Origin: a virus | Taxonomy: Duplodnaviria; Heunggongvirae; Uroviricota; Caudoviricetes | Virus record (IMG/VR): IMGVR_UViG_3300015360_001243 | Span: 49,999 to 113,998 of that record | Strand: one strand, 5' to 3' | DNA length: 64,000 nucleotides | Shown: positions 1 to 64,000 of the stretch, in pieces | Numbering within the stretch: position 1 is the stretch's first letter | How the letters are laid out: each line of letters begins with the position of its first letter | Program-made: the position numbers and the translations under genes | Notes under the pieces: model-generated | Told to the model about the DNA's origin: nothing | Databases searched by the model: none | Seen by the model: only the letters and a program-made list of their open reading frames with translations

Positions 1-1437
1 AAGTTCAACGGATCTTTGCGTGGTGAGATTGTCATGTTGAAGAGTGTTCATCAAAAACACTTTGCCGATAAGTCTAATCCTCGTAATGCTGCCTCTGGCA
101 CCTCTAAACGATTGGATGGTGTTGGTGTTGATAGGTTGAACATCATTTTTTACCAAGTTCTTGGTGATGTAGAGTTTGATACTGAGATCGATCAGTTCGA
201 ATGGCTAGAGAAGCACGCCCTGGGAGTTCCTAACTACTGGAAGTTCAAGACGGTTGATGATGTCAATACACATTGGCGTGATTACCAAGATAACAAGCGC
301 GATAAACTTGACTATGATATCGATGGGCTTGTCATTCGCTTGAATGAATTGGCTATGCAACTCACTTGGGGAGATAAGGATCTTCGTCCACTAGGGGCTA
401 TTGCCTTCAAGTTTGATAACGAGATGCGCGAATCAACCATCCGAGATATCATCTGGCAGGTTGGTAACAGCGGGCGTATCACTCCAGTGGCTGTTGTTGA
501 CCCCGTTCAACTGGTTGGAGCTATGGTTTCCCGAGCTAGCATTTATAATCTAGCTTACATTGAGGAGTTGGGCCTGGATATTGGGGCTAAGGTATTGGTT
601 GCACGAGCCAATGACGTCATTCCTCGCATTGAAGAGTTGGTCAAAGGTACTGGTAAGACCGCTAAGGGCCCTCAATTCTGCCCTGAGTGTGGTGGATTGA
701 CCAAGATGGATGGTGAAAACCTGATGTGTGGCAACGTCAAGCATTGCCGCGCCCAGATTATTGGCCGTATCAAGAACTGGGTTGCTGAGTTGAACCTACT
801 TGAATGGGGCGATACGTTGATTGAGAAGCTTGTTGATGCTAAGAAAATCAAGACAGTAGCAGACCTTTACACTCTAAAGGTTGATGATATTGCTAATCTT
901 GATCGTCTTGGAGAGAAGACAGCCGAGAAATGCCTTAACATCTTGAAAGCGAACATGGAAGTTCCTCTGGAAGTCTTCCTTGGAGCTTTGAGCATTCAGA
1001 TGATTGGTCAATCTACCATCAAAGCCATTATGAATGCTGGTTGCGATACGCTAGAGCGGTTCGGACAGTTGAGTGCAGCTAACTTTGAACAGGTCCCTGG
1101 CGTTGGTCCTACCAAAGCACAGTTCCTTGCGGCTGGATTAAAGAACAATCAGGCAGTTATCAATGCTCTTATTGACAACGGCGTTACTATTAAGGGTATT
1201 GTTCAGGGCGTTATGACTGGGAAGTCTATCTGTTTTACTGGCGCCATGAAGAACAAGCGCCCAGTTCTAGAGAAGATGGCCGCTGAACAGGGTGCAGAGG
1301 TCAAAGGATCTGTTGGTAAGGGGCTTACGTACCTTGTCATCGCTGATCCGAATAGCACTTCTTCTAAAGCAGTAGCTGCTCGTAAGTTCGGAACTACTTT
1401 GATTTCTGAAGATGCCTTTCTTGACTTAGTAAAGTAA
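1..1437 (+). CDS. ligA: NAD+-dependent DNA ligase (LigA), C-terminal ~480 aa; the 5' end runs off the window
   Basis: The reading frame is open from nt 1. It has the adenylation-domain motif SNPRNAASG (E. coli ANPRNAAAG), the OB-fold region, the four-Cys zinc finger CPECGG..C..C, an HhH region and a C-terminal BRCT-like GKSICFTG segment. Confidence 0.9.
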   Translation, partial: KFNGSLRGEIVMLKSVHQKHFADKSNPRNAASGTSKRLDGVGVDRLNIIFYQVLGDVEFDTEIDQFEWLEKHALGVPNYWKFKTVDDVNTHWRDYQDNKRDKLDYDIDGLVIRLNELAMQLTWGDKDLRPLGAIAFKFDNEMRESTIRDIIWQVGNSGRITPVAVVDPVQLVGAMVSRASIYNLAYIEELGLDIGAKVLVARANDVIPRIEELVKGTGKTAKGPQFCPECGGLTKMDGENLMCGNVKHCRAQIIGRIKNWVAELNLLEWGDTLIEKLVDAKKIKTVADLYTLKVDDIANLDRLGEKTAEKCLNILKANMEVPLEVFLGALSIQMIGQSTIKAIMNAGCDTLERFGQLSAANFEQVPGVGPTKAQFLAAGLKNNQAVINALIDNGVTIKGIVQGVMTGKSICFTGAMKNKRPVLEKMAAEQGAEVKGSVGKGLTYLVIADPNSTSSKAVAARKFGTTLISEDAFLDLVK

Positions 1438-1453
1438 CCTAATTGTCATTTAG

Positions 1454-2287
1454 TTGTTGCCAATATTAGGCGATATACTGATGAAGGATAAATATCTTTG
1501 GTACACTGATACTCATTTGGATAAGGTTCCACCCTGGACTCTGATGCGTTTCATCTATCATGTGATAAAACAGAGCCCTCATGGTGTCTTTTTAACGGGA
1601 GACATCTCTACTGGCCCACTATTATGCTTTCATTTAAGGCTATTAGCCAAATATATTAAATGCCCAATCTACTTTGTGCTTGGTAATCATGATTATCACT
1701 TCACTAGCATGGCCAAACAACACGAAAAAATTCGTGAGCTTTGCAAAGAGTGTCCTAATTTAATTTGGTTAACTGATTCAAACGTAATTGATCTTAATCA
1801 TGAAGTAGGGCTGATTGGTACCGAAGGCTGGTATGATGCTCAATTAGGTAATTCAAACTATCTAAAGTACACTCTAGATCGTTTTTTAGTGAAAGAATTT
1901 CGTACTTTACCTTCTTTAGAAGAGCAAATCGCAAGTTTTCGGGACTTAGCAGAGCAAAGTTGCAAGTTTTTGGAAGATAAACTAGAGAAAGCATTAGCTC
2001 AAGACTTCAAAACGATCTACATTATGACTCATTTTCCTCCTTGGAAAGAAGCTACTCGTGATGTTGGTAAGCTTTTGGAGAAATTCTGGCTCCCATACAA
2101 CGTTAATTATGGTCTTGGCCAGATGATTGAGCGTGTAATGAAAGAACGAAAGAAGAGAAATGTCACCGTGTTAGCGGGCCATACTCATACTGATGCTTGG
2201 ATTCACGTTGCTCGCAACATAGAATGTAAAGTTAACAAAGCTAAATACTACGGTTACTTAAGGAACGAAGAGCATATCTTTATCTGA
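1454..2287 (+). CDS. calcineurin-like metallophosphoesterase
   Basis: Motifs GDIS, GNHDYH and LAGHTHTD match the metallophosphoesterase superfamily. That superfamily includes the ADP-ribose/CDP-alcohol diphosphatase ADPRibase-Mn. Confidence 0.7.
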   Translation: MLPILGDILMKDKYLWYTDTHLDKVPPWTLMRFIYHVIKQSPHGVFLTGDISTGPLLCFHLRLLAKYIKCPIYFVLGNHDYHFTSMAKQHEKIRELCKECPNLIWLTDSNVIDLNHEVGLIGTEGWYDAQLGNSNYLKYTLDRFLVKEFRTLPSLEEQIASFRDLAEQSCKFLEDKLEKALAQDFKTIYIMTHFPPWKEATRDVGKLLEKFWLPYNVNYGLGQMIERVMKERKKRNVTVLAGHTHTDAWIHVARNIECKVNKAKYYGYLRNEEHIFI

Positions 2288-2326
2288 ACTACTAATTCTG
2301 ATATATAGTCCTAGTAAGAGGATTAT

Positions 2327-2602
2327 ATGTACGATATTTGTTTTGATTTGCATGATATGCATCAGACTGTAGAGGAGTCTGATCAATTAGAAGAAGAATT
2401 TTGGGCCATTGGTGAAGTTTTTGACTTCGATTTAGTGGTGGATGAAGACTTTATAGATGATTATCCCGTAATTGTCAAACAAACTAAAGTAAAAACAAAG
2501 GGAAATGGTTTGACTTGCCCTAAGTGCGGCGAGATATATCCCTACGCTGAGTCAAATCAGCCTGACGGTTCCTTCAAGTGTTGGAGCTGCCGAAACTTTT
2601 AA
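2327..2602 (+). CDS. hypothetical protein with an acidic N-terminus and a CxxC..CxxC zinc ribbon
   Basis: ORF with CPKCG and CWSC pairs, in the plus-strand gene chain. Confidence 0.4.
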   Translation: MYDICFDLHDMHQTVEESDQLEEEFWAIGEVFDFDLVVDEDFIDDYPVIVKQTKVKTKGNGLTCPKCGEIYPYAESNQPDGSFKCWSCRNF

Positions 2603-2615
2603 ATTGGAATAGGCT

Positions 2616-2921
2616 ATGCTAGATTGCATTATTACGGTCGCCGCCATCTTTGGTTTGGCATTTTTGATTAAAGAGTCCGATGGCCCCTGGGGAATCATAG
2701 CAAAGGCTCGAAATTTCTTGATGACCAACAAATATGTTGGTGTTTTCTTCTATAAATTATTGGATTGCTACTTTTGTTTAGGTTTTCATTGTGGATGGGT
2801 GGCATACCTGTTGCATGAACAGACTTATTCTCCATCACTTTTTGTCTTGTGGGGGCTTGCGGGGGGCGTCATCAGCCTTACATTCGATATGCTGTTAAGA
2901 AAACTATCGCCATCTCAGTAA
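2616..2921 (+). CDS. hypothetical membrane protein
   Basis: Two or three hydrophobic helices and a CYFCLGFHCGW motif. Confidence 0.4.
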   Translation: MLDCIITVAAIFGLAFLIKESDGPWGIIAKARNFLMTNKYVGVFFYKLLDCYFCLGFHCGWVAYLLHEQTYSPSLFVLWGLAGGVISLTFDMLLRKLSPSQ

Positions 2922-2942
2922 TTACTTTTTTCACATATTGGT

Positions 2943-3140
2943 GTGAAGAGATTGTTGCTGATTTTAATACCCCTGTTGCTTGATTGTTCTAGTATTGTGA
3001 ACAATCCAATGGATATACCTGACAAGGTAAAGGTGTATTGTCAGGGCGATCTTTGTTGTTACCCTGTCGATACCACGGCAATGGCCTGTACTAACGCTTT
3101 TAGCGGACAAAGATTCATGATTTACATCAAAATCTATTGA
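2943..3140 (+). CDS. small secreted protein or lipoprotein candidate
   Basis: Signal-peptide-like N-terminus MKRLLLILIPLLLDCSS, Cys-rich. Confidence 0.3.
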   Translation: MKRLLLILIPLLLDCSSIVNNPMDIPDKVKVYCQGDLCCYPVDTTAMACTNAFSGQRFMIYIKIY

Positions 3141-3278
3141 CAAATTTCCATCTCCAAACTATATTGTTTGTCGAGAAAAAGATAACTCTATTACATTAGT
3201 ATTATGACCCTAGTGGTCATCCGAATTAAATCTATAAATTGACTCAATATAGTCGCCCGAATAAAAGATAGAGGAAAA

Positions 3279-4769
3279 ATGGCCCTGCCTGTTATTAAAG
3301 ATCAGTCTATTATCGACAAGATTAAGGTTGTGGAGTCCGTCAAGCGTTGGACTCTGAACTTTACCGACATCATCAACAACAATAACAAGTTCTACAACCT
3401 TGAAATTGTCAAGTCTACTGACTCCAAGCTGTATCTTTATACAGTTTATGGTCGAGTTGGAGCTAATGGCGCCAAGGAATACAGGTCTTGCGGCTCTTTG
3501 TCTGATGCCGAGAAAGAAGCCGAGAGCATTGTTAAGGCAAAATCCAAAAAGGGTTACGTTGAAGTCAAGCTTGCTAAGGCAGACATTGGCTCTGAGCTTG
3601 GTAAAGCGAAGGTTGATACCTCCGTTACCGTGGAATCCCTTAGGAAAGCGGGCGTTCAAGTTAAGGAAGAACCTCAAGCAGCAAGTAAGCTGCATCCTGA
3701 AGTGCAGGATCTTGTTCGTACGTGGTTCGGCGTTACTCAAGAGTTCATTGAATTGAACCTTGACACCAAGAAGTGTCCTCTTGGACAGCTCTCTCTTGAT
3801 CAAATTGATAAGGCAAAGCAGATTCTTGAAGAGGCTCGCCTGATTGTTGCTGCTAAGAAGCCTGATGTTCAGGAGTTGAACAAGCTAACTAGCTCGTATT
3901 ACTCCAACATCCCTCACGTTCTTGGTCATTGCATCAATGCAGACCTTCTTCGCTTCGATGATAACCCGAAGATTGATAAAGCTTTTGATATTCTTGACGT
4001 CTTTGCTGACGCTAAGAACGTTCAGGCTGTTATTTCCAAGAAGTCTGCGGTCGATTCGCAGTATGCAACCCTGAATGCAGACCTGGAATGGGTGGATCCT
4101 ACGGATCCCACCTTCAAGTGGATTGATAAGATGGTACATGACACACGCGCATACAACCACCAGGGCCTTGGCAAGCTGAAAGTTCACAAGATTTTCCGCC
4201 TCAAGCGAAATAGTGAAGATAAGAACTTCATTGAAACGGCTCAGCGCATTGCTAAGGAGTGTGGAAAGCATTCTCCGTCTGAGACTTACGCTAAGTTGGT
4301 TGCTACTCGCCCTGATGTGCCCAAGGCTCTTCAGGAGCTTTATCAGCATGCCAATGTTGCGCCGGGCTGGCACGGCACTCGTAGAGCTAATATGATTGGT
4401 ATTACGACTAAGGGACTTCTGATTCGTCCTTCTGGCGTCATTCACGCTGGCTCTATGTATGGTGACGGTATTTATTGGGCTACTAATAGTACTAAATCTA
4501 TCAACTACTGTGACGTCAAAGGTTCCTATTGGGCTCAAGGCACCAACAAGACAGCTTATCTGTTCTTGGGTGACGTGGCTTATGGTAACTACAAGTATGC
4601 TAATGGGTCTCATCTTTACACTAAGAAGAATATTGCGCCCGCTCACTCGGTTTTTGCCCGCGCTGGTGGCGGGGTTCTGAATGATGAGCTGATTACTTAC
4701 ACTCCGACTGGCCCTGAGCAGCAACATGCTCTTCGCTACATCATCGAATTTGAAACACAGGTCAAATAA
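3279..4769 (+). CDS. poly/mono-ADP-ribose polymerase homologue (WGR domain + PARP regulatory + PARP catalytic domain)
   Basis: The N-terminal WGR pattern is WTLNF..KFYNLEIV..YTVYGRVGANG..KKGYVEV. The C-terminal catalytic signature is WHGTRRANMIGITTKGL (H-G), HAGSMYGDGIYWATNSTKS (S, Y) and NDELITY (catalytic E), which aligns with PARP1 HGS...GIYFA...YNEYIVY. Confidence 0.85.
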   Translation: MALPVIKDQSIIDKIKVVESVKRWTLNFTDIINNNNKFYNLEIVKSTDSKLYLYTVYGRVGANGAKEYRSCGSLSDAEKEAESIVKAKSKKGYVEVKLAKADIGSELGKAKVDTSVTVESLRKAGVQVKEEPQAASKLHPEVQDLVRTWFGVTQEFIELNLDTKKCPLGQLSLDQIDKAKQILEEARLIVAAKKPDVQELNKLTSSYYSNIPHVLGHCINADLLRFDDNPKIDKAFDILDVFADAKNVQAVISKKSAVDSQYATLNADLEWVDPTDPTFKWIDKMVHDTRAYNHQGLGKLKVHKIFRLKRNSEDKNFIETAQRIAKECGKHSPSETYAKLVATRPDVPKALQELYQHANVAPGWHGTRRANMIGITTKGLLIRPSGVIHAGSMYGDGIYWATNSTKSINYCDVKGSYWAQGTNKTAYLFLGDVAYGNYKYANGSHLYTKKNIAPAHSVFARAGGGVLNDELITYTPTGPEQQHALRYIIEFETQVK

Positions 4770-4770
4770 A

Positions 4771-5037
4771 ATGACTACCTACAAAGTTATGAAAGTTTTT
4801 GATTGTCAATCTGGCATGTCTGATGAAGTTAAAAAAGCATTCTTTTCATTTTATGAATGCGGTAATGACGTTTATGTTACTTGGACGGTTCAAGAGGATG
4901 ATACTGAATATGACGGCGATGATGAATTTGCTGTTAATAGGCGCCTGGTTGATGCTTGGCTTATGGAAAATGGGGCCGAGGGACGTGCCGAAGACAAGTA
5001 CAACGGGGAAACCGTTCTAATCAATCATTGGTGGTAA
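4771..5037 (+). CDS. hypothetical acidic protein
   Basis: ATG immediately after the PARP stop; the start could instead be 4726. Confidence 0.4.
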   Translation: MTTYKVMKVFDCQSGMSDEVKKAFFSFYECGNDVYVTWTVQEDDTEYDGDDEFAVNRRLVDAWLMENGAEGRAEDKYNGETVLINHWW

Positions 5038-5038
5038 T

Positions 5039-5368
5039 ATGAGTACAAATTTCCATGCAGAAATCGGATATGGGTTTCAACTTACCGATGAAAAATTAAT
5101 TGAAAATGTTAATGAAGGTAAAGTAAAACTGCCTGTTCATTTAGCTATGATGTGGGCAGGAGATGCCTTTTCTGGTGACATGGAAACTTTTATTGTTGTT
5201 AAAGGTAGCGCGTCTGGAGTTGCTTCTTGGCAATGCTATTCGCGTATGATTGCCCACGAAGAATTAGTTGCTGTTGATGAGTGGGAAACACAACTTCTAA
5301 CTTGGGCTGATGAAAATAATATTGCTCACGCGGCTATTGGCTGGTGGCTTTGCACATCTCTTTCGTGA
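5039..5368 (+). CDS. hypothetical protein
   Basis: ORF in the gene chain; the ATG overlaps the upstream stop. Confidence 0.45.
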   Translation: MSTNFHAEIGYGFQLTDEKLIENVNEGKVKLPVHLAMMWAGDAFSGDMETFIVVKGSASGVASWQCYSRMIAHEELVAVDEWETQLLTWADENNIAHAAIGWWLCTSLS

Positions 5369-5374
5369 GGAACT

Positions 5375-5857
5375 ATGATTGAAATTGTATCTGGTGACAT
5401 TTTTGACTCGACAGAAAAGTATCTCTGCCACCAGTGCAACTGTGTGACTAATAAATCTGCGCATTTTGCGAAAGACGTATTTGCTAGGTATCCATACGCC
5501 GATATTTATACCGGCAGGACAGAACCAAATAAACCTGGAACCATTGAAGTGAGGGGTAACGGGGAAGACCAGCGATACGTCATTAACTTATTGGGACAGT
5601 ACTACCCAGGAAAACCCAAGTACCCATACTCCACTCTTGATGGAGTTCATATTAGACAAACGTATTTTTACAGATGTCTCCTCCGTATAGCTCAACTTCC
5701 CAACTTGGAGAGCGTCGCTTTTCCTTGGAGAATCGGTTGTGGGGCTGCGGGTGGAGTATGGGAACATTATCTTGGCAATCTAACTAACTTTGCTAATCAC
5801 GTTGAGAATACTCAAGGTGCCAAAGTTCTTATCTATAGACGTGAAGGTGATGAATGA
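5375..5857 (+). CDS. macro-domain protein, TARG1/OARD1-like (ADP-ribose glycohydrolase candidate)
   Basis: GDIFDS..LCHQCNCVTNKSAHFAKDVF and RIGCGAAGGVWEHY align with human TARG1 GDLFAC..HCISEDCRMGAGIAVLF and RIGCGLDRLQWENV. Confidence 0.7.
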   Translation: MIEIVSGDIFDSTEKYLCHQCNCVTNKSAHFAKDVFARYPYADIYTGRTEPNKPGTIEVRGNGEDQRYVINLLGQYYPGKPKYPYSTLDGVHIRQTYFYRCLLRIAQLPNLESVAFPWRIGCGAAGGVWEHYLGNLTNFANHVENTQGAKVLIYRREGDE

Positions 5858-6198
5858 AAGTATGTGAAACATTTACGGCTAACATTTATCTTGGTTTAAA
5901 GGCGGGCTATGATGGCGAAGAAACATCCGTAGATGTTGTTCGCCGCTGGTTAGAAGTTTATTGTAATGAAGTGAAACTGGGTGTAACCCTTACCAAGACA
6001 GAATTCATTTATGTAGATGGTGGGGAGCCGGGCGTTATTGTTGGGCTCATCAATTATCCGCGCTTTCCTAAACCAGTTTCGGAAATAAAAACAACGGCGC
6101 TGGTTATTGCTCAAGGTCTACTTAATTTGTGTTCTCAAGAAAGAGTATCTGTTGTGTTCTCTGACATAACAGTTATGGTGGAAAAAATCGAATCATGA
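5854..6198 (+). CDS. hypothetical protein
   Basis: ORF with an ATGA overlap onto the macro gene. Confidence 0.45.
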   Translation: MKVCETFTANIYLGLKAGYDGEETSVDVVRRWLEVYCNEVKLGVTLTKTEFIYVDGGEPGVIVGLINYPRFPKPVSEIKTTALVIAQGLLNLCSQERVSVVFSDITVMVEKIES

Positions 6199-6431
6199 CT
6201 TCTTATGAAAATTCAAATGGTTTCCTACTAGGTCTTGTACTTTTAGCTAAATATAGATTAGATGATTTTACAGTAAATGTAATTGAAACGTCAACTATTT
6301 CTATTAATGGTCTTAGGTCTGTATCTAAAGAAGATATGGAAGATCTAAAGCTTTTCGGATGGAATGTCGGAAAAGATAAAGACGGCGGCAGTTGGGCCGA
6401 GTTTTTCAAACTAGAATACGTGGATACCTAA
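6195..6431 (+). CDS. hypothetical protein
   Basis: ORF with an ATGA overlap. Confidence 0.4.
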   Translation: MTSYENSNGFLLGLVLLAKYRLDDFTVNVIETSTISINGLRSVSKEDMEDLKLFGWNVGKDKDGGSWAEFFKLEYVDT

Positions 6432-6432
6432 G

Positions 6433-6864
6433 ATGACAATCAAGTTTTATAAAACCAATGAACCCTATGGTTTCTTAAATAATTTCAAAAAAGCTAGAAT
6501 GTTTGTCTATGGTCGTTGGTGGAACAATGTCGAAGCTCCCTATCAATCTCAAAAGACCAATGTTCTTGATGAACAAGATGCTATCTGGGCCTGCGTAACT
6601 CCTAGAGAAGCAAGGGACCTTGGACAAAAAGTTCATATGAGAGAGTTTTGGGACAAATATAAAGACCAGGCTATGTACGAATGCTGTATGGCTAAGTTTC
6701 TCCAGCATCCCGATCTTCGAGCTAAGCTAATGGCAACGGGTGAGGAAGAGATAATGGAAGATAGTCCAGTCGATTGGTATTGGGGATGTGGTAAAGATGG
6801 AACCGGGAAGAATATGCTCGGGAAAACTCTCATGAAAATTCGTGAAGAACTAAAAGGCGAGTGA
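6433..6864 (+). CDS. NADAR-domain protein (YbiA-like; ADP-ribose / NAD-related N-glycosidase)
   Basis: FYKTNEPYGFLNNF, APYQSQKT (cf. SxEHYFQAxK), KFLQHPDLRAKLMATG, SPVDWYWGCGKDGTGKNMLGKTLMKIRE. This is a strong match to the NADAR/DUF1768 pattern. Confidence 0.8.
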   Translation: MTIKFYKTNEPYGFLNNFKKARMFVYGRWWNNVEAPYQSQKTNVLDEQDAIWACVTPREARDLGQKVHMREFWDKYKDQAMYECCMAKFLQHPDLRAKLMATGEEEIMEDSPVDWYWGCGKDGTGKNMLGKTLMKIREELKGE

Positions 6865-6968
6865 TTTCGTCGACTTGAATTTTTAATTTTCGGGCCCTTG
6901 ATTTTTGTTATGAAATCCACATATTGTGGATGCGCGGGAAGCCATCCCTACAAATTAGGAGATAATAT

Positions 6969-7430
6969 ATGTCAACGTTAAATACTATAGTGCAAGAGGT
7001 TGTTGAGTCGTTTATGAAGGATGAGGAGCTGTTTACTGCTCTCGATGTGAGCAATAAGGTCAAGCTGTCGCAACCCTTTGCTCGTCATGGTGAAGTTAGG
7101 GACGCAGTGCGTGAGCTTTTCACTTCTGTGTTGCAGCCTGCAAGCTGGGCCCGCTCACCGATCAAGGTGACCCTTGCCGATGGCAGTCAACAGACGGCTC
7201 TTCTGTACCATCCGCTTTCCGCTTCTTGGGACTTGGATGATAAGTATGATGACCAGAAGCGATCTCAAGCGGCCGTTAAGACTACTTCTGCCAAGGCGCC
7301 TACGACTGCTGGTGTTTCGACTCCGGTTGTTGCAGCTCCCGTGGCGAAGGTTATTCCTGCTCCGGTTGCAGTCAAGGATCAGTGGGCTAATCTGTTCAGC
7401 AGTCAGCCGTCTCTGTTCCCCCGAAAGTAA
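6969..7430 (+). CDS. hypothetical protein with an Ala/Pro/Val-rich C-terminus
   Basis: ORF with a good GGAG spacing upstream of the ATG. Confidence 0.45.
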   Translation: MSTLNTIVQEVVESFMKDEELFTALDVSNKVKLSQPFARHGEVRDAVRELFTSVLQPASWARSPIKVTLADGSQQTALLYHPLSASWDLDDKYDDQKRSQAAVKTTSAKAPTTAGVSTPVVAAPVAKVIPAPVAVKDQWANLFSSQPSLFPRK

Positions 7431-7432
7431 CT

Positions 7433-7810
7433 ATGAGTGCGGAAAAAGCATTGTATTACGAGGCTCATGTTACCATTGAGCCCGTATTCGATGATAGGCT
7501 AGATAAGTTTACGGCAATTTGTAAGGAACGTAAGTTTCGTGTTGCCGACTTAGTTATGCAGAAGCGAAAAGAAGATACGGCGGAGAGATCCAAGTATGAT
7601 TCTTTTTGTACTGGTCACGGTCCAGATGGACAAGAATTGAAAACAAGAATGTTTTCTTTGCTTGATGATTTGAAGAAGGAAGCCTATCAGATCTGGCGAT
7701 ACAAGATTGAAGTTGTTCCTTTGGACTCTCGTTACAATGATAGCGAGTATCCTTTGGATAAATCTGTTTGTCCTGAGAAGGAAAGAAATCCGAAACCGTT
7801 AAGCGAGTAA
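7433..7810 (+). CDS. hypothetical protein
   Basis: ORF in the gene chain. Confidence 0.45.
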   Translation: MSAEKALYYEAHVTIEPVFDDRLDKFTAICKERKFRVADLVMQKRKEDTAERSKYDSFCTGHGPDGQELKTRMFSLLDDLKKEAYQIWRYKIEVVPLDSRYNDSEYPLDKSVCPEKERNPKPLSE

Positions 7811-7815
7811 ACTCA

Positions 7816-8622
7816 ATGTCAAGGCACTTAATTCTGTATCGTGGTATCGAATTTGAAAAAGATGAACAGGAAGCTGCTAATTGGTTTTTCAAAACTACAA
7901 ACCGAAGACCTGATATCACCAGCGGTGATATGGTCATAGGGCGATATTCGCTTTGGCCATTCTATTCCGACCAGGCAAAAGACATTGATTATGTTGGGGC
8001 TCGTTTAATCAACGACTACAATCAACATCTTTATGTGGCCGATTTAGGGAATTATGTAACGGATCTTGGAAAGCTTACGCCTCGGACATGGCGAAGCCTG
8101 GAGGATTTGCCCGAGAAAGGACCCTTTGTTCTCAAAGGAGAAACTAACTCGCGCAAATCCAATTGGAAGCGTGACATGTTCGCCGAAACCAAAACAGAAG
8201 CTATCATGGTAGCTAATCGACTGGCAGACGATAGTTTGATCGGTCATCAAAAGATTTACATTCGTCAGTACGTCCCCCTTGTCAAATACATGGATGGAGT
8301 TAATGGTATGCCAGTCACCAAGGAGTTTCGCTTCTTTGTTGCTTTTGGCTTTGTCATTAGTGGTGGATATTATTGGCAAAACTATGTTGATGATATTGGT
8401 GGCACTCCAGATCATAATGAAGTTCCTCGGGAATTTCTTCAAGAAGTCATTGAGGCAGTTGGCGACCAATCTAATTTTTATACAATTGATGTGGGTCAAA
8501 CTGAAACTGGTGAGTGGATTGTTATTGAATTGAATGAAGGTCAACAAGCAGGGCTTTCTTGCAACGATCCTTTTAAATTGTATGAGAACCTAAGTACGGT
8601 ACTTAAAAGCAAAGGCCTGTGA
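7816..8622 (+). CDS. possible ATP-grasp fold protein
   Basis: The C-terminal segment YTIDVGQTETGEWIVIELNEGQQAGL resembles the ATP-grasp D..G..vLEVN..PG motif. This is a weak call. Confidence 0.35.
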   Translation: MSRHLILYRGIEFEKDEQEAANWFFKTTNRRPDITSGDMVIGRYSLWPFYSDQAKDIDYVGARLINDYNQHLYVADLGNYVTDLGKLTPRTWRSLEDLPEKGPFVLKGETNSRKSNWKRDMFAETKTEAIMVANRLADDSLIGHQKIYIRQYVPLVKYMDGVNGMPVTKEFRFFVAFGFVISGGYYWQNYVDDIGGTPDHNEVPREFLQEVIEAVGDQSNFYTIDVGQTETGEWIVIELNEGQQAGLSCNDPFKLYENLSTVLKSKGL

Positions 8623-9233
8623 AAAAGTTCAATACTTTACAAGAGTTATGGTCTTATTGTTTGTTTTGCCCTTTGTGTCAAGACATGACAAGAGATATTA
8701 CGGTTGTAGCTGGACCATATGACGTAGTGGCAATTATGGGACAGTCGAAAGACAATGAGTTTCTAAAAATAGAAACAGTTGTCAAACTGTTGAAACAGCG
8801 ATATAGTGTTAACTACTATATTGATTGTGTAAGGAATGTCTTTACGATTAGCGTCCCTAAAATGGTTCCAAGTAATGAGGAATCTGTTACTAAGGCCTCT
8901 TCGTCAGTTTTCTTTTTCTCTTTAATTAGTAACTGTGAAGCTTGTGGAAACACAAGCTTAAATAGTTCAGATATTGAACTTGATATTCTCTCTAAGAAGA
9001 TTTCCAATTTTGGGGTCGACATGGAGGGGATTTATCTTCTTGAACAAAAAACTAAGTATCATTTAACCCTGAATCATAGCTCTGATGAGTTATTAGTTTC
9101 AAAATGCTTTGAAGATGATTCTGGCACTATCATAGATGATAATAAAGTAATAAACTTACCTCTGACTCATTTTGATTTTTCTAAACCAAAAAAGGTTCTT
9201 AATCGAATAAGAACCTTTCTAGTTTTCAGCTAG
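8619..9233 (+). CDS. hypothetical protein
   Basis: ORF with an ATGA overlap. Confidence 0.45.
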   Translation: MKKFNTLQELWSYCLFCPLCQDMTRDITVVAGPYDVVAIMGQSKDNEFLKIETVVKLLKQRYSVNYYIDCVRNVFTISVPKMVPSNEESVTKASSSVFFFSLISNCEACGNTSLNSSDIELDILSKKISNFGVDMEGIYLLEQKTKYHLTLNHSSDELLVSKCFEDDSGTIIDDNKVINLPLTHFDFSKPKKVLNRIRTFLVFS

Positions 9234-9241
9234 GAGATTCC

Positions 9242-9445
9242 ATGGCTACATTTCGAGAGGCAAATCAAGTTCGTATTTCACTAAAGATTAAACTTTCCAT
9301 GCATGCATGGTATAGTTCGAGCGCTGTAGCCAGTACAGATGATGGATACTATGTAATTATTCACGTATCTCGTCTGGATAACCAAATTAGAAAGATAATT
9401 TCACCAGTTATCAATGGTGTGAGCGTTAAAACGGAATTAGAATGA
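9242..9445 (+). CDS. hypothetical small protein
   Basis: ORF with an ATGA overlap onto the next gene. Confidence 0.35.
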   Translation: MATFREANQVRISLKIKLSMHAWYSSSAVASTDDGYYVIIHVSRLDNQIRKIISPVINGVSVKTELE

Positions 9446-10092
9446 AAATTGTAGCAATTTCAGATACACATTCAAAGCATCGCACTTTAACTGTTCCTGA
9501 TGCTGATACAATCGTGTGCGCTGGTGATATTTCTTTTAAAGGAGAATTTAATATCGTAGAAGATTTTGTAAATTGGATGGCAGCACTTCCTATTAAAAAT
9601 AAAGTAATGATTTTTGGTAATCATGAAGTTGGAATGGCGCATGGCCTTAAAAGAGAGGCTGCTTTAAAGCTTTTACAAGACTCTGGAATTATCTATCTAG
9701 AAGATAGTGGAACAGAGATTGATGGAATTAAATTTTGGGGCTCCCCAGTTCAACCTAGATTTTTTGATTGGGAATGGAATAGAAATCGTGGTCCAGATAT
9801 TAACGCACATTGGAAATTAATTCCAGCAAATACTAATGTATTGATTACGCATGGCCCGCCTCATGGGATTCTAGATTTAGTGAACAATTCTATTGGAAGA
9901 GATCCTCATCAAGGTTGTGAAGATTTAAGAAGAAAAGTTGATACGTTAGATCAATTGAAACTTCATGTTTTTGGACATTTACACCGTGAAGGTGGAAATC
10001 AATCTATCATTGATAACAAAATTTTTGTTAATGCTGCTATTTGTGATGATGCATATAATCCAAGTCGCCCACCCATTCTAATAGAGATCTAA
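9442..10092 (+). CDS. calcineurin-like metallophosphoesterase (second copy)
   Basis: GDISFKGE, GNHE, ITHGPPHG and GHLHREG motifs. Confidence 0.75.
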   Translation: MKIVAISDTHSKHRTLTVPDADTIVCAGDISFKGEFNIVEDFVNWMAALPIKNKVMIFGNHEVGMAHGLKREAALKLLQDSGIIYLEDSGTEIDGIKFWGSPVQPRFFDWEWNRNRGPDINAHWKLIPANTNVLITHGPPHGILDLVNNSIGRDPHQGCEDLRRKVDTLDQLKLHVFGHLHREGGNQSIIDNKIFVNAAICDDAYNPSRPPILIEI

Positions 10093-10410
10093 ATGAAATT
10101 CAAACCAAAAGAGATTCAGGTGAATCTTCCGGCCGTCCACTTGTTTTCTAACGAAGATGAGATTCCGGCCATGGCCGCTGCCATCAATACTATTATTCAT
10201 GGTAAGGTCAAGATTAAGTATGAGACCATTGGCATTTTGGCCGGGCAGTACTGTGGCCTCTTTTATGTTCAAAGAAACAATGAGTCTCAAGAACTTAGAG
10301 AAGAATTCTTACAGATGATTGACCAAGAAGAACTATCGGCTCCTTTAGATCCGGTAGAGAAAATGTTGGCCGAAGAAAAAGAATCTGATAGAGATTATTT
10401 TGATGACTGA
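10093..10410 (+). CDS. hypothetical protein
   Basis: ORF with a TAAATG junction. Confidence 0.4.
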   Translation: MKFKPKEIQVNLPAVHLFSNEDEIPAMAAAINTIIHGKVKIKYETIGILAGQYCGLFYVQRNNESQELREEFLQMIDQEELSAPLDPVEKMLAEEKESDRDYFDD

Positions 10411-10669
10411 GAATAAGCATTCACATTTGATTGGTCGTACTTTTGGCCAACTCAAACTTGTAGATATTGAAGAATTTAAATCCCTAACTAATAGGCCGGG
10501 ATATAGAATTCATCTTGAATGCAAATGCGGAAAACTTTGTTCATACCCCTTTAAAAGACTAAATGGTATTATGAGGGGCAGCCAGGTGTCTTGCGGTTGT
10601 GTTCGTAAAGATAAGTGGCGCAAAGGCTTTTATGCTTTTATGACTGAGCAAAATAAAGAAGGCAAATGA
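10400..10669 (+). CDS. hypothetical Cys-rich small protein
   Basis: CKCGKLC...CGC motifs. Confidence 0.4.
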   Translation: MMTENKHSHLIGRTFGQLKLVDIEEFKSLTNRPGYRIHLECKCGKLCSYPFKRLNGIMRGSQVSCGCVRKDKWRKGFYAFMTEQNKEGK

Positions 10670-11136
10670 TCGTTTCATTTACAGGGCATAGACCAGATAA
10701 GTTGGGCGGATATCAAATTCCCAACCCAACTTATCGTCATGTTTGCCAGCAGATTGATAAGGTTCTTCGAGAGTTAAAACCAGACAAGATTATTACTGGC
10801 ATGGCTCTCGGAGTAGACCAGTGGGCAGCAAACATTGCTCTCAAGATGGAGATACCCTACATTGCCGCTGTGCCCTTTCTAGGACAGGAGAAGGCCTGGC
10901 CACCTAGTTCTCAAAGGGTATTTAATACATTGCTCAAGTGGGCTAGCGAGGTCGTTATTGTTAGTGAGGGCGACTATCATCCTGCTAAGATGCAGATTCG
11001 TAATGAATGGATGGTCGATAGGGCAGATAAAGTCATTGCTATTTGGGATGGAACCAAAGGTGGGACTGGTAATTGTGTAGATTATGCCAAGTCAAAAAAC
11101 AAGGAAATTATTTTTATTAACCCTCACATTGACTAA
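10666..11136 (+). CDS. SLOG-type Rossmann protein (YpsA/DprA-like, DUF1273-like)
   Basis: TGHRP...GMALGVDQWAANIAL...IWDGTKGGTGNCVDYAK pattern. Confidence 0.4.
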   Translation: MIVSFTGHRPDKLGGYQIPNPTYRHVCQQIDKVLRELKPDKIITGMALGVDQWAANIALKMEIPYIAAVPFLGQEKAWPPSSQRVFNTLLKWASEVVIVSEGDYHPAKMQIRNEWMVDRADKVIAIWDGTKGGTGNCVDYAKSKNKEIIFINPHID

Positions 11137-11178
11137 AAATTACATAGATATTATAGTAATAGACTCACATAGTTACAC

Positions 11179-11262
11179 GCCGAAGTGGTGGAATGGCAGA
11201 CACACTGGATTCAAAACCCAGCGCAGCGATGCATGAGGGTTCGAGTCCCTCCTTCGGCACCA
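11179..11262 (+). tRNA. tRNA-Leu (anticodon CAA), class II with a long variable arm, CCA encoded
   Basis: The acceptor stem GCCGAAG/CTTCGGC is a perfect 7 bp. The T arm is GAGGG-TTCGAGT-CCCTC. The anticodon loop TTCAAAA has an A-C mismatch at positions 31-39. Confidence 0.7.
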
Positions 11263-11289
11263 GTTAATTTCTCTATTTGAAAGACAGAG

Positions 11290-11754
11290 ATGTTTAATAA
11301 CATAAAGAATTTGTTGACCTTGACAGTACGAGTTCAAGACTATAACATAGTCGCACAAGACCCGGCTTTCATCAGGACTCTTCGATTACTTACTTTAACA
11401 CCTACCTCAGGGATGAATTACGAGCTAGATAATTTTGCTCGCATTCGTTTGGAGAGAGATGTCAAATGTAAAATTCTAACTGCTTACCGCAGCAATGAAT
11501 TGGTAGGTTGGGCCCTGGTTTCTAAGGAGCCAACTGATTTTTGTTTCGCTAACGCTTACGCTGGATTCAATCCTAAAGATGGATCTCTCTTTCAAGTTTA
11601 TGTTCAGCCTCAACATCGGCGGCAAGGAATTGCGGCTGAGTTACTAAAAGTTGCAAACGAACACTCTGATAACGGACTATGTGTTTGTCCCTGGGATGAA
11701 ACCAGTGAACTCTTTTATCGGAGAAAAAATAGTTATAACGCAAAATTACTTTAA
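11290..11754 (+). CDS. GNAT-family N-acetyltransferase (start uncertain)
   Basis: GNAT motif A region VYVQPQHRRQGIAAELL. Confidence 0.45.
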   Translation: MFNNIKNLLTLTVRVQDYNIVAQDPAFIRTLRLLTLTPTSGMNYELDNFARIRLERDVKCKILTAYRSNELVGWALVSKEPTDFCFANAYAGFNPKDGSLFQVYVQPQHRRQGIAAELLKVANEHSDNGLCVCPWDETSELFYRRKNSYNAKLL

Positions 11755-11792
11755 ATTCTATAGGAATAAGCTGATATATACGTCAGCATCAT

Positions 11793-11876
11793 GCTACCAT
11801 GGTGGAATGGCAGACACGCTGGTCTTAGAAGCCAGTGCCGCAAGGCGTGGGGGTTCGAGTCCCTCTGGTAGCACCA
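11793..11876 (+). tRNA. tRNA-Leu (anticodon TAG), class II, CCA encoded
   Basis: Acceptor stem GCTACCA/TGGTAGC. The anticodon stem is CTGGT/GCCAG with loop CTTAGAA. The T arm is GGGGG-TTCGAGT-CCCTC. Confidence 0.8.
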
Positions 11877-11879
11877 AAT

Positions 11880-11956
11880 GCTCAAGTGATGGAATTGGCA
11901 TACATACTACTCTCAGAAAGTAGGTTTTAGGAGTTCGACTCTCCTCTTGAGCACCA
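11880..11956 (+). tRNA. tRNA with anticodon CAG (Leu codon CUG) but a short variable arm and a weak D arm; identity ambiguous
   Basis: The acceptor stem GCTCAAG/CTTGAGC is perfect and CCA is encoded. The anticodon stem is CTACT/AGTAG with loop CTCAGAA. The T arm is AGGAG-TTCGACT-CTCCT. The D stem has only about 3 bp. Confidence 0.5.
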
Positions 11957-12202
11957 ATGATTGAATTAATTGATAACTTTATAGTAGGAACTGATCAGCT
12001 TGAATTAGAGGCATTGCAAGTCTTGCTTACCGAATTTTCTCCTGAATTTACCTTTTCAATCCTTGAGAACGAACATCTAGAAGTAGATCCTGCATCATTC
12101 ACTTTGATTATAGAAATACAAAATCCATCTAATTCCCCAGATATGAGTTCTTTTTTAGAGTTTCTTTCAAGTAAAATTGAGGAAGTAAATCAGCAGTCAT
12201 AA
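11957..12202 (+). CDS. highly acidic small protein (DNA-mimic candidate)
   Basis: This 81-aa ORF begins right after the CCA of the upstream tRNA. It is strongly acidic with few basic residues. Confidence 0.45.
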   Translation: MIELIDNFIVGTDQLELEALQVLLTEFSPEFTFSILENEHLEVDPASFTLIIEIQNPSNSPDMSSFLEFLSSKIEEVNQQS

Positions 12203-12207
12203 AGAAT

Positions 12208-12291
12208 GGGATCGTGGCGGAACGGCATACGCACTGGTCTAAGAAGCCAGCACCTCACGGTTTAAGGGTTCAAGTCCCTTCGATCCCACCA
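12208..12291 (+). tRNA. tRNA-Leu (anticodon read as AAG; TAA not excluded), class II, CCA encoded
   Basis: Acceptor stem GGGATCG/CGATCCC. The anticodon stem is CTGGT/GCCAG with loop CTAAGAA. The T arm is AAGGG-TTCAAGT-CCCTT. Confidence 0.7.
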
Positions 12292-12298
12292 AATAGAA

Positions 12299-12335
12299 AA
12301 AGCTTCCAGGGAAACCTAGAAGCTTTATTTATTTT
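12299..12335. terminator. bidirectional rho-independent terminator between convergent transcription units
   Basis: The hairpin AAAGCTTC..(loop)..GAAGCTTT is followed by TATTTATTTT. It sits between the plus-strand tRNA and the stop of the minus-strand gene. Confidence 0.6.
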
Positions 12336-12347
12336 GAATTGAGTAGA

Positions 12348-13235
12348 TTAAAATCCTAGATCAGGTGGTTTTGGTGTATTCTGAGCTACTTGTTGTGCTG
12401 GTTGAGTCGTATTTGGGGTAACAACTGCTTTATCACTGTAAGATGGATCATTGTAGGCAACTTGCATTCCAGGGAATTTTTTCTTGAATTCTTTTCCGGC
12501 AGCTTCTCCAACTTGTGCATCAGGAGTATTGGCAGCCAAAGAAAAATCTTGCTTAAACTTATCAAGAGCCTTACGGGTAGCTGGGCCCAAAGTACCTTCA
12601 GTTCCATTAGTATTGTAACCTAATTGAGTTAAAGCCTTTTGAACATATGGATCAATTTTTCCATATCCACCTGCTGGGCGAGCAGTATTTGCGGCTGGTG
12701 CAGCACCTGGAGTTTGAGTTACATTTCCCTGCCACGCAGTAGCAACGCCTTCTTGTTTACCAACAAGATTAATTGCTTTTTGGTATTGGTCGGGACTAAT
12801 CTGTTGTAGCCTCATTAAAGTAGCTAGATTCTCTGGTTTTTTAGCTAGTTGTTCAGGGGTCATTTGAGCGGGAGAAACACCTTCGCCACCATAATCACGT
12901 GGGCTACCCGACATACGTTGACCAAACTTTGAGATAATAGTATCAAATTGTTCAATAAAAGACTTCTTCTTTGCAAATGGGTTTCCTTTTGCGAATGGGT
13001 TGCCCTTGGCAAATGGATTTGGTTTCTTAGATTTTTTTTCTTTTGAGCCTGACTTGCTTTTCTCGGAAGATGACGTATCTTCTTTCTTAACTGGTTTTTT
13101 GGACTTCTTTTCTTCTTTCTTTTTGGTGCTTTTTTCCAAAGAATCAGAAGCTGTCTTCTCGAAGTTACTTACTAAAAATAAAATTTGATCTGCTTTGTTA
13201 GACATTAAAACCTCTGAGACGGACGTTATATTCAA
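12348..13235 (-). CDS. peptidoglycan-binding-domain protein with a Lys/Glu/Ser-rich N-terminal half and tandem GNPFAK repeats
   Basis: VQKALTQLGYNTNGTEGTLGPATRKALDKFKQDF matches the PG_binding_1 pattern. There is a triple GNPFAK repeat and a KKEEKKSKKPVKK low-complexity stretch. Confidence 0.6.
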   Translation of the reverse strand: MNITSVSEVLMSNKADQILFLVSNFEKTASDSLEKSTKKKEEKKSKKPVKKEDTSSSEKSKSGSKEKKSKKPNPFAKGNPFAKGNPFAKKKSFIEQFDTIISKFGQRMSGSPRDYGGEGVSPAQMTPEQLAKKPENLATLMRLQQISPDQYQKAINLVGKQEGVATAWQGNVTQTPGAAPAANTARPAGGYGKIDPYVQKALTQLGYNTNGTEGTLGPATRKALDKFKQDFSLAANTPDAQVGEAAGKEFKKKFPGMQVAYNDPSYSDKAVVTPNTTQPAQQVAQNTPKPPDLGF

Positions 13236-13361
13236 AACTACTAATAACTAGGCAAGTTTATTGCCAGACCGTATTAATATATGGTGTACGTTGTCATTCA
13301 GTAATGATGGCTGACTGTGAATCAGCTAAAGCGGGGGCAGCACCCGTCGTACACCCCAAAT

Positions 13362-13436
13362 GCCTCGTTCGTCTACTGGCTAGGATGCTAGGTTTTCACC
13401 CTGGCGAAAGGGGATCGAAACCCCTACGAGGTACCA
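13362..13436 (+). tRNA. tRNA-Glu (anticodon TTC), CCA encoded
   Basis: The acceptor stem GCCTCGT/ACGAGGT has a G-U pair at 1-72. The anticodon stem is CTAGG/CCTGG with loop TTTTCAC. The T arm is AGGGG-ATCGAAA-CCCCT. It overlaps the spurious ORF 13304..13618. Confidence 0.55.
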
Positions 13437-13650
13437 TGAGTAAGTTGGTTCTGTTAAGTCTACTTCTAACTGGATGTTTCTTTGATCACCCTCAGTATTG
13501 CCATACTCATGGCGATTGTTTAGATGGTCAGTACTGTCCAGCAATTAGATCGCCAGAACAACTACCGTTGATTTGTAAGGGAAAAGCAATCGTCACTCCA
13601 ATGAAATTGGGCGATTAATCTGTCAATAAGTCGATATATAAAGTACACCT

Positions 13651-13726
13651 GGCCCCATCATCTAATGGTTCAGGATATCAGCCTCTCACGCTGAGTATAC
13701 GGGTTCGAATCCCGTTGGGGTCACCA
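13651..13726 (+). tRNA. tRNA-Glu (anticodon CTC), CCA encoded
   Basis: Acceptor stem GGCCCCA/TGGGGTC. The anticodon stem is TCAGC/GCTGA with loop CTCTCAC. The T arm is ACGGG-TTCGAAT-CCCGT. Confidence 0.7.
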
Positions 13727-13739
13727 AGTAAGTTGTTAT

Positions 13740-13816
13740 GTGCCTGTAATTCAACTGGATAGAAATGCTGCCTTCTAAGCAGTAAGTTGGGGGTTCGAAT
13801 CCCTCCAGGCATGCCA
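13740..13816 (+). tRNA. tRNA-Arg (anticodon TCT), copy 1, CCA encoded
   Basis: Acceptor stem GTGCCTG/CAGGCAT. The anticodon stem is GCTGC/GCAGT with loop CTTCTAA. The T arm is GGGGG-TTCGAAT-CCCTC. Confidence 0.7.
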
Positions 13817-13827
13817 AGCAAGTTTAT

Positions 13828-13902
13828 GTCGTTGTAGTCTAAGGGATAGGCGTCTGCCTTCTAAGCAGAATTATGTAGGTTCGAATCCTACCAGCGATAC
13901 CA
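13828..13902 (+). tRNA. tRNA-Arg (anticodon TCT), copy 2, CCA encoded
   Basis: Acceptor stem GTCGTTG/CAGCGAT. The anticodon stem is TCTGC/GCAGA with loop CTTCTAA. The T arm is GTAGG-TTCGAAT-CCTAC. Confidence 0.7.
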
Positions 13903-13914
13903 GTAAGTTGTTAT

Positions 13915-13991
13915 GTGCCTATAGCTCAACTGGATAGAGCGTCGGTCTACGAAACCGAAGGTTGAAGATTCGAATTCTTCTAGGCATGCCA
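13915..13991 (+). tRNA. tRNA-Arg (anticodon ACG), CCA encoded
   Basis: Acceptor stem GTGCCTA/TAGGCAT. D stem GCTC/GAGC. The anticodon stem is TCGGT/ACCGA with loop CTACGAA. The T arm is GAAGA-TTCGAAT-TCTTC. Confidence 0.75.
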
Positions 13992-14048
13992 GGTTGTGGG
14001 AGATATATCCCTTAATAGATTATGTCCATTAGGTGCCCACGGTCTTAT

Positions 14049-14123
14049 GTCTCTATAGTGAAAAGGATATCACGATTGTCTTCGAAACAATCAGTACAGG
14101 TTCGATTCCTGTTGGAGATGCCA
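14049..14123 (+). tRNA. tRNA-Arg (anticodon TCG), CCA encoded
   Basis: Acceptor stem GTCTCTA/TGGAGAT. D stem GTGA/TCAC. The anticodon stem is ATTGT/ACAAT with loop CTTCGAA. The T arm is ACAGG-TTCGATT-CCTGT. It lies inside the 5' extension of ORF 14033. Confidence 0.75.
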
Positions 14124-14170
14124 TAGCGTCGAGAGGCGCTATTTTTATTTGTATTATTGGAAAAATTATT

Positions 14171-15133
14171 ATGAGAATCCTATCAGGCATTCAGCCATCA
14201 GGAACAATTCATATTGGCAATTACTTTGGAATGATTAAGCCGCTGCTTAGTTTTCAAGATAAGGGTGAAGTGTTTGGGTTCTTGGCCGATTATCATTCAA
14301 TGACCTCTCTCTTCGATGCTAAAGAAAGAAAAGAGAATACTTTAGAGGCTGCCACTACGCTCTTAGCTTGTGGTCTAGATCCTTTAAAGACAACCTTCTT
14401 CAAGCAATCAGATTTGCCCGAAGTAACTGAGCTGGCCTGGATTCTTTCTACTGTAACACCTATGGGCTTGCTAGAAAGATGCCATAGCTATAAAGACAAG
14501 GTAGCCAAAGGAATTTCTTCCAATCATGGGCTCTTTGCCTATCCAGTTCTCATGGCGGCAGACATTCTATTGTACCAATCTAATTTGGTTCCAGTAGGAA
14601 AAGATCAACAACAGCATTTAGAAGTAACCAGAGATATTGCCGTCAAGTTCAATGAGAAGTATGGTAACACTTTTGTTTTACCGGAACCTCTTATTCAAGA
14701 GCAGGTAGCGGTAGTTCCCGGAACTGATGGACAGAAAATGTCTAAGAGCCATGGAAACACTATTGAAGTTTTCGGAGATGAAAAGGTTCTGAAAAAGAAA
14801 ATCATGTCTATCGTTATGGATAGCCGTCCTCCTACGGAACCCAAACCAGATGCAGATAAAAATATTGCCATTCAATTATTGAAATTAGTAGCCCCAGCAG
14901 ATGTAGCTTCAGAAACTGAAATCAAATTACGAGAAGGTAATCTTGGTTATGGTGCATTGAAAGTAATTCTGTTTGAACACTATTACAATTATTTTGAAAA
15001 GCCAAGAGGGCTGTATCGTGAATTGAAAGATAACCCGGCTTATGTAGAGCAGTATCTTCAAGATGGTGCTGAGGATGCTCGTTATCACGCCGCTATAACT
15101 ATGGGACTCGTTAGAAAAGCTGTAGGCTTGTGA
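14171..15133 (+). CDS. trpS: tryptophanyl-tRNA synthetase
   Basis: MRILSGIQPSGTIHIGNYFG (HIGH-type motif), PVLMAADILLY, VPVGKDQQQHLEVTRD and KMSKS. This is a close match to the bacterial TrpRS layout. The start is moved to 14171 because the longer ORF overlaps a tRNA. Confidence 0.92.
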   Translation: MRILSGIQPSGTIHIGNYFGMIKPLLSFQDKGEVFGFLADYHSMTSLFDAKERKENTLEAATTLLACGLDPLKTTFFKQSDLPEVTELAWILSTVTPMGLLERCHSYKDKVAKGISSNHGLFAYPVLMAADILLYQSNLVPVGKDQQQHLEVTRDIAVKFNEKYGNTFVLPEPLIQEQVAVVPGTDGQKMSKSHGNTIEVFGDEKVLKKKIMSIVMDSRPPTEPKPDADKNIAIQLLKLVAPADVASETEIKLREGNLGYGALKVILFEHYYNYFEKPRGLYRELKDNPAYVEQYLQDGAEDARYHAAITMGLVRKAVGL

Positions 15134-15435
15134 AAGTAAAAATGAAAAGACCTGATTTTGTTACTGAGGAAAATCTTGCGCGCTGGAACAAGAACATTGA
15201 GAATGATCCTAATATGCCCAAAGAAGTTTTGAGCATTGATATTATAAAAGAAGTTTGCTATGCAGGCCTTTGGCTCGCTGAAGAACTAGATAAACTTGGA
15301 TGTGAAAGAGATCATATTACTAGTATTCAGTTCAATGCTGGCCGATATGCATTTGGAAGAGACCCTTGGGCGGCTCACCAACATGTACTAGAACTTTACA
15401 AAAAGAAGCTAGATGAATCTGCACGAGCTGATTGA
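15130..15435 (+). CDS. hypothetical protein
   Basis: ORF with an ATGA overlap. Confidence 0.45.
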   Translation: MKVKMKRPDFVTEENLARWNKNIENDPNMPKEVLSIDIIKEVCYAGLWLAEELDKLGCERDHITSIQFNAGRYAFGRDPWAAHQHVLELYKKKLDESARAD

Positions 15436-15802
15436 TCGAGAAGATCCTAGGTGTCTTTATTGTAAGTCTGAATGTGACATTAAGTTAGAAAGTGAATCCT
15501 CTATTAGTCTTAATCCAGTCTATAATATAGAAATTCTTACCTGTCAAAAATGTAAGGAAGTATTTCAGATTTATTGGTGGGATGATAATGATGTTGATTC
15601 ATTTCAATTTTCCTGCAAAGATATTATAGTCCTTCATACTTATGATGGTTTATATAAAGGTTTTCATATTGGCGATAAGCGCGCCCTCCGGCCTTCCCAT
15701 ATGCAAAGAAGCGAGAGTATTAGTGTTCCCGAATTTTTTGTAGATTTTTCTGACAAAAAGAAATTGCATAAAAAACTCAAGACATACCTTTTATTTTCGT
15801 GA
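15413..15802 (+). CDS. hypothetical protein with CxxC pairs
   Basis: ORF in the gene chain. Confidence 0.4.
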   Translation: MNLHELIDREDPRCLYCKSECDIKLESESSISLNPVYNIEILTCQKCKEVFQIYWWDDNDVDSFQFSCKDIIVLHTYDGLYKGFHIGDKRALRPSHMQRSESISVPEFFVDFSDKKKLHKKLKTYLLFS

Positions 15803-15912
15803 ATTATATTCTGCAACAATACGGATTGATTATCTTTTATTTTTACTAGACATTGACGAGAAGAATATGGTGAGTATATTCCGATGACAGTCAGTGTGAC
15901 CTGGAGAACAAA

Positions 15913-17067
15913 ATGGCAAAACAAGAGCAGACGATGACCACTTCGGATTTTAATCTGGAGAAATTAAATACCAAAGATTTATCGGAGCATGTGGCCGCTA
16001 CTATTCAAGTAGGTGGTAACATTGCCATCTTCGGTCGAAGAGGAACGGGCAAGACCGAAATCTCCAAACAAGAAATCAAAAAGGCAGACATGCTTGAAGT
16101 TTACATCAACCTTTCCGTTATGGAACGAGTTGACTTGGGTGGGTACCCAAACTTCGCGGCTGCAAATAAGGCAGTAGAAGCTAACAAGAAAGCATTCATT
16201 GACTTTCTTCTTCCTCAGTTTTACGAAGCCATGTTGGACAAAGATGTCCTAGCGGGCAAGAAGGGCGTTGTTGCTCTTCTAGACGAAGTGGATAAGGCTG
16301 ACCCTAGTTTATGGGCACCTCTTCTAGAGTTTACTCAATTCCGATCTATCAATGGCCAAAGGCTCGATTACCTGTGGGCAACCATCATGACAGGCAATCT
16401 TATCTCTGAAGGAGGCGCGAGACCCAGCCTTCCGCTTCTAGATAGAGCTGAAAAGTATTTGGTTGAAGCAGATGCTTCTTCTTGGTTGGAGTGGGCAGGT
16501 AAGTCGGGGGGTATTCATCCTTCTATCACCGCATACATTACTGATCATCCTAAGGATTTGTTCGGGGCAGTTGATCCGGAAGATCGTTATGCCGATCCTT
16601 CTCCTCGTGGTTGGTATCGCGCATCTGAACTTCTCTACAAGGGAGAAGAGCGAGGTTGGAGTTCCGCCCTTTTGAACAAGAAGGTCTGCGGCTGTATCGG
16701 TAAGGATGCCGGTATCAAATACTCCAATTACTACGAGCACTATCAGCAACTTCTTCCAATGATTGAAGACATTTATGCTGGTAAGGATGTTGCCGGTCGT
16801 TACGCGGTCCTTGAACCAACCAAGAAGTTGGTTGCTTGTATGATTACCTGCGCTCGCCTTGCCACTCAACTTGACCAGGCTCCTGAAGGAGAAGCGCCTC
16901 CGGCAGTCAAGCATGTTGGTAAATTCTTACAAAAGGTTTCTTACGAAAACGTCCTTGTTGCCGTTAGAAGTCAGATTCAGATTGACCGTCTTGTCAAATT
17001 CAACCTTGACGAGCACCCTGAGTGGGAGCAGGTCTTGAACAAGATCAACAAAAAGGTTGAAGACTGA
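15913..17067 (+). CDS. AAA+ ATPase, CobS/MoxR-like
   Basis: Walker A FGRRGTGKTE, Walker B LLDEVDKA and VDLGGYP (cf. CobS dLvG). Confidence 0.7.
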   Translation: MAKQEQTMTTSDFNLEKLNTKDLSEHVAATIQVGGNIAIFGRRGTGKTEISKQEIKKADMLEVYINLSVMERVDLGGYPNFAAANKAVEANKKAFIDFLLPQFYEAMLDKDVLAGKKGVVALLDEVDKADPSLWAPLLEFTQFRSINGQRLDYLWATIMTGNLISEGGARPSLPLLDRAEKYLVEADASSWLEWAGKSGGIHPSITAYITDHPKDLFGAVDPEDRYADPSPRGWYRASELLYKGEERGWSSALLNKKVCGCIGKDAGIKYSNYYEHYQQLLPMIEDIYAGKDVAGRYAVLEPTKKLVACMITCARLATQLDQAPEGEAPPAVKHVGKFLQKVSYENVLVAVRSQIQIDRLVKFNLDEHPEWEQVLNKINKKVED

Positions 17068-17121
17068 TTTACCTATTAAATACCTGTATTGCTTTAGTTA
17101 TATAGATATTTGGAGTATTAA

Positions 17122-18831
17122 ATGAAATTTTCTAGAGTGATAGGGAAAGTTGATCCTAAACTAGTTGCCCAAGCTGAAGAGAAACTATCTCAGGTTTTTC
17201 TTGAGCTTGGCACTAGGTACAACAATGAGCACGTCGGAACTGGTATGGGAGGAGATCCCCTTATCTTCGGGCTGATGTATCCGGTAGAACATGTTTGTAC
17301 ATTGAACATGCCAACTGCGGCTACTGATGGCAAAAGATATTACTGGAATCCAAAGTTCGTTATTAAACAATCCAGAATCGGATTGCGCATCATTTGCGGC
17401 CATGAAGCATGGCACGCGCTCTACATGCACCCTCAAAGAAGAGGGTCTCGCTTACCAAAGCTGTGGAATATTGCAGTTGACTACATCGTTAATGGAACGG
17501 TGATGGATGACTTCAAAGCTAGAAGAATGGATCCAAAGGAGATGTTCAGCAAGCATCTTGGTAAGTACATGACGCTTACTCAATATGCTGAGATGCTCAA
17601 GAATCCTTTTGCTCCAATCAAAGGTTTTGAAGATTTAAAGCCTGGAGATCAAGATCAGGCTGATCCTTCTGTTGAATTACCAGGTCCCAATGAAGATAGG
17701 GAGTTGACCCCAAAAGAAATCAAAGAACTTGAACGCAAAGAAAAGGCCACTAAGTTTTTCTATGCCGACCCTGATCTCGATGAAGAGATGAAGCGTCCTG
17801 AGAGAATCTACGACTTTCTTTACAATCTATTACCTAAATGCCCAAAGTGCGGCAGTGTAGGTATGTACAAGATGCCTAGCAAGGGCAAAGGTAAAGACAA
17901 GGGCAAGGATAAAGGCAAAAGCGATAAGCAAGATCAAGGCCAAGGTAAGGATAAGCAAAAGACCCAAGGGCAAGATCAAGGCCAGAATGATCAGCACGAT
18001 CATGGCGATGGTCAACCTTGTAACTGCCCGGATCATCAGGGACAAGACCAAGGTGACCAGGGACAGGGTGGACAGGGGGGACAGGATCAAGGCGAGAGCT
18101 GCTGCGGTGGATGCGGCGGTGGATTTGATATCTTCGGATTCGGATCAACCCTTGACGACCACATGGACACTGAAGAGTCGGAAGAGAAGCTTGCTAAGAG
18201 AATCTCTGACGCAATGGAAGCTGCCAAGAAGATGGCAGGGCATGTACCAGCCGCCCTTGAAGATGAACTTGGTAAGTTGACCGCACCTAAGGTTACTTGG
18301 CAGGACATCATCCGAACTAGGCTACTTAAGGCTAGAGCCGGTAATGGTCGTAATGACTGGACTCGATTTAGAACTCGCCCAATGTTTGCAGGGTTGTTAG
18401 TTCCTAAGAGAAAGAACTACTATGCACATTTTGGTTGCTTGCTGGACACCAGCGGCTCTATGGGTAAAGAAGATATGGCCTTTGGGTTATCTCAACTTGC
18501 TGCTCTAGATGAGCGCTCAGAAGGGACTGTAGTGCCGGCAGATGCCACTCTTTACTGGGATAAGGCAACCAAGCTCAAGAAGGCTAACTTTGAAGAACTT
18601 GCTAAGGTCAAAATCTTTGGTCGAGGCGGAACCCAGTTTGCTGAGTTCTTTACTGACTATGAAGAACATATTGGAGCTTGTGACTTCCTAATCGTCATTA
18701 CTGATGGTTTCTTGCTAGATACTGACATAGCATCAATGAAGCATCCTGGCAAGGATGTTATCTGGCTAATCACTAGTGGAAGTGCTTTCAATCCTCCATT
18801 TGGAAGAGCATTCGACCTTAGAGCCACTTGA
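17122..18831 (+). CDS. von Willebrand factor A (VWA) domain protein, CobT-like, with an internal K/G/D/Q-rich low-complexity segment
   Basis: MIDAS motif GCLLDTSGSMG. The low-complexity stretch runs KGKGKDKGKDKGKSDKQDQGQGKDKQKTQGQDQG...GQGGQGGQDQGESCCGGCGG. Confidence 0.7.
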   Translation: MKFSRVIGKVDPKLVAQAEEKLSQVFLELGTRYNNEHVGTGMGGDPLIFGLMYPVEHVCTLNMPTAATDGKRYYWNPKFVIKQSRIGLRIICGHEAWHALYMHPQRRGSRLPKLWNIAVDYIVNGTVMDDFKARRMDPKEMFSKHLGKYMTLTQYAEMLKNPFAPIKGFEDLKPGDQDQADPSVELPGPNEDRELTPKEIKELERKEKATKFFYADPDLDEEMKRPERIYDFLYNLLPKCPKCGSVGMYKMPSKGKGKDKGKDKGKSDKQDQGQGKDKQKTQGQDQGQNDQHDHGDGQPCNCPDHQGQDQGDQGQGGQGGQDQGESCCGGCGGGFDIFGFGSTLDDHMDTEESEEKLAKRISDAMEAAKKMAGHVPAALEDELGKLTAPKVTWQDIIRTRLLKARAGNGRNDWTRFRTRPMFAGLLVPKRKNYYAHFGCLLDTSGSMGKEDMAFGLSQLAALDERSEGTVVPADATLYWDKATKLKKANFEELAKVKIFGRGGTQFAEFFTDYEEHIGACDFLIVITDGFLLDTDIASMKHPGKDVIWLITSGSAFNPPFGRAFDLRAT

Positions 18832-18832
18832 T

Positions 18833-19168
18833 ATGAGAAGAGTAGAGAAGCCTTGGGGTTATGAATTGATTTGGGCTGAAACCGATAATTATGTAGGTAA
18901 AATCTTACATATCAATAAAGGTCATAAGTTATCTCGTCAATTTCATAACCATAAGGAAGAAACATTCTTAATCCAAAGTGGAGAGATGACTTTAGAGGTG
19001 GGTAGAGATGAGAATATGATTCCTATTAACATGAGAATAGGAGATACTTTTCATTGTCTACCAGGAACTATTCATCGTATGGTTGCTGTATCTGATGTAG
19101 ATGTAATTGAAGTATCTACTCCTCAATTAGATGACGTTGTAAGAATTGAAGACGATTACGGACGTTGA
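18833..19168 (+). CDS. small cupin-domain protein
   Basis: EKPWGYELIW and KILHINKGHKLSRQFHNHKEETFLIQSGEM show two cupin motifs. The start is set to the ATG after the upstream stop. Confidence 0.55.
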   Translation: MRRVEKPWGYELIWAETDNYVGKILHINKGHKLSRQFHNHKEETFLIQSGEMTLEVGRDENMIPINMRIGDTFHCLPGTIHRMVAVSDVDVIEVSTPQLDDVVRIEDDYGR

Positions 19169-19236
19169 CCTTGACAACAGCCGGTTCGGTTTTATGTTGG
19201 GGCAAGCGTCCGGGATTGCGTTATATTCATTACTAG

Positions 19237-19701
19237 ATGAATAACGTAATCTATCTTAAGTTTTATAATAAGAGTAAGTTCCCTCCGGGCAAGTGGGTCT
19301 CTGAACCTGATTACTGTAGGTGGATTAGAAACGATTTAGTTTGCGTAGCTTTACGCGACATGTCTCTGGGTATCTGGAAAGGATTTGTTGGGTTAGACTC
19401 GACTCATCCTTGTTATGGTAAATCAGTGGAAGACATTCTTAAAGCTCCCACAATGATTGATGCATTCTTATCAATCTATGGTGGTATTTGTACAGCAGGG
19501 CACTTGCCAGCTCGATACGAAGAAGACGCAAAGAAGTTATGGTGGATAGGGTGTGAGACCTCGCATGGTGGAGATCTGTATCCCTTGTTGAAAACCACTC
19601 CAGATATGGATAATTTGTTATCTGGTCAGACCTACAAAGACTTAGCTTTCATTAGAAGAGAAACTAATAAACTAGCAACGTATGTGTCTAGGATAAAATG
19701 A
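19237..19701 (+). CDS. hypothetical protein
   Basis: ORF in the gene chain. Confidence 0.45.
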   Translation: MNNVIYLKFYNKSKFPPGKWVSEPDYCRWIRNDLVCVALRDMSLGIWKGFVGLDSTHPCYGKSVEDILKAPTMIDAFLSIYGGICTAGHLPARYEEDAKKLWWIGCETSHGGDLYPLLKTTPDMDNLLSGQTYKDLAFIRRETNKLATYVSRIK

Positions 19702-19794
19702 CTATGACTGGATTTATCATTCTCGATATTATTTTGAGTGTCGGCCTGTTCTATAATCTCTCTAAAGAGAAGTAATTCAACATTGGAGTAAGTT

Positions 19795-20295
19795 GTGGAT
19801 TTAGTAACGAAAATTGCCCTTGGCGGCGGATTGTTCGCGGTGTTTGCTTTTGTCCATTTCTTTGTTGACTGGATCTTCCAGAGTCATGCTGAAGCTATGG
19901 TCAAACACAATAACCCAAAGATTAGAGCTAAACATTGTTTAATTTATACTCTTGGGTTTGTTCCGTTGATGTGGGCTCTAGGATTCACGAATTGGGAATG
20001 GGTCTTTGGACTCAATATTCTTTTCTGGTCTCACTTCTGTGAAGATACCTATCTACCAGTTTATCTGTGGGCCAAGCATATTCGTAAGCCACCCGAGATG
20101 ATTGAACCTTGGAAGGAAACTTACATGCGACCCAATGGTGAGATGGCTTTCAAGGTTCATCCAGCCGATCCTAAGAGAGGGTTCGTTGAGTTTGTTCAAA
20201 CTCCACTTGGGAAGATTCTTATGATTGCCATTGACCAAATCATTCATTTATCTTTCTTGTTCCCGCTCGTTTGGATGGTCATGCGCCACAAGTGA
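19795..20295 (+). CDS. hypothetical integral membrane protein
   Basis: Four predicted hydrophobic helices; GTG/TTG start. Confidence 0.4.
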   Translation: MDLVTKIALGGGLFAVFAFVHFFVDWIFQSHAEAMVKHNNPKIRAKHCLIYTLGFVPLMWALGFTNWEWVFGLNILFWSHFCEDTYLPVYLWAKHIRKPPEMIEPWKETYMRPNGEMAFKVHPADPKRGFVEFVQTPLGKILMIAIDQIIHLSFLFPLVWMVMRHK

Positions 20296-20391
20296 TTTTA
20301 ATAAAATGGTCGGCATCTTGACTTCGATATTGTAAAACTTATGATGTGAGGACTGCCGGATGTCCCGGCGTACCCCTCAAGGATTATTGTA

Positions 20392-22488
20392 ATGAAGCTG
20401 AATGAGACGAAGCCTTATCTGGAAAGTTCTGGCGAACTTGAAGAGCATTCCTTTGCAATTCAAGATCAGGGAATGATCTTTGATATCTTGCGCAACAAGA
20501 TGTATTCCAATTGCATCTTGGCAATCTGCCGCGAGATCTCTTGCAACGCGAGGGATGCGCATCGTGAAGTAGGAACACCTAAGGTTCCCGTTCACATTCA
20601 CCTTCCCAATAATCTTGAACCGTATTTCAAGATTAAGGACTTCGGACCTGGTATTAGTCCAGACCGAATGATCAATATCTTTATCAAGTATACGGCTAGC
20701 ACCAAAAGAAGCGATAACGTCCAGACTGGTGGCTTCGGCCTTGGAGCTAAGACTCCCTTCTCCTATAGCGATACCTTTAGTATCATTACCATTCATGATG
20801 GTACTAAGTACAATTACAACTGTGTAATTGATGAAACTAAGATTGGTAAGATTATGCTTACCTCTCAGTCGCCTACTAAGGAAAAGAATGGAACGGAGAT
20901 CATGATTCCGGTTCTTCCGAAGGACTTCAACGATTTTACTACCTATACGGAGCAAGCTTGTCGTCATTGGGAAGTTAAGCCAGAAATCAAAGGCGGGACC
21001 GTTCGTTGGCAAGAGAGCACCTTCATCCTTGAAGGAGATAAGTGGGCCATTGCTAATTCACACGGGAGTGGTAATCGTAACGCCCGAATGATTATTGATG
21101 GTATTGAGTATCCTCTTGACCTTACCTCTCTACGTAACTACGCAGATACTAAACTGATTGATGCTGCTCAAGGGCATTTCGTCATGTACTTTGGAGTTGG
21201 TGAGCTAAGCCTTTCAGCTAGCCGTGAGGCCATCTATCTGGACGAGCGCACCAAGAGTATCATTCGTGATCGATTGGAGGCTATTCGTCAAGCTCTCCGT
21301 CAAAAAGCTGTGGAAAAGATTGAGTCCTTCGATAATCTGTGGGATGCCAATATTTATTACAATCTAGAGTTGAGCAAGGCCTTCAACAACATTCAGTTTC
21401 TTGGCCAGCTTACTTGGAAAAATCTTCCACTAACCAGCAATGGTTTTAGTGTTGGTTGTTCTGGATTCCTTTTTATAAAGGGTAAGTACTCTCGTAAGTA
21501 TGGTACAGATCCGAGCAAACTTTCTCGTGGTTCGAGCGAATACATTCGTTTCGAAAAGAATGCGGTCATCTACATCAATGACCTAAGCATTAAGGAGCCT
21601 ACTCCTAAGCATCTTAAGAAGGCATTTGAAGATGATGCTGATTTGAAGTCGGCTTATGTTATTTGCCCGACTGATAAGGTGACCTTTGATATTTTGAACA
21701 AGAGACTTCATTTGGAAAAAATGGGGGTAAAATTTCTGTCCACCATTACCAAAGCCACTGGGCGTGCTTATACTCCTCCTGCCGAGCGCTTGCTTGTCTT
21801 TAAATTCGACCGAAGTGCTTGTGCGTTTCGTCAGGTTAGTTACGCATCGGTTGATGAAGATAAGTCAACCAAGATTCTTTGTGAGCTTCAACGCGACAGT
21901 TATAATGGCAACCGTACTGCTCTTCTGGGCAAAGGTCATTTGGACTGGCATGCCATGAAGACCTTAATGAATAAGTACCCTAATCATACCTTCTATGGTG
22001 TTGATAAAGGAACCAATCCGGATAGGATTAAAAACGATTTCTCTGATTTTATCTCAGCAGAAAACTTTATTCAAGAGAAAGTTGTTGATAACAAAGCTAT
22101 CAACTATGTTGAAATTAAGTTTGCTATCACTCATCATAATAATGTTGATGAGCGGATGCTTCGGGTTAAAGACACCATGAAGAAGCTGGTTAAAGATTCA
22201 GGTAGCCTCTTTTTCCAACGACAAGCAGCTCATGAAAAGATTCGCGAAATCGCCAAAGCGGATAAAGACTTGCTTGATATTTACCAACATGCCAAGGGCG
22301 AAATTGACAAAGCGCAGTTAGAAGGCTTTGCCAAGGCAAATCCGAATCTTGATATTCTTAAGTTCAATAAACTTTATAATAAAAAGTATCCTCTGCTGCA
22401 ACATATTGACAGTTACAATTACGATGCTGTTGCGTCAGAGCTGGCCAGTTACATCAATTTAATCGATAAGGAAAACGAAAATGTCTAA
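20392..22488 (+). CDS. rIIA: rIIA-like protein with an N-terminal GHKL (histidine-kinase-like) ATPase domain
   Basis: Bergerat-fold motifs are present: N box EISCNARDAHRE, G1 IKDFGPGIS and G2 GGFGLGAKTPFSY. The size (698 aa) and the position immediately upstream of the rIIB homologue match T4 rIIA. Confidence 0.7.
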   Translation: MKLNETKPYLESSGELEEHSFAIQDQGMIFDILRNKMYSNCILAICREISCNARDAHREVGTPKVPVHIHLPNNLEPYFKIKDFGPGISPDRMINIFIKYTASTKRSDNVQTGGFGLGAKTPFSYSDTFSIITIHDGTKYNYNCVIDETKIGKIMLTSQSPTKEKNGTEIMIPVLPKDFNDFTTYTEQACRHWEVKPEIKGGTVRWQESTFILEGDKWAIANSHGSGNRNARMIIDGIEYPLDLTSLRNYADTKLIDAAQGHFVMYFGVGELSLSASREAIYLDERTKSIIRDRLEAIRQALRQKAVEKIESFDNLWDANIYYNLELSKAFNNIQFLGQLTWKNLPLTSNGFSVGCSGFLFIKGKYSRKYGTDPSKLSRGSSEYIRFEKNAVIYINDLSIKEPTPKHLKKAFEDDADLKSAYVICPTDKVTFDILNKRLHLEKMGVKFLSTITKATGRAYTPPAERLLVFKFDRSACAFRQVSYASVDEDKSTKILCELQRDSYNGNRTALLGKGHLDWHAMKTLMNKYPNHTFYGVDKGTNPDRIKNDFSDFISAENFIQEKVVDNKAINYVEIKFAITHHNNVDERMLRVKDTMKKLVKDSGSLFFQRQAAHEKIREIAKADKDLLDIYQHAKGEIDKAQLEGFAKANPNLDILKFNKLYNKKYPLLQHIDSYNYDAVASELASYINLIDKENENV

Positions 22489-23452
22489 ACTCAAGGGATA
22501 TCAGATTACGGATCAATACGTTACCGTCAACTACGATGGGCAGACCCACATCGTTCCGAGAACGGAAGCACTTGCAGATGCGCTGATTAAAGCGCTTCGT
22601 GAGGGTCAAGCCGACAAGATTCCTGATCTGGTGGTTATCTCTAAGAGAATCAAGAAGTTCTCTAATGGTAACTTCGTCATCAAGGATGGCAAGGTTCTTG
22701 TCAATGGGCAAGAGGCACCTAAGGTTTTGGGAGATAAGATCTTCCGATTCTCTAGTGAAGGTCTTCCTTTTCAGCCGCTGGTCAAGTTTGCTGAGAAACT
22801 TCAGCGCAACCCCAGTTTCCGAGCAGTCAATGAGCTATTCGGCTTTCTTGAAAAGAACAACCATCCGATTACCGAAGAAGGCAATTTCATTGCTTACAAG
22901 CGTGTTCGTGGTACCTTCAAGGATATCCACTCCAATACCTTCGACAACACGCCCGGAACTACGGTAGAAATCAATCGTAACCAGGTTGATGAAGATTCAT
23001 CGGTTACTTGTAGTCGAGGACTTCACGTAGCTAACTGGGACTATGCTCATAATCATTTCGCCAGCAGCGATAGTCAGACTGACATCATGTTGGAAGTTGA
23101 GGTTGATCCGGCTGATGTTGTGGCAATTCCTGCCGATTACAACAATGCCAAGATTCGTGTCTGCAAGTACAAGGTTCTTGGTGTGGTTGACAGTGAACAC
23201 TCTTCGGATACATCTCTTCGAGTGACCAATCCCTCTTACACGACTGCTGGTTCTTATGCTTCTGATGAAGACGAAGATGAGGACGAAGAGTATACATGTG
23301 AGGATTGCGGTGAAGAGACTGATGGCCAAGATCTTTGTGATGATTGTGACTACGAGCGCGATCAAGAGTACGAAGATGAGGAAGAGGAAGAGGAAGAGGA
23401 AGAAGACGAGGATAACGATGAATATCCTTGGAAGGATGAGTTGAACGAGTAA
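22481..23452 (+). CDS. rIIB: rIIB-like protein with an added poly-acidic C-terminal tail
   Basis: PSFRAVNELFGFLEKNNHPITEEGNFIAYKRV, HSNTFDNTPG, TCSRGLHV and IPADYNNAKIRVCKYKV align with T4 rIIB. The C-terminus is a DEDEDEDEE...EEEEEEEEEDEDNDE tail with CxxC pairs. Confidence 0.8.
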   Translation: MSKLKGYQITDQYVTVNYDGQTHIVPRTEALADALIKALREGQADKIPDLVVISKRIKKFSNGNFVIKDGKVLVNGQEAPKVLGDKIFRFSSEGLPFQPLVKFAEKLQRNPSFRAVNELFGFLEKNNHPITEEGNFIAYKRVRGTFKDIHSNTFDNTPGTTVEINRNQVDEDSSVTCSRGLHVANWDYAHNHFASSDSQTDIMLEVEVDPADVVAIPADYNNAKIRVCKYKVLGVVDSEHSSDTSLRVTNPSYTTAGSYASDEDEDEDEEYTCEDCGEETDGQDLCDDCDYERDQEYEDEEEEEEEEEDEDNDEYPWKDELNE

Positions 23453-23466
23453 TCTTTCTTAATTCT

Positions 23467-23510
23467 AGCCCGCAGTGATTGATATAAAGTCACTGCGGGC
23501 TTTTGCTTTT
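23467..23510 (+). terminator. rho-independent terminator after rIIB
   Basis: The hairpin AGCCCGCAGTGA..TCACTGCGGGCT is followed by TTTTGCTTTTT. Confidence 0.8.
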
Positions 23511-23520
23511 TGAGGTCAAT

Positions 23521-24711
23521 ATGAATATCGCAATCTTGGGCGCAATGTGGGGAGACGAGGGCAAGGGGCATATTACCCATCATCTTTCAAAAGATTATGA
23601 CTGGGTAATCCGATTCAATGGCGGAGCCAATGCTGGACATACCATCTATCGAGATGGTAAGAAGTATGTTCATAACCTTCTTCCCTCTGTTGATTTCCGT
23701 GTTCCGCAAGTCAAGTCTTATCTTGGCGCCGGAATGGTCATTGACCTTGAAAAGCTTCGTGATGAAGTCTATGATGCCGATGAAGCTTTCCCTGGCGTAG
23801 GCAAGCGCATTTATGTAGATAAAAATGCTTTTATCGTGCAGTACAAGCATAAGGAAGAAGATAAGGCCAAGAATGCTCATATTGGATCTACCAATCGTGG
23901 TATTGGTCCAGCTTATATGGATAAGGTTGGTCGTAGCGGCATTAGAGTGGGAGACTTGTTTAGTACTAGTTTCCCCACTAGTGACTACACTGATATTATG
24001 TATCAGCTTGTAGGTAAAGGCGTTAACTTCGTCAATCTGCTAAGTGTTCGAGATGAAATGAGTCGAGGCAACCTTCTTTATGAAGGTGCTCAGGGAGTGC
24101 TTCTTGATATCAATCACGGTATCTATCCTTATGTTAGTTGCAGTGATTGTACCATTGGTGGTATTTATTCTAGTGGATTTCATTTCGCTCCACCTAAAAA
24201 GATCTATGGTGTCGCCAAGGCCTACACTACTAAGGTAGGTGAAGGTCCCTTCCCAACTGAGATTCTTGGTGAAGAAGCGGAAGCACTCCGTAAACGTGGA
24301 AATGAGTATGGTGCAACCACTGGCCGACCTCGCCGAGTAGGCTGGTTGGACCTTCCGGCACTAGAGTATGCTTGTAAGGTATCAGGCATCACTGATCTCA
24401 TCCTTACCAAGTTTGATATCTTATCTGGGATGGAAAAGGTACCTATGTGCATTTTATATGATAAGGCGCCTACTAGTCCAAGAAGTTTTTTTGATGCTAA
24501 GCCACAATATGTTCAGATGGCCGGCTGGTCTTCAACTGAGAAATTTGCTCAGAAGTTTGAGGAAGATGATCCAAAGTATGCGGTTGAATACACCGATTAC
24601 TCGCACAACCTGTATGACTTCATTAGCCAAGTAGAGAAATCTACGGGCTGCCGAGTCGGTTATATTTCAAAAGGTACTGACGCTAAAGATATTATCAAGT
24701 GGCACCCCTGA
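23521..24711 (+). CDS. purA: adenylosuccinate synthetase
   Basis: N-terminal MNIAILGAMWGDEGKGH (PurA P-loop GDEGKGK), GSTNRGIGPAY, TGRPRRVGWLD. The start is set to the ATG with a GAGG Shine-Dalgarno 5 nt upstream. Confidence 0.9.
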   Translation: MNIAILGAMWGDEGKGHITHHLSKDYDWVIRFNGGANAGHTIYRDGKKYVHNLLPSVDFRVPQVKSYLGAGMVIDLEKLRDEVYDADEAFPGVGKRIYVDKNAFIVQYKHKEEDKAKNAHIGSTNRGIGPAYMDKVGRSGIRVGDLFSTSFPTSDYTDIMYQLVGKGVNFVNLLSVRDEMSRGNLLYEGAQGVLLDINHGIYPYVSCSDCTIGGIYSSGFHFAPPKKIYGVAKAYTTKVGEGPFPTEILGEEAEALRKRGNEYGATTGRPRRVGWLDLPALEYACKVSGITDLILTKFDILSGMEKVPMCILYDKAPTSPRSFFDAKPQYVQMAGWSSTEKFAQKFEEDDPKYAVEYTDYSHNLYDFISQVEKSTGCRVGYISKGTDAKDIIKWHP

Positions 24712-24739
24712 TCATATCTAGCATGATATAGATATTGAT

Positions 24740-25780
24740 ATGGTAATTCAATTAGACAAATTATCTCCAAAATTTAGAGAGCAAGTCGATCTGTTATTAT
24801 TTACTAACAGATTAGACTTAGATCTTTCTAAATTCAAAGAGCTTCTAAAAGAAAACTACAATCAACATTACGAGTATCTTTGGGACCGTTTTCAGAGATC
24901 TTTGGAGATTTATTGGGAAGATAACGTATCTTTCTGGTCTAGTCGATTCCAATTTCTTTTAGGATTGGGTGATAAGGGGTTCTCCAAAAGAATTGAAACT
25001 CTTCTGGAAAAAAGAATGTTTGATACGATTCGCATCAAATATGATATCGATATTCGTTATGATGTCGAATACTTACAGTTCGTCGAACTTTGTAAGATTA
25101 AGTATGATCGCAAAGAGCCACTCATTTCCGTCAAGAATTATCTTACCGAAATGCCTTCATATTTAAGATCCGATAAATTAATTAGTATTGTTAATTCTTT
25201 TATTCCAACCGTATTCTCTACTATTGATGAGTACGTAGAAATAATGAGCAAGAAGATTGTTACTTCTGCTCGTAACTACGACTTACTTCTTGTGCTTCAG
25301 AAGCAAGGCGTTCCTTTTAACAAGAAACCAATTATTACGCTAGCTAAAGAGTTAGTTTTTGAGCGCGAGCGAAAATCCAAGACCAATCGTGCCTTCTTTG
25401 TTCTACTGAATGATATAGAGGTTCGTCAAGCGCTGAAGGATGATTACGGCCCTCATTATCGTCCCAAGCTGCTTACCTTGCTAAAATCTAGTGATTTTGC
25501 CTTGGTAGAAGAACTTCATTTACGAAATCTCAAAAATCTAATTGATTTGGATGCTAGTTTGGCTGACGATTTGACAATCATTTATGCTGATAAACTTTAT
25601 GCTCGTGGCTCCAAGCACAAGCACGCTAATGCGGATCGTCTTATAAGGCTGCTTAAATCGATTCCGCAAATCTCTCAGAGAAAAGTTTTAGTCTATCTAT
25701 CTTCAAACAATAAGATGGCAGATATCAAGTATGTCTTGACTGCATTCCCAGAACTTAAAAAATTAGCAGCTTTTGTGTAA
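24740..25780 (+). CDS. hypothetical protein
   Basis: 346-aa ORF. Confidence 0.45.
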   Translation: MVIQLDKLSPKFREQVDLLLFTNRLDLDLSKFKELLKENYNQHYEYLWDRFQRSLEIYWEDNVSFWSSRFQFLLGLGDKGFSKRIETLLEKRMFDTIRIKYDIDIRYDVEYLQFVELCKIKYDRKEPLISVKNYLTEMPSYLRSDKLISIVNSFIPTVFSTIDEYVEIMSKKIVTSARNYDLLLVLQKQGVPFNKKPIITLAKELVFERERKSKTNRAFFVLLNDIEVRQALKDDYGPHYRPKLLTLLKSSDFALVEELHLRNLKNLIDLDASLADDLTIIYADKLYARGSKHKHANADRLIRLLKSIPQISQRKVLVYLSSNNKMADIKYVLTAFPELKKLAAFV

Positions 25781-25789
25781 GGATTAGCT

Positions 25790-26005
25790 ATGCGGTGGAA
25801 TCATTTAGATTATAGCCTTCAACAGAAGGTAATTGATCGTATTGTAACATTATTAGAAACCGAAGAGAATGAGACCATGCAAGATGGTCTTATTGCTGCG
25901 GTTCACGAATTAGAGATATGGAGCAACACTCCGTGTCAGATAATTGGTGAACACGGATTCAGGGAAGATCCTTTTTGTGAAAATGGTTGGGAGCTTGACA
26001 AATAA
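25790..26005 (+). CDS. hypothetical small protein
   Basis: ORF. Confidence 0.35.
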   Translation: MRWNHLDYSLQQKVIDRIVTLLETEENETMQDGLIAAVHELEIWSNTPCQIIGEHGFREDPFCENGWELDK

Positions 26006-26030
26006 GTTTTAAGAATTAGATTGGGACCGT

Positions 26031-26366
26031 ATGATACATCTAACTGAAAAAGCTGCTAAAAAAGTTATTGAAATTGCCGAGGCTGAAGGAATTGGACACA
26101 ATTCTATTCGAGTTAAGGTTGTTGGTGGCGGATGCGCTGGGTTCTCTCATGACATGACGTTCGATGACCAGGCAAGCGACCTAGATGAAGTTCAAGAGAT
26201 TACGGACTACTATGGTACTGTCAAAGTACTTTGTGACGCCCTTTCCTTTCAATATCTAGATGAAACTACTATTGATTGGTTAGATAGCCCCATTAGTGCC
26301 GGATTCAAATTCATCAACCCAAATGTCACCGGCTCTTGTGGCTGCGGCTCCTCTGTTAAGTTCTAA
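26031..26366 (+). CDS. A-type Fe-S cluster carrier (IscA/ErpA/HesB family)
   Basis: VVGGGCAGFSH...NPNVTGSCGCGSSVKF, with the three conserved Cys. Confidence 0.8.
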   Translation: MIHLTEKAAKKVIEIAEAEGIGHNSIRVKVVGGGCAGFSHDMTFDDQASDLDEVQEITDYYGTVKVLCDALSFQYLDETTIDWLDSPISAGFKFINPNVTGSCGCGSSVKF

Positions 26367-26383
26367 TTAGAAAGACTAGTATA

Positions 26384-27496
26384 ATGCATTCTGTGCTTGA
26401 AACTATTATGAAACGAAGCCCACACCTTGATTGGATTGAGAAAGGCACTGTGTTATTGGTTCGACACGGCTCTCATGCCTATGGCACCAACACGGCCACT
26501 TCTGATGAGGACTTCAAGGGAGTTGCTATTCCGCCCCAGAAATACTTCTATGGTTACACTCATAGGTTTGAGCAAGCTGAATTGAAGGCTCCCGATGATG
26601 ATGCCGTCATCTACGACATTAGGAAGTTCTTTAACCTAGCTGCCGACTGTAACCCCAACATCATTGAAGTTCTTCATACCGATCCTTCAGATCACTTCAT
26701 TGTGTCACCGATTGGTAGAACGATCCTTGATCATAAGGATGCCTTTCTTTCAAAGAAGATTAAGCATACCTTTTTGGGTTACTCGGTCTCTCAGCTTAAG
26801 AGAATTAAGACGCATAAGCGTTGGATCATGGATCCGCCTTCATCGCCTCCTACTAGGGCATCTTTGGGTTTGCCCGAGCAGACTCTGATTCCTCAGGATC
26901 AACTGATGGCAGCTACTGCTGAAATTCAAAAAGAACTAGATAGATTCCAGCTTGACTTTATGGAAAAGCTGGATGAGTCAGATAAGATTGAAGCTCGTGG
27001 AGTCTTAGCTAGCATGGTTGCTGAGTTGAAGATTACTTCCGATGAGCATTTTGGTGCAACGGCCCGTAAGATTGGTTTGACTGATAACTTCATTCAAATC
27101 ATGCAAATGGAGCGTCAGTACACCGGAGCTAAGCGTGAATGGGACCAGTATCAAAACTGGAAGAAGACCCGTAACGTTAAGCGCTCTGAGCTTGAAGAGA
27201 AGTACGGTTACGATACGAAACACGCATATCATCTTGTAAGGCTAATTCGCATGTGTAGAGAGGTTCTTTTGACTGGTAAAGTTATTGTGAAGCGCCCTGA
27301 CCGTGAGGAGCTTCTAGCCATCCGCAATGGCGCCTGGACTTATGAACAACTCATTGAATTCGCCGAGAGGGAAGATATTGCGTTGAATGAGCTGTATAAC
27401 AGCACGACCATCCTTCCCAAGGTTCCTAACAAGGAAAAACTAGATCAGCTTTGTATTAAGTTGATTGAACAATTCATGTCTATTGGAGTAAAGTAA
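26384..27496 (+). CDS. Pol-beta-superfamily nucleotidyltransferase
   Basis: The N-terminal VRHGSHAYGTNTATSDEDF fits the NTase GS...DxD motif. The C-terminal half is predicted helical. Confidence 0.5.
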   Translation: MHSVLETIMKRSPHLDWIEKGTVLLVRHGSHAYGTNTATSDEDFKGVAIPPQKYFYGYTHRFEQAELKAPDDDAVIYDIRKFFNLAADCNPNIIEVLHTDPSDHFIVSPIGRTILDHKDAFLSKKIKHTFLGYSVSQLKRIKTHKRWIMDPPSSPPTRASLGLPEQTLIPQDQLMAATAEIQKELDRFQLDFMEKLDESDKIEARGVLASMVAELKITSDEHFGATARKIGLTDNFIQIMQMERQYTGAKREWDQYQNWKKTRNVKRSELEEKYGYDTKHAYHLVRLIRMCREVLLTGKVIVKRPDREELLAIRNGAWTYEQLIEFAEREDIALNELYNSTTILPKVPNKEKLDQLCIKLIEQFMSIGVK

Positions 27497-27497
27497 A

Positions 27498-27884
27498 ATG
27501 ATACCGGCCGCTCTCTCATCGGCAATGCCAATTCTTATTGGACTTGCTCTAGCTTATATGTTGTTTTCAATTTTCTTTTCTGATGCAATCAAAGAGAAAA
27601 TGGCTAGCAACGAAGCTATTAAAGTAAAGCAATCTAGCTTAGATAAAATTGCTAGAGTGAAGATGGTCTCCGAAGATCCGAAAGATATTGAGAAGTTTAT
27701 TACGGATAATGCTCAATATCTCTCGGAAGGAATGGTTGCAGGTTTAGTGGGCCGCATCGAGATGATTCGAACAGATCGAATTATCAGCGATGACAATATG
27801 TTGAAGAAACGTATTGATGCTTTAGATCCGGTTGAAATTGATGAAGAGCCTGTAGTTCTCAAGAAAGTGGCTAGGAAACGATAA
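27498..27884 (+). CDS. hypothetical membrane-anchored protein
   Basis: N-terminal transmembrane helix. Confidence 0.4.
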   Translation: MIPAALSSAMPILIGLALAYMLFSIFFSDAIKEKMASNEAIKVKQSSLDKIARVKMVSEDPKDIEKFITDNAQYLSEGMVAGLVGRIEMIRTDRIISDDNMLKKRIDALDPVEIDEEPVVLKKVARKR

Positions 27885-28450
27885 TGGGAAAAGCAATGAA
27901 TAGACAAGTTCTCGTCGTTGATGTCGAGAGCACCTGTTGGGAACCGCCTGAGTTCCAAGGCAAAGATGAAATCTCTGAAATAATTGAGATAGGTATCGCG
28001 GTTGTTGACATTGATAAGTTAACGATTATTGAAAATGACAGTATTATCATTAAGCCCCAAAGGTCAAAAGTCAGTAAATTCTGTACCAAATTAACTACTC
28101 TTACTCAAGAGTATGTGGACCAAGGGACCACCTTCCAGGCCGCTATGGAAATTCTGAGAAAGAATTATAATTCTCAGAATCGAACCATGGTAAGTTGGGG
28201 CGACTATGATCGAAAGATGTTTGAGAGGAACTGCGCCGACTATGGAGTCAAATACCCCTTTGGTCCTCGCCATATGAATCTTAAAAATACTTTCGCCATT
28301 TTTGAGGGGCTGGGCAGGGAACCGGGCATGGATGCCGCTTTAGGGCACCTGAGACTAAACCTGGTGGGTACGCATCATCGTGGAATAGATGATGCTCGAA
28401 ACATTGCTGAGATCTTTTGTAAGATAATTAAGATGTATCGTGTTGACTAA
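27884..28450 (+). CDS. DEDDh 3'-5' exonuclease (DnaQ/RNase T/oligoribonuclease-like)
   Basis: Exo I VVDVESTCWE, Exo II WGDYDRKMF and Exo III HRGIDDARN. Confidence 0.75.
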   Translation: MGKAMNRQVLVVDVESTCWEPPEFQGKDEISEIIEIGIAVVDIDKLTIIENDSIIIKPQRSKVSKFCTKLTTLTQEYVDQGTTFQAAMEILRKNYNSQNRTMVSWGDYDRKMFERNCADYGVKYPFGPRHMNLKNTFAIFEGLGREPGMDAALGHLRLNLVGTHHRGIDDARNIAEIFCKIIKMYRVD

Positions 28451-28452
28451 TA

Positions 28453-28812
28453 TTGTGGCATAAAGTGATGGAAGCCGAGGCTTATAAGGTTGGCATCTCT
28501 ACGGATGCTGCCGAGAAAGTAAAAGAACAATTGGCCAAACGAGGCACACCTGAGTCCTATCTTAGGTTAGGTGTTAAAGGCGGCGGGTGTTCTGGCTTCT
28601 CCTATGTACTTCAGTTTGAAGATGCAAGTCCAAGAGCTAAAGATATAGTTTTTGAAGTAGAGGGCGTTCACATTGTTGTTGATGCTAAATCTATTCTATA
28701 TTTGAATGGGTGCGTTTTGGATTGGGGAAAGAGTTTGATGAACCATGGTTTTCAAATTACTAATCCAAATGAGAAGGCGAAATGCGGTTGCGGGCAATCT
28801 TTTACAATCTAA
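28453..28812 (+). CDS. A-type Fe-S cluster carrier (IscA/HesB family), second copy
   Basis: GVKGGGCSGFSY...NPNEKAKCGCGQSFTI. Confidence 0.8.
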   Translation: MWHKVMEAEAYKVGISTDAAEKVKEQLAKRGTPESYLRLGVKGGGCSGFSYVLQFEDASPRAKDIVFEVEGVHIVVDAKSILYLNGCVLDWGKSLMNHGFQITNPNEKAKCGCGQSFTI

Positions 28813-29045
28813 AGGTAAATATGATCCACGGAATCTATCTAAAGACTCGCCCTAAAGGCACTTGGCATTTGGTTACGACTACGGTATCCCCGGAGTCTGC
28901 TGCACACGATCTTAGCATGGCTGTTAAGCAAGCTAAAGACGAAGGCAATTTGCACGTAGAAGGAATGATTCAAACTTTCGATTCTGCATTTTGGGTTCCG
29001 CATTATTTGCATTCCGTCAAAGAAAACAAACCAATGTATAACTAA
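28782..29045 (+). CDS. hypothetical small protein
   Basis: ORF that overlaps its upstream neighbour by 31 nt. Confidence 0.3.
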   Translation: MRLRAIFYNLKVNMIHGIYLKTRPKGTWHLVTTTVSPESAAHDLSMAVKQAKDEGNLHVEGMIQTFDSAFWVPHYLHSVKENKPMYN

Positions 29046-29048
29046 CTC

Positions 29049-29297
29049 ATGATTATCTCTTCAGCAAGACTGCTAACATGCGCTAGGTCCGAAGCAGGGA
29101 GAGGCCTTTATAATTATTCAATGTATTCTCTAAATGAAAAGGCTCATTTAGTAAATCAATTATGTGAATATAATCTGTTAATTGGTATTCATGGATATGA
29201 TGAATATGAAGATGATATTGTTAAATGGGTTTTTGGAAATAGTAGCTATACTACTGAACAAGTTGAACGAATGATCAAAATGAGGGTTTTCGCCTAA
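29049..29297 (+). CDS. hypothetical small protein
   Basis: ORF. Confidence 0.35.
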   Translation: MIISSARLLTCARSEAGRGLYNYSMYSLNEKAHLVNQLCEYNLLIGIHGYDEYEDDIVKWVFGNSSYTTEQVERMIKMRVFA

Positions 29298-29337
29298 TAG
29301 ATGTGTTATATATTCATGTGATATCCCTAAGGAAAGC

Positions 29338-30447
29338 ATGAGTAACGCACTAAATCTTCAAGAAATTGATCAAGAACAAGCCCTACATTTAAGTAAGTTT
29401 TTTATTAGATCTCATCAAAACTTATTTCTATTTGGTCGCCGTGGCGTCGGTAAAACTCATATTGCTTTACAAGCCGCTAAAGAATGTGGGTTCAAAGTAA
29501 GTTATGTAAACCTTAGCGTTATTGAGAGACCCGATTTAGCTGGCTATCCTAATTTGAATACTCCGGGTGATGTGATTACTTTCAAATCACCTTCTTTCCT
29601 TCCTAAGTTATTGGATGCTAGTGCTGATACGATCATATTATTTGATGAAGTAGATAAGGCGCCGCCTGAAGTAACGGCCCCTCTTTTAGAGATTCTTCAA
29701 TTTAAAGCCATCAATGGAACGCCGCTTAATGTAGCTGGGTGTATTCTGACTGGCAATCTAATTAGTGAAGGAGCTTACTCCAATCAAATTAGTAGTGCTC
29801 TTTTAGATCGTGGCGCCAAGTATATCTTATCGTTCAACTTTGAAAAATGGATTGATTGGGCAAAGACTCATTTGGTTCACGATCTCATTCTTGGATTCTT
29901 GAGAAGTAATCCAGAGTTTGCCTGCGGAAAAATTGAAGATAGTTGTTATGCCAGTCCATCGCCAAGAGGTTGGACCTTAGCATCGGAGGCGTTGATTAAA
30001 GCGCGTGACCTCAAGATCGTGGATATAGATACGGTCACTCAGATTATTTCTGGGTTTGTAGGTGGCGAAGCCGGCCTTAGATTCAAAATTTGGTATGAAT
30101 ACTACCGTAGATTTGAGCCATACATTCACTCATTAATTGAGAGTGGAACAATGACCTTAGATTTCGCAGCATTAGCACCAACTGAAAAAATTGTTTTTGT
30201 TGTTGCCGCATGTTATTATGCTAAGCAAAAAGTCTTCTCTGAGTCGATCAAATCTAAGAATAGATTTGCATATCTAGAGAACTTATGTAAGTTCTTTGTC
30301 AACTATAAAGTTGACAGCGAATTACAAGTTATGGGGCTATACAACTCTTTCGATTTTGATATGATAGCAAAAAATAAACTCTATACTTGTAAAGAGTTTT
30401 TTGAACTATTCACGAAGATCAGTGAGAACGTTCCGCTAAGAAAATGA
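29338..30447 (+). CDS. AAA+ ATPase, CobS/MoxR-like (paralogue of 15913..17067)
   Basis: FGRRGVGKTHIALQ, LFDEVDKAPPEV and RPDLAGYPN, co-linear with the first copy. Confidence 0.7.
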   Translation: MSNALNLQEIDQEQALHLSKFFIRSHQNLFLFGRRGVGKTHIALQAAKECGFKVSYVNLSVIERPDLAGYPNLNTPGDVITFKSPSFLPKLLDASADTIILFDEVDKAPPEVTAPLLEILQFKAINGTPLNVAGCILTGNLISEGAYSNQISSALLDRGAKYILSFNFEKWIDWAKTHLVHDLILGFLRSNPEFACGKIEDSCYASPSPRGWTLASEALIKARDLKIVDIDTVTQIISGFVGGEAGLRFKIWYEYYRRFEPYIHSLIESGTMTLDFAALAPTEKIVFVVAACYYAKQKVFSESIKSKNRFAYLENLCKFFVNYKVDSELQVMGLYNSFDFDMIAKNKLYTCKEFFELFTKISENVPLRK

Positions 30448-30457
30448 CAGCCAGCCC

Positions 30458-30486
30458 TTGACATCTAATTTGTAAAATATACTATA
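30458..30486 (+). promoter_or_regulatory. sigma70-like early promoter upstream of thioredoxin
   Basis: TTGACA at 30458-30463, then a TACTAT / ACTATA -10 candidate after a 16-17 nt spacer, with a GAGG Shine-Dalgarno before the ATG at 30501. Confidence 0.4.
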
Positions 30487-30500
30487 CGAAGCGAGGCGCC

Positions 30501-30830
30501 ATGAGTGACGTTTTAACTGTTGATGATGATAATTTTGAAGCCGAAGTCCTACAATCCGACAAACCAGTATTGGTTGACTTTAGCGCGGTCTGGTGTGGGC
30601 CATGCCAGAGGCAGCTCCCTATTATGGAGAAGTTTGCTACTGAGAACAAAGGACGAGTCAAGGTCGTCAAAGTTGATGTGGATGATGCTCCAATTATTGC
30701 ATCTAAGTTTGGCATTAAGAGTGTACCAAGTATTCTTCTCTTTAATGCGGGCGAACGAGTTGACTCCAAAGTTGGGCTTACGACTTCGGCAATGCTTAAC
30801 AATTTGCTGCTTGAAAAAGTCGGCGTTTAA
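30501..30830 (+). CDS. trxA: thioredoxin
   Basis: The WCGPC active site is present. The 109-aa length and layout are typical of thioredoxin. Confidence 0.85.
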   Translation: MSDVLTVDDDNFEAEVLQSDKPVLVDFSAVWCGPCQRQLPIMEKFATENKGRVKVVKVDVDDAPIIASKFGIKSVPSILLFNAGERVDSKVGLTTSAMLNNLLLEKVGV

Positions 30831-30852
30831 TTCTATTCCACTAGGGACTCAA

Positions 30853-30880
30853 AGCCAGCTAACTGCTGGCTTTTTTGTTT
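30853..30880 (+). terminator. rho-independent terminator after thioredoxin
   Basis: AAGCCAGC-TAACT-GCTGGCTT followed by TTTTGTTT. Confidence 0.8.
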
Positions 30881-30891
30881 GGTAAATCATT

Positions 30892-31122
30892 ATGGATATT
30901 CACACTGCTGCGCACTACATGAAATGCGGATATAGAATTACGCGACCCAAGCTATACGTCAATTGCGAGCAAAATTGGCTAGACATAAACTTCATTACTT
31001 TCTGGCCTCTTCATATGGAAGACCTGCTTGCGACGGATTGGGAAATTGATTTCCGAGATATGACTGATGATTCTGGCATTAAACCAATCTACAAAGAACC
31101 TGTGTCGGATGAAGAGGAATAA
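30892..31122 (+). CDS. hypothetical small protein
   Basis: ORF. Confidence 0.35.
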   Translation: MDIHTAAHYMKCGYRITRPKLYVNCEQNWLDINFITFWPLHMEDLLATDWEIDFRDMTDDSGIKPIYKEPVSDEEE

Positions 31123-31394
31123 TGAAATTTGCATTTGAAGGATTAATGATTGCGTTCTTGATCGCAATGTCTGTTTTGTTTATAGGTATCCCTTTAATCA
31201 AGATTGTAAAGATGATGCTGCCTGGTCCCAAGAAGGATTCCTTGAAGGAAGCGGCAGAAAGACTTGAAGTGGCCAAGAAAGAAGCTCAGGCCGCGCGTCT
31301 AAATAAAGAAACTGAGAAAGTGTATTCTGAACTTTATAGTGAAGTTTTGGAAGAAGATTCCTTAGAAGAAGAAAGTAATAGGAAGAAACTATGA
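31122..31394 (+). CDS. hypothetical membrane protein with a coiled-coil tail
   Basis: N-terminal transmembrane helix; ATGA overlaps. Confidence 0.4.
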   Translation: MKFAFEGLMIAFLIAMSVLFIGIPLIKIVKMMLPGPKKDSLKEAAERLEVAKKEAQAARLNKETEKVYSELYSEVLEEDSLEEESNRKKL

Positions 31395-32623
31395 ATAAAG
31401 ATGCGAATATGACGAAGTTAGTGGCGAAGCTTGTCGGAGGAGTCGTTGTACTCATCCTTGGCATTGTCTTCATTGCTAACTCAGTAACAACCGTTGCAGC
31501 CGATGAAATTGTCGTCAAACAGAATTTCTTTGATGGTAAGCTCCAAGTGTGGTCCTCACCCGGAGTCCATTGGCAGAATTTTGGACGATTGACTATCTAT
31601 AAGAGGTCCGCCCAATATTCTTTCGACATTACCCCTGCCGACCCCAACGTCAAAGACTCTAAGCCGCTTGACGAGACCATTCAAGTTAGATTCAATGATG
31701 GTGGTCATGGTAATGTTGGTGGTTCGTTGCGATTCGATCTGCCTACTGATGAACTTAAGATGGTTAAGCTTCATTCTACTTATCACTCTATGGAGGCAAT
31801 CAACAGAGATCTTATTCGACCAGTCGTCAATAAGTCTGTCTTCATGACTGGTCCACTTATGTCCAGCCGTGAGTCCTATGCTGAGAAGAGAGCTGACTTG
31901 ATTAGTCACATCTCAGACCAGATCCTTCATGGTGTCTATCGCACTGAGCGCCACACTTCTAAGGTAGTTGACATTATTTCTGGTCAAGAGAAGAACGTTG
32001 ATATGGTTCAACCAAAAATTGGTGCAACCGGAACCGAACGTGAAGAAGTAAGTCCTATCGAAACATTCGGTATAAATGCTTATAATATTGCTATCAATCG
32101 TATCAACTACGATCCCGCAATCGAGAAGCAGATTGAGCAACAGCAGCAAGCTACGATGGCCGTTCAACAGGCTATGGTTGATGCTCGTAAGGCTGAGCAA
32201 GCTGCCATCACTACCGCTAAGCAGGGTGAAGCCGAAGCTGCGAAGGCGAAGTGGGCACAGGAAGTTATCAAGGCCACTGAAATCACCAAGGCTCAACAGG
32301 ATAAGGATGTTGCTACCTTGCAAGCAACTAAGAACAAGGAAGTCGCGGCTCTTACCTTAGATACTGCTAAGCTAGAAGCTCAGACAACCATGACTAATGC
32401 TAAGGCTGACTCTGATGCGAGGAAGCTTGCTATCACGGCAGACAACGCTCTAGAGAAGAGATTGGATGCTTATGTAACTGTCCAAAAGGCTTGGGCAGCA
32501 GCTTATGGCGCACAACGTCAGACGCCTGATATCTCCTTGGGTGGAGGTAACGGCGGGACTAGTCAATCTCTTATTGAGATGATGACAGCCAAGACCGCGC
32601 GCGAACTAAACATCACCAAGTAA
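31391..32623 (+). CDS. SPFH/band-7-like membrane protein (HflK/C- or flotillin-like) with a Q/A/K-rich coiled coil
   Basis: N-terminal transmembrane helix, then EIVVKQNFFDGKLQVWSSPGVHWQNFGRL (SPFH-like), then a long coiled coil. Confidence 0.45.
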   Translation: MNKDANMTKLVAKLVGGVVVLILGIVFIANSVTTVAADEIVVKQNFFDGKLQVWSSPGVHWQNFGRLTIYKRSAQYSFDITPADPNVKDSKPLDETIQVRFNDGGHGNVGGSLRFDLPTDELKMVKLHSTYHSMEAINRDLIRPVVNKSVFMTGPLMSSRESYAEKRADLISHISDQILHGVYRTERHTSKVVDIISGQEKNVDMVQPKIGATGTEREEVSPIETFGINAYNIAINRINYDPAIEKQIEQQQQATMAVQQAMVDARKAEQAAITTAKQGEAEAAKAKWAQEVIKATEITKAQQDKDVATLQATKNKEVAALTLDTAKLEAQTTMTNAKADSDARKLAITADNALEKRLDAYVTVQKAWAAAYGAQRQTPDISLGGGNGGTSQSLIEMMTAKTARELNITK

Positions 32624-32666
32624 TTTCAGTTGAGGGATCCTCGGAAATGGGTCTCCCTTAACCTAT

Positions 32667-33143
32667 ATGAAGTATCCGAAAGTTCCAACCAAACCTTATG
32701 CCCCGTACAAACCTCAACCTCCTGCCAAGCAGATTGAGAAGAGTACGCCTATTGGCTCTACTGATTTTCATGAAGATTGCTCATATTCCCTTCAATCTTT
32801 TGAAGAATTTATTAAGGCCAATTCCACCGGAGCAACTCCTTCTGATGTCAAATTCTCTTGGGAAATTGAGAAAGAACCAACTTATTACGATGAGACTATT
32901 ATCTCACTCAAGATTAAATTCTTTACGGTTGCCTTGATTGATAATCCGCAGTATGATAGGCTGTATGCTTATTACGAAGAGCACCTAAAGAAGTATGAGA
33001 AAGATTATCAGAAGTATCGAGACAATCTAAAGCAATATAAGATCGATGAAATCCGTTACAAGGATGACCTTGAAACATGGACTCTTGATAATGCTAAAGA
33101 AACTATCAAAAGATTAGAAGCTAAAAAAGGTAAGAAAAAATGA
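32667..33143 (+). CDS. hypothetical protein
   Basis: ORF. Confidence 0.4.
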   Translation: MKYPKVPTKPYAPYKPQPPAKQIEKSTPIGSTDFHEDCSYSLQSFEEFIKANSTGATPSDVKFSWEIEKEPTYYDETIISLKIKFFTVALIDNPQYDRLYAYYEEHLKKYEKDYQKYRDNLKQYKIDEIRYKDDLETWTLDNAKETIKRLEAKKGKKK

Positions 33144-34075
33144 GTAAGGTTATAATGGTGGTCGGTTATCCGGCTTCAGGTAAGAGCACCCTCACCAAGG
33201 ATCTAGTGGCCAAGGGCGCCGTCTCCCTCAATCGAGACACGGAAGGTGGAACGATTGCCGCCCTGCTCCCCAAGATGGAAACTCTGTTGTTAGCCGGCAA
33301 AGATGTTGTACTTGACAACCTCTTCGTCAATCGTGAAGTCCGCAAACCCTTTATCGATATGGCTAAGAAGCATGACGCGGACATCTCCTGCCAATTGATG
33401 GGAACTTCAATTGAAGATGCCCAATTTAACGTAGTTCAAAGAGCCATCGGCTTGATTGGTAAATTTCCGACTCCGGAAGCCATTAAAGAGGCCAGGCATA
33501 CTAATATCTTTCCTCCTCTAGTTCTTTTCAAATACAAGAAAGAGTTTGAGAAGCCCACGACTGACGAAGGTTTCTCTAAAGTTGATCTGGTTAAGTTTGT
33601 TCGCAAGCAAGATCCATCATTCACCAACAAAGCTATTATTGTAGATTACGACGGAACGCTTCGTGAATGTATCAATGGTAATGATAAGTATCCGCTTACT
33701 GAAGATCAAGTTGAAATTAAGCCTGGACGTAAGGCGGTCCTTGACGACTACAGGGCGAAGGGTTATCATTTGCTCGGGCTCTCTAATCAAAGTGGCATTG
33801 CAAAGGGCGAGTTGAGCTATGACAAAGCAACTGACCTTTTCAATCATACCAATAAGCTACTTGGAGTTGATATCGAGTTTCGATTCTGCTCTCATCAATC
33901 TGCCCCTATCTTTTGTTACTGTAGAAAACCTATGAATGGCGTGGGCGTTGAATTCATTATGAAACATAAGCTCAGTGCTAGAGATTGTATCATGGTAGGC
34001 GACATGACCACCGACAAAACCTTTGCAGCACGTTCCGGGTTCCAGTACGTTGACCAGGCGGATTTCTTTAAATGA
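33140..34075 (+). CDS. polynucleotide 5'-kinase / 3'-phosphatase-like (P-loop kinase + HAD phosphatase), Pnk paralogue
   Basis: N-terminal Walker A GYPASGKST and C-terminal HAD motif IIVDYDGTL (DxDGT). Confidence 0.7.
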   Translation: MSKVIMVVGYPASGKSTLTKDLVAKGAVSLNRDTEGGTIAALLPKMETLLLAGKDVVLDNLFVNREVRKPFIDMAKKHDADISCQLMGTSIEDAQFNVVQRAIGLIGKFPTPEAIKEARHTNIFPPLVLFKYKKEFEKPTTDEGFSKVDLVKFVRKQDPSFTNKAIIVDYDGTLRECINGNDKYPLTEDQVEIKPGRKAVLDDYRAKGYHLLGLSNQSGIAKGELSYDKATDLFNHTNKLLGVDIEFRFCSHQSAPIFCYCRKPMNGVGVEFIMKHKLSARDCIMVGDMTTDKTFAARSGFQYVDQADFFK

Positions 34076-34338
34076 AAAGAAAGTTCAAAATTACTTTTGA
34101 GGTTGATTGCAATTACCCTTCTATTCATAAAGAAACTAAAAGACTTGCAAAAACTTTTGATGACTGGCTTCAAGATTGGGCAGATAGTGATAGTGCTCCC
34201 AAAGACATAATTCCAATATTATATACTGGCGCCCCAGGAATTGAGCACCAACCTAATGGAACTGTTAGAGTAAAAATTATAAGAGATGAAGAAATTATTC
34301 TTGATACATGGTGGGATGATCTATCAGATGATTTTTGA
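34072..34338 (+). CDS. hypothetical small protein
   Basis: ORF with an ATGA overlap. Confidence 0.35.
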   Translation: MKRKFKITFEVDCNYPSIHKETKRLAKTFDDWLQDWADSDSAPKDIIPILYTGAPGIEHQPNGTVRVKIIRDEEIILDTWWDDLSDDF

Positions 34339-34350
34339 AAAGTAAAATAA

Positions 34351-34833
34351 ATGAAATGTACTTCCTGCACATATCTCATAACTCGGGAGCCAGCAACAGA
34401 TTGTCAGTCTATTGCGCACTGGAAAGAGTGGGCCATTCTCCTTCAAGATAAACTTGAAAAACACGATGATGATCGTGACAAACTTGATGTGGCTGAGTGG
34501 CTAGAATCATATGAAAAAGTAAAAGATTATAAATGTCATGGATGTGGCAGGGATTATAATCTACCTACTCACATAGATCATTTTACTTGTGTTTGTGGCC
34601 ATCGTTCCAGATTGCGTCATTTGGGAGGGATGAACCCAGATCAGGCAGTTATAGACGCGGCAATAAGATATTTTGGTAATGAACGTTCGGCTCAATTGGC
34701 GTGGATTGCTGAGGTAGTTGGTGGACAGCACTGTTTACACTATACTGCTGATGAAATTAGAAACATGATTCGTCGAGAAATGGACCGTTGGATCCAAACT
34801 GATAGTGGATGGGAAAGAAAAGCGAGTAAGTAG
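34351..34833 (+). CDS. hypothetical Cys/His-rich (zinc-binding?) protein
   Basis: CTSC, CHGCG and CVCGH clusters. Confidence 0.4.
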   Translation: MKCTSCTYLITREPATDCQSIAHWKEWAILLQDKLEKHDDDRDKLDVAEWLESYEKVKDYKCHGCGRDYNLPTHIDHFTCVCGHRSRLRHLGGMNPDQAVIDAAIRYFGNERSAQLAWIAEVVGGQHCLHYTADEIRNMIRREMDRWIQTDSGWERKASK

Positions 34834-35002
34834 AATGATTGGTATCCAAGAGTTTAAAGGCGACCTGATCAAAATCGAACAGTTTCTAAACACAGACGCT
34901 GTAAAATTGGGTTGGAAAGTTTTATCTATTCAAAAGGTTCGTTGCTGGTATATATTCGGACCTGATGAGTACTTTGTCACATATGAGAAAGAAGATAAGT
35001 AA
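34805..35002 (+). CDS. hypothetical small protein
   Basis: ORF. Confidence 0.3.
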   Translation: MDGKEKRVSRMIGIQEFKGDLIKIEQFLNTDAVKLGWKVLSIQKVRCWYIFGPDEYFVTYEKEDK

Positions 35003-35003
35003 A

Positions 35004-35975
35004 ATGTTGAAGATTATCCTAACTGTTGGTATTCCGGCTTGTGGCAAGTCTACTTGGTCCAAAGAAGAGGTCAAGAAAGCGCCAGAGAAGGTTACGCGCA
35101 TCAATAGAGACGATCTACGTACGATGATGAGTAATTACCATTTTTCTGACGCTAATGAGAAGTTGGTTACCTCCACCAAAGAGTTCTTGCTACGCCAAGC
35201 ACTTCGCTATGGACGAGACGTCATCATTGATGAAACCAACCTCAATCGTCGAAACTTTGACGATGTGGTCAAGATCGTCAAGGATATGAACCTTGACTGT
35301 ATGGTAATGGAGAAACCTTTCTACGTTGAATTGGACGAAGCTATCGCTCGCGATAAGGAACGTCAGGGTGCTGGTTACGTGGGCGAGAGCGTTGTTCAGA
35401 AATTCTGGAAGAAGTCTGGTGGAAAGCAGCACAAACACTACAAGCCAAGGGTAGAAATTTGCCAGAGGCAGACTGAAGCCTCAGTAGCAGCGGCCGAAAT
35501 CTCTTTCAAGTCTCATCTTCCTACGGCCATTGTCTGTGACCTTGATGGAACTATTTCTCTCTTTAACTCAAAGAGAAGTGATGGATCAGTAGATGTTCGT
35601 CACTCTAAGGCGCACACCCGTAGCCCATACGATGCATCTAAGTCTGATGAAGATATGTTGAATGAGCCGGTTGCCTTAGTCATTGAAGCTATGTTCAATG
35701 CAGGTCACCATATTATTTTTTGCTCTGGTCGAGAAGATACTTATCGTGAGCAAACAGAACGCTTCCTTAAGAAGCACTTGAATATTCAGTACACTCTTCT
35801 TATGAGAAAAGGCGAAGACCTTCGCAAGGATTCGATTATCAAGTCGGAGATTTACGACGGACATATTGCTCCTAATTACAACGTCTTGTTTGTTCTAGAT
35901 GACCGTAATCAAGTGGTTGATCTATGGCGAAGCAAGGGACTATCATGTTGGCAGGTTGCCCCAGGTAATTTCTGA
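35004..35975 (+). CDS. pseT: polynucleotide kinase-phosphatase, T4 Pnk (pseT) orthologue
   Basis: MLKIILTVGIPACGKSTW..INRDDLR is near-identical in pattern to T4 Pnk MKKIILTIGCPGSGKSTW..INRDDYR. HAD motif IVCDLDGT. The C-terminal VLDDRNQVVDLWRSKGLSCWQVAPGNF aligns with T4 [26 protein letters not shown]. Confidence 0.9.
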   Translation: MLKIILTVGIPACGKSTWSKEEVKKAPEKVTRINRDDLRTMMSNYHFSDANEKLVTSTKEFLLRQALRYGRDVIIDETNLNRRNFDDVVKIVKDMNLDCMVMEKPFYVELDEAIARDKERQGAGYVGESVVQKFWKKSGGKQHKHYKPRVEICQRQTEASVAAAEISFKSHLPTAIVCDLDGTISLFNSKRSDGSVDVRHSKAHTRSPYDASKSDEDMLNEPVALVIEAMFNAGHHIIFCSGREDTYREQTERFLKKHLNIQYTLLMRKGEDLRKDSIIKSEIYDGHIAPNYNVLFVLDDRNQVVDLWRSKGLSCWQVAPGNF

Positions 35976-36068
35976 CATAATAATTTTTTATATGAATAAT
36001 CGCATATTGGAGCAATCTCCGAAACCAGCCGTTCAAATCAATTTTTGAAATTGGTGGTTTTTTAACAA

Positions 36069-36096
36069 TTGACATCCTAATTCGGATGATTAACAT
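36069..36096 (+). promoter_or_regulatory. possible sigma70-like promoter upstream of the RNA ligase gene
   Basis: TTGACA at 36069-36074, a 16-nt spacer and a weak TAACAT -10. Confidence 0.3.
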
Positions 36097-36107
36097 TAGA
36101 ACTAGAT

Positions 36108-36863
36108 ATGAAGCTGCCACGAACTTTACACATTGAGGGCTCCCGCCTTCCAGCCGGAGGCACAGATCCCGAGGCCATTGAATTTAATAAACTGAAAGAC
36201 CAATTTCTTGTAATTGAAGAGAAGGTTGATGGAACGGGTGTGTCCATTAGCCTTGACAAGCATTTTGATCTTAATATCAATCACCGAGGGTCAAAAGCCA
36301 TTGGTAAAGAATTTAAAGCTCTTTATGATTGGGCAGAAGACAATTGGGAAGACCTCGTCTATCTATTAGGTGAACGCTACACTCTCTTCGGAGAGTGGAT
36401 GCAGAATAAACATACTATCTTTTACGATAAGCTTCCCCATCGATTCCTTGAGTCAGATATCTATGATAGAGAAAAGAAAATTTGGCTTTCCACTAGTGCC
36501 CGCAATAATCTTTTGAATGGTGCCAAGTTTGTCAAGCAAGTTCCAGTAATTGCGGCCATGAAGCCCTCGGCTCTTTGGCAAGTCACTCAACTAGTTGGTA
36601 AGACAGCTTACCAGTCTCCGGAGTGGCAGAAGACACTTAAAGTTAAGTCGCAAATGTTCGGAGCCGATTATCAGAAGGTTCTATCTGAGACAGATCAAAC
36701 TGGAATGATGGAAGGCTTGTATATCAAGCATGAAGATGATTTTCAAGTTGTAGGTCGCTACAAATATGTAAGACATGAGTTTCTTCAATGTATTCTTAAT
36801 TCAGGATCTCATATAATGAATAGGCTACCAGTTTATAATGCGTTGGAGGGAGAAACATTCTAA
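36108..36863 (+). CDS. ATP-dependent RNA ligase, Rnl2-like nucleotidyltransferase domain
   Basis: Ligase motif I EEKVDGTGVS (KxDG). The 251-aa size matches the Rnl2 catalytic domain. Confidence 0.6.
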   Translation: MKLPRTLHIEGSRLPAGGTDPEAIEFNKLKDQFLVIEEKVDGTGVSISLDKHFDLNINHRGSKAIGKEFKALYDWAEDNWEDLVYLLGERYTLFGEWMQNKHTIFYDKLPHRFLESDIYDREKKIWLSTSARNNLLNGAKFVKQVPVIAAMKPSALWQVTQLVGKTAYQSPEWQKTLKVKSQMFGADYQKVLSETDQTGMMEGLYIKHEDDFQVVGRYKYVRHEFLQCILNSGSHIMNRLPVYNALEGETF

Positions 36864-37108
36864 TGATATTCGGAATCGCAATGTTAGTTGTGATTTACAT
36901 TCTGTGGGTGCTTTTTGTTGAAGGAGCACTCTGGAAAATTATCCTCTTCTTTGCCGGCTGGTTCGGCATTTACCTCGGAATGAAGGTATATATAGATGGC
37001 GCTGAAAAAATCTGTATGACCATTACAGATTACGATTTTAGTTGGGCCGCTGTGGTTCCGACCGTCGTTTGTATTATGGCCCTTCTAACCACTAAGGTAA
37101 AAGAATGA
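36863..37108 (+). CDS. hypothetical small membrane protein
   Basis: Two transmembrane helices; ATGA overlaps. Confidence 0.4.
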   Translation: MIFGIAMLVVIYILWVLFVEGALWKIILFFAGWFGIYLGMKVYIDGAEKICMTITDYDFSWAAVVPTVVCIMALLTTKVKE

Positions 37109-37512
37109 ATAAGCTCTATAAAGAAAATGGATTGCTCTCTGAGCATGGTGTCGTTGTTACTCATCCCGTTAAGATGGCTTGCTACAAGCTTCTAAACATC
37201 AATAATGAGATCAAGCAATTGTCTGAGGACGAGCTACGTACCCTTGGGGGTGCTCTTCAAAAGATTGTTGGAGATGCTATTTCTGAAAGAATTGCCTTTA
37301 AAAGAGAAGTTGCTACTAAGCTTGCTGAAATGAATGATGCTCAGTTTGAGGCCTTGCTTAAGGCTAAGTATGGTAGCAACTGGATGTTTCAAACTCTAAG
37401 TAATGAAGAACTTACTCGCTGCCCCAGAACACAACAACAAGAAATAGAAAACATTCTCAAAGAGAGTGCTAAGCACGTTACAAAATTTCCACGTAATGGT
37501 ATTAGGAAATAA
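37105..37512 (+). CDS. hypothetical protein
   Basis: ORF. Confidence 0.4.
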   Translation: MNKLYKENGLLSEHGVVVTHPVKMACYKLLNINNEIKQLSEDELRTLGGALQKIVGDAISERIAFKREVATKLAEMNDAQFEALLKAKYGSNWMFQTLSNEELTRCPRTQQQEIENILKESAKHVTKFPRNGIRK

Positions 37513-37514
37513 AA

Positions 37515-38777
37515 ATGTTACTCGTTCAAGAATATCTGTTGACACATACATTTGGTCAGTTGGCTGCTGAGCACGGAGTTTACGCTTCGTTTGCTAAAGC
37601 GGGCCACAAGTTTTCTTTGAACTATGATCAGATTGAAGCTAAAGAATCTAATCCATTGGCACAAGAATGTCGTGGCCTTGTCTTGGCGTCAAAGGACGGC
37701 CATATTCATACGCCAGTGATCAATCCTGGAGTCAAGCCTGACTTCAATCATATTTCTCCAGGTGAAACAACTATCCTTGCCTATCCAATGAATAGATTCT
37801 TCAATCATGGCCAGGGTTGTGCAGCCCAGATTGATTGGTCAGATCCTAAGCTTGCTATCCTGGAAAAGTTAGACGGTACGCTTTGCATTATCTATTTCGA
37901 TCTATTTACTGATAAGTGGTGTGTCGCAACTCGCTCTGTGTCTGAAGCGGACTTGTTGATGGATAATGGTTTGTTTACTTTCCGTACGCTCTTCGAAAAG
38001 GCTTTGACGGACACGACTGGTTACTCTTTCGATGTCTTCACCCGTTATCTTAATAAGGCTTATACTTATTGCTTTGAACTTACGACTCCGTACAACCGTA
38101 TCGTCGTAGATTATAAGAGCAATGGTATAACTTTGCTAGCAGTCCGAGGCCTGGTAACTCTTCAGGAATTGGATATGAAGCATCCGGTAGTTGATCTTCT
38201 GCCTACCAGCTTGCCAATCGTACAAGCACACACGTATACGTCTGTGGAAGATTTGGTCAATTGGGTATCTTCATTGAATCCAATGGAACATGAAGGCGTT
38301 GTAGTCCGAGACTCTAAGTTCAATCGTATCAAAGTTAAGAACGCTGCTTACGTGGCGTACAATAAACTTAATGATAAGTTAGGTTCCTCGGAACGTAATT
38401 GTATGCAGTTCATCCTTCTCGAAAAGGATGATGATGTTGCGAGCTTCCTTCCTGCGGATATCGTTAACAACATGCAGCAATTGAAAGAAGGATTACAAAA
38501 ATCAATTCATGAACATGATCTTGTTTATGATATTGCTAAAACTGTTGTTGATGTAGCAAACCCTGGAAGCAAAAAAGAATTTGCATTAGCCGTGCAAAAG
38601 GCTGTTGAACATGGTAAAACTATAAACAGAGTAATTTGGACTGCTCCTTTCTTTGCTATGTGGGATGGAAAAGCCTCTTCTATGAAGGACTTTATCCAGA
38701 AGAACCGAAAGAATGGAGAATGGGGCGACAGCTTCCTGGATAAACTCCTAGAAATGTCAAAACACCATTCAGCGTGA
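37515..38777 (+). CDS. rnlA: ATP-dependent RNA ligase 1-like (T4 RnlA / gene 63-like)
   Basis: Motif I ILEKLDGTLCIIYFD aligns with T4 Rnl1 ILTKEDGSLVSTYLD. The 420-aa size is comparable to T4 Rnl1 (374 aa). Confidence 0.65.
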   Translation: MLLVQEYLLTHTFGQLAAEHGVYASFAKAGHKFSLNYDQIEAKESNPLAQECRGLVLASKDGHIHTPVINPGVKPDFNHISPGETTILAYPMNRFFNHGQGCAAQIDWSDPKLAILEKLDGTLCIIYFDLFTDKWCVATRSVSEADLLMDNGLFTFRTLFEKALTDTTGYSFDVFTRYLNKAYTYCFELTTPYNRIVVDYKSNGITLLAVRGLVTLQELDMKHPVVDLLPTSLPIVQAHTYTSVEDLVNWVSSLNPMEHEGVVVRDSKFNRIKVKNAAYVAYNKLNDKLGSSERNCMQFILLEKDDDVASFLPADIVNNMQQLKEGLQKSIHEHDLVYDIAKTVVDVANPGSKKEFALAVQKAVEHGKTINRVIWTAPFFAMWDGKASSMKDFIQKNRKNGEWGDSFLDKLLEMSKHHSA

Positions 38778-38788
38778 TATAGAAAATT

Positions 38789-38823
38789 AAAGGGGTTAGC
38801 TTCCCAGCTAACCCCTTTCTTTT
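38789..38823 (+). terminator. rho-independent terminator after rnlA
   Basis: AAAGGGGTTAGC-TTCCCA-GCTAACCCCTTT followed by CTTTT. Confidence 0.85.
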
Positions 38824-38826
38824 ACC

Positions 38827-39378
38827 ATGAATAAATCTATTATATTCATTTCTGGTTGGGCGGTACCCGGATGGCTTGCTAAAAGCAGGTTTGTTTGGGA
38901 TGAAAGATTATGGTCCGATTACGAGTGCCTTTGGCTAGATAGTCGTACTCCAGCTTCTGACTGGATGATTAAATACGAATTAGATAGATTACAAAGGATA
39001 GTTGAAAGTCGCCCTGGCTGTGCTCTTATTGGGCAATCTTTGGGAGGATGGTGGGCCGCTAACCTAGCGTTACGTTTTGATGTTTCCATTAAGAAACTAG
39101 CTCTTTGGACTCCAGTATGTGATGCTAGTGCCTACCCAATTTTTAAGGCCAGCAGAGAGTTTCATCCACCCCTCCAGTTTCGTACTCAGAATCATGGACC
39201 AGCCAGAGTATTGACTTTAACGGCTAATCAAGATCTTATTGTTCCTCCAGATGCTCATGGACATGAGCTTAGTAAACATTTTGATAGTATGACCTATAAA
39301 TTAAAGGGTGGACATCTTTATCAATCTAATCATAAAGCAGCGCTCCAATATATGAAAGATTGGATAGAAACAGAATAA
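38827..39378 (+). CDS. alpha/beta-hydrolase fold esterase (YqiA/UPF0227-like)
   Basis: Nucleophile elbow GQSLGGWW (GxSxG). About 180 aa. Confidence 0.5.
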   Translation: MNKSIIFISGWAVPGWLAKSRFVWDERLWSDYECLWLDSRTPASDWMIKYELDRLQRIVESRPGCALIGQSLGGWWAANLALRFDVSIKKLALWTPVCDASAYPIFKASREFHPPLQFRTQNHGPARVLTLTANQDLIVPPDAHGHELSKHFDSMTYKLKGGHLYQSNHKAALQYMKDWIETE

Positions 39379-39402
39379 TGGCATTCTGATATATAAATAA
39401 GT

Positions 39403-40113
39403 ATGAACAAATACTTATTTGAGTCTGACTTTAGTGCCGATTCGCTTAGATGGCATCAAACACGCGAACAAAATACGGGCAAAATGTCAGTAGAGGAGTT
39501 AGAAAAACTCCAAACAGAGATTTTATCTTCTAAAGATTCCGCCCTTGCTTATTTCTTTGCCGCTGAATTTGGTTATCAAACCTGGAAAATGCAGCAAATA
39601 ATTATAGAGAATAAAGATGCTAAGTACGCTTTCTTGTTTGCTCAGAATATAAGAAACTGTGATATCAAAGCTTTACAGAAACTAGTCACTGATTCTAAGA
39701 AGACCAAATACATTTGCAAATTTGCTTGCTTCGTTAAGGGCGCAGACCGCAAGCCCTTAGAATCAATCATATTGAATTCAAAGAACGTCAAGTATGCCCA
39801 TATGTTTCTCAAACATGTTAAGGGCTCAGACGTTACTAAATTTAAAGGATTGATTATGGATTCAGGGAAGCCACGTTATTTATTTGAATTAGCCAAGCAT
39901 ACAAAGAAGCTAGATGAGATATCTAAAATAGAAGACCTAATTATAGCAGCGGGGTCATTTACTTATATGAGACTCTTTGCCGAAAAGATTAAACTCGCTA
40001 ATATTGAAAAACTTGAGCAGGCCGTATTAGATTCAGATAATATAATTGAGATAAAAAAATTCGCTAAGTATGTTAAGCGCTCTAAAATGAAAAGATTTTT
40101 CTTAGTCTTATAA
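39403..40113 (+). CDS. hypothetical protein
   Basis: ORF. Confidence 0.45.
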   Translation: MNKYLFESDFSADSLRWHQTREQNTGKMSVEELEKLQTEILSSKDSALAYFFAAEFGYQTWKMQQIIIENKDAKYAFLFAQNIRNCDIKALQKLVTDSKKTKYICKFACFVKGADRKPLESIILNSKNVKYAHMFLKHVKGSDVTKFKGLIMDSGKPRYLFELAKHTKKLDEISKIEDLIIAAGSFTYMRLFAEKIKLANIEKLEQAVLDSDNIIEIKKFAKYVKRSKMKRFFLVL

Positions 40114-40788
40114 ATGATCTGCATCGCAATGATGAATCTTACAGAAAGCTATTAGATCTTTCTTAGTAATGTGATCAGCGCCTGCTGGTAGTATCGTCCC
40201 ATCATCTAATATAATTTGCGAGTATGGATACATAAGCGTATTGAGATTTGACATCCCATCTAAATGCTTTATTCCCAATGAGTGACCCAATTCGTGGAGC
40301 ACTACTTCTTTGAAATTATCTCCCAGTCTCTCAGAAACTATTGAGATACTTGGCAAAGCATCGTGATGGTAAACTCCTAGAGTTTCACCACCTTCAAGAT
40401 CCATTAAAATAATAGTCGTATCATCTGGAGATTTTTTGACAACAAATACAGAATCAGTATACTTCATAGGCTCATTTGTTGGAAGTTGAATGATATCGTA
40501 TTCAATACGATGATTAGTCGCCATTGACCATTCTAAAGCTGCCTTCGTGATCAAATCGGTCTCTATATTATCAAAGGTTCGATCTAAGTATAAAGTAACG
40601 TGAGCGTGTTCCGGCCAGTCTCGGGCCCCTGGATATATCTTAGCTACAAAGCTGTAAAGTGTTAGTATTGTCACTAGAATTAGTGTTAAACATAAATAGT
40701 GAATAACTTTAGGTAACTTCATATCTTGCCCTCTGATACTATAACTGGCCAAAAAGATATACAAATTTATTGATATCGGTGACATCAT
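40108..40788 (-). CDS. membrane-anchored metzincin-type zinc metalloprotease
   Basis: HELGHSLGIKH (HExxHxxGxxH). The N-terminus is hydrophobic (transmembrane or signal anchor). It is on the minus strand inside a plus-strand block. Confidence 0.65.
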   Translation of the reverse strand: MMSPISINLYIFLASYSIRGQDMKLPKVIHYLCLTLILVTILTLYSFVAKIYPGARDWPEHAHVTLYLDRTFDNIETDLITKAALEWSMATNHRIEYDIIQLPTNEPMKYTDSVFVVKKSPDDTTIILMDLEGGETLGVYHHDALPSISIVSERLGDNFKEVVLHELGHSLGIKHLDGMSNLNTLMYPYSQIILDDGTILPAGADHITKKDLIAFCKIHHCDADHL

Positions 40789-41449
40789 GGACTCTCCAAA
40801 ATATAATAGAACATTTCATATGCCTTGGAGCCCTGGCGCTACCAATGACGATAAGATAGCGGATTCGGTAAGTTATCTTATCAACCAACCTATTGTTATT
40901 ACTGAAAAAATAGACGGCTCTAATACATCATTGGAATTAAAGGGATGTTTCGCTAGAACGCATTCTGGTCCCCCGACTCATCAATCTTTCGATGAATTGA
41001 AGGCCTTGCACGCCCAAATTGCATTTGATATTCCTGATAACTTTCAGTTATTTGGCGAGTGGTGTTATGCTAAGCATTCTATTGCTTACAGTGAATTACC
41101 CAGTTATTTCTTGCTATTTGGCGTTAGAGAACTACTTGAAGGTCAAAACTATTGGTATTCTTGGGAAGATGTAGAGAATTTTGCCCTACTATTTAATCTG
41201 GATACTGTGCCAGTTCTATTTAAAGGAACAGTTTCTTCAGAGAAAGACCTTCAACAATTAGTTGAATCTTTTATGATTCAACCGTCTGCTTGCGGTGGTA
41301 TAAGAGAGGGCGTAGTGGCCAGAGTGGAATCAGAATTTATTGATGATGCTTTCGGTCAATGCGTGCTAAAATGTGTTCGAGCTAATCATGTTCAAACTTC
41401 AGAGCATTGGAAAGATCAAGAGATCATTAAGAATAAACTAAAGTTATGA
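40787..41449 (+). CDS. ATP-dependent RNA ligase, Rnl2-like nucleotidyltransferase domain (third ligase)
   Basis: Motif I TEKIDGSNTSLE (cf. T4 Rnl2 KIHGTN), 220 aa. Confidence 0.55.
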   Translation: MDSPKYNRTFHMPWSPGATNDDKIADSVSYLINQPIVITEKIDGSNTSLELKGCFARTHSGPPTHQSFDELKALHAQIAFDIPDNFQLFGEWCYAKHSIAYSELPSYFLLFGVRELLEGQNYWYSWEDVENFALLFNLDTVPVLFKGTVSSEKDLQQLVESFMIQPSACGGIREGVVARVESEFIDDAFGQCVLKCVRANHVQTSEHWKDQEIIKNKLKL

Positions 41450-41540
41450 ATTACGAGAGGCTTGACGACCATATTTTCATGGTTACTTTTTATGTGAATA
41501 ACGAGACATTGAGGCGAGGGGAATAACAAGGATCGTTCAA

Positions 41541-41801
41541 ATGAGTATTAGAAAATTTCATTTCATGAGATTGGAAGATGCGTCGGGCGTAAGTGGTTGC
41601 GGTATCGTTGCAGAAGGTGTTATCTTTTCAAACGGCAAGGTTGCTTTAGAGTGGTTCGGTGAACACTCCAGCACTAACGTTTATGATAGCCTTGCAGACG
41701 TGGAATACATTCATGGTCATGGGGGTCGTACACGTATTGTGTTCGATGAAGAGGCTCCGGAGTGTCCAAAGAAAGAAGAAGTTAATAAGGATGTTAAGTA
41801 A
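41541..41801 (+). CDS. hypothetical small protein
   Basis: ORF. Confidence 0.35.
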   Translation: MSIRKFHFMRLEDASGVSGCGIVAEGVIFSNGKVALEWFGEHSSTNVYDSLADVEYIHGHGGRTRIVFDEEAPECPKKEEVNKDVK

Positions 41802-42519
41802 GTCCCGAACAATATTAATTGGTGATATTCACGGTTGTATCGATGAGTTTAACGAGCTTGTGAATGCTCTCTCCTATAATAAGGAGACGGATAGACTCAT
41901 TTTGTTGGGCGACTTAATTGATCGCGGTCCAGACTCTGTTGGCGTGGTTGCCAAAGCAAGAGAAATGGATCTTGAATGTGTCATGGGTAATCATGAGCAT
42001 GCATTCCTAAAGTGGTATAAAAGTGTTGGTACCAGGAATGATGTGTATGATCGACGTCCTTATTACTCCGAGTTCTCAGATGCTGATGTTAATTACATCC
42101 ATCGAATGAGTGAGTATATTCATATTCCCGAACAAAACACTGTAATCGTCCACGCCGGATTGCGTGGCGGTATTCCTCTGGCTCAACAGCGCAGAGACGA
42201 CCTATTTTATATTAGGTACATGGATTCTGATAAGAAGTTCATTAGTCTCAAAAAGATTAATAGACTTGGTAAAGATGCAACGGATGCACACTTCTGGACT
42301 GATAACTGGTATGGTCCAGAGTCAGTAGTGTACGGGCACAACGTACACTCGTATGAAGAACCGCTGATTACGGAAGTGGCTCCTGGGGTTAAATGTTATG
42401 GTTTGGATACTGGTTGCTGCTTCGGCGGCAAGCTTACTGCTATGGTCTTAGAAACCAAGCAGGTTGTTCAGGTTCAAGCTAAGCGGGCATACTATGGATC
42501 AAAGTTCAATATAAGATGA
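41791..42519 (+). CDS. PPP-family Ser/Thr/phospho-ester phosphatase (lambda-phosphatase / ApaH-like)
   Basis: IGDIHGC, LLGDLIDRGPDS and GNHE motifs. The start is set to the internal ATG at 41791. Confidence 0.75.
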   Translation: MLSKSRTILIGDIHGCIDEFNELVNALSYNKETDRLILLGDLIDRGPDSVGVVAKAREMDLECVMGNHEHAFLKWYKSVGTRNDVYDRRPYYSEFSDADVNYIHRMSEYIHIPEQNTVIVHAGLRGGIPLAQQRRDDLFYIRYMDSDKKFISLKKINRLGKDATDAHFWTDNWYGPESVVYGHNVHSYEEPLITEVAPGVKCYGLDTGCCFGGKLTAMVLETKQVVQVQAKRAYYGSKFNIR

Positions 42520-42881
42520 ATTACACAGAAAACCAACTTAGCGAATTAGCTAAAACCAATCCGAAAGAACTAGCGCACATATTAACCAGCTCCAGCGTCA
42601 ACATAAGAGTGTTGACATTCGGGGCTGAAATTTTAGGAGGGGAAGTTACAGACGAGTCAATCGTCCTTCCGGTTCTAAGTCGCTTAATAAAACATGTTAA
42701 TGCCATTGTCAGAGAGGGAGCTGCCATTGGCATTTCGTCTTTCTACAGTTCAACAAAACCGCCCCAAGATATATTAGACAGGTTGAAGTTCATGTCTACT
42801 AATGATCCTTCACCTGCATTACGTGACACAGTCAAAAGTATGTTAGAGGATTATAAAATAGATGAAAGAGCGCAAGACTGA
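42516..42881 (+). CDS. hypothetical protein
   Basis: ORF with an ATGA overlap. Confidence 0.4.
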   Translation: MNYTENQLSELAKTNPKELAHILTSSSVNIRVLTFGAEILGGEVTDESIVLPVLSRLIKHVNAIVREGAAIGISSFYSSTKPPQDILDRLKFMSTNDPSPALRDTVKSMLEDYKIDERAQD

Positions 42882-43377
42882 TTTATTCGAAACAATTTAT
42901 GAAGATGATGTTGATGCCATCTGTATAACTACAAATGGTCAATACACCATTCACGGTATTGCCGCCATGGGCGGTGGCTGCGCAGGTATTTGCGCTAGAC
43001 GCTGGCCAGAAACAGCGCAGAGACTTGGGCGCATGCTAAAAACCTTTGGAACTAATATTCCATTTGTTATTGGTGCGCTAGATGAAGATGGAAATCATAT
43101 AGAACCAACTAGAGATGGAATAAAGAATAAGCAGTTTAAATGTCTTATCTTTAGTTTCCCCACCATTAATAACTTGATGAATGGTTCTAATATTCAATTG
43201 ATTAAACAATCGGCGACCCTTCTTGTAGATTACGTTGATCAATTTGGATTAAAAAATATAATGGTGCCCAGAATGGGAGTTGGGATCGGCGGGTTGCGCT
43301 GGGCTGATGTGAAACCAGAAGTAGAAAATATTCTTGATGACCGCTTTACAGTAGTCTCATTTGATCATGAGGAATAA
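42862..43377 (+). CDS. macro-domain-like protein (second copy; ADP-ribose binding/hydrolase candidate)
   Basis: DAICITTNGQYTIHGIAAMGGGCAGICARRWPE (cf. DAIVNAAN..LLGGGGVDGAI.RAAG) and IMVPRMGVGIGGLRW (cf. IAFPAISTGIYG). Confidence 0.55.
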   Translation: MKERKTDLFETIYEDDVDAICITTNGQYTIHGIAAMGGGCAGICARRWPETAQRLGRMLKTFGTNIPFVIGALDEDGNHIEPTRDGIKNKQFKCLIFSFPTINNLMNGSNIQLIKQSATLLVDYVDQFGLKNIMVPRMGVGIGGLRWADVKPEVENILDDRFTVVSFDHEE

Positions 43378-43542
43378 TGAAATTACTTAAGTGCAAGCTA
43401 TGCAGCGGTGAAATGGATATTGTTGGGAACGAACGTTCCATCAACAAAAAAGTCAAGTGTCGTGACTGCGGGTATAGTAATGAGAACGAGCATGAGCGCC
43501 CAAAGGGCCCCGAGGTTGTAATCATTAGAAGGAGAAATCCTA

Positions 43543-44217
43543 ATGGGTAAGTATCGTCAAATCATTGATATTGATGGACACAATTCTGCTGCGCACATTC
43601 TCAAAAATGTGAGACCTAATTCTACTGTTGTAGAGTTTGGGCCAGCTAGTGGGTATATGACTCAATATTTAAAAGAGTCTTTAGCTTGTAAGGTTACTAT
43701 TCTAGAACTAGATTACGATGATGGGCTAGAGGCGTCTAAGTACGCTGATGAATCATTAATTGGATATCCCAACGGGGACATTGAAATGTGGCAATGGATT
43801 AATTTTGATCCCGTTGATCATGTTATTTTTGCTGACGTGTTAGAGCATTTGCGAGACCCATGGAAAGTCTTGGTTCGTGCGGCCAAGATCATTAAAAATG
43901 ATGGTTCTATTCTTATTTCTATTCCTAACATAGGGCACAATTCGGTGATTATTGATTTAATCAATAACAAATTTAATTATAGGGAAACTGGATTATTAGA
44001 TAATACTCATCTTAGATTCTTTACTAGAGAAAGTTTAGCTCAGATGGTTGTCGATGCCGGTTTAGTTATTGAAAACGAATTCAATACTTATTGCGCCGTT
44101 GAACATACCGAGTTTCAAAATTCATTCGATGCTGTTCCCGAGTCTGTCGCGGAAATATTAAAAGCCAGGCCAGATGGCAATCTGTACCAATTTGTTTGGG
44201 AACTAAAAAAGGAATAA
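43543..44217 (+). CDS. class I SAM-dependent methyltransferase
   Basis: Motif I VVEFGPASGYMTQYL and a post-I acidic ILELD. Confidence 0.6.
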   Translation: MGKYRQIIDIDGHNSAAHILKNVRPNSTVVEFGPASGYMTQYLKESLACKVTILELDYDDGLEASKYADESLIGYPNGDIEMWQWINFDPVDHVIFADVLEHLRDPWKVLVRAAKIIKNDGSILISIPNIGHNSVIIDLINNKFNYRETGLLDNTHLRFFTRESLAQMVVDAGLVIENEFNTYCAVEHTEFQNSFDAVPESVAEILKARPDGNLYQFVWELKKE

Positions 44218-44218
44218 C

Positions 44219-44992
44219 ATGTATTATTTGTCTAGCTGCTCAATTGTCAAAAACGAAGACAACTACATTGATGACTTTGTAAAAATTCACAAGGCTCTTG
44301 GTGTTGAGTTCTTTCTTTTTTATGATCGCTCTGACAATCCTCTATCTGAGAGATACAAAGGGCGTTCTGATATTCAGGTGATTCATTATCCCGAACCTAA
44401 TCGCCATGCCCATGCTTGGAGAGACGGCGTTCAGTTTTTTCAGGGCAAGTCTAAATGGGTTCAGTTTATTGATATTGACCAAGTTAATGTCCCGATGAAG
44501 ACGGATGATATTAAGGTCATGCTGCAAGATTATGAACAGTTCTCTTCTTTAGGTTTGAATTGGCATAGTTTTGGTTCTAACTTTCGAGAGACTGAGCCTG
44601 AGCCAGGATTATCGACCTATGAGGCCTATACAAGGCGAGCCGCCCCACTTACTCCTATTAACAATCATATTCAGTCGATTGTTCAAGTTGAGCACGCAGC
44701 GATACGAATTTGGGACGATCCCCATCACCCCACCATGAATCCTGGACACTTTCAAGTCAATGAACGCAAACAACAGTTTGGTGGGCCTTGGAATATTCCT
44801 CCGTCACAAGACGTTGGATTCATTGCTCATTACTATACTCGTAGCAGAGCTTATTGGGCGATGAAATGTGCCAAGCTTAGGGCAGATACCGGAACAGTTG
44901 GTAGTCTTCCGCAAGAATTTGATCATCATCAATCTTACATGAATGCTGAGGAAGATTTTACTGTTAAGAACATTTGGGACAAGATCAAGTGA
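44219..44992 (+). CDS. putative glycosyltransferase (GT-A-like nucleotide-diphospho-sugar transferase fold)
   Basis: N-terminal SIVKNEDNYIDDFVKIH...FFLFYDRSDN. The family assignment is tentative. Confidence 0.4.
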   Translation: MYYLSSCSIVKNEDNYIDDFVKIHKALGVEFFLFYDRSDNPLSERYKGRSDIQVIHYPEPNRHAHAWRDGVQFFQGKSKWVQFIDIDQVNVPMKTDDIKVMLQDYEQFSSLGLNWHSFGSNFRETEPEPGLSTYEAYTRRAAPLTPINNHIQSIVQVEHAAIRIWDDPHHPTMNPGHFQVNERKQQFGGPWNIPPSQDVGFIAHYYTRSRAYWAMKCAKLRADTGTVGSLPQEFDHHQSYMNAEEDFTVKNIWDKIK

Positions 44993-45435
44993 TTTACATA
45001 GCTCATCGTGGAAATACTCAAGGCCCCAATCCTGATAAAGAAAATCATCCCGACTATTTAAGAGACGCTCTTCGTAAAGGTTATGATGTTGAGCTAGATG
45101 TATGGTTCATTGGAGGTAAATACGTATTGGGTCACGATAAACCTCAATATGAGGTAGCTGATTACTTTTTTGATAATCCGCATATGTGGTGCCATGCCAA
45201 AGACATAGCCACGATGACCTCGCTGTTGGACCCAGGCTTTCTTATAAATGCTTTCTACCACGAGACCGACGCCTGCACCCTGACGACCCAGAAATGGATT
45301 TGGACGTATCCTGGGCGGCCTGTGCCAGGGTGGCGTTCTATTGCTGTCATGCCTGAGAGGGTGCCGGGTTGGGATATTTCATTGGCAGGAGGAATCTGTA
45401 CCGATACTCCTATCAAATATCAGATATCTAGGTAA
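44974..45435 (+). CDS. glycerophosphodiester-phosphodiesterase-like protein
   Basis: IAHRGNTQGPNPDKENHP resembles the GDPD IAHRG..PENT motif. Confidence 0.4.
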   Translation: MGQDQVIYIAHRGNTQGPNPDKENHPDYLRDALRKGYDVELDVWFIGGKYVLGHDKPQYEVADYFFDNPHMWCHAKDIATMTSLLDPGFLINAFYHETDACTLTTQKWIWTYPGRPVPGWRSIAVMPERVPGWDISLAGGICTDTPIKYQISR

Positions 45436-45436
45436 G

Positions 45437-46810
45437 ATGGCAATCAAACTTATTATTAGTGATTTTGATGGGGTTCTCCTCGATTTAAAAGAAATTCATT
45501 TCGAATCTCTTAATAGGGCTTTAAAGCCCGTTGGGGAGAGATTTGTCATTACCCCTGAAGAGCATGTCAAGACTTTTGACGGCCTTTCCACTAAACGTAA
45601 GCTAAAGTTATTATCTAAAATTAAAGGATTCCCTGCCGATCAAGCGGATACCGTTAATACACTAAAACAGAAGTTTACTGTTGATTTAATCAATGATTTT
45701 TCTAAAATCAATTATGATATTGTCAACGTAATCACCGTCCTCAAAAATGAAGGTTATTTGTTTTATGTGGCTTCCAATGCCATTCGAGCAACTATTGAGC
45801 TAGGTCTTAAAAAGCTAGGGATTGAAAATTTGGTTGATAGAGTTTACTCCAATCAAGATGTAAAAAACTCTAAACCTAATGCTGAAATCTATTTGGCCTG
45901 CATGGCTGACGCTGGAGTCAATCCAAATGAGACGGTCATCATTGAGGACTCCAAGCATGGTCGTGAGGCCGCCGTCCTCTCAGGCGCTCATGTTTGCGGC
46001 GTAGACCATAGCTTTAATTTCACCTTAGATCGAATCAAAGAGACTATTGCTCGGGCCAAACCACCAGTCATTCGTTGGGCGGGCAAGTCTGATTTGAATG
46101 TTTTGATTCCAATGGCCGGCGCTGGCTCACGCTTCGCCAAGGTAGGATACAAACTTCCTAAGCCATTAATTGAGGTTAATGGAAAACCAATGATTCAACG
46201 AGTCATTGATAATCTAAACATGGATGCTAACTATACCTTTATAGTTCAGAAGTCTTTATATGAGAATCATAATCTAAGAACTATTCTTCCTTTGATCGTG
46301 CCGGGCTGTAAAGTTATTCAGACCATGGGGTTGACAGAAGGCGCTGCATGCACTACATTACTGGCAAAAGAGTACATCGATAATAAGAAACATCTTCTAA
46401 TTGCCAACTGTGATCAGTTGGTTGAATGGAACAGTTGTGACTTTATGTATTCTATGCTATCTGATGACGCAGATGGTGGTATCCTAACTTTTGAGGATTC
46501 TAATCCAAAATGGAGTTATGTTCGTCTTGGGCCTGACGGTTACGCTTGCGAGGTAGCTGAGAAGAAGGTTATCAGTAATGAAGCCACTGTAGGTATTTAT
46601 TACTGGAAGCACGGTTCCGACTACGTTAGATTAGCGGAGCAAATGATTGCTAAGAATATTAGAGTCAACAACGAATTTTATGTTTGCCCAGTTTACAATG
46701 AAGCGTTTGCTGAACAAATGCGTGTTAAAATCTTCCGCTCCGATAAGATGTGGGGACTTGGCACTCCTGAAGATCTAGATGAATATCTGTTGCATAAAAA
46801 AGAAGAATAA
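45437..46810 (+). CDS. bifunctional HAD-phosphatase / sugar-phosphate nucleotidyltransferase
   Basis: N-terminal HAD motifs IISDFDGVLLD and the IIEDSKHG region. C-terminal NTP-transferase signature NVLIPMAGAGSRF..LPKPLIEVNGKPMI. Confidence 0.65.
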   Translation: MAIKLIISDFDGVLLDLKEIHFESLNRALKPVGERFVITPEEHVKTFDGLSTKRKLKLLSKIKGFPADQADTVNTLKQKFTVDLINDFSKINYDIVNVITVLKNEGYLFYVASNAIRATIELGLKKLGIENLVDRVYSNQDVKNSKPNAEIYLACMADAGVNPNETVIIEDSKHGREAAVLSGAHVCGVDHSFNFTLDRIKETIARAKPPVIRWAGKSDLNVLIPMAGAGSRFAKVGYKLPKPLIEVNGKPMIQRVIDNLNMDANYTFIVQKSLYENHNLRTILPLIVPGCKVIQTMGLTEGAACTTLLAKEYIDNKKHLLIANCDQLVEWNSCDFMYSMLSDDADGGILTFEDSNPKWSYVRLGPDGYACEVAEKKVISNEATVGIYYWKHGSDYVRLAEQMIAKNIRVNNEFYVCPVYNEAFAEQMRVKIFRSDKMWGLGTPEDLDEYLLHKKEE

Positions 46811-46943
46811 TGCCACCAGATATAATCGAACAAATTCTAAGCGGATTTGCCGCCTTTGGTGTAATGTGTATTATTTTAGTTCTACTATGCTTTATTCATA
46901 TTATAGATGAACATACTAAGAAGTAAGTTATATTAAGTAAAAC

Positions 46944-47735
46944 ATGTCTAATATAAAGCTCAAAGATAGAATGATCTCTTATCGGGATAATTCTGACCAC
47001 AAATTAATGGCCCGAGTCCCGTTGGTTATCACCATCAATGGTCGCGCTTTTGCCAAAGGCAGCGAGCTTTTAGACAAACCATATGATTCGAAATTCTCGG
47101 AATGTATCCTATCTACTACTTTAAAACTTTGTAATGAGATTGAGGGTGCGCTCTTTGGATACCAGCACAATGATGAGATCGTTATCATTGCTCGTAATGA
47201 TCAAAGTCCAGACACTAGCCCCTGGTATGACAATAGGGTTCAAAAGATTTGCTCTGTTACTTCTTCGATTGCTACGATGCATTTTAATAGTTGTGCCAAT
47301 GCAATTGAATTGAATATGATTTCGGAGCCAATCTTTACTTCACAGGTATATACACTCCCTAATATTGCTGAGGCCGTCAATGCAATGATTTTCAAACAGC
47401 AACAGAATTTTCATACATCTGTGCAGTTTGCTTGTTTTTATGAACTTCTTGCCAAGAAGTTTGACAAGCATCATATTAAAGAGATGTTAAATGGGTTAAG
47501 CGTGGATGAGAAAATTGATTTGTTAGACCAAGAATGTAGAATCAACTTTAACGAATACCCAATGGCTTTTAAGCGCGGAGTAGCTTGCTACAAAGTACCT
47601 AAGGTAACAAATGGTGTAGTGAAGAACAAATGGATGCTTAATCCTGATTTACCAATTTTCACTAAGGATCAATCATTCTTATCTAATATCTTTAAGAATG
47701 GCGCGGATATTTTTAGACAAGAGAGTATTGAATGA
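46944..47735 (+). CDS. hypothetical protein
   Basis: ORF. Confidence 0.45.
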   Translation: MSNIKLKDRMISYRDNSDHKLMARVPLVITINGRAFAKGSELLDKPYDSKFSECILSTTLKLCNEIEGALFGYQHNDEIVIIARNDQSPDTSPWYDNRVQKICSVTSSIATMHFNSCANAIELNMISEPIFTSQVYTLPNIAEAVNAMIFKQQQNFHTSVQFACFYELLAKKFDKHHIKEMLNGLSVDEKIDLLDQECRINFNEYPMAFKRGVACYKVPKVTNGVVKNKWMLNPDLPIFTKDQSFLSNIFKNGADIFRQESIE

Positions 47736-48127
47736 AACTTATGGGTTCGATTATAATGTATAGTGGAATGCCAGTTCCTTCAACTGAATTAGATGAGGAG
47801 ACTGGCAAGGAAATTGCTACCAAGCTTTTTCACTTAGAAGAAAGGGCCGAGAACATTCCGAACTTTAAATTAGGGTTTCGTGGTTATTCTCTTTTGTGGA
47901 TTCCTACTGAAGAAGGGATGCCTTACGTTCAGGTTCAGGTCCATGAAGGGGTCGTAGAGATTTCTTGCTTTGGCGTTAGATCTGCTTACAAAGATACAGT
48001 TGGATTTGAAGAATATGTTAAGGAAAAATTAGCCCCTTGTCTTAAACAACATCAAGAGGAAGCTGCAAAAGCTATGAATACTCTCTATGAAGAACTGTCT
48101 AGAATTTCCCAACAAGAAAAGATATAA
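47732..48127 (+). CDS. hypothetical protein
   Basis: ORF with an ATGA overlap. Confidence 0.4.
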   Translation: MKLMGSIIMYSGMPVPSTELDEETGKEIATKLFHLEERAENIPNFKLGFRGYSLLWIPTEEGMPYVQVQVHEGVVEISCFGVRSAYKDTVGFEEYVKEKLAPCLKQHQEEAAKAMNTLYEELSRISQQEKI

Positions 48128-48250
48128 TACTCAAAGAGATGCCGAAACAGCAATTTTATTGCTTGACAAGCGGGATCTCAGGGCTTACAAATGTGGTTCC
48201 TGCCGAGGATGGCATCTAACATCATCCAGTAATTAAATAAATTTTTCATG

Positions 48251-48278
48251 TTGACACCTGGGAATATTGAGTTATATT
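48251..48278 (+). promoter_or_regulatory. sigma70-like early promoter driving the Thr tRNA array
   Basis: TTGACA (48251-48256), a 16-nt spacer and TATATT (48273-48278), with an AT-rich UP-like stretch upstream. The first tRNA starts 14 nt downstream. Confidence 0.65.
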
Positions 48279-48291
48279 CCTACGTACTTAA

Positions 48292-48365
48292 GCTAGTTTC
48301 GTATAGTGGCATTACGGCGCCTTTGTAACGCGCTCACGACAGTTCAATTCTGTCAACTAGCTCCA
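48292..48365 (+). tRNA. tRNA-Thr (anticodon TGT), CCA encoded
   Basis: Acceptor stem GCTAGTT/AACTAGC. The anticodon loop is TTTGTAA. The T arm is GACAG-TTCAATT-CTGTC. The D stem is shifted (CGTA/TACG). Confidence 0.6.
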
Positions 48366-48368
48366 TAA

Positions 48369-48442
48369 GCTGATGTAGTATAATGGTATTACCCGTCTTT
48401 GGTAAAGACGAAAATCGAGTTCGATCCTCGACCTCAGCTCCA
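48369..48442 (+). tRNA. tRNA-Thr (anticodon GGT), CCA encoded
   Basis: The acceptor stem GCTGATG/CCTCAGC has one mismatch. The anticodon stem is CGTCT/AGACG with loop TTGGTAA. The T arm is TCGAG-TTCGATC-CTCGA. Confidence 0.65.
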
Positions 48443-48515
48443 AGCCCACCAATAAACTTCGATTGTTCAAAAGAGTGGTGTTGCGCAAGCATAAAGGTCC
48501 AAGAAACAATCATAA

Positions 48516-48590
48516 GCCCGTGTAGTTCAGTGATAGAATCCCTCACTAGTAACGAGGTTGTCGGTGGTTTGATTCCACTCGCGGGCTCCA
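48516..48590 (+). tRNA. tRNA-Thr (anticodon AGT), CCA encoded
   Basis: Acceptor stem GCCCGTG/CGCGGGC. D stem GTTC/GAAT. The anticodon loop is CTAGTAA. The T arm is GGTGG-TTTGATT-CCACT. Confidence 0.65.
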
Positions 48591-48680
48591 GTCATTAACC
48601 CACTATTCAACTGCAATGCTTATGAAGGTTTGCTAAAGCGGCGGGGTATGACCATAGGAACTAAACAGCCTTCAAATCAC

Positions 48681-48754
48681 GCCCATATCATATAGTGGAA
48701 TTATGTCGCCTTCGTAACGCGATCACGTCAGTTCGATTCTGACTTTGGGCTCCA
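48681..48754 (+). tRNA. tRNA-Thr (anticodon CGT), CCA encoded
   Basis: The acceptor stem GCCCATA/TTTGGGC has one mismatch. D stem CATA/TATG. The anticodon loop is TTCGTAA. The T arm is GTCAG-TTCGATT-CTGAC. Confidence 0.6.
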
Positions 48755-48755
48755 C

Positions 48756-48998
48756 ATGATTGAATGTATTGTTTGTGCTACATTAGATTGTACAATTATT
48801 CATACCGCAGATGAGATTTCAAAATCTGTTCCCAAAAAATGTTATGTTTGTAGGGCGCTGGCCATTAATGCATTCTGTGAAAAACTTCACACTATTGAAG
48901 AAATTAAAAATCCTCCAATATCTACCACAGAAGAAATGAGTATAGCCTTGCGAGTTTGTATTGCCTATGCGAAATTATCAGAGAATGAAAATGGCTAA
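48756..48998 (+). CDS. hypothetical small Cys-containing protein
   Basis: ORF starting 2 nt after the Thr tRNA. Confidence 0.35.
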   Translation: MIECIVCATLDCTIIHTADEISKSVPKKCYVCRALAINAFCEKLHTIEEIKNPPISTTEEMSIALRVCIAYAKLSENENG

Positions 48999-49179
48999 GG
49001 CAGATCAAGAAGCTTTCAATATTATTGTCGCATTAGTTAATAAGGGGCAAGTAATTCAGATTGAACAAAAATTCGGCGGAGTTGAGGTCACAGTGTGGCC
49101 CAATCAACACGATCAATTAAACCATTCACATTATCAAGGAGCAACGTTACTAGAAGCGATTTCAAAGTTAGAAGTTTAA
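48961..49179 (+). CDS. hypothetical small protein
   Basis: ORF ending 2 nt before the tmRNA. Confidence 0.35.
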   Translation: MPMRNYQRMKMAKADQEAFNIIVALVNKGQVIQIEQKFGGVEVTVWPNQHDQLNHSHYQGATLLEAISKLEV

Positions 49180-49180
49180 T

Positions 49181-49532
49181 GGGGATGTCCTGGTTTCGAC
49201 AGGGTGGACCTTTATTGAAATGATACAAGCAAGAGATGATTGCAGCTCTTTAAGCAGTCAACGTATAAATGCAAACGATAACGCATTTGCTCCATTAGCA
49301 CTAGCTGCTTGATGGATGTCCTTTGATAAGATAGTTTTAGTAATCAAAAGGATATAAACCACCAAAACTAGTTCCGCATTGTTCGACGAGTAGCGGATAC
49401 GAAATAAACAGGGATAGCAGAGAGGGCGAATTACTCTCAGAGTTGTCAGTGACTCTAATACTGACTAAGCTTGTGAATGAGTTTTTCTAAACAAAATCTT
49501 GGACAGGGGTTCGACTCCCCTCATCTCCACCA
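49181..49532 (+). ncRNA. ssrA: tmRNA (ssrA), tag peptide (A)ANDNAFAPLALAA
   Basis: The 5' end GGGGATGTCCTGGTTTCGACAGGG resembles E. coli GGGGCUGAUUCUGGAUUCGACGGG. The internal ORF GCA AAC GAT AAC GCA TTT GCT CCA TTA GCA CTA GCT GCT TGA encodes the tag. The 3' T arm is AGGGG-TTCGACT-CCCCT, and the acceptor CATCTCC-A-CCA pairs with the 5' GGGGATG. Confidence 0.85.
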
Positions 49533-49533
49533 C

Positions 49534-49893
49534 ATGAATAAAGTATATGCTGTTGGTTGCCTTCAACTTGATGAAGCGCCTAATGCCAAGCGCATCATTA
49601 AAGAAGATCGGCTTTGGCATTTGTATGCCAAATTTGAAGACGCTGAGAAATGCGTTCTAAACAATAGTGGAGATCTTTTTGAATGCAATTTCAATTACGC
49701 CCTCATTGAGGAAACGTATGTAATTGACCCTAGCGATCCGCCTAAAGAAGGCGAGCTATTAGCCATACCACGTGAGTGGTGGTACTTTGCCGACCATACT
49801 AAAGGTAATGAAGAAAATCTTTTTGAGCCCGAAATTAGTGCTTGCGAAAAGCCTAAATGCTTAGAGAATTGCGTCTATTTTTGGATTGGTTGA
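49534..49893 (+). CDS. hypothetical protein
   Basis: The ATG lies 2 nt after the tmRNA CCA. The longer ORF from 49477 would overlap the tmRNA. Confidence 0.45.
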   Translation: MNKVYAVGCLQLDEAPNAKRIIKEDRLWHLYAKFEDAEKCVLNNSGDLFECNFNYALIEETYVIDPSDPPKEGELLAIPREWWYFADHTKGNEENLFEPEISACEKPKCLENCVYFWIG

Positions 49894-50574
49894 TTATTTC
49901 TTAAACCACTTGGTAATGTAATCAAGTGGGCTTGTAAAAATTGGTGAAGAAGGTAATGGCTTCTTATCTGATGGAACCGGAATGTTAACATTAGGGTCTG
50001 TTGGAAGGGTTGGCTCGGTGATAACTAATCCGGCCACTGCCGTTTCGTAAGTAGTATCCTTCATAAACTTTTTGAAATAAACATTCATAAGCTTAATATA
50101 ATCAGACTCAGGGGCAGTATAATAACCTGCTACTTTAAGTAAATGAGCAAAGTCTGCTGGTTTACCAGCTTCTACGGCGCTCCAAGATTTTTTGTAACGA
50201 TGATTTCTAAGGAAATCTAAATGATGAGCAACACCGTCCCCAAGAGTTGGGAAGGAGCGGAACCAAGTTGCTGGGTGTGGCGGTTGAAAAGTAATTCTCT
50301 GGCCATTGACAATTACCCAAACATTGGCTAACATCATGTATTCCTTGCCGTCATCAATGTTGCCTCCATTGGCCACGAACTTTACGTTGCCAATATTATT
50401 GTTCCACATTGAAACTGTCCCACCAGTTTCTAATGCATTTTGAGCATAAAGAACTCCGATTGATTCCTTCTTAGGAATTTCATCAAATTTCTTATACCAT
50501 CCTTGGACTAAACCAAAGATCAATTCATTAAGGGTATACTTAGTTCTAACTGTTGGTACTAACTTTGCTGCCAT
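49894..50574 (-). CDS. peptidoglycan hydrolase, GH73 glucosaminidase-like domain
   Basis: LYAQNALETGGTVSMWNNNIGNVKF matches FlgJ/GH73 AQAALESGWG...NNLFGIK. Confidence 0.6.
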   Translation of the reverse strand: MAAKLVPTVRTKYTLNELIFGLVQGWYKKFDEIPKKESIGVLYAQNALETGGTVSMWNNNIGNVKFVANGGNIDDGKEYMMLANVWVIVNGQRITFQPPHPATWFRSFPTLGDGVAHHLDFLRNHRYKKSWSAVEAGKPADFAHLLKVAGYYTAPESDYIKLMNVYFKKFMKDTTYETAVAGLVITEPTLPTDPNVNIPVPSDKKPLPSSPIFTSPLDYITKWFKK

Positions 50575-50617
50575 ATCTATCTCCTAAATAAATACCTCAA
50601 TATTAGACTATTCTACT

Positions 50618-51115
50618 ATGAAATGGCCCCTTGTAAATAAAGAAATCTCCCTGGTCCCTGAAGGATCAGTTGGAGATTTTGCTTTTCGCCGCTCTTTTTA
50701 CTACCATCCGGGGATTGACATTTATTGTCCAGAATATACAATTGTTCAGTCTATCGAAGCCGGCGCTGTAGTTCATTTTGAGAATTTCACTGGGCCAAAT
50801 GCCAATCCACCTAGTCCCTGGTGGAATGAAACCTTCTCCGTCATGGTTGAGGGCAAAAGCGGCGTCATTGGCTATTGCGAGTTAATGTATGATGCCAGGC
50901 TAACTGTAGGAACTCAGATTCGAGCTGGAGAGATTATTGGAGCTATTGTTCCTGTTCTGAAAAAGGATAAGGGTAATGGAACCACGATGCTCCACCTGGA
51001 ACACTACATTACTGGAACGAGAGAGCATGTGACCTGGGTGCTAGATACGCCTCAGCCGGCTCAATTATTGAACCCTAGATTTTTACTAGAGAAAATTATC
51101 AATGAGAACGTTTAA
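50618..51115 (+). CDS. M23-family metallopeptidase (lysostaphin-like peptidoglycan endopeptidase)
   Basis: YHPGIDIY (HxGxD) and MLHLEHY (HxH). Confidence 0.6.
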   Translation: MKWPLVNKEISLVPEGSVGDFAFRRSFYYHPGIDIYCPEYTIVQSIEAGAVVHFENFTGPNANPPSPWWNETFSVMVEGKSGVIGYCELMYDARLTVGTQIRAGEIIGAIVPVLKKDKGNGTTMLHLEHYITGTREHVTWVLDTPQPAQLLNPRFLLEKIINENV

Positions 51116-51701
51116 TTCACTACAAGAGTTTATTGATTACGTTCCTAATTGCTTGATTTGTAATAAAGAATTGATAGTTTCTCTTTCTAGCACACTTCAT
51201 TCGGTGGAAGGTAAGCACAAACGGTGGGCAAGTGGGCGAGAGGCTTTAAATGTTAGATTTGAGAAAAAAGAGGGACTTCTTCACTCTAAACATAAGTCTT
51301 ATAAAATCTCTATTAAATTAGATGATAATTCCATTTTAGAAGGTGGCGAAGTAATGAGCAGAATAACTTCTGACTCAACTTTTGTTAGAAAGAACTGCCC
51401 GACGTGTCATTTGAAAATTGCAACAGTTTGTTCTGGCTCTGATTTGAAAAAAGGAAAAAGATTTTCGGACTTGACATTACGATCCGAAGAGCTACATTTC
51501 ACAATGAAAGGTGGAAAAGACCTTAGCGTTGAAAAACAATATCCTGCGTATGGAAACCCTCCTTGGGATACTGTAGATGGGGATACAGCCAATATTAGGT
51601 TGAATCACAAATTCCTTCCTCCTGTTCCTTTTGATTTCAATAAATTCAATAGTTTTGAACAGCTAATCAGACGAATTCAGACAATCGTACTATTCCACTA
51701 A
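51102..51701 (+). CDS. hypothetical protein
   Basis: ORF. Confidence 0.45.
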   Translation: MRTFNSLQEFIDYVPNCLICNKELIVSLSSTLHSVEGKHKRWASGREALNVRFEKKEGLLHSKHKSYKISIKLDDNSILEGGEVMSRITSDSTFVRKNCPTCHLKIATVCSGSDLKKGKRFSDLTLRSEELHFTMKGGKDLSVEKQYPAYGNPPWDTVDGDTANIRLNHKFLPPVPFDFNKFNSFEQLIRRIQTIVLFH

Positions 51702-51801
51702 TAACTGGATATATAAACAATCATGAAGCATCATTTCTAGGTCCGCTCCCGTGCACCTCCCTAACTAAACGATACGGTTTGTATTATTGTTTGTTTAATT
51801 T

Positions 51802-52191
51802 ATGGAGATGAAAATGAAAAACGCACTGAAGCACAATTATTCTAAGTTTATTTTGATTGGTAAAATCAAGGGCCTTGCTGTCGAATCAAGAGGCGCAAGA
51901 ACCCGTATTCTAAAAGCAAAAAAGGAAGAGGCCGTCTGGAATCTCGCCTCACGTAAACGTGTACTCGGAATTGATATCCGACATCACTTGTTAGCTTATG
52001 CCTTTTTGAAAGGCGTAGCGTATCGTCGAGTTGAGCGTTCTTGCGCCAAAGATAACCTTCCTAATGCAGCATCTATCTTCAAGATCATTGAAGCGCATGC
52101 TCCTAAGTGGACGCCCACTGTCGGCAGTTACAATCCAACGTTGGCTGATGTTAATGTTTGGCTTGCTTGGCCTGACCAGGAGGCACTCTAA
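51802..52191 (+). CDS. hypothetical protein
   Basis: ORF. Confidence 0.4.
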   Translation: MEMKMKNALKHNYSKFILIGKIKGLAVESRGARTRILKAKKEEAVWNLASRKRVLGIDIRHHLLAYAFLKGVAYRRVERSCAKDNLPNAASIFKIIEAHAPKWTPTVGSYNPTLADVNVWLAWPDQEAL

Positions 52192-52240
52192 CATGCTTTA
52201 GCTTCAACATACCCGAGGTTACCTTCAACTCGTCCAAGAC

Positions 52241-52804
52241 ATGCAATCCTGTCAACAATCGCAAGGACAGTCTGTTTATGAGCATGGTATCTCAGTTAAA
52301 GAACATATTTTTCAGTTGATTGATTATCTAAAGTCCGGACAAATCACAGGAGACTGGCGATTGCCCGATTGGCTTACAGAGTATCGTCAACAAATACTTG
52401 GCGTCCTACTGTCTTTGGATATCATTGAGGAATATACAACTTACCATGATTGTGGTAAGCCATATTGTAAGTCAATCGATGAGAATGGTAGAACTCATTT
52501 TCCTAACCATGCTGACGTGTCATATTCTACATGGTTGGGTGTTGGAGGCAGTTGTGAAGCTGCCAAGCTTATGAAGATGGATATGATGATTCATACCATG
52601 AAAGCTTGCGACATCGATGAGTTTATTGCTCATCCTGAAGCTTGTACTTTACTTCTAGCTGGGTTAGCTGAGATTCATGCCAACGCCAAGATGTTTGGGG
52701 GTATCGATTCCACCTCTTTTAAGATCAAATGGAATCAAATTAACAAGCGTGGAAAGGCCATTTGCCAAAAGTTATTTAGGAGTAACAATGTGTCTATAGA
52801 TTAA
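52241..52804 (+). CDS. HD-domain phosphohydrolase-like protein
   Basis: TYHDCGKPYC...HFPNHADVS looks like an H..HD.GK metal-binding arrangement. Confidence 0.45.
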   Translation: MQSCQQSQGQSVYEHGISVKEHIFQLIDYLKSGQITGDWRLPDWLTEYRQQILGVLLSLDIIEEYTTYHDCGKPYCKSIDENGRTHFPNHADVSYSTWLGVGGSCEAAKLMKMDMMIHTMKACDIDEFIAHPEACTLLLAGLAEIHANAKMFGGIDSTSFKIKWNQINKRGKAICQKLFRSNNVSID

Positions 52805-52823
52805 ATCCGGCGATAAGTTATAT

Positions 52824-53135
52824 GTGATTACGCGCGAAGATATTAGTGCGGGCTACCAAGGAGTGCAGAGCATTCATGCTGCAATTCAATTTGCCATGGA
52901 ACACCCTACCACTAATAAGGAATGGTTTGAGAAGTCTAACTACTTAGGCTTCTTATCTGTTCCTGACGAAGAGCAATTGATTGATTTGGTCGAGAAAGCC
53001 ACCTCTCTAGGTATTGAATGTTCAATCTTTAGAGAGCCTGATATTGATAATCAAATTACTGCAATTGCTATCGCGCCCGGTCTGAAAAGTAAGAAACTTT
53101 GTAGCAACTTAAAGCTGGCACTCAAAGAGCCATAA
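52824..53135 (+). CDS. peptidyl-tRNA hydrolase, PTH2 family
   Basis: VITREDISAGYQGVQSIHAAIQFA aligns with PTH2 [25 protein letters not shown]. C-terminal ITAIAIAPG (cf. VTVLGIGPG). Confidence 0.6.
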   Translation: MITREDISAGYQGVQSIHAAIQFAMEHPTTNKEWFEKSNYLGFLSVPDEEQLIDLVEKATSLGIECSIFREPDIDNQITAIAIAPGLKSKKLCSNLKLALKEP

Positions 53136-53158
53136 GGACACACAATGATACTACGAAA

Positions 53159-53479
53159 ATGAATAAACAAGAGCTTCTGCGTGAAATTACTGAATCAGTG
53201 CGCAGGAAGCACCCATGGAGAATTTCTCAGGATAAATACAAAGCCTTATTTGGTGAACTCCCAAGAGAATTTCTCGATGAAAGATTAGCTTATGATAACT
53301 TACTTGAAAAGGTAAAACAATTTAAAATATGTCAACTGATTTTATCAGAAGTGAAAGTGGAAATTAAACTATCAATAGATGAACTGATAACCTGGGAATT
53401 ATCATTAGATAAGTGGGAGGCCGTAAGGGCTCACAACATTGTTCCTGGAGATATCAAGAAGCTATTGAAGACTGAGTGA
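53159..53479 (+). CDS. hypothetical protein
   Basis: ORF. Confidence 0.4.
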   Translation: MNKQELLREITESVRRKHPWRISQDKYKALFGELPREFLDERLAYDNLLEKVKQFKICQLILSEVKVEIKLSIDELITWELSLDKWEAVRAHNIVPGDIKKLLKTE

Positions 53480-53484
53480 TTCTA

Positions 53485-53607
53485 AGAGCCGGTAGCTAAA
53501 TGAGGGTGAAAGCGGCATGCGAACGTGGCATGTGCAGTTAGTAGCTATAGACCAAGCACCAGTTATGATAAACTGGAGAATGTGCGGTGCGAATCCCACC
53601 CGGCTCT
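53485..53607 (+). other. intergenic structured element: an 8-bp long-range helix (AGAGCCGG / CCGGCTCT) enclosing internal hairpins and a T-loop-like GGTGCGAATCCCACC segment; not a canonical tRNA
   Basis: The terminal complementary 8-mers lie about 115 nt apart. There is an internal hairpin CCAGTT-ATGATA-AACTGG and a GCGAATCC T-loop-like motif. The region has no coding potential once the downstream CDS starts at 53623. Confidence 0.3.
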
Positions 53608-53622
53608 CCAAAGGTAATTAAT

Positions 53623-53913
53623 ATGTTGAAAAGTACTGCGACCTTAAAAGAAAGATTGACTGGCTGGCAAGACTGGGACGGGGCTTGCTATGCGGTCGGG
53701 GTGTGCTTAGGTTTCTGGCCAGACTATGGAGCCCCACCAGGCGAAGATGCCTGGCATGGCGTAAAAGGTATTATCTGGTCATCTAATCCACTAGGTGATT
53801 CCATTGCTCATTTTCTAGATGACTTGATTAAATCTGGAATGCTTGAACGAAGAGATGAACCAGATATTCAATTTCGCTGGAACCCCAATTATAAAGGACT
53901 CGACCGTGAGTAA
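53623..53913 (+). CDS. hypothetical protein
   Basis: The ATG sits within ORF 53587..53913. The upstream GTG portion overlaps the structured element. Confidence 0.4.
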   Translation: MLKSTATLKERLTGWQDWDGACYAVGVCLGFWPDYGAPPGEDAWHGVKGIIWSSNPLGDSIAHFLDDLIKSGMLERRDEPDIQFRWNPNYKGLDRE

Positions 53914-62690: not shown

Positions 62691-63132
62691 TTCTGATTTC
62701 CTTAGTGACTTCATTTCTACCTGTGTTAAACGGGGAATGGAGACTCCAATAGAGATTGCGGATAGAGCCCGCACTCTTATTCAGGAGATTGATGAGGAAA
62801 TCAAAAAGGTAGAAAAAAGAAAGATTATGAGATCCAAATTATTGGATGTCATATCAACTTTTGATAAACCAATTAAAACCAGCAATCTAGAAGAAGTAAG
62901 AGCGTTATCTTTCTTCAAAATCCAGAACCCAGCAGTCTGTAAACGCATTTGTGATGCCTTGAAAAAGGCACCATCGACAATTGAAATGTTAGCTGTCGGC
63001 TCTTCTGTTGAAGATGTAATGTTTTGTGTTAAGCAATTACTTGAGCATAAAGTGATTCATAAATCAAGTAATCTATTTCTTCGTGGAGATATGTTTGAAG
63101 AATACCTGAAATTTGTACTAAGGGATAAGTAA
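62671..63132 (+). CDS. hypothetical protein
   Basis: ORF. Confidence 0.4.
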   Translation: MRGKKVDSDFLSDFISTCVKRGMETPIEIADRARTLIQEIDEEIKKVEKRKIMRSKLLDVISTFDKPIKTSNLEEVRALSFFKIQNPAVCKRICDALKKAPSTIEMLAVGSSVEDVMFCVKQLLEHKVIHKSSNLFLRGDMFEEYLKFVLRDK

Positions 63133-63539
63133 TGATAATTGTTTTACTGTTGCAAAATGGAGAATGCCACATAAGTAGCTATAGGCAGACTAATGGTAAT
63201 TATCGTACTATTTGCTCTAAAACAGTGGATAAAAACAGTAATACGAATACCTTGAGCGCAGATGATATTTTCCCTGGCACATGCAGTATTTGTAAAAGAT
63301 ACTATGACGAAATGTATTCAGAAGATTCGTCCTCTAAATCAGCCTTGGTTCGATTATCAAGTACGAGTAGTCTAAAATCCGTTTTGGATCATCATCGAGC
63401 TGGCGTAGCCGGTCCTGAAATTGACTATTATGATATTGATGAACGTCGATGGTATAAACTTTCTAAGTATCAAAGGCTTATCCCTAAGGCTAAGTCTAAG
63501 AAACGAAAATCTAACAAGTATATGTTTTTGACCAAATGA
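63132..63539 (+). CDS. hypothetical protein
   Basis: ORF. Confidence 0.4.
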   Translation: MIIVLLLQNGECHISSYRQTNGNYRTICSKTVDKNSNTNTLSADDIFPGTCSICKRYYDEMYSEDSSSKSALVRLSSTSSLKSVLDHHRAGVAGPEIDYYDIDERRWYKLSKYQRLIPKAKSKKRKSNKYMFLTK

Positions 63540-63865
63540 ACGATGTATCAATTAGCAAGCGAACATTATGGCGTTATGTTAATCGAAAGATCAAGCGCAT
63601 AATACATCATTACCATGTTTTTAGTGTTATTACTATTTTGTTTGATGAAATAATTTTAGATTTACTTAAAGGTAATAGGATTAAGATTTTCAATTTTGGA
63701 ACTCTTACTCTTAAGAGATTGAAGCCGAGACGATATTTTGATGTAAGGTTTCAGAAGGTAATGCAAGCTAAGGGTCATAAAATCTTGAGGTTCACATTGG
63801 CGCCCGCCTTTCGTAAAAAATTGGTAGACCATCTTGACCTTGACAAAACTTTGAAGGATGATTAA
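63536..63865 (+). CDS. HU/IHF-family DNA-binding protein
   Basis: NFGTLTLKRLKPRRYFDVRFQKVMQAKGHKILRFTLAPAFRKKL follows the HU arm pattern FGTF..R.AR.GRNP.TGE.I.I.A...P.F..GK.LK. Confidence 0.55.
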   Translation: MNDVSISKRTLWRYVNRKIKRIIHHYHVFSVITILFDEIILDLLKGNRIKIFNFGTLTLKRLKPRRYFDVRFQKVMQAKGHKILRFTLAPAFRKKLVDHLDLDKTLKDD

Positions 63866-63867
63866 CA

Positions 63868-64000
63868 TGGTTAGAAAGGGTCCACGTCAAACATTTTTTG
63901 TTTGCGCTGCGATTGTTGATGGTGAGCTAGTGACTGAGGTTATTCCTTGCAATTCTCCCTCTGATGCTACGCAAAAATTCAAAGAGAAATTTGCTACCGA
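63868..64000 (+). CDS. hypothetical protein, N-terminal fragment (continues past the window end)
   Basis: The ATG follows the HU-like stop; the frame stays open to the window end. Confidence 0.35.

Follow-up and report, generated by a model that had tools for sequence, protein, structure and literature searches.

Gene content of the locus

The window, a 64,000-nucleotide stretch of DNA from an uncultured huge bacteriophage, has at its left end a portion of a collinear block of genes on a single strand, in which a PARP-type writer and two unrelated ADP-ribose removers lie in one packed gene run (Table 1). The five linked genes of the original prediction, encoding an NAD+-dependent DNA ligase, a phosphoesterase, a PARP, a macro domain and a NADAR domain, are all present on the plus strand where it had placed them. 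Its description of the carrier as T4-like was not upheld: comparison of the DNA with 50,697 phage records gave zero matches, and none to cultured phages, the best relatives of PARP and of rIIA come from uncultured huge phages, and close relatives of the locus lie on metagenomic contigs of 0.43-0.51 Mb.

Table 1 Genes and promoter-like elements at the locus, in window coordinates
Feature	Position	Strand	Evidence and remarks
LigA, NAD+-dependent DNA ligase	<1..1437	+	Pfam DNA_ligase_aden, DNA_ligase_OB, HHH_5, BRCT; 3' 479 codons
MPE1, metallophosphoesterase	1481..2287	+	Pfam Metallophos 2.7e-11, 44.7 bits; phrog_1649
91-aa protein, C-terminal zinc-ribbon-like CxxC...CxxC	2327..2602	+	Weak Pfam Zn_ribbon matches alone; in some relatives
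101-aa hydrophobic, probable membrane protein	2616..2921	+	No family match; lineage-wide just 5' of PARP
Sigma-70-like promoter match, TTGACA-17-TATATT	3137..3165	+	11/12 positions; only in the closest relatives (L001-L003)
Conserved box TTTGTCGAGAAAAAG	3167..3181	+	~100 nt 5' of the PARP start codon
PARP: WGR (here YGR), helical regulatory and ART catalytic domains, H-Y-E triad	3279..4769	+	Pfam, PDB matches
88-aa protein, variable cargo	4771..5037	+	No family match; homologue in only 4 related loci
109-aa protein, variable cargo	5039..5368	+	No family match; homologue in 1 related locus
Macro domain, TARG1/DarG/Poa1p structural class, GQ...RIGCGAAGG active site	5375..5857	+	Structure model, fold searches; phrog_335
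SAM-lyase-fold protein, Svi3-3 / SAM-AMP-lyase-like	5854..6198	+	Between macro and NADAR
78-aa protein, variable cargo	6195..6431	+	No family match; homologue in 2 related loci
NADAR domain, YbiA subfamily (Glu in last strand)	6433..6864	+	Pfam 9.5e-34, 117 bits; TIGR02464 109 bits
153-aa protein	6969..7430	+	Alignment of 23 homologues; lineage-wide 3' of NADAR/PARP
R2K-clade ATP-grasp enzyme	7816..8622	+	Pfam R2K_3 7.8e-21
MPE2, second metallophosphoesterase	9442..10092	+	Pfam Metallophos 3.3e-10
YpsA-type SLOG domain protein	10666..11136	+	Pfam YpsA 1.6e-18; beyond the stretch covered by the original prediction

The ligase assignment was borne out by Pfam matches to DNA_ligase_aden (3.6e-17) and the OB domain (2e-23), together with HhH and BRCT matches. 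Its 5' end lies outside the window; identical or related contigs carry the full gene, which encodes 624-634 aa, and 634 aa on contig L001, whose PARP is identical. MPE1, which adjoins LigA in most relatives, scores above the Metallophos cut-off of 21.5 bits, and its five metal-binding motifs (DxH, GD, GNH, H and GHxH) are all invariant across 14 homologues. Its proposed kinship with ADPRibase-Mn was not supported, with no match among PDB sequences and best profile matches of GpdQ type that are insignificant (E=0.14); the data place MPE1 in the superfamily and go no further. A homologue of the 101-aa hydrophobic protein lies 0.3-1.5 kb 5' of PARP in 25 loci.

From PARP through NADAR, genes overlap or are separated by gaps of at most 6 nt, and promoter-like elements are confined to a 138-nt gap 5' of PARP. 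In the box TTTGTCGAGAAAAAG, TTGTCG is followed 17 nt on by a TnnnAT-like hexamer; the box precedes PARP in at least 17 of the 26 loci of the lineage, has a single further copy within the window, and is predicted to be a specialised promoter or activator site, which we consider probable. Co-transcription, as originally proposed, is thus likely: positions 3279-6864 probably form one transcript, which would start at the promoter-like elements in the sole sizeable upstream gap.

PARP and its relatives

The WGR (2.1e-18), PARP_reg (1.9e-18) and PARP (5.1e-19) Pfam domains all exceed their gathering scores, and residues H365, Y399, Y410 and E470, invariant in homologues, align with H862, Y896, Y907 and E988 of PARP1, confirming a PARP with a WGR domain. 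The best PDB relatives are PARP1 and PARP2 (E 3e-46, family profile). The H-Y-E triad cannot tell mono- from poly-ADP-ribosylation. PARP1/2/3 and the PARPs of Herpetosiphon aurantiacus and Clostridioides difficile CD160 share the WGR-helical-ART core and the H-Y-Y-E residues, whereas the phage enzyme is virus-encoded, lacks zinc fingers and BRCT, has ~34 additional residues between the helical and catalytic domains, and carries an invariant YGRVG in which Tyr replaces the eponymous WGR Trp. Bacterial PARPs are paired with, and reversed by, their own PARG hydrolases (PMC8120803), whereas no PARG gene was seen near the phage PARP.

The same family and architecture are found in jumbo-phage PARPs (PARTs), such as that of Xanthomonas phage XacN1 (BBA65562.1), which were catalogued by Iyer, Aravind and co-workers; for NAD-jumbo phages, repair by 'PARP1 + LigA' has also been suggested (PMC7824862, PMC9503650, PMC11662467). 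The best cultured-phage matches, in XacN1, Xoo-sp13 and Klebsiella phage 05F01, are only 27-29% identical, and in these phages no NADAR adjoins PARP; a distant macro homologue lies 5.5 kb 5' of PARP in 05F01, with none within 6 kb in XacN1. The claim that the arrangement had not been described therefore holds in part: the families of all its parts have already been recorded in large phages, and PARPs in phages are published, as is the joint occurrence of macro, NADAR and SLOG genes in large phages (same sources), yet no experimental work on any phage PARP was found in the searchable literature, which makes the locus a solid, though not unprecedented, lead for experiments. T4 Alt, ModA and ModB are likewise phage-encoded, NAD+-using ADP-ribosyltransferases, but belong to another ART clade (R-S-E, arginine-specific, mono-ADP-ribosylating) without WGR or regulatory domain (PMC9503650). 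The analysis detected no homology to them, which limits the analogy to function.

The macro, SAM-lyase-fold and NADAR proteins

The macro protein does not reach the Pfam Macro threshold; its PDB sequence matches are 2fg1 and 5e3b, and some homologues are labelled O-acetyl-ADP-ribose deacetylase by JGI. The expected TARG1/OARD1 type was right as to structural class but not as to active site, since Q75 occupies the position of the catalytic lysine of TARG1 (K84) and DarG (K80), and A125 that of TARG1 D125. The active site is thus of the SCO6735/BT1257 type, and activity on thymine-ADP-ribose is doubtful. SCO6735, whose subclass is matched by these substitutions, is the nearest sequence relative with known activity and takes ADP-ribose off protein glutamate; macro domains of the TARG1 class can undo the modifications made by PARPs (PMC8120803). 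Compared with DarG, the DarT-binding C-terminal domain is absent.

NADAR was placed well above both the Pfam (35.1 bits) and TIGR02464 (73.7 bits) cut-offs, as predicted, and matches E. coli YbiA (2b3w) at 1e-22. Residues E34, K41, K77, E109, D114 and W117 are invariant among homologues; read against PMC11543638, the catalytic and ADP-ribose-binding residues of the NADAR superfamily (E. coli YbiA, DarG1 antitoxins, T4 gp30.3/AdfN, YarT-YbiA) are conserved. The protein is phage-borne like AdfN and encoded near an H-Y-E-clade ART, as is YbiA in the YarT-YbiA pair (PMC11125620). It carries the YbiA-subfamily Glu, where T4-type phage NADARs have His and DarT1-linked NADARs Asp (PMC11125620, PMC11543638), and has no N-terminal extension for DNA binding. 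Every NADAR subtype tested so far hydrolyses guanine-ADP-ribose DNA in vitro; E. coli YbiA and T4 NADAR did so, yet gave no rescue from DarT1 toxicity in one study (PMC11125620). Neutralisation of DarTG1 and DarTG2 is reported for phage NADARs and for orphan DarG2-like macro proteins of phages (PMC11257639, PMC13309987, PMC11481870).

The SAM-lyase-fold protein is only 15-19% identical to the phage SAM lyase Svi3-3 and the type III CRISPR SAM-AMP lyase. SAM lyases serve phages as anti-restriction and anti-BREX enzymes (PMC7877911), and an anti-defence role is probable for this protein.

Conservation of the gene order

The same gene order occurs in about 25 related contigs; of 27 lineage loci, about 22-24 keep it across 52-91% protein identity, and the catalytic residues of PARP, macro and NADAR are kept as well. 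This recurrence shows that the clustering is no accident of this one window. The order is conserved as expected, but all these contigs belong to one lineage and so represent one evolutionary event only. Two loci have lost NADAR's place (L018, L024) to a GIY-YIG endonuclease or another ORF while PARP persists, and in a 56%-identical sister group (L028, L029) both erasers are absent near PARP. In many relatives (L021, L022, L025, L026) macro and NADAR are immediate neighbours, and 0.07-2.9 kb of variable cargo parts PARP from them across lineage loci. The interspersed genes differ among relatives and include radical SAM, homing endonucleases and the UV-damage endonuclease UvdE, which sits between PARP and macro in some.

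Among distant phage PARP loci, NADAR was found within ~10 kb in 3 of 58 and this macro family in 5 of 58; among bacterial PARP-homologue loci, either was found in 0 of 78. PARP-NADAR or PARP-macro linkage is thus not clearly present in other phage lineages. A NADAR was found in 390 phage records, a PARP relative in 16. LigA lies within ~8.4 kb 5' of PARP in 25/27 lineage loci; among distant PARP loci, 15/58 have it within 7.5 kb, a proximity that outside the lineage is only ~2x a rough expectation; the two may simply co-reside in the genome's DNA-metabolism region. With cargo this variable, erasers missing from some relatives and linkage this scarce elsewhere, the case for an integrated module is weak.

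Functional interpretation

An integrated and self-contained writer-eraser module, as read by the original prediction, in which PARP marks proteins or DNA of host or phage, with macro and NADAR as dedicated erasers for reversible signalling, appears rather unlikely. It would account for the packing, the recurrent order and the retained catalytic residues, and finds precedent in the pairing of an H-Y-E-clade ART with a YbiA-type NADAR in YarT-YbiA (PMC11125620), in the PARP-PARG pairs of bacteria and in the action of TARG1-class macro domains on PARP products. The single origin, the missing erasers, the scarcity of linkage elsewhere, the interspersed genes (the SAM-lyase-like one included) and the lack of evidence for PARPs modifying guanine, the known NADAR substrate, all speak against it; as an obligatory module it is possible but unsupported. 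Less probable still is that macro, NADAR and SLOG degrade soluble ADP-ribose derivatives (possibly immune second messengers, metabolites that are toxic, or compounds left over from NAD+-dependent RNA repair) instead of macromolecular adducts, with PARP unrelated. Such a role has been proposed generally for the Macro, NADAR, SLOG and Nudix genes of phages, whose joint occurrence in DNA viruses exceeds chance (PMC9503650, PMC7824862), and would suit the RNA-repair set in the window (polynucleotide kinase, RNA ligases, a Thg1-like enzyme), the NADAR score above the cut-off of a riboflavin-intermediate N-glycosidase model, and the YpsA-type SLOG gene, conserved 6.5-10 kb 3' of PARP in the lineage, whose family is predicted to bind or process NAD+/ADP-ribose derivatives (PMC9503650). 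That gene lies ~4 kb past NADAR with unrelated genes in between, however, no KptA/Tpt1, Nudix, Sir2 or NAD+-salvage gene occurs among the window's other ORFs of at least 120 aa, and the tested NADAR subtypes act on DNA. Least probable is a takeover weapon, with PARP flooding host DNA or proteins with ADP-ribose or draining NAD+ after host DNA breakage, and macro and NADAR shielding the phage's own DNA and proteins. T4 uses ADP-ribosyltransferases in takeover (PMC8120803), YarT and YbiA, from the same enzyme classes, act as toxin and antitoxin (PMC11125620), and Iyer et al. suggested that phage PARPs work as T4 ARTs do, adding longer chains (PMC7824862). Yet the phage's own ligase needs NAD+, PARP retains autoinhibitory helical and DNA-sensing domains typical of regulated enzymes and not of free toxins, and some PARP-keeping relatives dispense with the erasers.

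Our tentative preference is for two units on a shared transcript: a PARP that senses DNA breaks, grouped with the ligase, and a cassette of macro, SAM-lyase-like and NADAR proteins that serves counter-defence. This reading builds on the PARP domains and residues, the macro fold class, the YbiA-type NADAR residues, the packing and the promoter-like sites. Also in its favour are the abutting of macro and NADAR apart from PARP, the persistence of PARP without one or both erasers, the far wider occurrence of NADAR, the empty bacterial loci, the LigA proximity, the UvdE insertions, the SAM-lyase fold, the reported neutralisation of DarTG systems and guanine-ADP-ribose hydrolysis in vitro.

In the two-unit scheme, PARP combines a WGR-type break-sensing, an autoinhibitory helical and an H-Y-E catalytic domain, and DNA nicks or breaks would switch it on, on the model of PARP1/2/3 and of the Herpetosiphon PARP, which depends on DNA. 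This activation is inferred, as are all substrates and the timing of expression, whereas the analysis shows the gene identities, the catalytic residues, the folds, the packing and the synteny with its limits. Activated PARP would spend NAD+ on modifying itself, other proteins or DNA ends with ADP-ribose, and the upstream NAD+-dependent ligase seals lesions of this kind. The macro protein (DarG/TARG1/SCO6735 class) would strip ADP-ribose from thymine, DNA ends or acidic protein residues and NADAR from guanine, together reversing DarT2- and DarT1-type host toxins, while SAM or SAM-AMP would be broken down by the SAM-lyase-like enzyme. Macro and NADAR could also erase PARP's own marks, which the evidence does not require. 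The packed transcript and the order kept over 52-91% identity would also fit a writer-eraser partnership; the macro Q75 and the lack of DarT1 rescue by YbiA and T4 NADAR weigh against the cassette, and the modest PARP-LigA proximity outside the lineage against a PARP-ligase unit.

The 153-aa protein encoded downstream of NADAR has a conserved N-terminal domain, a disordered linker and a C-terminal DLWxxLFxxQPSLFPRK motif, and is kept even in L028 and L029, where macro and NADAR are absent.

Domain composition of the PARP block

The observation behind the original prediction, a PARP gene followed by macro-domain and NADAR genes, was confirmed, while its interpretation as an integrated module was only partly supported, being weakened by eraser loss and by restriction to one lineage. 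The first 11 kb of the window carry closely packed plus-strand genes, and the positions of these and other features are collected in the table.

Coordinates of features in the window
Feature	Position (strand)	Remark
LigA, NAD+-dependent DNA ligase	<1–1437 (+)	5'-truncated by the window
MPE1, first metallophosphoesterase	1481–2287 (+)
15-nt box TTTGTCGAGAAAAAG (also written TTGTCGAGAAAAAGTT or TTTGTCGAGAAAAAG(TT))	3167–3181 (+); 61405–61419 (−)	Beside sigma-70-type match; second copy at Dps operon
PARP	3279–4769 (+)
Macro-domain protein	5375–5857 (+)	160 aa
SAM-lyase-fold protein	5854–6198 (+)	114 aa
NADAR protein	6433–6864 (+)
Conserved 153-aa protein	6969–7430
R2K ATP-grasp enzyme	7816–8622	Downstream of the block
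YpsA-type SLOG protein	10666–11136	Pfam 1.6e-18
tRNA clusters and tmRNA	11179–14123; 48292–48754; 49181–49532; 54552–54626; 56592–56669	tmRNA tag ANDNAFAPLALAA
Trp/Tyr-type class I synthetase-like gene, IF3, polynucleotide kinase, two RNA ligases, Thg1-like enzyme, nucleotidyltransferase	14033–15133; 24740–47735
PurZ-like adenylosuccinate-synthetase homologue	23503–24711	phrog_1211, 6e-85; adjoins rIIA/rIIB
Dps-family protein	60817–61266 (−)

All three domains of the PARP protein scored above curated Pfam thresholds, namely the catalytic domain (PF00644, 69 bits against a cut-off of 26.7, E = 5.1e-19), the WGR domain (66.6 bits, 2.1e-18) and the helical regulatory domain PARP_reg (67.3 bits, 1.9e-18). 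In the alignment, H365 and Y399 occupy the positions of the PARP1 motifs WHGSR and GIYFA, Y410 that of the tyrosine of NYC, and E470, aligned using the family profile, that of the glutamate of YNEYIVY. These four residues are unchanged across 18 PARP sequences, including the distant homologues from Klebsiella phage 05F01 and Xanthomonas phage XacN1. The predicted assignment of a PARP with a WGR domain was thus upheld, and the alignment places the H-Y-E catalytic triad in the window protein, a triad that says nothing on whether polymers or mono-products are made. By family membership the protein is a putative PARP1/2/3-like ADP-ribosyltransferase (ART), for which DNA-dependent (poly)ADP-ribosylation is predicted. 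Its WGR motif reads YGR, with the tryptophan replaced by an invariant tyrosine, and in the lineage (the close relatives of the window phage) an insertion of ~34 residues (KECGK..PS..YAK.V..RPDVPK; residues ~320–356) separates the helical from the catalytic domain. PARP1 lacks this insertion, as do the PARPs of the Klebsiella and Xanthomonas phages.

The NADAR gene was likewise confirmed, with scores above threshold for both PF08719 (117.4 bits against 35.1, E = 9.5e-34) and the NCBIfam YbiA-type model TIGR02464 (109 bits against 73.7), and its closest solved relative is E. coli YbiA (1e-22). Residues E34, K41, K77, E109, D114 and W117 are unchanged in the homologue alignment and correspond to E43, K50, R93, E125, D130 and W133 of the ADP-ribose-bound NADAR of Phytophthora nicotianae (PMC11543638). 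E109, in the last strand, aligns with the glutamate of LVEHT in E. coli YbiA and places the window protein in the YbiA subfamily by sequence, whereas the T4 protein (gp30.3/AdfN) is His-type and the DarT1-linked NADARs are Asp-type at this position (PMC11125620). Hydrolysis of guanine-linked ADP-ribose has been demonstrated for other YbiA-subfamily NADARs (PMC11125620), and by analogy with them is predicted for the window protein.

The macro gene is the sole one of the five originally reported that lacks Pfam confirmation, scoring 12.7 bits for PF01661 against a cut-off of 22 (E = 0.13). Weak PDB sequence matches were obtained to Bacteroides BT1257 (2fg1/2afc) and the Streptomyces macrodomain SCO6735; the protein falls in a PHROG 'phosphatase' family, and JGI annotates some homologues as 'O-acetyl-ADP-ribose deacetylase'. 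An AlphaFold model based on an alignment of 36 homologues (pLDDT 86, pTM 0.85) was searched with Foldseek, and the top matches were all macro domains, from alphaviruses, TARG1 and DarG. The TARG1-type fold call is therefore right, the modeled fold being nearest to the TARG1 and DarG structures, but the active site is not of the TARG1 type. TARG1 and DarG share a catalytic lysine (K84 and K80), whereas an invariant glutamine, Q75, takes this position in the window protein, and A125 sits at TARG1 D125. In the TARG1 sequence used for this comparison the K84/D125 numbering agrees. The Q75/A125 pattern fits the SCO6735/BT1257 subclass. SCO6735, a member of the TARG1/ALC1 branch that itself lacks the catalytic pair, is inducible by DNA damage and takes ADP-ribose off protein glutamate (PMC8120803).

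The 114-aa protein encoded between the macro and NADAR genes has a predicted Svi3-3-like SAM-lyase fold, from which SAM-lyase activity is predicted. Its family conserves a Q95-E96 pair, Y53, G56 and E58, some of which may correspond to the SAM-binding G56, Y58, E69 and Q104 of Svi3-3. Members adjoin NADAR in locus L011 and distant locus L037 (L-numbers denote PARP-bearing or box-bearing loci or contigs compared with the window), which had suggested a NADAR-specific partner. Others, however, are flanked by Mre11-like and SbcC-like genes or lie close to genes for primases and nucleases. In view of these unrelated DNA-metabolism neighborhoods the family behaves as mobile cargo, and with the SAM-lyase fold they led to rejection of the NADAR-specific role. 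SAM lyases are phage counter-defence factors against restriction-modification and BREX (PMC7877911).

The ligase gene has NAD-type adenylation, OB, HhH and BRCT domains above curated Pfam thresholds, in agreement with its predicted NAD+ dependence; the N-terminal part with the adenylation lysine lies beyond the window edge and is present in the related locus L001. MPE1 is above the Pfam threshold as a calcineurin-like metallophosphoesterase, with every metal-binding motif invariant. It had been called ADPRibase-like. No solved sequence relative was found in the PDB at E below 0.1, the profile best matched GpdQ-type enzymes (E = 0.14), and NCBIfam gave only a sub-threshold 'putative phosphoesterase' match, so the label is at most a superfamily statement and an ADPRibase-Mn identity has no specific support. 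The 88-, 109- and 78-aa genes had no family matches.

Downstream of NADAR and PARP, the 153-aa protein is conserved in all lineage loci. Its N-terminal domain (LFTALDVSNxVK...ARHREVRD) is joined by a disordered linker of Ala, Pro, Thr and Val to a conserved C-terminal motif, DLWxxLFxxQPSLFPRK, that is reminiscent of the bacterial sliding-clamp-binding motif QLxLF. Further downstream are the R2K gene, a second phosphoesterase (MPE2) and the SLOG gene, which is kept 6.5–10 kb downstream of PARP throughout the lineage and carries the NAD+/ADP-ribose theme past position 6864, where the original prediction had ended. An R2K-clade ATP-grasp gene occurs within 10 kb of PARP in the lineage and in five distant PARP phage loci (L010, L037, L075, L077 and L080, XacN1 among them), an association that looks no less recurrent than that of PARP with NADAR.

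Transcription unit and conserved upstream box

From PARP to the end of NADAR the genes are separated by gaps of at most 6 nt or overlap, and the sole sizeable gap, the 138 nt directly ahead of PARP, contains promoter-like elements. Co-transcription of PARP through NADAR is therefore likely but not proven from this arrangement. The gap holds a near-consensus sigma-70-type match (3137–3165), which was rejected as a lineage feature because it is found in the closest relatives only. Beside it, ~100 nt upstream of the start codon, lies the 15-nt box; 17 or more of the 26 lineage loci (in the series L005–L030) have it ahead of PARP, with a TnnnAT-like hexamer exactly 17 nt past TTGTCG. The box is rare: its one further copy in the window heads a minus-strand operon whose first gene encodes a Dps-family protein (PDB 2d5k, E = 3e-5, and dozens more Dps matches; in Pfam only a weak DUF5856 match). 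In relatives (L107–L165), an exact copy precedes, by 45–58 nt, the start codon of the gene for a conserved 168-aa protein (MSQQVRLGDVLG...HHHFKDIAGGLR), for which Pfam and PDB searches gave no support as a UvsY-like mediator. The actinobacterial RecA-independent damage promoter (tTGTCRgtg-N8-TAnnnT) was rejected as an identity for the box because the hexamer lies 17 nt away, not 11. Its features suggest a specialised promoter, or a binding site for an activator, that defines a small regulon.

Conservation of the gene order

Across 27 lineage loci the genes run LigA, (MPE1), small membrane protein, PARP, variable cargo, macro, NADAR and 153-aa protein, and macro and NADAR directly adjoin in many of them. 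Among the cargo genes that relatives carry between PARP and macro are those for a radical SAM protein, for UvdE, a UV-damage endonuclease, and for a LAGLIDADG endonuclease, and upstream of PARP an HNH endonuclease and a Dam-type methylase are also found. The NADAR position is taken by a GIY-YIG homing endonuclease in lineage locus L018 (11982–12656 (−)) and by an unrelated 188-aa ORF in L024 (12259–12825). The GIY-YIG gene at this site, with the LAGLIDADG and HNH genes elsewhere in the block, marks the region as a hot spot for mobile insertions.

Neither eraser (macro or NADAR) was found within 10 kb of PARP in the sister group (L028 and L029, PARP 56% identical). Profile searches of 58 more distant phage PARP loci detected NADAR in 3 and the window macro family in 5, and neither was detected in 78 bacterial PARP-homologue loci. 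The juxtaposition is therefore not a recurrent association, and by sequence comparison is a conserved trait of one lineage. Across the phage records, NADAR is present in 390 and a PARP relative in 16. Of the 58 distant loci, 15 have LigA no more than 7.5 kb from PARP, only ~2 times a rough expectation; this was judged weak evidence and was not taken as firm linkage outside the lineage. A radical SAM gene directly follows PARP in the cultured Klebsiella phage 05F01 (L009, 7268–8197) and lies near PARP in huge-phage relatives L005 (9685–10620), L008, L012, L020 and L025; the window itself has no radical SAM gene.

Possible functions of the locus

The evidence best fits two units on a single transcript, with all substrates inferred from family knowledge. 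A break-sensing PARP, which would share its setting with the ligase and, in relatives, with UvdE, would be followed by a counter-defence cassette made up of three genes, the macro, SAM-lyase-like and NADAR genes. Phage NADARs are known to counteract DarTG1 (PMC11257639), as phage DarG-like macro proteins do DarTG2. Should the macro protein and the NADAR protein prove to neutralise toxins of the DarT2 and DarT1 types, 'orphan antitoxin' counter-defence would reach huge phages and would come to include a YbiA-type NADAR and a macro domain lacking the lysine. An integrated writer–eraser system, in which PARP would mark and macro and NADAR would remove, is a less likely possibility, as the conserved order comes from a single lineage and the erasers have been lost independently. 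It would amount to a new kind of viral DNA-damage signaling if the two proteins reverse PARP's own marks. We consider unlikely its fullest form, a self-contained reversible circuit of PARP, SCO6735-type macro and YbiA-type NADAR, in which DNA breaks activate PARP, its marks fall on the ends or bases of DNA or on proteins of replication and repair, two chemically distinct hydrolases reset the system, and a dedicated promoter box, also found before at least one other conserved gene, drives it. Such a circuit would be the first PARP-based DNA-damage signaling reported from a phage, and would offer a plausible model of how eukaryotic PARP signaling could descend from viruses.

It is also possible that macro, NADAR and SLOG act on soluble ADP-ribose derivatives; the SLOG family has been tied to NAD+/ADP-ribose derivatives by Aravind's group (PMC9503650). 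No KptA/Tpt1, Nudix, Sir2 or NAD+-salvage genes were found among the remaining larger window ORFs, and a link to RNA repair through KptA/Tpt1, or to local NAD+ salvage, Nudix or Sir2 functions, was accordingly discarded. A toxin–immunity arrangement is possible too, and a YbiA-type NADAR is the antitoxin of YarT, an H-Y-E-clade ART (PMC11125620). Pfam scans of the window ORFs gave no second ART besides PARP, hence no DarT-family ART beside the hydrolases, and by gene content the locus does not group with DarTG-type toxin–antitoxin systems.

PARPs in a few jumbo phages were already reported by Iyer et al., who cited the XacN1 protein also matched here, and a relationship of phage PARPs to the eukaryotic enzymes, as relatives or as precursors, has been proposed (PMC7824862). 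PARP is among the commonest viral ART families, with Macro, NADAR, SLOG and Nudix genes co-occurring in DNA viruses (PMC9503650), and a 2024 study put forward a role in phage DNA repair for the PARP and the NAD+-dependent ligase of jumbo phages (PMC11662467). No experimental study of a phage PARP was found in the searchable literature, and phage PARPs appear so far uncharacterised. The locus belongs to families already known and offers a good experimental entry to phage PARP biology. In this lineage the PARP is compact and keeps its active site intact, and next to it lie two candidate erasers that differ in chemistry.

Phage lineage and accompanying genes

The locus had been attributed to a T4-like phage, an origin that the comparisons do not support. 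Window positions 1–7000 gave zero megablast matches among 50,697 phage records. The best deposited-phage relatives of PARP and rIIA are uncultured huge phages of 462–595 kb, rIIA being at most 35% identical to T4-like phages, with its best match in a 462-kb uncultured phage. Hundreds of PARP relatives are present in the metagenome protein collection, the best 120 listed being 71–91% identical and some lying on 441–496 kb contigs. Macro homologues were found up to a 511-kb contig, and IMG/VR relatives are on contigs of 433–481 kb, relatives overall spanning 0.43–0.51 Mb. A T4-like (Straboviridae) origin was thus rejected; the rIIA/rIIB, RNA ligase and polynucleotide kinase genes in the window are not specific to T4-like phages. 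The window also encodes 16 tRNAs, a tmRNA, IF3 and a class I aminoacyl-tRNA synthetase-like gene, a set typical of huge phages. One tRNA with anticodon CTA would read the amber stop codon, and the called start of the synthetase ORF, which overlaps a tRNA-Arg, is probably wrong. The PurZ-like gene hints at possible 2-aminoadenine DNA chemistry.

A host assignment from binning was discarded, as the 6.4-kb lineage contig filed in a 'Candidatus Berkiella' MAG is too short for a reliable call. This contig (L166, JBFWUT010000077.1, under 'Candidatus Berkiella sp.') appears to be mis-binned in the public data, as does L167 (JBBACR010000001.1), a huge-phage contig of 425 kb that carries a PARP gene and has been placed in a 'Pacearchaeota archaeon' MAG.

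Follow-up and report, generated by a model that had tools for sequence, protein, structure and literature searches.

PARP1, PARP2 and PARP3 play a key part in the repair of eukaryotic DNA and are leading targets for drugs, whereas hardly any work has been done on their relatives in prokaryotes and viruses. In PARP2, roles have been assigned to the residues with which the WGR domain contacts a DNA break: the substitutions N127A, R153A, K183A and Y201F each prevent stable binding to DNA, and with three of them (N127A, R153A and Y201F) DNA-dependent activation is lost too (PMC6294510). The helical regulatory domain (HD) of PARP1 and PARP2 is the autoinhibitory switch of these enzymes (PMC8190142). 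Among bacterial enzymes, HaPARP of Herpetosiphon, with the domain order WGR-HD-ART, needs DNA for its activity and makes PAR in vitro (PMC8120803). Phage PARPs with a conserved catalytic triad were reported in 2014 (PMC4245714) and then in 2021 and 2022 (PMC7824862, PMC9503650), and are discussed as likely active in these papers; the literature searched holds no biochemical evidence on any phage PARP. The initial annotation of the DNA described here held that PARPs are rare outside eukaryotes. This statement, and the novelty it implied, is overstated, since phage PARPs were published in the three years just named and are annotated in GenBank. As a discovery the present PARP is incremental, because both the existence of phage PARPs and their likely activity are already in the literature.

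A PARP gene in a very large bacteriophage

The DNA analysed, called the window below, is a stretch of 64,000 nucleotides from an IMG/VR virus record. The PARP gene and its parts are:

3279..4769, + strand: PARP gene, ORF from ATG to stop, 496 aa, architecture WGR-HD-ART
3351..3569, + strand: WGR domain, aa 25-97 (Pfam WGR, 2.1e-18)
3684..4058, + strand: helical regulatory domain (HD, PARP_reg), aa 136-260 (Pfam PF02877, 1.9e-18; cut-off 26.8 bits)
4113..4754, + strand: ART (PARP catalytic) domain, aa 279-492, triad H365, Y399, E470
4215..4349, + strand: clade-specific helical insertion, about aa 313-357 (~33 aa extra), between the first ART strand and the His strand
4371-4373, 4473-4475 and 4686-4688, + strand: codons of H365, Y399 and E470

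The product had been called a bona fide PARP homologue with an intact H-Y-E triad in a phage, and this is borne out by Pfam, by phmmer, by profile comparison with PARP1 and by phage marker genes. All three domains score above the curated Pfam cut-offs (PARP 5.1e-19, PARP_reg 1.9e-18, WGR 2.1e-18). In a phmmer search of the PDB the 496-aa protein matches human PARP1 at 1.7e-29, and a profile of 91 homologues aligns end to end with both PARP1 (1.1e-114) and PARP2 (4.3e-113). The initial annotation also suggested a structure prediction, and named a different ART fold, such as the R-S-E type, as the result that would speak against it. A single-sequence AlphaFold prediction was unusable (pLDDT 34.6) and an alignment-based AF2 model was used instead (pLDDT 88.7); its best Foldseek matches are PARP2 and PARP1 bound to DNA breaks. 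[quoted passage not shown] The zinc fingers and BRCT domain that are hallmarks of the PARP1 N-terminus are absent: 24 residues precede the WGR domain, and Pfam finds no further domain. The protein is thus PARP2/3-like or bacterial-like, not PARP1-like. Megablast gives no DNA match to the gene or to 24 kb of the window, and PADLOC gives no defence-system model for the PARP or the adjacent macro-like protein.

The carrier is a very large bacteriophage. The window holds rIIA/B, a PNK and an RNA ligase (Rnl1) of the T4 type, tRNAs, a bacterial-type tmRNA and IF3, and relatives lie on viral contigs of ~0.45-0.5 Mb. The clade is abundant: clustering at 90% identity gives more than 500 clusters, from viral contigs of up to ~0.5 Mb. 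The best BFVD match is Bodo saltans virus, but origin from a eukaryotic giant virus was rejected on account of the tmRNA, IF3, rIIB, PNK and Rnl1 genes and of the IMG/VR phage contigs. A link to 'Candidatus Berkiella' was likewise rejected, the sole GTDB match being a 6.4-kb low-coverage binned contig that is probably a binning artefact. The phage is presumably tailed; no capsid or tail gene was identified among the ORFs of at least 100 aa in the window, about two thirds of which were scanned.

From its sequence, the gene apparently encodes a true, catalytically competent, PARP2/3-related ADP-ribosyltransferase of the DNA-dependent type. The analysis directly supports which domains the protein has, its fold, the conservation of its catalytic and DNA-contact residues, purifying selection on the gene, its phage origin and the synteny.

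Break-contact, regulatory and catalytic residues

The N-terminal WGR domain that had been noted earlier is present, although its motif reads Y-G-R (Y57-G58-R59) instead of W-G-R, and the HD that follows it had gone unmentioned. The closest single-domain match of the phage WGR domain in the PDB is the WGR domain of human PARP3 (2eoc, 8.6e-8), with which it has NNNNKFY in common. Break-contact residues of the PARP2/3 type are found at N34, N36, K37, Y39, Y57-G58-R59, K88 and Y93. When the ten PARP2 contacts N127, N129, K130, Y132, W151, R153, Q159, K179, K183 and Y201 are scored in the profile alignment, seven are identical in the phage protein (N127=N34, N129=N36, K130=K37, Y132=Y39, R153=R59, K183=K88 and Y201=Y93) and three are changed (Q159 to A65, K179 to I84 and W151 to Y57). 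N34, N36, K37, Y57, G58, R59, K88 and Y93 are each present in 120 of 120 family members, a count that does not extend to Y39, and Y93 occupies one of only five invariant columns in 91 diverse sequences. The residues whose mutation in PARP2 abolishes binding are all invariant in the phage family. The HD is entirely helical in the model and aligns with the HD of PARP1 and PARP2 in profile alignments; by analogy, its presence strengthens the idea that the phage PARP may be activated allosterically and in a nucleic-acid-dependent manner.

The ORF and the motifs first pointed out in it are where they were said to be, with WHGT at aa 364, GIYWA at 397 and NDELITY at 468. In the profile alignment the H, Y and NDE of the family fall on WHGS, GIYFA and YNE(988) of PARP1, whose triad is H862/Y896/E988, and in the model H365, Y399 and E470 sit on predicted strands (360-366, 398-401 and 470-473). 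The alignment and the matching strand positions together indicate that the phage triad is equivalent to that of PARP1. Seven positions, H365, G366, Y399, K406, S407, Y410 and E470, do not vary among 120 homologues; four of them are NAD-site residues additional to the triad (G366, K406, S407 and Y410, corresponding to G863, K903, S904 and Y907 of PARP1; each 120/120). The donor loop has the length of that of PARP1 and aligns with it free of gaps. The dN/dS of the gene is at or below 0.10 wherever it is computable, indicating strong purifying selection.

The alignment with PARP1 had been described as residue-for-residue, which is not strictly so. Between 'HSVKGLG' and 'LLYNEYIVY', PARP1 has about 27 residues without a counterpart in the phage protein, whose pre-Glu loop is thus ~27 aa shorter than that of PARP1; relative to PARP2 the difference is ~31 aa. 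About 33 aa are added just before the catalytic His. The position of PARP1 Y986 is occupied by Asn. With this substitution and the short pre-Glu loop, the elongation and branching behaviour of PARP1 cannot be transferred to the phage enzyme. The added segment is modelled as helical (block pLDDT 92-97). It is restricted to the window family and its relatives at 25-51% identity, and is absent from the other aligned sequences, from the PARPs of XacN1 and Klebsiella phages and from human PARP1. This insertion is the sole distinctive feature of the window PARP.

The catalytic Glu is retained, as had been said, in every one of the 120 homologues; this does not help the suggestion drawn from it, that poly activity is possible, since such activity cannot be predicted from the presence of the Glu. 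In the PDB, PARP3 and PARP4 are named mono-transferases though they are H-Y-E enzymes, and they were reportedly classed as such by Vyas in 2014. The H-Y-E triad is needed for poly(ADP-ribose) synthesis but is insufficient for it. A regular-expression search of the six-frame translation of the window for the bacterial PARG signature GGG-x6-8-QEE gave no match, which, for a search of this kind alone, is a weak negative. Mono- or short-chain modification would accordingly fit better than long polymers.

Gene neighbourhood and probable role

The genes around the PARP gene that recur in related loci are:

16..1437, + strand: NAD-dependent DNA ligase, 3' part, the 5' start lying before the window (Pfam adenylation, OB, HHH and BRCT)
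2616..2921, + strand: small, conserved hydrophobic ORF, 101 aa, upstream of PARP, context only
5375..5857, + strand: divergent macro-like protein, 160 aa, candidate ADP-ribose hydrolase (phrog_335 'phosphatase', 5.9e-16)
6433..6864, + strand: NADAR-domain protein, 143 aa (Pfam PF08719, 9.5e-34)

The ligase, which is 623-634 aa long where complete in related contigs, precedes PARP in 30 of the 31 related loci and lies 1.8 kb upstream of it in the window. The 101-aa ORF has no significant family match; tblastn finds it 0.4-2.9 kb upstream of PARP in all 31 loci. The macro-like gene is 3' of PARP in 28 of the 29 loci that have downstream sequence. The identifiable PDB matches of its family profile are all macro-domain proteins, though weak (BT1257, 2fg1, 1.8e-4 at best; YmdB, 5m3i, 0.046; SCO6735 macrodomain, 0.069), and Pfam Macro stays below its cut-off (0.13). 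Its motif 'RIGCGAAGG' aligns with 'RIGCGLAGG' of BT1257, and JGI labels its relatives O-acetyl-ADP-ribose deacetylase. The NADAR assignment is firm (117 bits against a cut-off of 35.1, profile positions 2-163 of 163); the protein also matches PADLOC PDC-M42C (7.3e-14), and its gene is 3' of PARP in 24 of 31 loci. One relative, L005, has neither gene within 10 kb. In a separate phage PARP lineage (27% identity) the gene is flanked by an RNA ligase and an ATP-dependent DNA ligase, and in Klebsiella phage 05F01 a Pfam Macro gene lies 5.5 kb from PARP.

The synteny comes from one lineage (66-86% identity) and may reflect shared ancestry instead of functional coupling. NADAR and DarG-like macro proteins have a documented, independent anti-DarT counter-defence role (PMC11257639), so that neither NADAR nor the second macro of the window, which is DarG-like and located elsewhere in it, need be a partner of the PARP. 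The ORFs at 4771-5037 and 5039-5368 were rejected as members of a module, being present in only 3/36 and 1/36 of the loci compared. A candidate early promoter (a strong sigma70-like site, TTGACA-17-TATATT, 3137-3165, 115 bp upstream) was also rejected, as the pattern is absent from 31 of 31 related loci. Promoter-like sites show no enrichment around the PARP region.

From the features above we infer that breaks activate the enzyme, and likewise what accepts the ADP-ribose, how long the chains are and what the biological role is. The best explanation, which we hold to be probable, is that the phage PARP is a catalytically competent ADP-ribosyltransferase of the DNA-dependent type, serving break-activated ADP-ribosylation that would be reversed by the macro-like candidate hydrolase, in the handling of nicks and breaks. 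By homology, the WGR domain would dock on a nick or break with a 5' phosphate, the 5' side being read by Y93, K37 and K88 and the 3' side by R59 and N34. DNA binding would destabilise the autoinhibitory HD, the NAD+ pocket (H365, G366, Y399, S407, Y410) would then open, and E470 would catalyse the transfer of ADP-ribose from host NAD+ to the enzyme itself, to nearby proteins or to the break. Such a mark would be short-lived, and its most plausible eraser is the macro-like hydrolase encoded 0.6 kb downstream. Nicks and breaks of phage DNA, or of degraded host DNA, would in this way be marked and handled while the ~0.5-Mb genome replicates; the constant presence of the NAD-dependent ligase upstream makes nick and break handling the likeliest setting.

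An extended form of this explanation is tentative and, in our estimate, unlikely. It supposes that the ~0.45-0.5 Mb phage clade carries a self-contained, reversible break-signalling module, in which a PARP2/3-like sensor-writer with a unique helical insertion by the NAD site and a small macro eraser cooperate with the NAD-dependent ligase at nicks and ends in the phage DNA, or serve in ADP-ribose capping of nucleic-acid ends. If true, this would be the first demonstrated case of a PARP signalling DNA damage or DNA ends in a bacterial virus, and a simple model of PARP signalling before eukaryotes.

Among the alternatives, the PARP might serve host takeover or anti-defence, its main targets being host proteins (RNA polymerase, the translation machinery or proteins of defence systems) that it would ADP-ribosylate like T4 Alt, ModA and ModB, with WGR and HD used only for general regulation or localisation and the physiological trigger being something other than DNA breaks. 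The setting agrees with such an effector, the window being an auxiliary region in which genes for host manipulation and counter-defence abound (rIIA/B, DarG-like macro, NADAR, tRNAs, tmRNA, IF3). However, the invariance of the PARP2 break-binding residues would be hard to explain were breaks irrelevant, the fold is that of an H-Y-E PARP, whereas the T4 enzymes have the R-S-E fold, and the gene lies away from head and packaging genes, unlike those of many injected phage ARTs (PMC9503650), which leaves us doubtful of this role.

Less probable still, the acceptor could be the terminal phosphate of DNA or RNA at a break, the cap blocking host exonucleases or ligation, or marking phage or tRNA fragments, and the macro-like hydrolase removing it. 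PARP3, to whose WGR domain the phage WGR is most similar, mono-ADP-ribosylates terminal phosphates of dsDNA ends in vitro, and macrodomain hydrolases reverse this (PMC5725667). The nearly constant macro-like gene 3' of PARP and the large end-repair set in the window (PNK, two or three RNA ligases, RlaP, Thg1 and DNA ligase) are also in keeping with it. However, PARP1-3 have so far been seen to modify DNA ends mostly in vitro, the RNA-repair genes are 20-40 kb from PARP, and nothing in the sequence separates protein from nucleic-acid acceptors.

It is very improbable that the enzyme mainly consumes NAD+, massive DNA breakage leading it to deplete the cellular pool, with the result that host metabolism is shut down or superinfecting phage excluded, and the modification being incidental. 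NAD+ is depleted by hyperactivated PARP1 in eukaryotic cells. It is also a central battleground of phage-host conflict (PMC9503650). However, the phage's own DNA ligase, encoded 1.8 kb upstream, requires NAD+, and the window ORFs that were scanned yielded no gene for NAD+ salvage. A catalytically dead PARP-like scaffold or DNA-end-binding protein is hardly credible, given triad and NAD-site residues invariant in 120 sequences and strong purifying selection.

At stake among these readings are phage DNA repair, host takeover and nucleic-acid end protection. With its minimal architecture, full set of catalytic residues, seven of ten PARP2 contacts, abundant clade, and adjacent candidate erasers and ligase, the window PARP lends itself well to a first biochemical test of the role of a PARP in phage infection.

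Comparison with known systems

The phage PARP has the WGR, HD and ART architecture of human PARP2 and PARP3 (ARTD2 and ARTD3), at 20-29% identity. It differs from them in being phage-encoded, in lacking the disordered N-terminal tail, in having Tyr for the W of WGR, in the loss of the Q159 and K179 equivalents, and in the insertion of ~33 aa before the His strand. HaPARP/CdPARP-type bacterial PARPs are likewise WGR(-HD)-ART enzymes with H-Y-E from the prokaryotic world. The bacterial systems include a dedicated hydrolase (PMC8120803, PMC5966428), and the phage locus a candidate one. The bacterial PARPs are chromosomal and paired with a bacterial-type PARG, whereas the neighbours of the phage PARP are a small divergent macro and NADAR. 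Most bacterial PARPs have no recognisable PARP_reg (PMC8120803), while the phage PARP has a clear one. ARTs of the T4 Alt/ModA/ModB type also use NAD+ to ADP-ribosylate macromolecules during infection. However, they are R-S-E (cholera-toxin-like) enzymes without WGR or HD, whereas the window PARP is H-Y-E.

Of the same kind are the known PARPs of Caudoviricetes, which share the H-Y-E triad: those of Xanthomonas phages XacN1 (BBA65562.1) and Xoo-sp13, Klebsiella phages 05F01 and FBKp34, Cellulophaga phage phi4:1 and Aeromonas phage Aeh1. The XacN1 and Klebsiella phage proteins resemble the window PARP over the full length, in the WGR motifs and in the short pre-Glu loop; the Cellulophaga matches cover the catalytic part only. 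The window PARP has at most 29% identity to all 16 matching GenBank phage records, and the known phage PARPs differ from it in lacking the 33-aa insertion and in their gene neighbourhoods.

The PARP gene and its catalytic centre

The PARP gene occupies 3279-4769 exactly on the + strand, from ATG to stop, and encodes 496 aa. The initial annotation had proposed a genuine PARP homologue in a phage, with an N-terminal WGR domain. Both proposals hold, and the two ends of the protein were correctly read, but the helical regulatory domain (HD) between them was overlooked.

Pfam domains of the PARP, all above the curated cut-offs
aa 25-97: WGR, 2.1e-18
aa 136-260: PARP_reg (HD), 1.9e-18
from aa 279: PARP catalytic domain (ART), 5.1e-19

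The motifs originally quoted are all located in the ORF, WHGT at aa 364, GIYWA at aa 397 and NDELITY at aa 468. In a single-sequence search of the PDB, human PARP1 is matched at 1.7e-29, with an alignment that ends ahead of the catalytic Glu. The profile of 91 homologues (25-90% identity; alignment A1) can be aligned along its whole length with human PARP1 (1.1e-114) and PARP2 (4.3e-113). H365 then coincides with PARP1 H862 and Y399 with Y896, and the family's 'LlndElIvY' falls on 'LLYNEYIVY', which makes E470 the equivalent of E988. The three residues are invariant in 120 close homologues, as are G366, K406, S407 and Y410 (PARP1 G863, K903, S904 and Y907), and each of the seven is retained in at least 56 of 64 distant homologues; the H-Y-E triad is thus intact, as first claimed. 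AlphaFold gave an unusable model from the single sequence; with A1 as input, the model has pLDDT 88.7 and pTM 0.83. Its best Foldseek matches in the PDB are PARP2/HPF1 on a DNA break (6x0l, 7.9e-28) and PARP1 (4dqy, TM 0.69/0.75), rather than a different ART fold. The triad is predicted to be equivalent to that of PARP1 from the profile alignment and from the presence of the three residues on the expected strands of the model. Of eight comparisons with orthologues, four had a computable dS and gave dN/dS values of 0.03-0.10; as dS is saturated, these indicate only strong purifying selection.

The similarity to the PARP1 catalytic core is not residue for residue, as had been stated: the motifs align, but the phage family lacks about 27 residues that PARP1 has between 'HSVKGLG' and 'LLYNE', ahead of the Glu. 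What is left of this loop has about the length of the tankyrase loop. Also unlike PARP1, Asn and Asp replace Y986 and N987, and the WGR motif has Tyr in place of its W. Just ahead of the NAD-binding His, a conserved insertion of about 33 aa (aa 313-357, window 4215-4349) separates the first ART strand from the His strand; it is modelled as helical with high confidence. The insertion is confined to this family and to relatives of 25-51% identity; it was not found in the other aligned sequences, in the XacN1 and Klebsiella phage PARPs, or in PARP1.

In the gap upstream of the gene lies a near-consensus sigma70-like promoter (3137-3165, +; TTGACA-17-TATATT), a pattern that precedes PARP in none of 31 related loci.

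The WGR domain and a proposed break-activated cycle

The best match of the isolated WGR is the human PARP3 WGR (2eoc, 8.6e-8), with 'NNNNKFY' common to both. In PARP2, Y201, K130 and K183 surround the 5' phosphate, W151 stacks on the 5' ribose, R153 and N127 contact the 3' side, and Y132, K179 and Q159 make further DNA contacts (Obaji et al., PMC6294510). Stable DNA binding is abolished by N127A, R153A, K183A and Y201F, and DNA-dependent activation also by N127A, R153A and Y201F (PMC6294510). Seven of these positions are kept in the profile-to-PARP2 alignment, as N34, N36, K37, Y39, R59, K88 and Y93, and each of N34, N36, K37, R59, K88 and Y93 is found in 120/120 family members; W151 is replaced by Y57, and Q159 and K179 are not conserved. 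The Tyr201 equivalent, Y93, is among only five invariant columns of A1 (91 sequences). Tyr201, which reads the 5' phosphate, sets PARP2 and PARP3 apart from PARP1. The contact residues and the HD provide good support, at the level of sequence, for allosteric activation by 5'-phosphorylated breaks.

The best-supported model, which we favour with moderate confidence, is a PARP2/3-like break-activated cycle in a setting of phage DNA replication and repair. The WGR would dock on a nick or end with a 5' phosphate, the HD would be destabilised, NAD+ would bind, and E470 would catalyse ADP-ribose transfer to the enzyme, nearby proteins or the break; a macro-type hydrolase would then reverse the modification. 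The triad is needed for poly activity, yet not sufficient, and the remodelled pre-Glu loop bears on whether the product is mono or poly. A regular-expression search of the six-frame translation of the window gave no PARG signature. An effector that modifies host proteins, as suggested in the literature, is the foremost alternative, although an unlikely one. Less likely still is a role of PARP in capping the ends of nucleic acids, for which PARP3 offers an in vitro precedent (PMC5725667). NAD+ depletion as the main effect is highly improbable, and a dead scaffold even more so.

Gene neighbourhood

The neighbourhood was compared in 31 close-family loci.

Neighbours of the PARP gene
16-1437 (+): NAD-dependent DNA ligase, upstream, 30/31 loci
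small hydrophobic ORF, 101 aa, 0.4-2.9 kb upstream, 31/31 loci
5375-5857 (+): macro-like protein, 160 aa, 1.5-4.3 kb downstream, 28/29 loci with downstream sequence
6433-6864 (+): NADAR protein, downstream, 24/31 loci

The ligase association suggests the replication and repair setting of the break-activated cycle. Synteny alone is no proof of a functional link, because the loci compared are orthologous and come from related phages; partial independent support for a PARP-ligase/macro link comes from two other neighbourhoods. In an independent phage PARP lineage (27% identity), PARP has an RNA ligase on one side and an ATP-dependent DNA ligase on the other, which by gene order is a second, independent PARP-ligase neighbourhood, and in Klebsiella phage 05F01 a Pfam Macro gene lies 5.5 kb from PARP. 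The 27%-identity PARP (locus 5780-14323, IMG/VR contig 3300022660_000063) has WGR and ART, with no PARP_reg match at E 0.001 or better; its flanks encode a CCA-adding or poly(A) polymerase-type enzyme, an Rnl2-type RNA ligase and the ATP-dependent DNA ligase.

All identifiable PDB matches of the macro-like family profile are macro-domain proteins, the best at only 1.8e-4; the Pfam score is below cut-off, and PHROG 335 is matched at 5.9e-16. The 160-aa neighbour is a probable, weakly supported macro domain. Against a functional link with PARP, an anti-DarT1 role is proven for phage NADARs (PMC11257639). A second macro-domain ORF (42862-43377, +, 171 aa; Pfam Macro 3.5e-4, PADLOC DarG 8.3e-12) resembles an orphan antitoxin of the DarG type and is a candidate anti-DarT counter-defence; the adjoining genes encode an RNA ligase, a NinI-like phosphatase and a methyltransferase. 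From these two cases, at least some of the window hydrolases are probably counter-defences rather than PARP partners.

The stretch between PARP and the macro-like gene (4771-5368) is a variable spot, with two small unique ORFs in the window; at the same spot, the related loci L005 and L006 (~11.5-13.4 kb) carry a LAGLIDADG homing endonuclease and a radical-SAM gene, or other ORFs. NADAR is followed, after 1 kb, by an ATP-grasp gene of the R2K clade (7816-8622, +; PF14243 7.8e-21), which only 6/36 loci have.

Carrier phages and known PARPs

The window is bacteriophage DNA by its gene content: rIIB (1.4e-67), T4-type polynucleotide kinase (1.6e-83), Rnl1-type RNA ligase, a Thg1-like protein, 16 tRNAs, tmRNA and IF3. 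The HSP90-like ATPase protein adjoining rIIB is probably rIIA. No capsid or tail gene was identified among the window ORFs scanned, so that 'tailed' is inferred.

Other genes of the window
49181-49532 (+): bacterial-type tmRNA, tag peptide ANDNAFAPLALAA
54552-54626 (+): tRNA with anticodon CTA, reading UAG (Pyl per ARAGORN)
11179-14123 and 48292-48754 (+): isoacceptor tRNA arrays (four Leu; two Glu and four Arg; four Thr)
26384-27496, 33140-35975, 36108-36863, 37515-38777, 40787-41449, 46944-47735: large RNA-repair/tRNA-maintenance set (RlaP, T4-type polynucleotide kinase and a partial second copy, Rnl1-type and Rnl2-type RNA ligases, Thg1-like tRNA-His guanylyltransferase)
56047-56583, 14033-15133, 23503-24711: cellular-type genes (full-length bacterial IF3, class I Trp/Tyr-tRNA synthetase, adenylosuccinate synthetase)

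Besides the arrays, the tRNA count includes a single Arg tRNA and the CTA tRNA; one array Arg tRNA overlaps the start of the tRNA-synthetase ORF. The CTA tRNA may be an amber suppressor, which raises the possibility that stop codons are recoded or suppressed in the phage.

No DNA-level relative of the gene or of 24 kb of the window was found among 50,697 phage records. The protein family comprises 506 clusters at 90% identity, the best 120 of which are all at least 71% identical, on contigs up to ~496 kb. The 34 IMG/VR viral contigs with a PARP relative include 29 of the close family (66-86% identity), the longest of these 481 kb. The carriers are a widespread clade of huge phages, and the family is very abundant in metagenomes. 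The only match among 185,579 species-representative genomes (JBFWUT010000077.1, 6.4 kb, 77% identity) is a low-coverage contig assigned to a 'Candidatus Berkiella sp.' MAG; wrong binning of a phage fragment is a likelier explanation than a genuine link to the host.

Phage PARPs with conserved H-Y-E were reported in Aeromonas phage Aeh1 and Cellulophaga phage phi4:1 (Perina et al., 2014; PMC4245714), and PARPs in jumbo phages, citing the XacN1 protein, by Iyer et al. (2021; PMC7824862). PARP-type enzymes are among the most frequent viral ARTs, for which poly-ADP-ribosylation was suggested (Iyer et al., 2022; PMC9503650). GenBank annotates PARP genes in Xanthomonas, Klebsiella and Cellulophaga phages, and JGI auto-annotation labels members of the present family as PARP; PARP in a phage is therefore no new category. 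We found no experimental work on any phage PARP in the literature searched. DNA-dependent bacterial WGR-HD-ART enzymes are also already known (PMC8120803). What appears new, as judged from sequence comparison, is the insertion specific to the clade, together with a PARP2/3-type sensor of unusual completeness, in a protein that shares no more than 29% identity with any deposited phage PARP.

Follow-up and report, generated by a model that had tools for sequence, protein, structure and literature searches.

[quoted passage not shown] 2020, PMC7162821). The window analyzed here, a stretch of about 64 kb that is part of a far larger genome, likewise contains genes of each of these kinds. Its isoacceptor-ordered layout, A34 tRNAs, and altered elbows are absent from the main text of that report (PMC7162821). 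The tRNA genes would let the phage read its own A/U-rich codons largely without host tRNAs, a known huge-phage feature and not a new kind of system.

Two roles have been put forward for such genes. Codon-usage compensation is the classical hypothesis (summarized in PMC10264068), and the tRNA genes of the window likewise match codons that are commoner in the phage than in the host lineage; unlike pure compensation, however, the set includes tRNAs for host-preferred codons, and a TTA tRNA is absent from the window. Nuclease-insensitive tRNA arrays have been proposed for mycobacteriophages of cluster C1, which share the codon usage of their host (PMC10264068), whereas the codon usage of the window's phage differs strongly from that of its inferred host lineage. 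Experimental precedents come from T5, tRNA-Lys acting against PARIS (PMC11464382) and tRNA-Tyr against retron effectors (PMC11555353), and these studies propose or show that large tRNA arrays of lytic phages maintain translation when host tRNAs are cut. In the mycobacteriophage and T5 cases, phage and host tRNAs could be compared.

The phage also resembles T4 in its rIIA/rIIB-like genes, tRNA cluster, polynucleotide kinase-phosphatase, and Rnl1-type RNA ligase. In T4, Pnkp and Rnl1 repair the tRNA-Lys cleaved by PrrC, and the eight phage tRNAs provide one anticodon per amino acid. Unlike T4, the window's phage has families of two to five isoacceptors, the window encodes several ligases as well as Thg1-like and RlaP proteins, and it has no tRNA-Lys.

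Source phage, relatives, and probable host

The tRNA cluster is real, inherited, and derived from an uncultured giant bacteriophage. Its relatives are IMG/VR contigs from genomes of 350-450 kb; the GenBank phage set contains no close relative of the clade, the best ATPase match being 23-25%. Relatives retain the tRNA order Leu-(His)-Glu-Arg and differ from one another in array membership. Each window tRNA has a closest match in the relatives at 73-93% identity, with the same anticodon in 14 of 16 cases (the exceptions are Thr-AGT and Thr-CGT). These same-anticodon counterparts at 73-93% are found across phages with only 70-85% protein identity.

The array is flanked by a tryptophanyl-tRNA synthetase gene (TrpRS; 14171-15133, plus strand; PF00579, E = 1e-58), the product of which is 63-70% identical to TrpRS of Verrucomicrobiota. 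The affinity of this one gene suggests a GC-rich host lineage within that phylum (GC of approximately 0.6 for the proxy vs 0.41 for the phage). The 1.2 Mb of Verrucomicrobiota loci examined yielded no tRNA for Leu, Glu, Arg, or Thr.

Architecture of the array

The initial annotation described ten tRNAs within 3 kb, all with encoded CCA, interleaved with two small CDS. ARAGORN finds the same ten genes with identical coordinates and anticodons, and all score 45.3 to 65.9 bits with Rfam RF00005 (gathering score 29). Inspection of the gene sequences confirms CCA in all ten. The two candidates flagged as weak remain well above threshold (13362-13436, 45.3 bits; 11880-11956, 54.5 bits), and the covariance model keeps Leu-AAG rather than reassigning it to TAA. 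The interleaved CDS number four, and the span also contains an eleventh, His(GTG)-like gene. The genes would form two co-directional units, each apparently starting at promoter-like motifs and ending at a hairpin. Features described below lie on the plus strand unless stated otherwise.

The first unit would comprise Leu-CAA, a GNAT gene, Leu-TAG, Leu-CAG, an 81-aa ORF, and Leu-AAG. A sigma-70-like match (TTGACT-17-TATAGT, 11129-11157), which is a pattern match only, agrees with the consensus at 10 of 12 positions and lies about 20 nt upstream of the class II tRNA-Leu(CAA) (11179-11262, 54.9 bits), orthologues of which occur in contigs L008, L023, and L020 at 77-79% identity. It is followed by the 154-aa GNAT acetyltransferase CDS (11290-11754; PF00583, E = 8e-9; phrog_1249), for which comparison with solved structures gave no specific relative. 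The motif GATATATA, a candidate phage promoter element, occurs at 11773-11780, 13 nt upstream of the class II tRNA-Leu(TAG) (11793-11876, 56.9 bits). Next is tRNA-Leu(CAG) (11880-11956), with a class I shape and a 5-nt variable loop. The 81-aa ORF (11957-12202), a gene call in the JGI record that is without a match in family searches, begins directly 3' of its CCA. The last member, tRNA-Leu(AAG), has an A34 anticodon (12208-12291, 53.8 bits); at least 10 related loci have a Leu-AAG gene, whereas none has Leu-GAG. A 12-bp hairpin (12299-12326, no strand assigned) closes the unit; it lies between convergent units and is terminator-like on the minus strand. The array is divided by a minus-strand CDS of 285 aa with a peptidoglycan-binding domain (12348-13205; PF01471).

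The second unit would run from the His-like gene through Glu-TTC, a small ORF, and Glu-CTC to four Arg tRNAs. The putative tRNA-His(GTG)-like gene, with encoded CCA (13283-13358), escapes both ARAGORN and Rfam, the latter even at E ≤ 10. It is the top match in the window to a clade model built without the window sequence (69.1 bits, E = 2e-14), and relatives have tRNA-His at this array position. Its minimum-free-energy fold is a cloverleaf, with G-1 encoded and an 8-bp acceptor helix that includes G-1:C73; the T loop (GGCAGCA) is degenerate and the D loop lacks GG. The neighboring tRNA-Glu(TTC) (13362-13436) has the T loop ATCGAAA with A54, conserved across the clade, and 18 of 21 pairs of its cloverleaf covary among 12 sequences, orthologues in related phages. 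A 60-aa ORF (13436-13618) encodes a lipoprotein-type signal (LLLTGC), and its ATG shares the last A of the Glu-TTC CCA. A second GATATATA motif (13633-13640) lies 11 nt upstream of tRNA-Glu(CTC) (13651-13726, 61.2 bits). Two tRNA-Arg(TCT) genes follow, copy 1 with G1.U72 (13740-13816, 55.5 bits) and copy 2 (13828-13902, 60.0 bits); their anticodon arms are identical and their bodies differ (72% identity), and both lineages are found in L013. The unit continues with tRNA-Arg(ACG), whose anticodon loop is CUACGAA (13915-13991, 65.9 bits), and tRNA-Arg(TCG) (14049-14123, 62.0 bits), 93% identical to L013 7792. A terminator-like hairpin and T run (14123-14142) lie directly 3' of this last tRNA.

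Both units are bracketed by promoter-like and terminator-like sites. The region contains no excess of sigma-70-like matches over shuffled sequence. The six copies of GATATATA in the window are all intergenic and on the plus strand, with a strand bias of 46 vs 10 in relatives.

Thr cluster and Arg-CCT

ARAGORN and Rfam also agree on the other tRNAs claimed initially, Thr-TGT, -GGT, -AGT, and -CGT within 48292-48754 and Arg-CCT at 56592-56669, all on the plus strand. The Thr-TGT gene (48292-48365, 49.6 bits) is orthologous to L029 10862 at 82% identity, and is followed by Thr-GGT (48369-48442, 51.8 bits). Thr-AGT, with an A34 anticodon (48516-48590, 50.4 bits), has its nearest counterpart in a Thr-GGT gene from the relative (L029 11003, 78% identity), suggesting a change from G34 to A34 in favor of the most used Thr codon. 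Thr-CGT (48681-48754, 45.4 bits) is closest to Thr-TGT (76% identity). In the relatives sampled, Thr-GGT is the only Thr tRNA or is accompanied by Thr-TGT alone; compared with them, the four-anticodon set is peculiar to the window's phage. Arg-CCT (47.3 bits) has orthologues in L027 and L028.

A tRNA-Leu lacking the long variable arm

The gene at 11880-11956 had been listed by anticodon only, as tRNA(CAG). The gene is genuine, and its sequence identifies it as a tRNA-Leu that lost the long variable arm. It retains the Leu-type D arm, A14, A15, G18G19, U48, and A73. The determinants of the E. coli type are A73, A14, A15-U48, G18G19, and A20a (reviewed in PMC9976931), and by sequence comparison every one is present. 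A long-arm tRNA in a relative (L016 8063-8147) has the same anticodon and array position and a similar acceptor stem, and short Leu orthologues in related phages show compensatory changes at 5 of 15 predicted pairs.

Among cultured phages, T5-like and Aeromonas phages have short tRNA-Leu genes homologous to this one. Those of Aeromonas phage APT65 (OP491958) and Providencia phage PR1 (KY363465, Demerecviridae) are 74-77 nt long, share the D arm (GTGAYGGAATTGGCATACRT), the 5-nt variable loop, and A73, and align with the window gene without gaps. They differ in their anticodons, TAG or TAA rather than CAG, and in phage family and host.

Codon usage and decoding

The phage strongly favors U- and A-ending codons, with relative synonymous usage of 1.69 for CTT, 1.83 for ACT, 1.54 for CGT, and 1.77 for AGA. 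With Verrucomicrobiota DNA, the lineage of the phage TrpRS, as host proxy, phage/host-lineage ratios are 7.0 for CTA, 4.9 for ACT, 2.6 for AGG, 2.2 for CTT, 2.0 for CGT, 1.9 for ACA, and 1.5 for CGA. The most phage-enriched codon, AGA (11.7-fold), is served by two tRNA genes. Ten of the 11 phage-enriched codons of the Leu, Glu, Thr, and Arg families have a Watson-Crick cognate tRNA in the window; TTA, second in enrichment (9.7-fold), has none there. Host-preferred codons with ratios of 0.24-0.73 are read by Leu-CAG, Thr-CGT, Thr-GGT, and Glu-CTC, and three are without a cognate tRNA (CTC, 0.24; CGC, 0.34; CGG, 0.11). The pattern holds with the 12 best TrpRS loci and keeps its direction in two low-GC loci, in a comparison without statistical power because only 18 codons are comparable.

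Assuming standard wobble rules and reading by I34 or U34, the window tRNAs are predicted to decode all Glu, Thr, and Arg codons and all but one of the six Leu codons. The proposal that whole codon boxes are covered holds to this extent, though not as a conserved design among relatives. The accompanying dismissal of simple codon-usage compensation is unsupported: the tRNAs match codons that the phage over-uses relative to Verrucomicrobiota, and codon matching therefore stays a live reading.

Function of the array

We regard the array as probably the core of a vertically inherited huge-phage tRNA island, in a phage of a probable Verrucomicrobiota host, with demand-matched tRNA supply as its main function. 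Maturation of the precursors would presumably rely on host RNase P and on 3' trimming. Charging is presumably by host synthetases, since identity elements are retained: the Leu tRNAs keep A73 and the Leu-type D arm, the His-like gene keeps G-1:C73, and the Arg tRNAs keep A20 and C35. The set fits the A/U-rich, U-ending codon usage of the phage, strongly unlike that of the GC-rich host lineage: the A34 tRNAs Leu-AAG, Thr-AGT, and Arg-ACG could pair in Watson-Crick fashion with the favored CTT, ACT, and CGT, further tRNAs would serve CTA, ACA, CGA, and AGG, and AGA has its two genes. C34 tRNAs, Glu-CTC, and Thr-GGT would complete the families, and host tRNAs may therefore be dispensable for Glu, Arg, Thr, and most Leu codons. 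Such independence from the host pool would be a by-product or second benefit of demand matching. Compensation alone is incomplete, because the set also reads host-preferred codons and the window lacks a TTA tRNA.

The decoding of host-preferred CTG, ACG, ACC, and GAG and the complete Glu, Arg, and Thr coverage would also suit a counter-defence or replacement role, a plausible and already published hypothesis (PMC10264068) that we nevertheless find rather unlikely here. Near-complete families would sustain translation after anticodon-nuclease cleavage or shut-off depletion, with RNA-repair enzymes as the second line of one strategy. The RNA-repair cluster noted initially is indeed present, with two PNKP-like proteins, an Rnl1-like ligase, two PF09414 RNA ligases, RlaP, and a Thg1-like protein, and an RNase T-like exonuclease and PTH2 are encoded as well. 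T4 uses a comparable toolkit against PrrC. The elbow or variable region of several window tRNAs is unusual, but the anticodon loops look ordinary, as in Arg-ACG. The best-known nuclease targets are tRNAs Lys, Tyr, Asn, and Asp, none of which is in the window. Moreover, full families are not kept in relatives, some related loci having one or two tRNAs, and the strong codon-usage difference from the host lineage departs from the mycobacteriophage case.

The same variation in membership would be expected of mostly neutral turnover, in which tandem duplication and anticodon point changes make and remove isoacceptors, leaving "complete" families as an unselected snapshot in a very large permissive genome. 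The anticodon of the closest relative at times differs (Thr AGT/GGT, Leu CAG/TAG, Arg ACG/TCT), the spacer AGTAAGTT..TTAT recurs between tRNAs, as expected of duplicated units, and the T loop of the His-like gene is degenerate. We consider such turnover improbable: most anticodons have same-anticodon counterparts in relatives at the identities given above, compensatory changes preserve stems, two divergent Arg-TCT lineages are both kept, and the set follows phage codon usage. Non-cognate charging of the short CAG tRNA or the A34 tRNAs, altering CUG or other codons, is very improbable. The missing long arm is atypical of tRNA-Leu, and two CTA suppressor tRNAs elsewhere indicate that the phage does manipulate decoding; however, the retained Leu determinants and the long-arm L016 counterpart argue for leucine. 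The standard code also gives 84% coding density. In the phage TrpRS, 2 of 5 CTG sites align with an invariant Leu column, and the sites do not point consistently to any other residue.

tRNA gene content

The island belongs to a kind of tRNA and translation island that, as a phenomenon, is already described for huge phages: the window holds 18 tRNA genes, one tRNA-like gene, a tmRNA, and genes for TrpRS, IF3, PTH2, and a Thg1-like protein. Several features are worth recording, namely the evolving layout ordered by amino acid, Leu and Thr tRNAs with A34, a short-arm Leu lineage, His-like and Glu tRNAs with altered elbows, and a G1·U72 acceptor pair, though none changes this category.

ARAGORN identifies 16 tRNAs and one tmRNA in the whole window; Rfam recovers each of these and adds a single tRNA at 54330-54401. 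The ten tRNAs that the initial annotation placed at 11179-14123 match ARAGORN in both coordinates and anticodons, and score 45.3 to 65.9 bits with RF00005, for which the gathering score of 29 bits served as threshold. Both programs list the same Leu (Leu-CAA, Leu-TAG, CAG, and Leu-AAG), Glu (Glu-TTC and Glu-CTC), and Arg genes (two Arg-TCT, Arg-ACG, and Arg-TCG), and the sequence encodes CCA in 10 of 10, as had been claimed. The two candidates that had been considered weak, 13362-13436 (45.3 bits) and 11880-11956 (54.5 bits), clear 29 bits, and the Leu-AAG anticodon, suspected of misassignment, stays AAG. Equally sound are the Thr set at 48292-48754 (TGT, GGT, AGT, and CGT) and Arg-CCT at 56592-56669, with 45.4 to 51.8 bits. 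Within the window, ARAGORN at relaxed thresholds yields only further matches that lie inside coding regions, and Rfam in E-value mode finds no additional gene.

The low Rfam score of Glu-TTC is explained by its unusual T loop, ATCGAAA, which carries A at position 54 and is kept in most orthologues. Its cloverleaf shows compensatory double changes in 18 of 21 helix pairs across 12 related sequences. In each of the window's five Arg anticodon species (13740-14123 and 56592-56669), the acceptor stem opens with a G1·U72 wobble, a feature also seen in Glu-TTC at 13362 and in most Arg tRNAs of the clade (related loci L008-L023). Thr-AGT (48516-48590) and the Thr-GGT of the related locus L029 (11003-11077) have an unusual elbow in common, with TTCAGTGATA in the D loop and TTTGATT in the T loop; an A19-U56 pair may here replace G19-C56.

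The amber-suppressor anticodon CTA occurs in two plus-strand tRNAs, one at 54330-54401, detected by Rfam alone and having an odd T arm, and one at 54552-54626, which has no encoded CCA. Such pairs are also present in two relatives (L027 and L029). Stop-codon recoding in the window was ruled out, as gene models are best under the standard code and no gene contains a convincing in-frame TAG. The 103 predicted ORFs end in TAG (3), TAA (59), or TGA (41), and the three that end in TAG show no read-through; TAG may be recoded in late genes elsewhere in the genome. A one-piece tmRNA with tag peptide ANDNAFAPLALAA is located just 3′ of the Thr array (49181-49532, plus strand, Rfam 123.6 bits).

Layout of the array

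Four CDS rather than the two previously reported are interleaved with the tRNAs of the array. They encode a GNAT acetyltransferase between the Leu tRNAs (11290-11754), for which a search for a specific role gave only generic acetyltransferase matches, an 81-aa ORF (11957-12202), a peptidoglycan-binding-domain protein of 285 aa (12348-13205, minus strand), and an ORF of 60 aa that has a lipoprotein signal (13436-13618). Because the third of these CDS is on the minus strand, the array falls into two units, each co-directional. Ahead of Leu-CAA there is a sigma-70-like pattern match, TTGACT-17-TATAGT. Leu-AAG is followed by a 12-bp hairpin, and Arg-TCG by a hairpin and a T run.

The eight-base motif GATATATA is found 11-13 nt 5′ of both Leu-TAG and Glu-CTC. 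Its six copies in the window (2300, 11773, 13633, 39388, 51708, and 54637, plus strand) all fall between genes on the coding strand and 8-20 nt ahead of a tRNA or a start codon. Related loci show a 46 to 10 strand bias for it, and there, too, the motif precedes tRNA sub-arrays. This pattern of occurrence suggests a candidate phage-specific promoter element. Another motif, (A)GTAAGTT(G)TTAT directly 3′ of CCA, is repeated in the four spacers after tRNAs at 13437-13449, 13727-13739, 13817-13827, and 13903-13914. It is also present in the related loci L013 and L018, and may mark either duplicated units or a signal for processing.

The short CAG tRNA

The CAG tRNA (11880-11956) is 77 nt long, with a variable loop of 5 nt (GUUUU), and thus has no long-arm class II shape. 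Its D arm is of the bacterial tRNA-Leu type, with a stem of three pairs and GAAUUGGCAUA in the loop, and the Leu determinants A14, A15, G18G19, A20a, U48, and A73 are retained. E. coli LeuRS relies on A73, the A15-U48 pair, G18G19, and A20a, and can dispense with the long variable arm (PMC9976931); the short loop therefore weakens the membership of this tRNA in the class by shape, but not its likely Leu identity. Orthologues occur in the related loci L013 and L023, both with anticodon CAG, and in L004 with TAG, and the cloverleaf is held by compensatory changes, which affect 5 of 15 predicted pairs in 4 sequences. A long-arm tRNA of another relative (L016, 8063-8147) has a similar acceptor stem and the identical anticodon and array position. 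We conclude that 11880-11956 is most probably a tRNA-Leu that has lost its variable arm.

Reassignment of CUG by this tRNA was considered and ruled out by codon positions in TrpRS and by the identity elements: CTG codons of the phage TrpRS coincide with invariant Leu columns at 2 of 5 sites, and no consistent alternative residue emerges. Nor is the short-arm tRNA-Leu unique, since public annotations of cultured phages include homologues: short tRNA-Leu genes of 74-77 nt are listed for Aeromonas phage APT65 and for Providencia phage PR1, and blastn matches lie beneath annotated tRNA-Leu genes in Vibrio and Proteus phages. The long arm of tRNA-Leu is said to be kept in all organisms except animal mitochondria (PMC9976931). 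As this review excepts animal mitochondria alone, phages are an overlooked exception to the rule that already resides in public records.

Elsewhere in the clade, a second short-arm Leu tRNA, with anticodon AAG, is present at 6612-6688 of L023. The variable region of 83-88 nt tRNA-Arg(ACG) genes contains an extra stem-loop in L008 (7304-7391), L009 (8631-8713), L018 (9113-9197), and L023 (7576-7661). Variable arms are both gained and lost within the clade.

The His-like element

In relatives, a tRNA-His(GTG) separates the Leu block from the Glu block, and at first sight the window had none. The element at 13283-13358 (plus strand), 5′ of Glu-TTC, encodes G-1 and a 3′ CCA and has the anticodon loop CUGUGAA. 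Its acceptor stem of 7 bp is extended by a G-1:C73 pair, and this stem and the D, anticodon, and T stems are all perfect. The T loop, however, is GGCAGCA instead of TTCGAAT, and the D loop does not have the GG pair. RF00005 returns no match to it even at E ≤ 10, and ARAGORN misses it at relaxed thresholds as well. A clade-specific covariance model built from eight His tRNAs of relatives, with the window sequence left out, gives the element 69.1 bits (E = 2e-14), more than it gives any other tRNA of the window, and the minimum-free-energy fold of the element is a cloverleaf. ARAGORN likewise misses the canonical tRNA-His orthologue of L004. When variation within the population was checked for constraint on the element, two extra contigs (L002 and L003) proved 100% identical to the window. 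The element is best described as a predicted tRNA-like gene, either functional or decaying.

Relatives and anticodon switching

The window DNA matches a JGI metagenome contig; contigs of 27 kb and 153 kb are on record, and the longer one has the same IF3. No close relative was found among GenBank phages by DNA or by protein. The adjacent ATPase retrieves 22 IMG/VR loci with 70-85% identity. Several of them belong to contigs of 350-452 kb, beyond the 200 kb taken as the lower bound for a huge-phage island; the phage has rIIA/rIIB-like genes and PHROG matches. In those relatives in which the region is present, the array is ordered Leu, His (in some), Glu, and Arg, and contains one to thirteen tRNAs. 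The closest match in relatives to each tRNA of the window has 73-93% identity and the same anticodon in 14 of 16 cases, Thr-AGT and Thr-CGT being the exceptions, which argues that the island is old and vertically inherited. Two related contigs from the NCBI assemblies GCA_040384245.1 and GCA_040384165.1, L110 (6472-7274) and L111 (1069-1870), include two ribosomal protein L7/L12-like genes within the same tRNA island, and their Arg tRNAs sit downstream of TrpRS.

Anticodons have switched within families. Thr-AGT is 78% identical to its nearest relative, a Thr-GGT of L029; the anticodon of the short Leu tRNA is CAG in the window and TAG in L004, and the bodies of Arg-ACG and Arg-TCT cross-match. 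In the region downstream of the gene for the Thg1-like protein, relatives carry either Thr-GGT alone or Thr-TGT with Thr-GGT. With only one or two Thr tRNAs in sampled relatives, the set of four anticodons is a recent expansion in the window phage. A closer relative was sought for the Thr array, and the L112 contig begins downstream of it.

Host lineage and codon usage

The phage TrpRS (14171-15133, plus strand) aligns over its full length with Verrucomicrobiota proteins (Limisphaerales, Pedosphaera, Verrucomicrobiales, and Opitutaceae) at 63-70% identity, a similarity that, as a single gene, points to this phylum as the likely host. It is the sole host clue found, and tRNA-Trp is absent from the window. 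A search with IF3 for a second host marker returned only proteins of the phage clade. The 80 Verrucomicrobiota loci gathered for comparison (1.2 Mb) contain 19 tRNAs, none of them Leu, Glu, Arg, or Thr. Their average GC is 0.61 versus 0.41 for the phage. Read with the standard genetic code, which fits best, the window has a coding density of 84%.

Codons preferred by the phage end in U or A (CTT, ACT, CGT, AGA, GTT, TCT, and GCT; 18,113 codons). Phage-to-host-lineage ratios, calculated within each amino acid, are highest for AGA (11.7), which is served by two tRNA genes, followed by TTA (9.7), with no cognate in the window, and CTA (7.0), with one. Cognates are likewise present for ACT (4.9, Thr-AGT), AGG (2.6), CTT (2.2, Leu-AAG), CGT (2.0, Arg-ACG), ACA (1.9), and CGA (1.5), and absent from the window for CGC (0.34), CTC (0.24), and CGG (0.11). 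The twelve best TrpRS loci give the same pattern, and two low-GC loci agree in direction. Overall, a cognate tRNA exists for 10 of 11 phage-enriched versus 4 of 7 host-preferred codons, a comparison that covers only 18 codons and uses a host proxy drawn from TrpRS only.

Function of the island

The main function of the island is probably the supply of tRNAs matched to demand, to which independence from the host would add a second advantage, a reading we favor with some reserve. The initial annotation had proposed that whole codon boxes are covered for a purpose other than codon-usage compensation; this exclusion is unsupported because codon matching, judged against the host proxy, would explain most of the tRNAs present and their gene copy numbers. 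Compensation alone does not predict Leu-CAG, Thr-CGT, Thr-GGT, and Glu-CTC, which read host-preferred codons. With these four added to the rest, all Glu, Arg, and Thr codons and five of six Leu codons are predicted to be readable without host tRNAs. Counter-defense as the main driver, a role already proposed for phage tRNAs (PMC10264068) and shown for those of T5 (PMC11464382, PMC11555353), is a less likely account. The large RNA repair and translation toolkit of the window fits pressure from RNA-targeting host defenses, but the full isoacceptor families are not conserved among relatives. Largely neutral turnover of array members seems quite improbable. The island gives a gene-by-gene record of an uncultured huge-phage lineage that builds and remodels its own decoding set: amino acid order is conserved in the clade, anticodons switch often within a family, and gene dosage appears to follow phage codon demand. 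Given a known host, these features would allow codon matching and counter-defense to be separated in a concrete system.

According to the codon ratios, the A34 tRNAs form Watson-Crick pairs with the codon that the phage favors in each box (CTT, ACT, and CGT). Apart from Arg-ACG, anticodons starting with A are reported to be nearly absent from prokaryotes (bioRxiv 10.64898/2026.05.15.725136), and a TadA-dependent Leu-IAG is known from some bacteria. No H/CAE...PCxxC motif of a tRNA adenosine deaminase that could act on these tRNAs was detected in any frame of the whole window. It is conceivable, if doubtful, that the island combines decoders that cellular bacteria almost never use with reshaped tRNAs, the A34 species having evolved for U-ending codons and the architecture possibly being altered against host enzymes that recognize shape. 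Leu-AAG, conserved in the clade (at least 10 relatives, with Leu-GAG in none of the sampled arrays), would be one such rare decoder. Thr-AGT would be newly derived from a Thr-GGT gene and retained next to a second Thr-GGT, and the reshaped tRNAs would be the short-arm Leu, the A54 Glu, and the His-like element with its replaced T loop. If this is true, the clade is a natural system in which to ask why prokaryotes avoid ANN anticodons. The A34 Leu and Thr tRNAs and the short-arm tRNA-Leu, which is shared with cultured T5-like phages, offer testable material for studies of identity and wobble.

RNA repair and neighboring genes

Domain matches bear out the RNA-repair cluster noted earlier, with two PNKP-like proteins, three RNA ligases, RlaP, and a Thg1-like protein. 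The PNKP-like proteins are encoded at 33140-34075 (AAA_33 and PNK3P) and 34965-35975 (AAA_33 and HAD_PNKP, E = 2e-44). The ligases comprise one Rnl1-like enzyme (37515-38777; RNA_lig_T4_1, E = 6e-15) and two PF09414 proteins. As in T4-type tRNA repair, a predicted polynucleotide kinase-phosphatase and a predicted Rnl1-type ligase are both phage-encoded. RNA repair and translation genes occupy 26384-28450, 33140-41449, 46944-47735, 52824-53135, and 56047-56583, stretches that encode the RlaP nucleotidyltransferase, an RNase T-like exonuclease, both PNKP-like proteins, the ligases, the Thg1-like protein, PTH2, and IF3.

Further genes encode a eukaryote-like PARP with WGR, regulatory, and catalytic domains (3279-4769), NADAR (6433-6864), Macro (42862-43377), R2K ATP-grasp (7816-8622), and YpsA/SLOG (10666-11136) proteins. 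Judged by its predicted domains, this set is a putative ADP-ribose and NAD conflict toolkit adjoining the tRNA island.

Follow-up and report, generated by a model that had tools for sequence, protein, structure and literature searches.

The 64,000-nucleotide stretch of phage DNA analyzed here (the window) contains a complete tmRNA (ssrA) gene of the one-piece type, in which all structural modules of such an RNA are present. The gene very likely specifies a functional tmRNA of a large phage with T4-like equipment (rIIA/rIIB, Pnkp, Rnl1), working by the mechanism proposed below. Its most likely role would be to top up trans-translation during infection by way of host SmpB, AlaRS, and EF-Tu. As phage tmRNAs are already documented, the window gene adds an example to a known type; it is a further instance of an element reported for huge phages and not a novel kind.

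The tmRNA gene and its fold

ARAGORN places a tmRNA at 49181-49532 on the plus strand, with the tag ANDNAFAPLALAA followed by a stop and a coding part spanning nt 91-132. The Rfam tmRNA model RF00023 matches the identical interval on the same strand, end to end (model positions 1-374 of 374, not truncated), with 123.6 bits and an E value of 8e-48 against a gathering score of 47 bits. Given this E value and the agreement of two independent programs on the coordinates, which are also those of the preliminary description, chance is excluded, and the complete ssrA-like RNA proposed in the preliminary description is confirmed. The gene is co-linear with RF00023, and RF04321, the model for permuted tmRNA, has no match in the window by the Rfam scan. 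A two-piece or permuted arrangement is thus ruled out, the 3' half of the acceptor not preceding the tag region. Matches to RF04321 that were obtained in relatives are artefacts composed of the adjacent tRNA-Thr(CGU) gene (or, in L018, just upstream of it) and the 5' part of the tmRNA.

The tRNA-Ala-like acceptor and T arm with encoded CCA, which had been described beforehand, are borne out in every element: the stem GGGGAUG/CAUCUCC, the A at 49529, the CCA at 49530-49532, and a canonical T arm. Both G3:U70 and the discriminator A, the alanine identity elements, are found. tmRNAs as a class have a T arm with a GGUUCGAnUCC-type loop and a D region UGGnUUCGAC, and have no anticodon arm; in the window tmRNA the T loop is canonical, the D region is reduced (CUGGUUUCGAC), and the anticodon arm is absent. 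In an alignment with 11 relatives, 100% of the cells of the acceptor stem are paired, G3:U70 is invariant in all 11, and pairs 4-7 covary. The T stem is 96% paired, with changes on both sides in four of its five pairs.

In helix P2, the segments P2a and P2d are paired in 95.5% and 93.7% of the cells, respectively, with compensatory changes, while the middle of the helix is less certain (68%). PK1 combines P3 (5 bp, 86% paired, all five pairs changed on both sides) with P4 (7 bp, 98.5% paired); over the pseudoknot as a whole, changes on both sides are observed in 8 of 11 pairs.

The tag frame has no start codon and is preceded by an A/U-rich leader, reading UAUAAAU, then GCA, and ending in GCU GCU UGA. 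Its resume codon GCA begins 10 nt past the end of PK1, and the UGA lies inside P5. The U at -5 and the A at -4 of the leader are presumably the counterparts of U85 and A86 in E. coli. SmpB makes contact with the five bases that precede the tag frame, and these bases set the frame (PMC8012679). An internal tag ORF ending in LALAA-stop had been claimed for this RNA, and ANDNAFAPLALAA-UGA is indeed read at 49271-49312, correctly positioned relative to PK1, the GCA codon, and helix 5. P5 has invariant inner GC pairs; it is paired in only 66% of the cells across relatives because tag lengths vary among them. A hairpin that would cover the GCA codon (nt 86-92 of the tmRNA paired with 103-109) is also predicted, and is absent from the standard tmRNA model.

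Downstream of the tag, P6 of PK2 is 84.7% paired, with eight of nine pairs changed on both sides, and P7 is 84.4% paired, with four of seven. The first stem of PK3, P8, covaries within a poorly aligned region (60%). The second stem of PK3 is GGCUA/UAGCC in relatives and degenerate in the window copy, where the candidate P9, UUCG/CGAA (nt 202-205 with 220-223), is not conserved (29.5% paired) and was discarded. Downstream tmRNA pseudoknots differ between lineages. The hairpin at nt 240-258 and the two stems of the compact PK4 are 85.5%, 86.2%, and 93.9% paired, with four to five pairs in each changed on both sides.

Over the whole fold and all 11 relatives, 83.3% of the cells are paired, as opposed to 36-47% in controls with slid partners. 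Changes on both sides occur in 58 of 90 pairs, against 12-25 in the slid controls, and none of 500 shuffles reached as high a value. The substitution pattern shows a fold kept by purifying selection with compensatory changes. The nested minimum-free-energy fold lends no support (z of -1.75 relative to shuffles, P2 not recovered), a modest z-score being expected because the RNA is pseudoknotted.

Table 1. Features of the tmRNA gene and its surroundings, in window coordinates (nt, position within the tmRNA)
Feature	Position	Strand	Basis
Sigma-70-like promoter TTGACA-16-TATATT, 11/12 matches; candidate start of the Thr tRNA and tmRNA transcript	48251-48278	+	Consensus scan only
Four tRNA-Thr genes (UGU, GGU, AGU, CGU)	48292-48754	+	ARAGORN
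Two small unannotated ORFs between tRNA-Thr array and tmRNA	48756-48998, 48991-49179		
One-piece tmRNA (ssrA) gene, complete, 352 nt	49181-49532	+	ARAGORN, Rfam RF00023, covariation in 11 relatives
Acceptor stem, 5' strand GGGGAUG, pairs with 49522-49528 (CAUCUCC), includes G3:U70	49181-49187	+	Sequence read directly
Helix P2, 5' strand: P2a nt 21-25, P2d nt 45-50; pairs with 49469-49500	49201-49230	+	Covariation
PK1: P3 AAGAG/CUCUU (nt 51-55 with 66-70), P4 UGAUUGC/GCAGUCA (nt 57-63 with 74-80)	49231-49260	+	Pairing, covariation
Single-stranded leader ACGUAUAAAU ahead of resume codon, U at -5, A at -4	49261-49270	+	Sequence
Tag frame: resume codon GCA (49271), 13 codons ANDNAFAPLALAA, stop UGA (49310-49312)	49271-49312	+	ARAGORN, sequence
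Helix P5, encloses end of tag frame and stop codon	49292-49315	+	Pairing
PK2: P6 nt 139-147 with 163-172, P7 nt 152-158 with 184-190	49319-49370	+	Covariation
PK3 region: P8 UCCGC/GCGGA, nt 193-197 with 213-217	49373-49403	+	Covariation; alignment poor there
Hairpin nt 240-258, then compact PK4 (nt 259-264 with 271-276; nt 265-270 with 280-285)	49420-49465	+	Covariation
Helix P2, 3' strand, contains conserved motif CUAAGCUUGUGAAUGAGUUU of relatives	49469-49500	+	Alignment
T arm AGGGG-UUCGACU-CCCCU, acceptor 3' strand, discriminator A (49529), encoded CCA (49530-49532)	49505-49532	+	Sequence, RF00023
119-aa ORF, ATG 2 nt past tmRNA CCA, start conserved in L001	49534-49893	+	
Convergent gene, weak glucosaminidase/endolysin-type match	49894-50574	-	PF01832, 33.9 bits
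Two amber-suppressor tRNAs (anticodon CUA), about 5 kb downstream of tmRNA	54330-54401, 54552-54626	+	ARAGORN, Rfam

Relatives and comparison with known tmRNAs

About 19 distinct full-length relatives are present in about 25 IMG/VR viral contigs of 6-481 kb, with 64-75% identity; in the 11-relative alignment used for the fold, identity is 48-75%. The relatives were sampled by tag pattern (11 sequences) and then by the P2 motif CUAAGCUUGUGAAUGAGUUU, which is independent of the tag and alone retrieved 51 phage contig stretches from IMG/VR; nhmmer was used in addition. The second sampling was made because the tag pattern had imposed the peptide, rendering evidence from the tag codons circular; synonymous-only variation in tag codons 1-7 of the 11 tag-pattern sequences was for this reason rejected as evidence of selection. 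Relatives retrieved independently of the tag carry tags of the form AND/ADE...(A/Q/L/M)AA, never with UAG as the stop. Across the whole group, the window included, the C-terminal tag residues vary (LALAA, MALAA, VAQAA, FAMAA, FAEAA). Between the tags of the window and of L001, 4 of 39 nucleotides differ, every difference being synonymous. On sequence comparison, the tag peptide is shown to be under purifying selection and the tmRNA to be conserved across the phage clade.

At least one tRNA-Thr gene lies upstream of the tmRNA in most relatives, and about half have all four. These upstream genes and the P2 3' motif CUAAGYYUGUGAAYGARUUU set the window tmRNA and its relatives apart. Searches of 50,697 deposited phage records, by blastn with the tmRNA and by megablast with the surrounding 20 kb, gave no match; the window tmRNA has no nucleotide similarity to deposited phage tmRNAs that blastn detects. 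All known representatives of this group come from metagenomic contigs.

The window tmRNA shares its plan with E. coli SsrA (tag ANDENYALAA): a tRNA-Ala-like domain with G3:U70, discriminator A, and CCA and without an anticodon arm, a long P2, PK1 with GCA about 10 nt later, an AND...ALAA tag, the stop in helix 5, and three further pseudoknots. In contrast to bacterial one-piece tmRNAs, its gene is phage-encoded, has a GC content of 0.42, and encodes a 13-codon tag with an inserted ...AFAPL... segment. It also differs in the weak second stem of PK3, in the extra hairpin before a very compact PK4, and in being abutted by ORFs at both ends, without a promoter or terminator of its own.

Phage tmRNAs had been called uncommon in the preliminary description. 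This is right for phages overall, with tmRNA in 402 of 18,146 phage genomes, given as 2.3% (PMC9004378), but such genes are well documented in huge phages, together with SmpB (Al-Shayeb et al. 2020, PMC7162821), and in Bxz1-type mycobacteriophages and Bacillus phage G (PMC4131195, PMC12484599). Like these, the window tmRNA is full length and belongs to a large genome rich in tRNAs and translation genes, and the role proposed for them is the same, to keep ribosome rescue going in infection. The tag of phage G is AKLNITNNELQVA, whereas that of the window is ANDNAFAPLALAA. SmpB is encoded by some huge phages but is not seen in the 64-kb window. Marine myophages (OM43 phage Melnitz and pelagimyophages; PMC9004378) likewise carry ssrA in a lytic myophage-like genome with a promoter upstream. 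Their tmRNAs, however, are circularly permuted two-piece molecules of alphaproteobacterial type, unlike the one-piece window tmRNA, and the Melnitz gene is linked to a glutamine riboswitch, whereas the Rfam gathering scan found no riboswitch in the window.

A scan of genomes for codons specifying ANDNAFA returned at least 120 matches, and the only tmRNAs among the matches listed were of Myxococcota type (ANDNAFALAA). These tmRNAs of Myxococcota/Polyangia share with the window tmRNA the seven-residue prefix, the one-piece form (theirs being 355-363 nt), and a predicted hairpin in which codons 5-7 pair with the resume codon. They differ from it in nucleotide sequence (43-49% identity), in GC content (0.58-0.66), and in a shorter tag that lacks the P-L-A insertion. 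Among the matches listed there is no evidence of recent transfer between them and the window gene, and the common prefix may serve as a lead to the host, short of a host assignment.

Genomic setting of the gene

The window is phage DNA, and the tmRNA gene lies among tRNA and translation-maintenance genes that form a plus-strand island in a large phage. Phage genes in the window include rIIA/rIIB, NAD ligase, Pnkp, Rnl1, Thg1, PTH2, IF3, and endolysin-type genes; at least 18 tRNAs are present, and 78 of the 84 ORFs lie on one strand. No capsid, tail, or other virion gene is seen within the 64 kb, nor are bacterial housekeeping genes beyond auxiliary ones such as IF3 and PurA. The closest rIIA belongs to LR756500.1, a 462-kb uncultured phage, where the 41 kb around the match contain eight tRNAs and no tmRNA.

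The gene had been placed between a Thr tRNA array and a convergent lysis-type gene; this order is roughly right but simplified, as two small unannotated ORFs intervene on the array side and a conserved 119-aa ORF on the other. The 119-aa ORF (49534-49893) has no Pfam or PHROG match. Scanning revealed no terminator between the promoter candidate and the tmRNA or directly past the tmRNA, and no promoter or terminator belonging to the tmRNA gene itself, which ORFs abut at both ends.

No smpB was detected in the 64-kb window by tblastn with E. coli SmpB at E values up to 10. This query was validated against PF01668 (194 bits), and in phage records of Firmicutes type it picks out SmpB proteins that are 42-47% identical to it. 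UAG terminates only 3 of the 84 window ORFs, and no long ORF in the window needs read-through of the kind that UAG recoding would entail.

Proposed role and competing explanations

The sequence determinants of alanylation, SmpB binding, and trans-translation are present, and we infer expression, processing, charging, use of host SmpB, and a benefit to the phage along the following lines. The tmRNA would share a transcript with the tRNA-Thr array that precedes it, the promoter-like site at 48251-48278 being the probable start, and tRNA-type processing would free it from this polycistronic RNA, with RNase P acting at G1 and 3' trimming proceeding to the encoded CCA. Host AlaRS would charge it with alanine through G3:U70 and the discriminator A. 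Host SmpB, on which we assume the RNA depends, would bind it, and EF-Tu would bring it to ribosomes that have stalled at the 3' end of an mRNA. Translation would then restart on the GCA at 49271 and append (A)ANDNAFAPLALAA, termination at UGA would release the ribosome, and the ...LALAA end would direct the tagged product to host ClpXP-type proteases. During infection host RNA synthesis is probably off, and broken or read-through mRNAs may build up; the phage would gain a steady supply of free ribosomes over a long infection.

The preliminary description had offered two roles of its own. For rescue during RNA-targeting defense, the presence of the T4-type tRNA-repair pair Pnkp and Rnl1 in the same window is circumstantial evidence. 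Redirected tagging is disfavored by the canonical ...LALAA end.

An unlikely, though not negligible, alternative is that the tmRNA is a specialized partner of the phage amber-suppressor tRNAs. Here tRNA(CUA) would cause UAG read-through on host and some phage mRNAs up to their 3' ends, and the tmRNA would exist mainly to resolve the non-stop complexes that the phage thereby brings on itself and to have the extended proteins degraded. This proposal refines the topping-up of trans-translation and is compatible with it. The two tRNA(CUA) genes in the window favor it, as does the occurrence of a CUA-suppressor tRNA 2-6 kb downstream of the tmRNA in six of the nine relatives whose downstream sequence reaches 5 kb or more, whereas L201, L207, and L221 have none within their 5-8 kb. 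The rarity of UAG as a terminator in the window (3/84 ORFs) and its absence from all tag frames among the relatives point the same way, yet no window gene needs UAG read-through. We also count in its favor that SsrA is described as acting on non-stop complexes for which nonsense suppression is an established source (Ueda et al. 2002, cited in PMC8012679) and that tmRNA is active at unassigned UAG codons (PMC6207430). Many tmRNA phages, however, have no reported suppressor, and co-location would be expected anyway inside a general tRNA island. In a wider form of the idea, which we hold to be quite unlikely, the tmRNA may be a fixed part of a translation-takeover module in a huge-phage clade with amber suppressors. 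It would clear ribosomes driven to mRNA 3' ends by the suppressors or by host RNA-cleaving defenses, with entry into the tag frame gated by a resume-codon hairpin (nt 86-92 with 103-109) that spans lineages.

It is very unlikely that the RNA acts as a competitor or decoy, titrating host SmpB, AlaRS, or EF-Tu, or swapping the host tag and so altering the targets of degradation. A molecule consisting of the tRNA-like domain alone does inhibit tmRNA, titration of SmpB being the probable cause, and a fragment of this type is present in mycobacteriophage DS6A (PMC4131195); no smpB was found beside the tmRNA gene in the 64-kb window, and the C-terminal tag residues vary among relatives, as listed above. 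The DS6A fragment is, like the window gene, phage-borne and tmRNA-derived, but this candidate SmpB titrator comprises little beyond the tRNA-like domain, whereas the window gene has a full mRNA-like domain with all the pseudoknots. The full-length gene, with purifying selection and compensatory changes in PK1, PK2, and PK4, in the tag frame and its stop, and around the resume codon, disfavors a decoy, which would not need selected mRNA-like modules. The canonical ...ALAA end of the window tag would also give the same outcome as normal tagging.

That the gene is a passenger or remnant, either a piece of host ssrA from an integration site or the cell's own tmRNA on bacterial or megaplasmid DNA, is highly improbable: ssrA is a common attachment site of temperate phages, phage records often include smpB/ssrA carried over at prophage edges, some large plasmids have comparable sets of translation genes (PMC7162821), and capsid and tail genes are not seen in the window, but the gene is complete and no mere 3' fragment, has no more than 43-49% identity to those bacterial tmRNAs among the matches listed that share its tag prefix, matches the phage in GC content (0.42, against 0.58-0.66 in those bacterial tmRNAs), keeps its placement downstream of tRNA-Thr genes across about 25 viral contigs, which reach 481 kb, and is accompanied by rIIA/rIIB, Pnkp, Rnl1, and endolysin-type genes, with no housekeeping genes seen apart from auxiliary ones (IF3, PurA).

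The window gene adds a well-formed example to the translation genes of large phages and confirms existing knowledge. Current understanding would change only if the suppressor link or the resume-codon hairpin proved functional. The group is of value as a marker and test case, with about 19 distinct sequences, a fixed place past tRNA-Thr genes, and tags of the ANDNAF.../ADE...AA kind, and its members give a strongly covarying alignment with four pseudoknots, the second stem of PK3 being doubtful in the window copy. The clade is also a natural setting for examining a link between the tmRNAs of phages and their suppressor tRNAs and RNA-repair genes.

Identity and anatomy of the phage tmRNA

ARAGORN identifies a tmRNA on the plus strand at 49181–49532, with its coding part at nt 91–132 of the gene and the tag ANDNAFAPLALAA closed by a stop codon. 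The Rfam model RF00023 matches the same coordinates over its entire length (positions 1–374 of 374; 123.6 bits, E 8e-48, against a gathering score of 47), and a chance match is excluded. Both results coincide exactly with the complete tmRNA proposed in the preliminary description. Inspection reveals an acceptor stem (GGGGAUG/CAUCUCC) containing the G3:U70 pair, a discriminator A followed by an encoded CCA at the 3' end, a T arm of AGGGG-UUCGACU-CCCCU, and the usual CUGGUUUCGAC in the 5' part. The internal tag frame of that description also has the expected setting, following PK1 (nt 51–80) and the leader, opening at the resume codon and ending within P5. Every testable defining feature of RF00023 is present, and the differences are lineage-level details only. 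The phage element is a genuine tmRNA and, judging from its sequence, probably a functional one.

We take U(−5)A(−4) of the leader to correspond to E. coli U85/A86. The five bases 5' of the tag frame touch SmpB and position the resume codon (PMC8012679). The nested minimum-free-energy fold recovers most of the local hairpins; its z-score against shuffles (−1.75) is modest, which is unsurprising in a pseudoknotted RNA, and carries little weight.

Elements of the tmRNA, placed by hand (RNA numbering; add 49180 for window coordinates; cells paired in the 11-sequence alignment), and other features of the window (window coordinates)
Feature	Position	Detail	Cells paired
P1, acceptor stem	1–7 with 342–348		100%
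P2a	21–25 with 316–320		95.5%
P2d	45–50 with 289–294		93.7%
PK1	51–55 with 66–70; 57–63 with 74–80	AAGAG/CUCUU; UGAUUGC/GCAGUCA	86%; 98.5%
Leader	81–90	ACGUAUAAAU; U at −5, A at −4	
Resume codon	91	GCA	
Tag frame	91–132	13 codons, then UGA at 130–132	
P5	112–135	stop codon enclosed	
PK2	139–147 with 163–172; 152–158 with 184–190		85%; 84%
P8, first stem of PK3	193–197 with 213–217		
Hairpin	240–258		85.5%
PK4	259–264 with 271–276; 265–270 with 280–285	compact	86%; 94%
T arm	325–341		96%
NAD-dependent DNA ligase	16–1437	family match	
rIIA	20392–22488	family match	
rIIB	22481–23452	family match	
Adenylosuccinate-synthetase-like	23503–24711	PF00709, 366 bits	
RlaP-like RNA-repair nucleotidyltransferase	26384–27496	family match	
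Polynucleotide kinase (Pnkp), T4-type	34965–35975	family match	
RNA ligase 1 (Rnl1), T4-type	37515–38777	family match	
tRNA-His guanylyltransferase (Thg1-like)	46944–47735	family match	
Glucosaminidase	49894–50574, minus strand	family match	
M23 peptidase	50618–51115	family match	
Peptidyl-tRNA hydrolase PTH2, archaeal/eukaryotic-type	52824–53135	family match	
tRNA(CUA) pair	54330–54401; 54552–54626	one is ARAGORN 'tRNA-Pyl', the other by Rfam only	
IF3, full-length	56047–56583	family match	

Relatives and conservation of fold and tag

Phage tmRNAs have been catalogued in Bxz1-type mycobacteriophages and Bacillus phage G (PMC4131195, PMC12484599) and in 402 of 18,146 phage genomes, 133 of them unique (PMC9004378), while huge phages carry both tmRNAs and SmpB (PMC7162821). 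The present RNA is therefore not novel in kind. No nucleotide match to it or to its 20-kb surroundings occurs among 50,697 deposited phage genomes. A search of IMG/VR with the full tag pattern retrieved a single contig (L001, 144.8 kb), where the same four tRNA-Thr genes precede a tmRNA with an identical tag and only 75% nucleotide identity. Further relatives were collected in IMG/VR with an ANDNAFA prefix pattern, followed by ARAGORN and Rfam. Since this pattern itself dictates the peptide, the sampling was repeated independently of the tag, using the P2 3'-strand motif CTAAGYYTGTGAAYGARTTT and nhmmer; L001 was also recovered by a tag-independent search. Together, the searches gave ~19 distinct full-length tmRNAs in ~25 contigs of 6–481 kb, 11 of which exceed 200 kb. 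Nearly all loci that reach far enough have at least one tRNA-Thr gene no more than ~1.3 kb upstream of the tmRNA.

The family tags are ANDNAFAPLALAA, ANDNAFAPMALAA, ANDNAFAPVAQAA, ANDNAFAEVAIAA, ANDNAFAMAA and ANDNAFAEAA; the tag-independent sample yielded ANDNSIAQAA, ANDNGFAMAA, ADESAFAMAA, ADETVFAMAA, ANDNAFESFALAA, ANDNDNISFAQAA, ANDNAAPVALAA and ANDNAFVPMAQAA. Family tag frames end in UAA or UGA, never UAG. A wider set of phage tmRNAs also carries the P2 motif; these share the 3' part only and have quite different tags.

To assess selection, we scored the full structure, pseudoknots included, on an alignment of 11 sequences with 48–75% identity to the window. Paired cells amount to 83.3%; sliding the 3' partners by 1–3 columns lowers this to 36–47%. 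Of 90 pairs, 58 have both-sided changes, compared with 12–25 in the slid controls, and the observed values were not equalled in any of 500 column shuffles. PK3 is the exception among the helices. Its first stem covaries, and the second stem drawn from the window (UUCG/CGAA) was rejected, being paired in 29.5% of cells; according to RNAalifold, the relatives form GGCUA/UAGCC instead, which is degenerate in the window. Between L001 and the window four tag nucleotides differ, all synonymously. Purifying selection thus acts on fold and tag peptide alike, and this speaks for a working tmRNA and against a remnant or decoy.

Some relatives depart from the canonical form kept by the window copy: T loops are non-canonical at four loci (UGCAAUG, GGCAGUA or AGUCGGA instead of UUCGAnU in L044, L020, L025 and L018), and the tmRNAs of two others, L198 and L207, have no encoded CCA (…CUCCAAAA). 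Matches to the 'permuted tmRNA' model RF04321 (L001 2074–2309, L018 1880–2089, L025 1643–1863) are artefacts of gene adjacency. Barely over threshold, they cover a tRNA-Thr(CGU) gene (just upstream in L018) and the 5' part of a one-piece tmRNA, and could mislead automated annotation. Separately, a GOLLD RNA (RF02032, ~300 bits) is found in two IMG/VR contigs of ~200–245 kb (L055 4451–4861, L056 8254–8663), next to arrays of 23 tRNAs and a phage tmRNA distinct from the present one (tag AVELSTMTFEDAMAFVGADLAVAA).

A 7-bp hairpin, absent from the standard helix scheme, is predicted between nt 86–92 (UAAAUGC, 49266–49272) and nt 103–109 (GCAUUUG, 49283–49289). Its 5' strand comprises leader nucleotides and the first two resume-codon bases (G and C), its 3' strand codons 5–7. 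All family members, and Myxococcota tmRNAs too, are predicted to form the same pairing (16–20 sequences). Compensatory states occur at −1:+15 (U:A in phages, A:U in locus L069, C:G in L176) and −4:+18 (A:U or G:C), and L184 retains the pairing despite a shifted reading frame of the 3' strand. Cells are paired in 83–86%, against 10–43% in slid controls; both-sided changes affect only 2–3 pairs, and the covariation score is equalled by 3 (A3) and 19 (A4) of 500 shuffles. With this modest statistical signal, we regard the putative hairpin as a lead, not a finding.

Genomic setting and source

The plus strand holds 78 of the 84 ORFs that reach 100 aa, with 86% of the window covered, and GC is ~0.40 throughout. 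Gene-family matches locate no virion genes within the window. RNA-repair and translation-maintenance genes (RlaP-like, Pnkp, Rnl1, Thg1-like, PTH2, IF3) are densely present. The PHROG that best matches the adenylosuccinate-synthetase homologue carries the label of the PurZ-type enzyme from 2-aminoadenine (Z-base) phages. ARAGORN finds 17 tRNAs and Rfam one more. The tRNA genes at 11179–14123, 48292–48754 and 56592–56669 are clustered by amino acid and make up nearly complete sets of isoacceptors: four for Leu, two for Glu, four for Arg (plus Arg-CCU at 56592) and four for Thr. Among them, Thr(AGU) (48516), Leu(AAG) (12208) and Arg(ACG) (13915) are A34 species; in bacteria, A34 is usually restricted to Arg(ACG).

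The nearest rIIA among deposited phages is 41% identical and comes from an uncultured phage of 462 kb. The same phage sequence, recognised by an identical IF3 gene in the same gene neighbourhood, is present in JGI samples 3300020180 and 3300022222 as well as in runs SRR6448219 and SRR6448211; these two runs sampled benthic microbial mats in Lake Vanda, an ice-covered Antarctic lake. MAGs from Lake Vanda mats include one Polyangiia (Myxococcota) genome.

A genome scan returned at least 120 matches to the ANDNAFA prefix. Among the matches listed, nine are real tmRNAs, all tagged ANDNAFALAA, and their only carriers are Myxococcota/Polyangia or unclassified "proteobacterium" genomes. They share 43–49% identity with the phage RNA and have a much higher GC content. 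The common prefix hints at the host or at convergence of tags, and is no evidence for a recent capture.

Proposed expression and function

A strong promoter-like site (TTGACA-16-TATATT, 48251–48278) precedes the Thr array, and our scan shows no terminator between this site and the tmRNA or just after it. A single nucleotide separates the end of the upstream ORF from G1, and the next ATG lies 2 nt after the CCA (49532–49536); in L001, this start codon and the codons right after it are conserved. With ORFs abutting both ends and no terminator, the tmRNA would have to be excised from a longer transcript in the manner of tRNAs, and its 3' maturation would leave a nearly leaderless mRNA for the following ORF.

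From the sequence determinants and the established trans-translation pathway (PMC8012679), AlaRS would charge the RNA, SmpB would bind it, EF-Tu would deliver it, and the tagged product would be degraded via its ...LALAA end. A query validated against Pfam, which detects SmpB elsewhere at 42–47% identity, finds no smpB in the 64-kb window, itself a minor part of the genome; we therefore assume use of host SmpB. The link to RNA-targeting defence, raised in the preliminary description, has circumstantial support in the T4-type tRNA-repair pair Pnkp and Rnl1 and other tRNA-maintenance genes of the same window.

An attractive refinement, to which we give a rather small chance, ties the tmRNA to the phage's own amber-suppressor tRNAs. 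Two tRNA(CUA) genes lie ~5 kb downstream and are syntenic in six of nine informative relatives, UAG terminates only 3 of the 84 ORFs that reach 100 aa (TAA 48, TGA 33), and nonsense suppression is a known origin of the non-stop complexes that SsrA handles. However, three relatives lack a nearby suppressor, and no long ORF in the window requires UAG read-through; the synteny in several relatives points to recoding of UAG in other parts of the genome, such as late genes. An SmpB-titrating decoy is unlikely, as the entire mRNA-like domain is conserved. An attachment-site remnant or a cell's own tmRNA gene is excluded for practical purposes by the completeness of the gene, its synteny across viral contigs, and the GC and gene content. 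Ordinary trans-translation, supplied by the phage, is the best-supported reading of this tmRNA.
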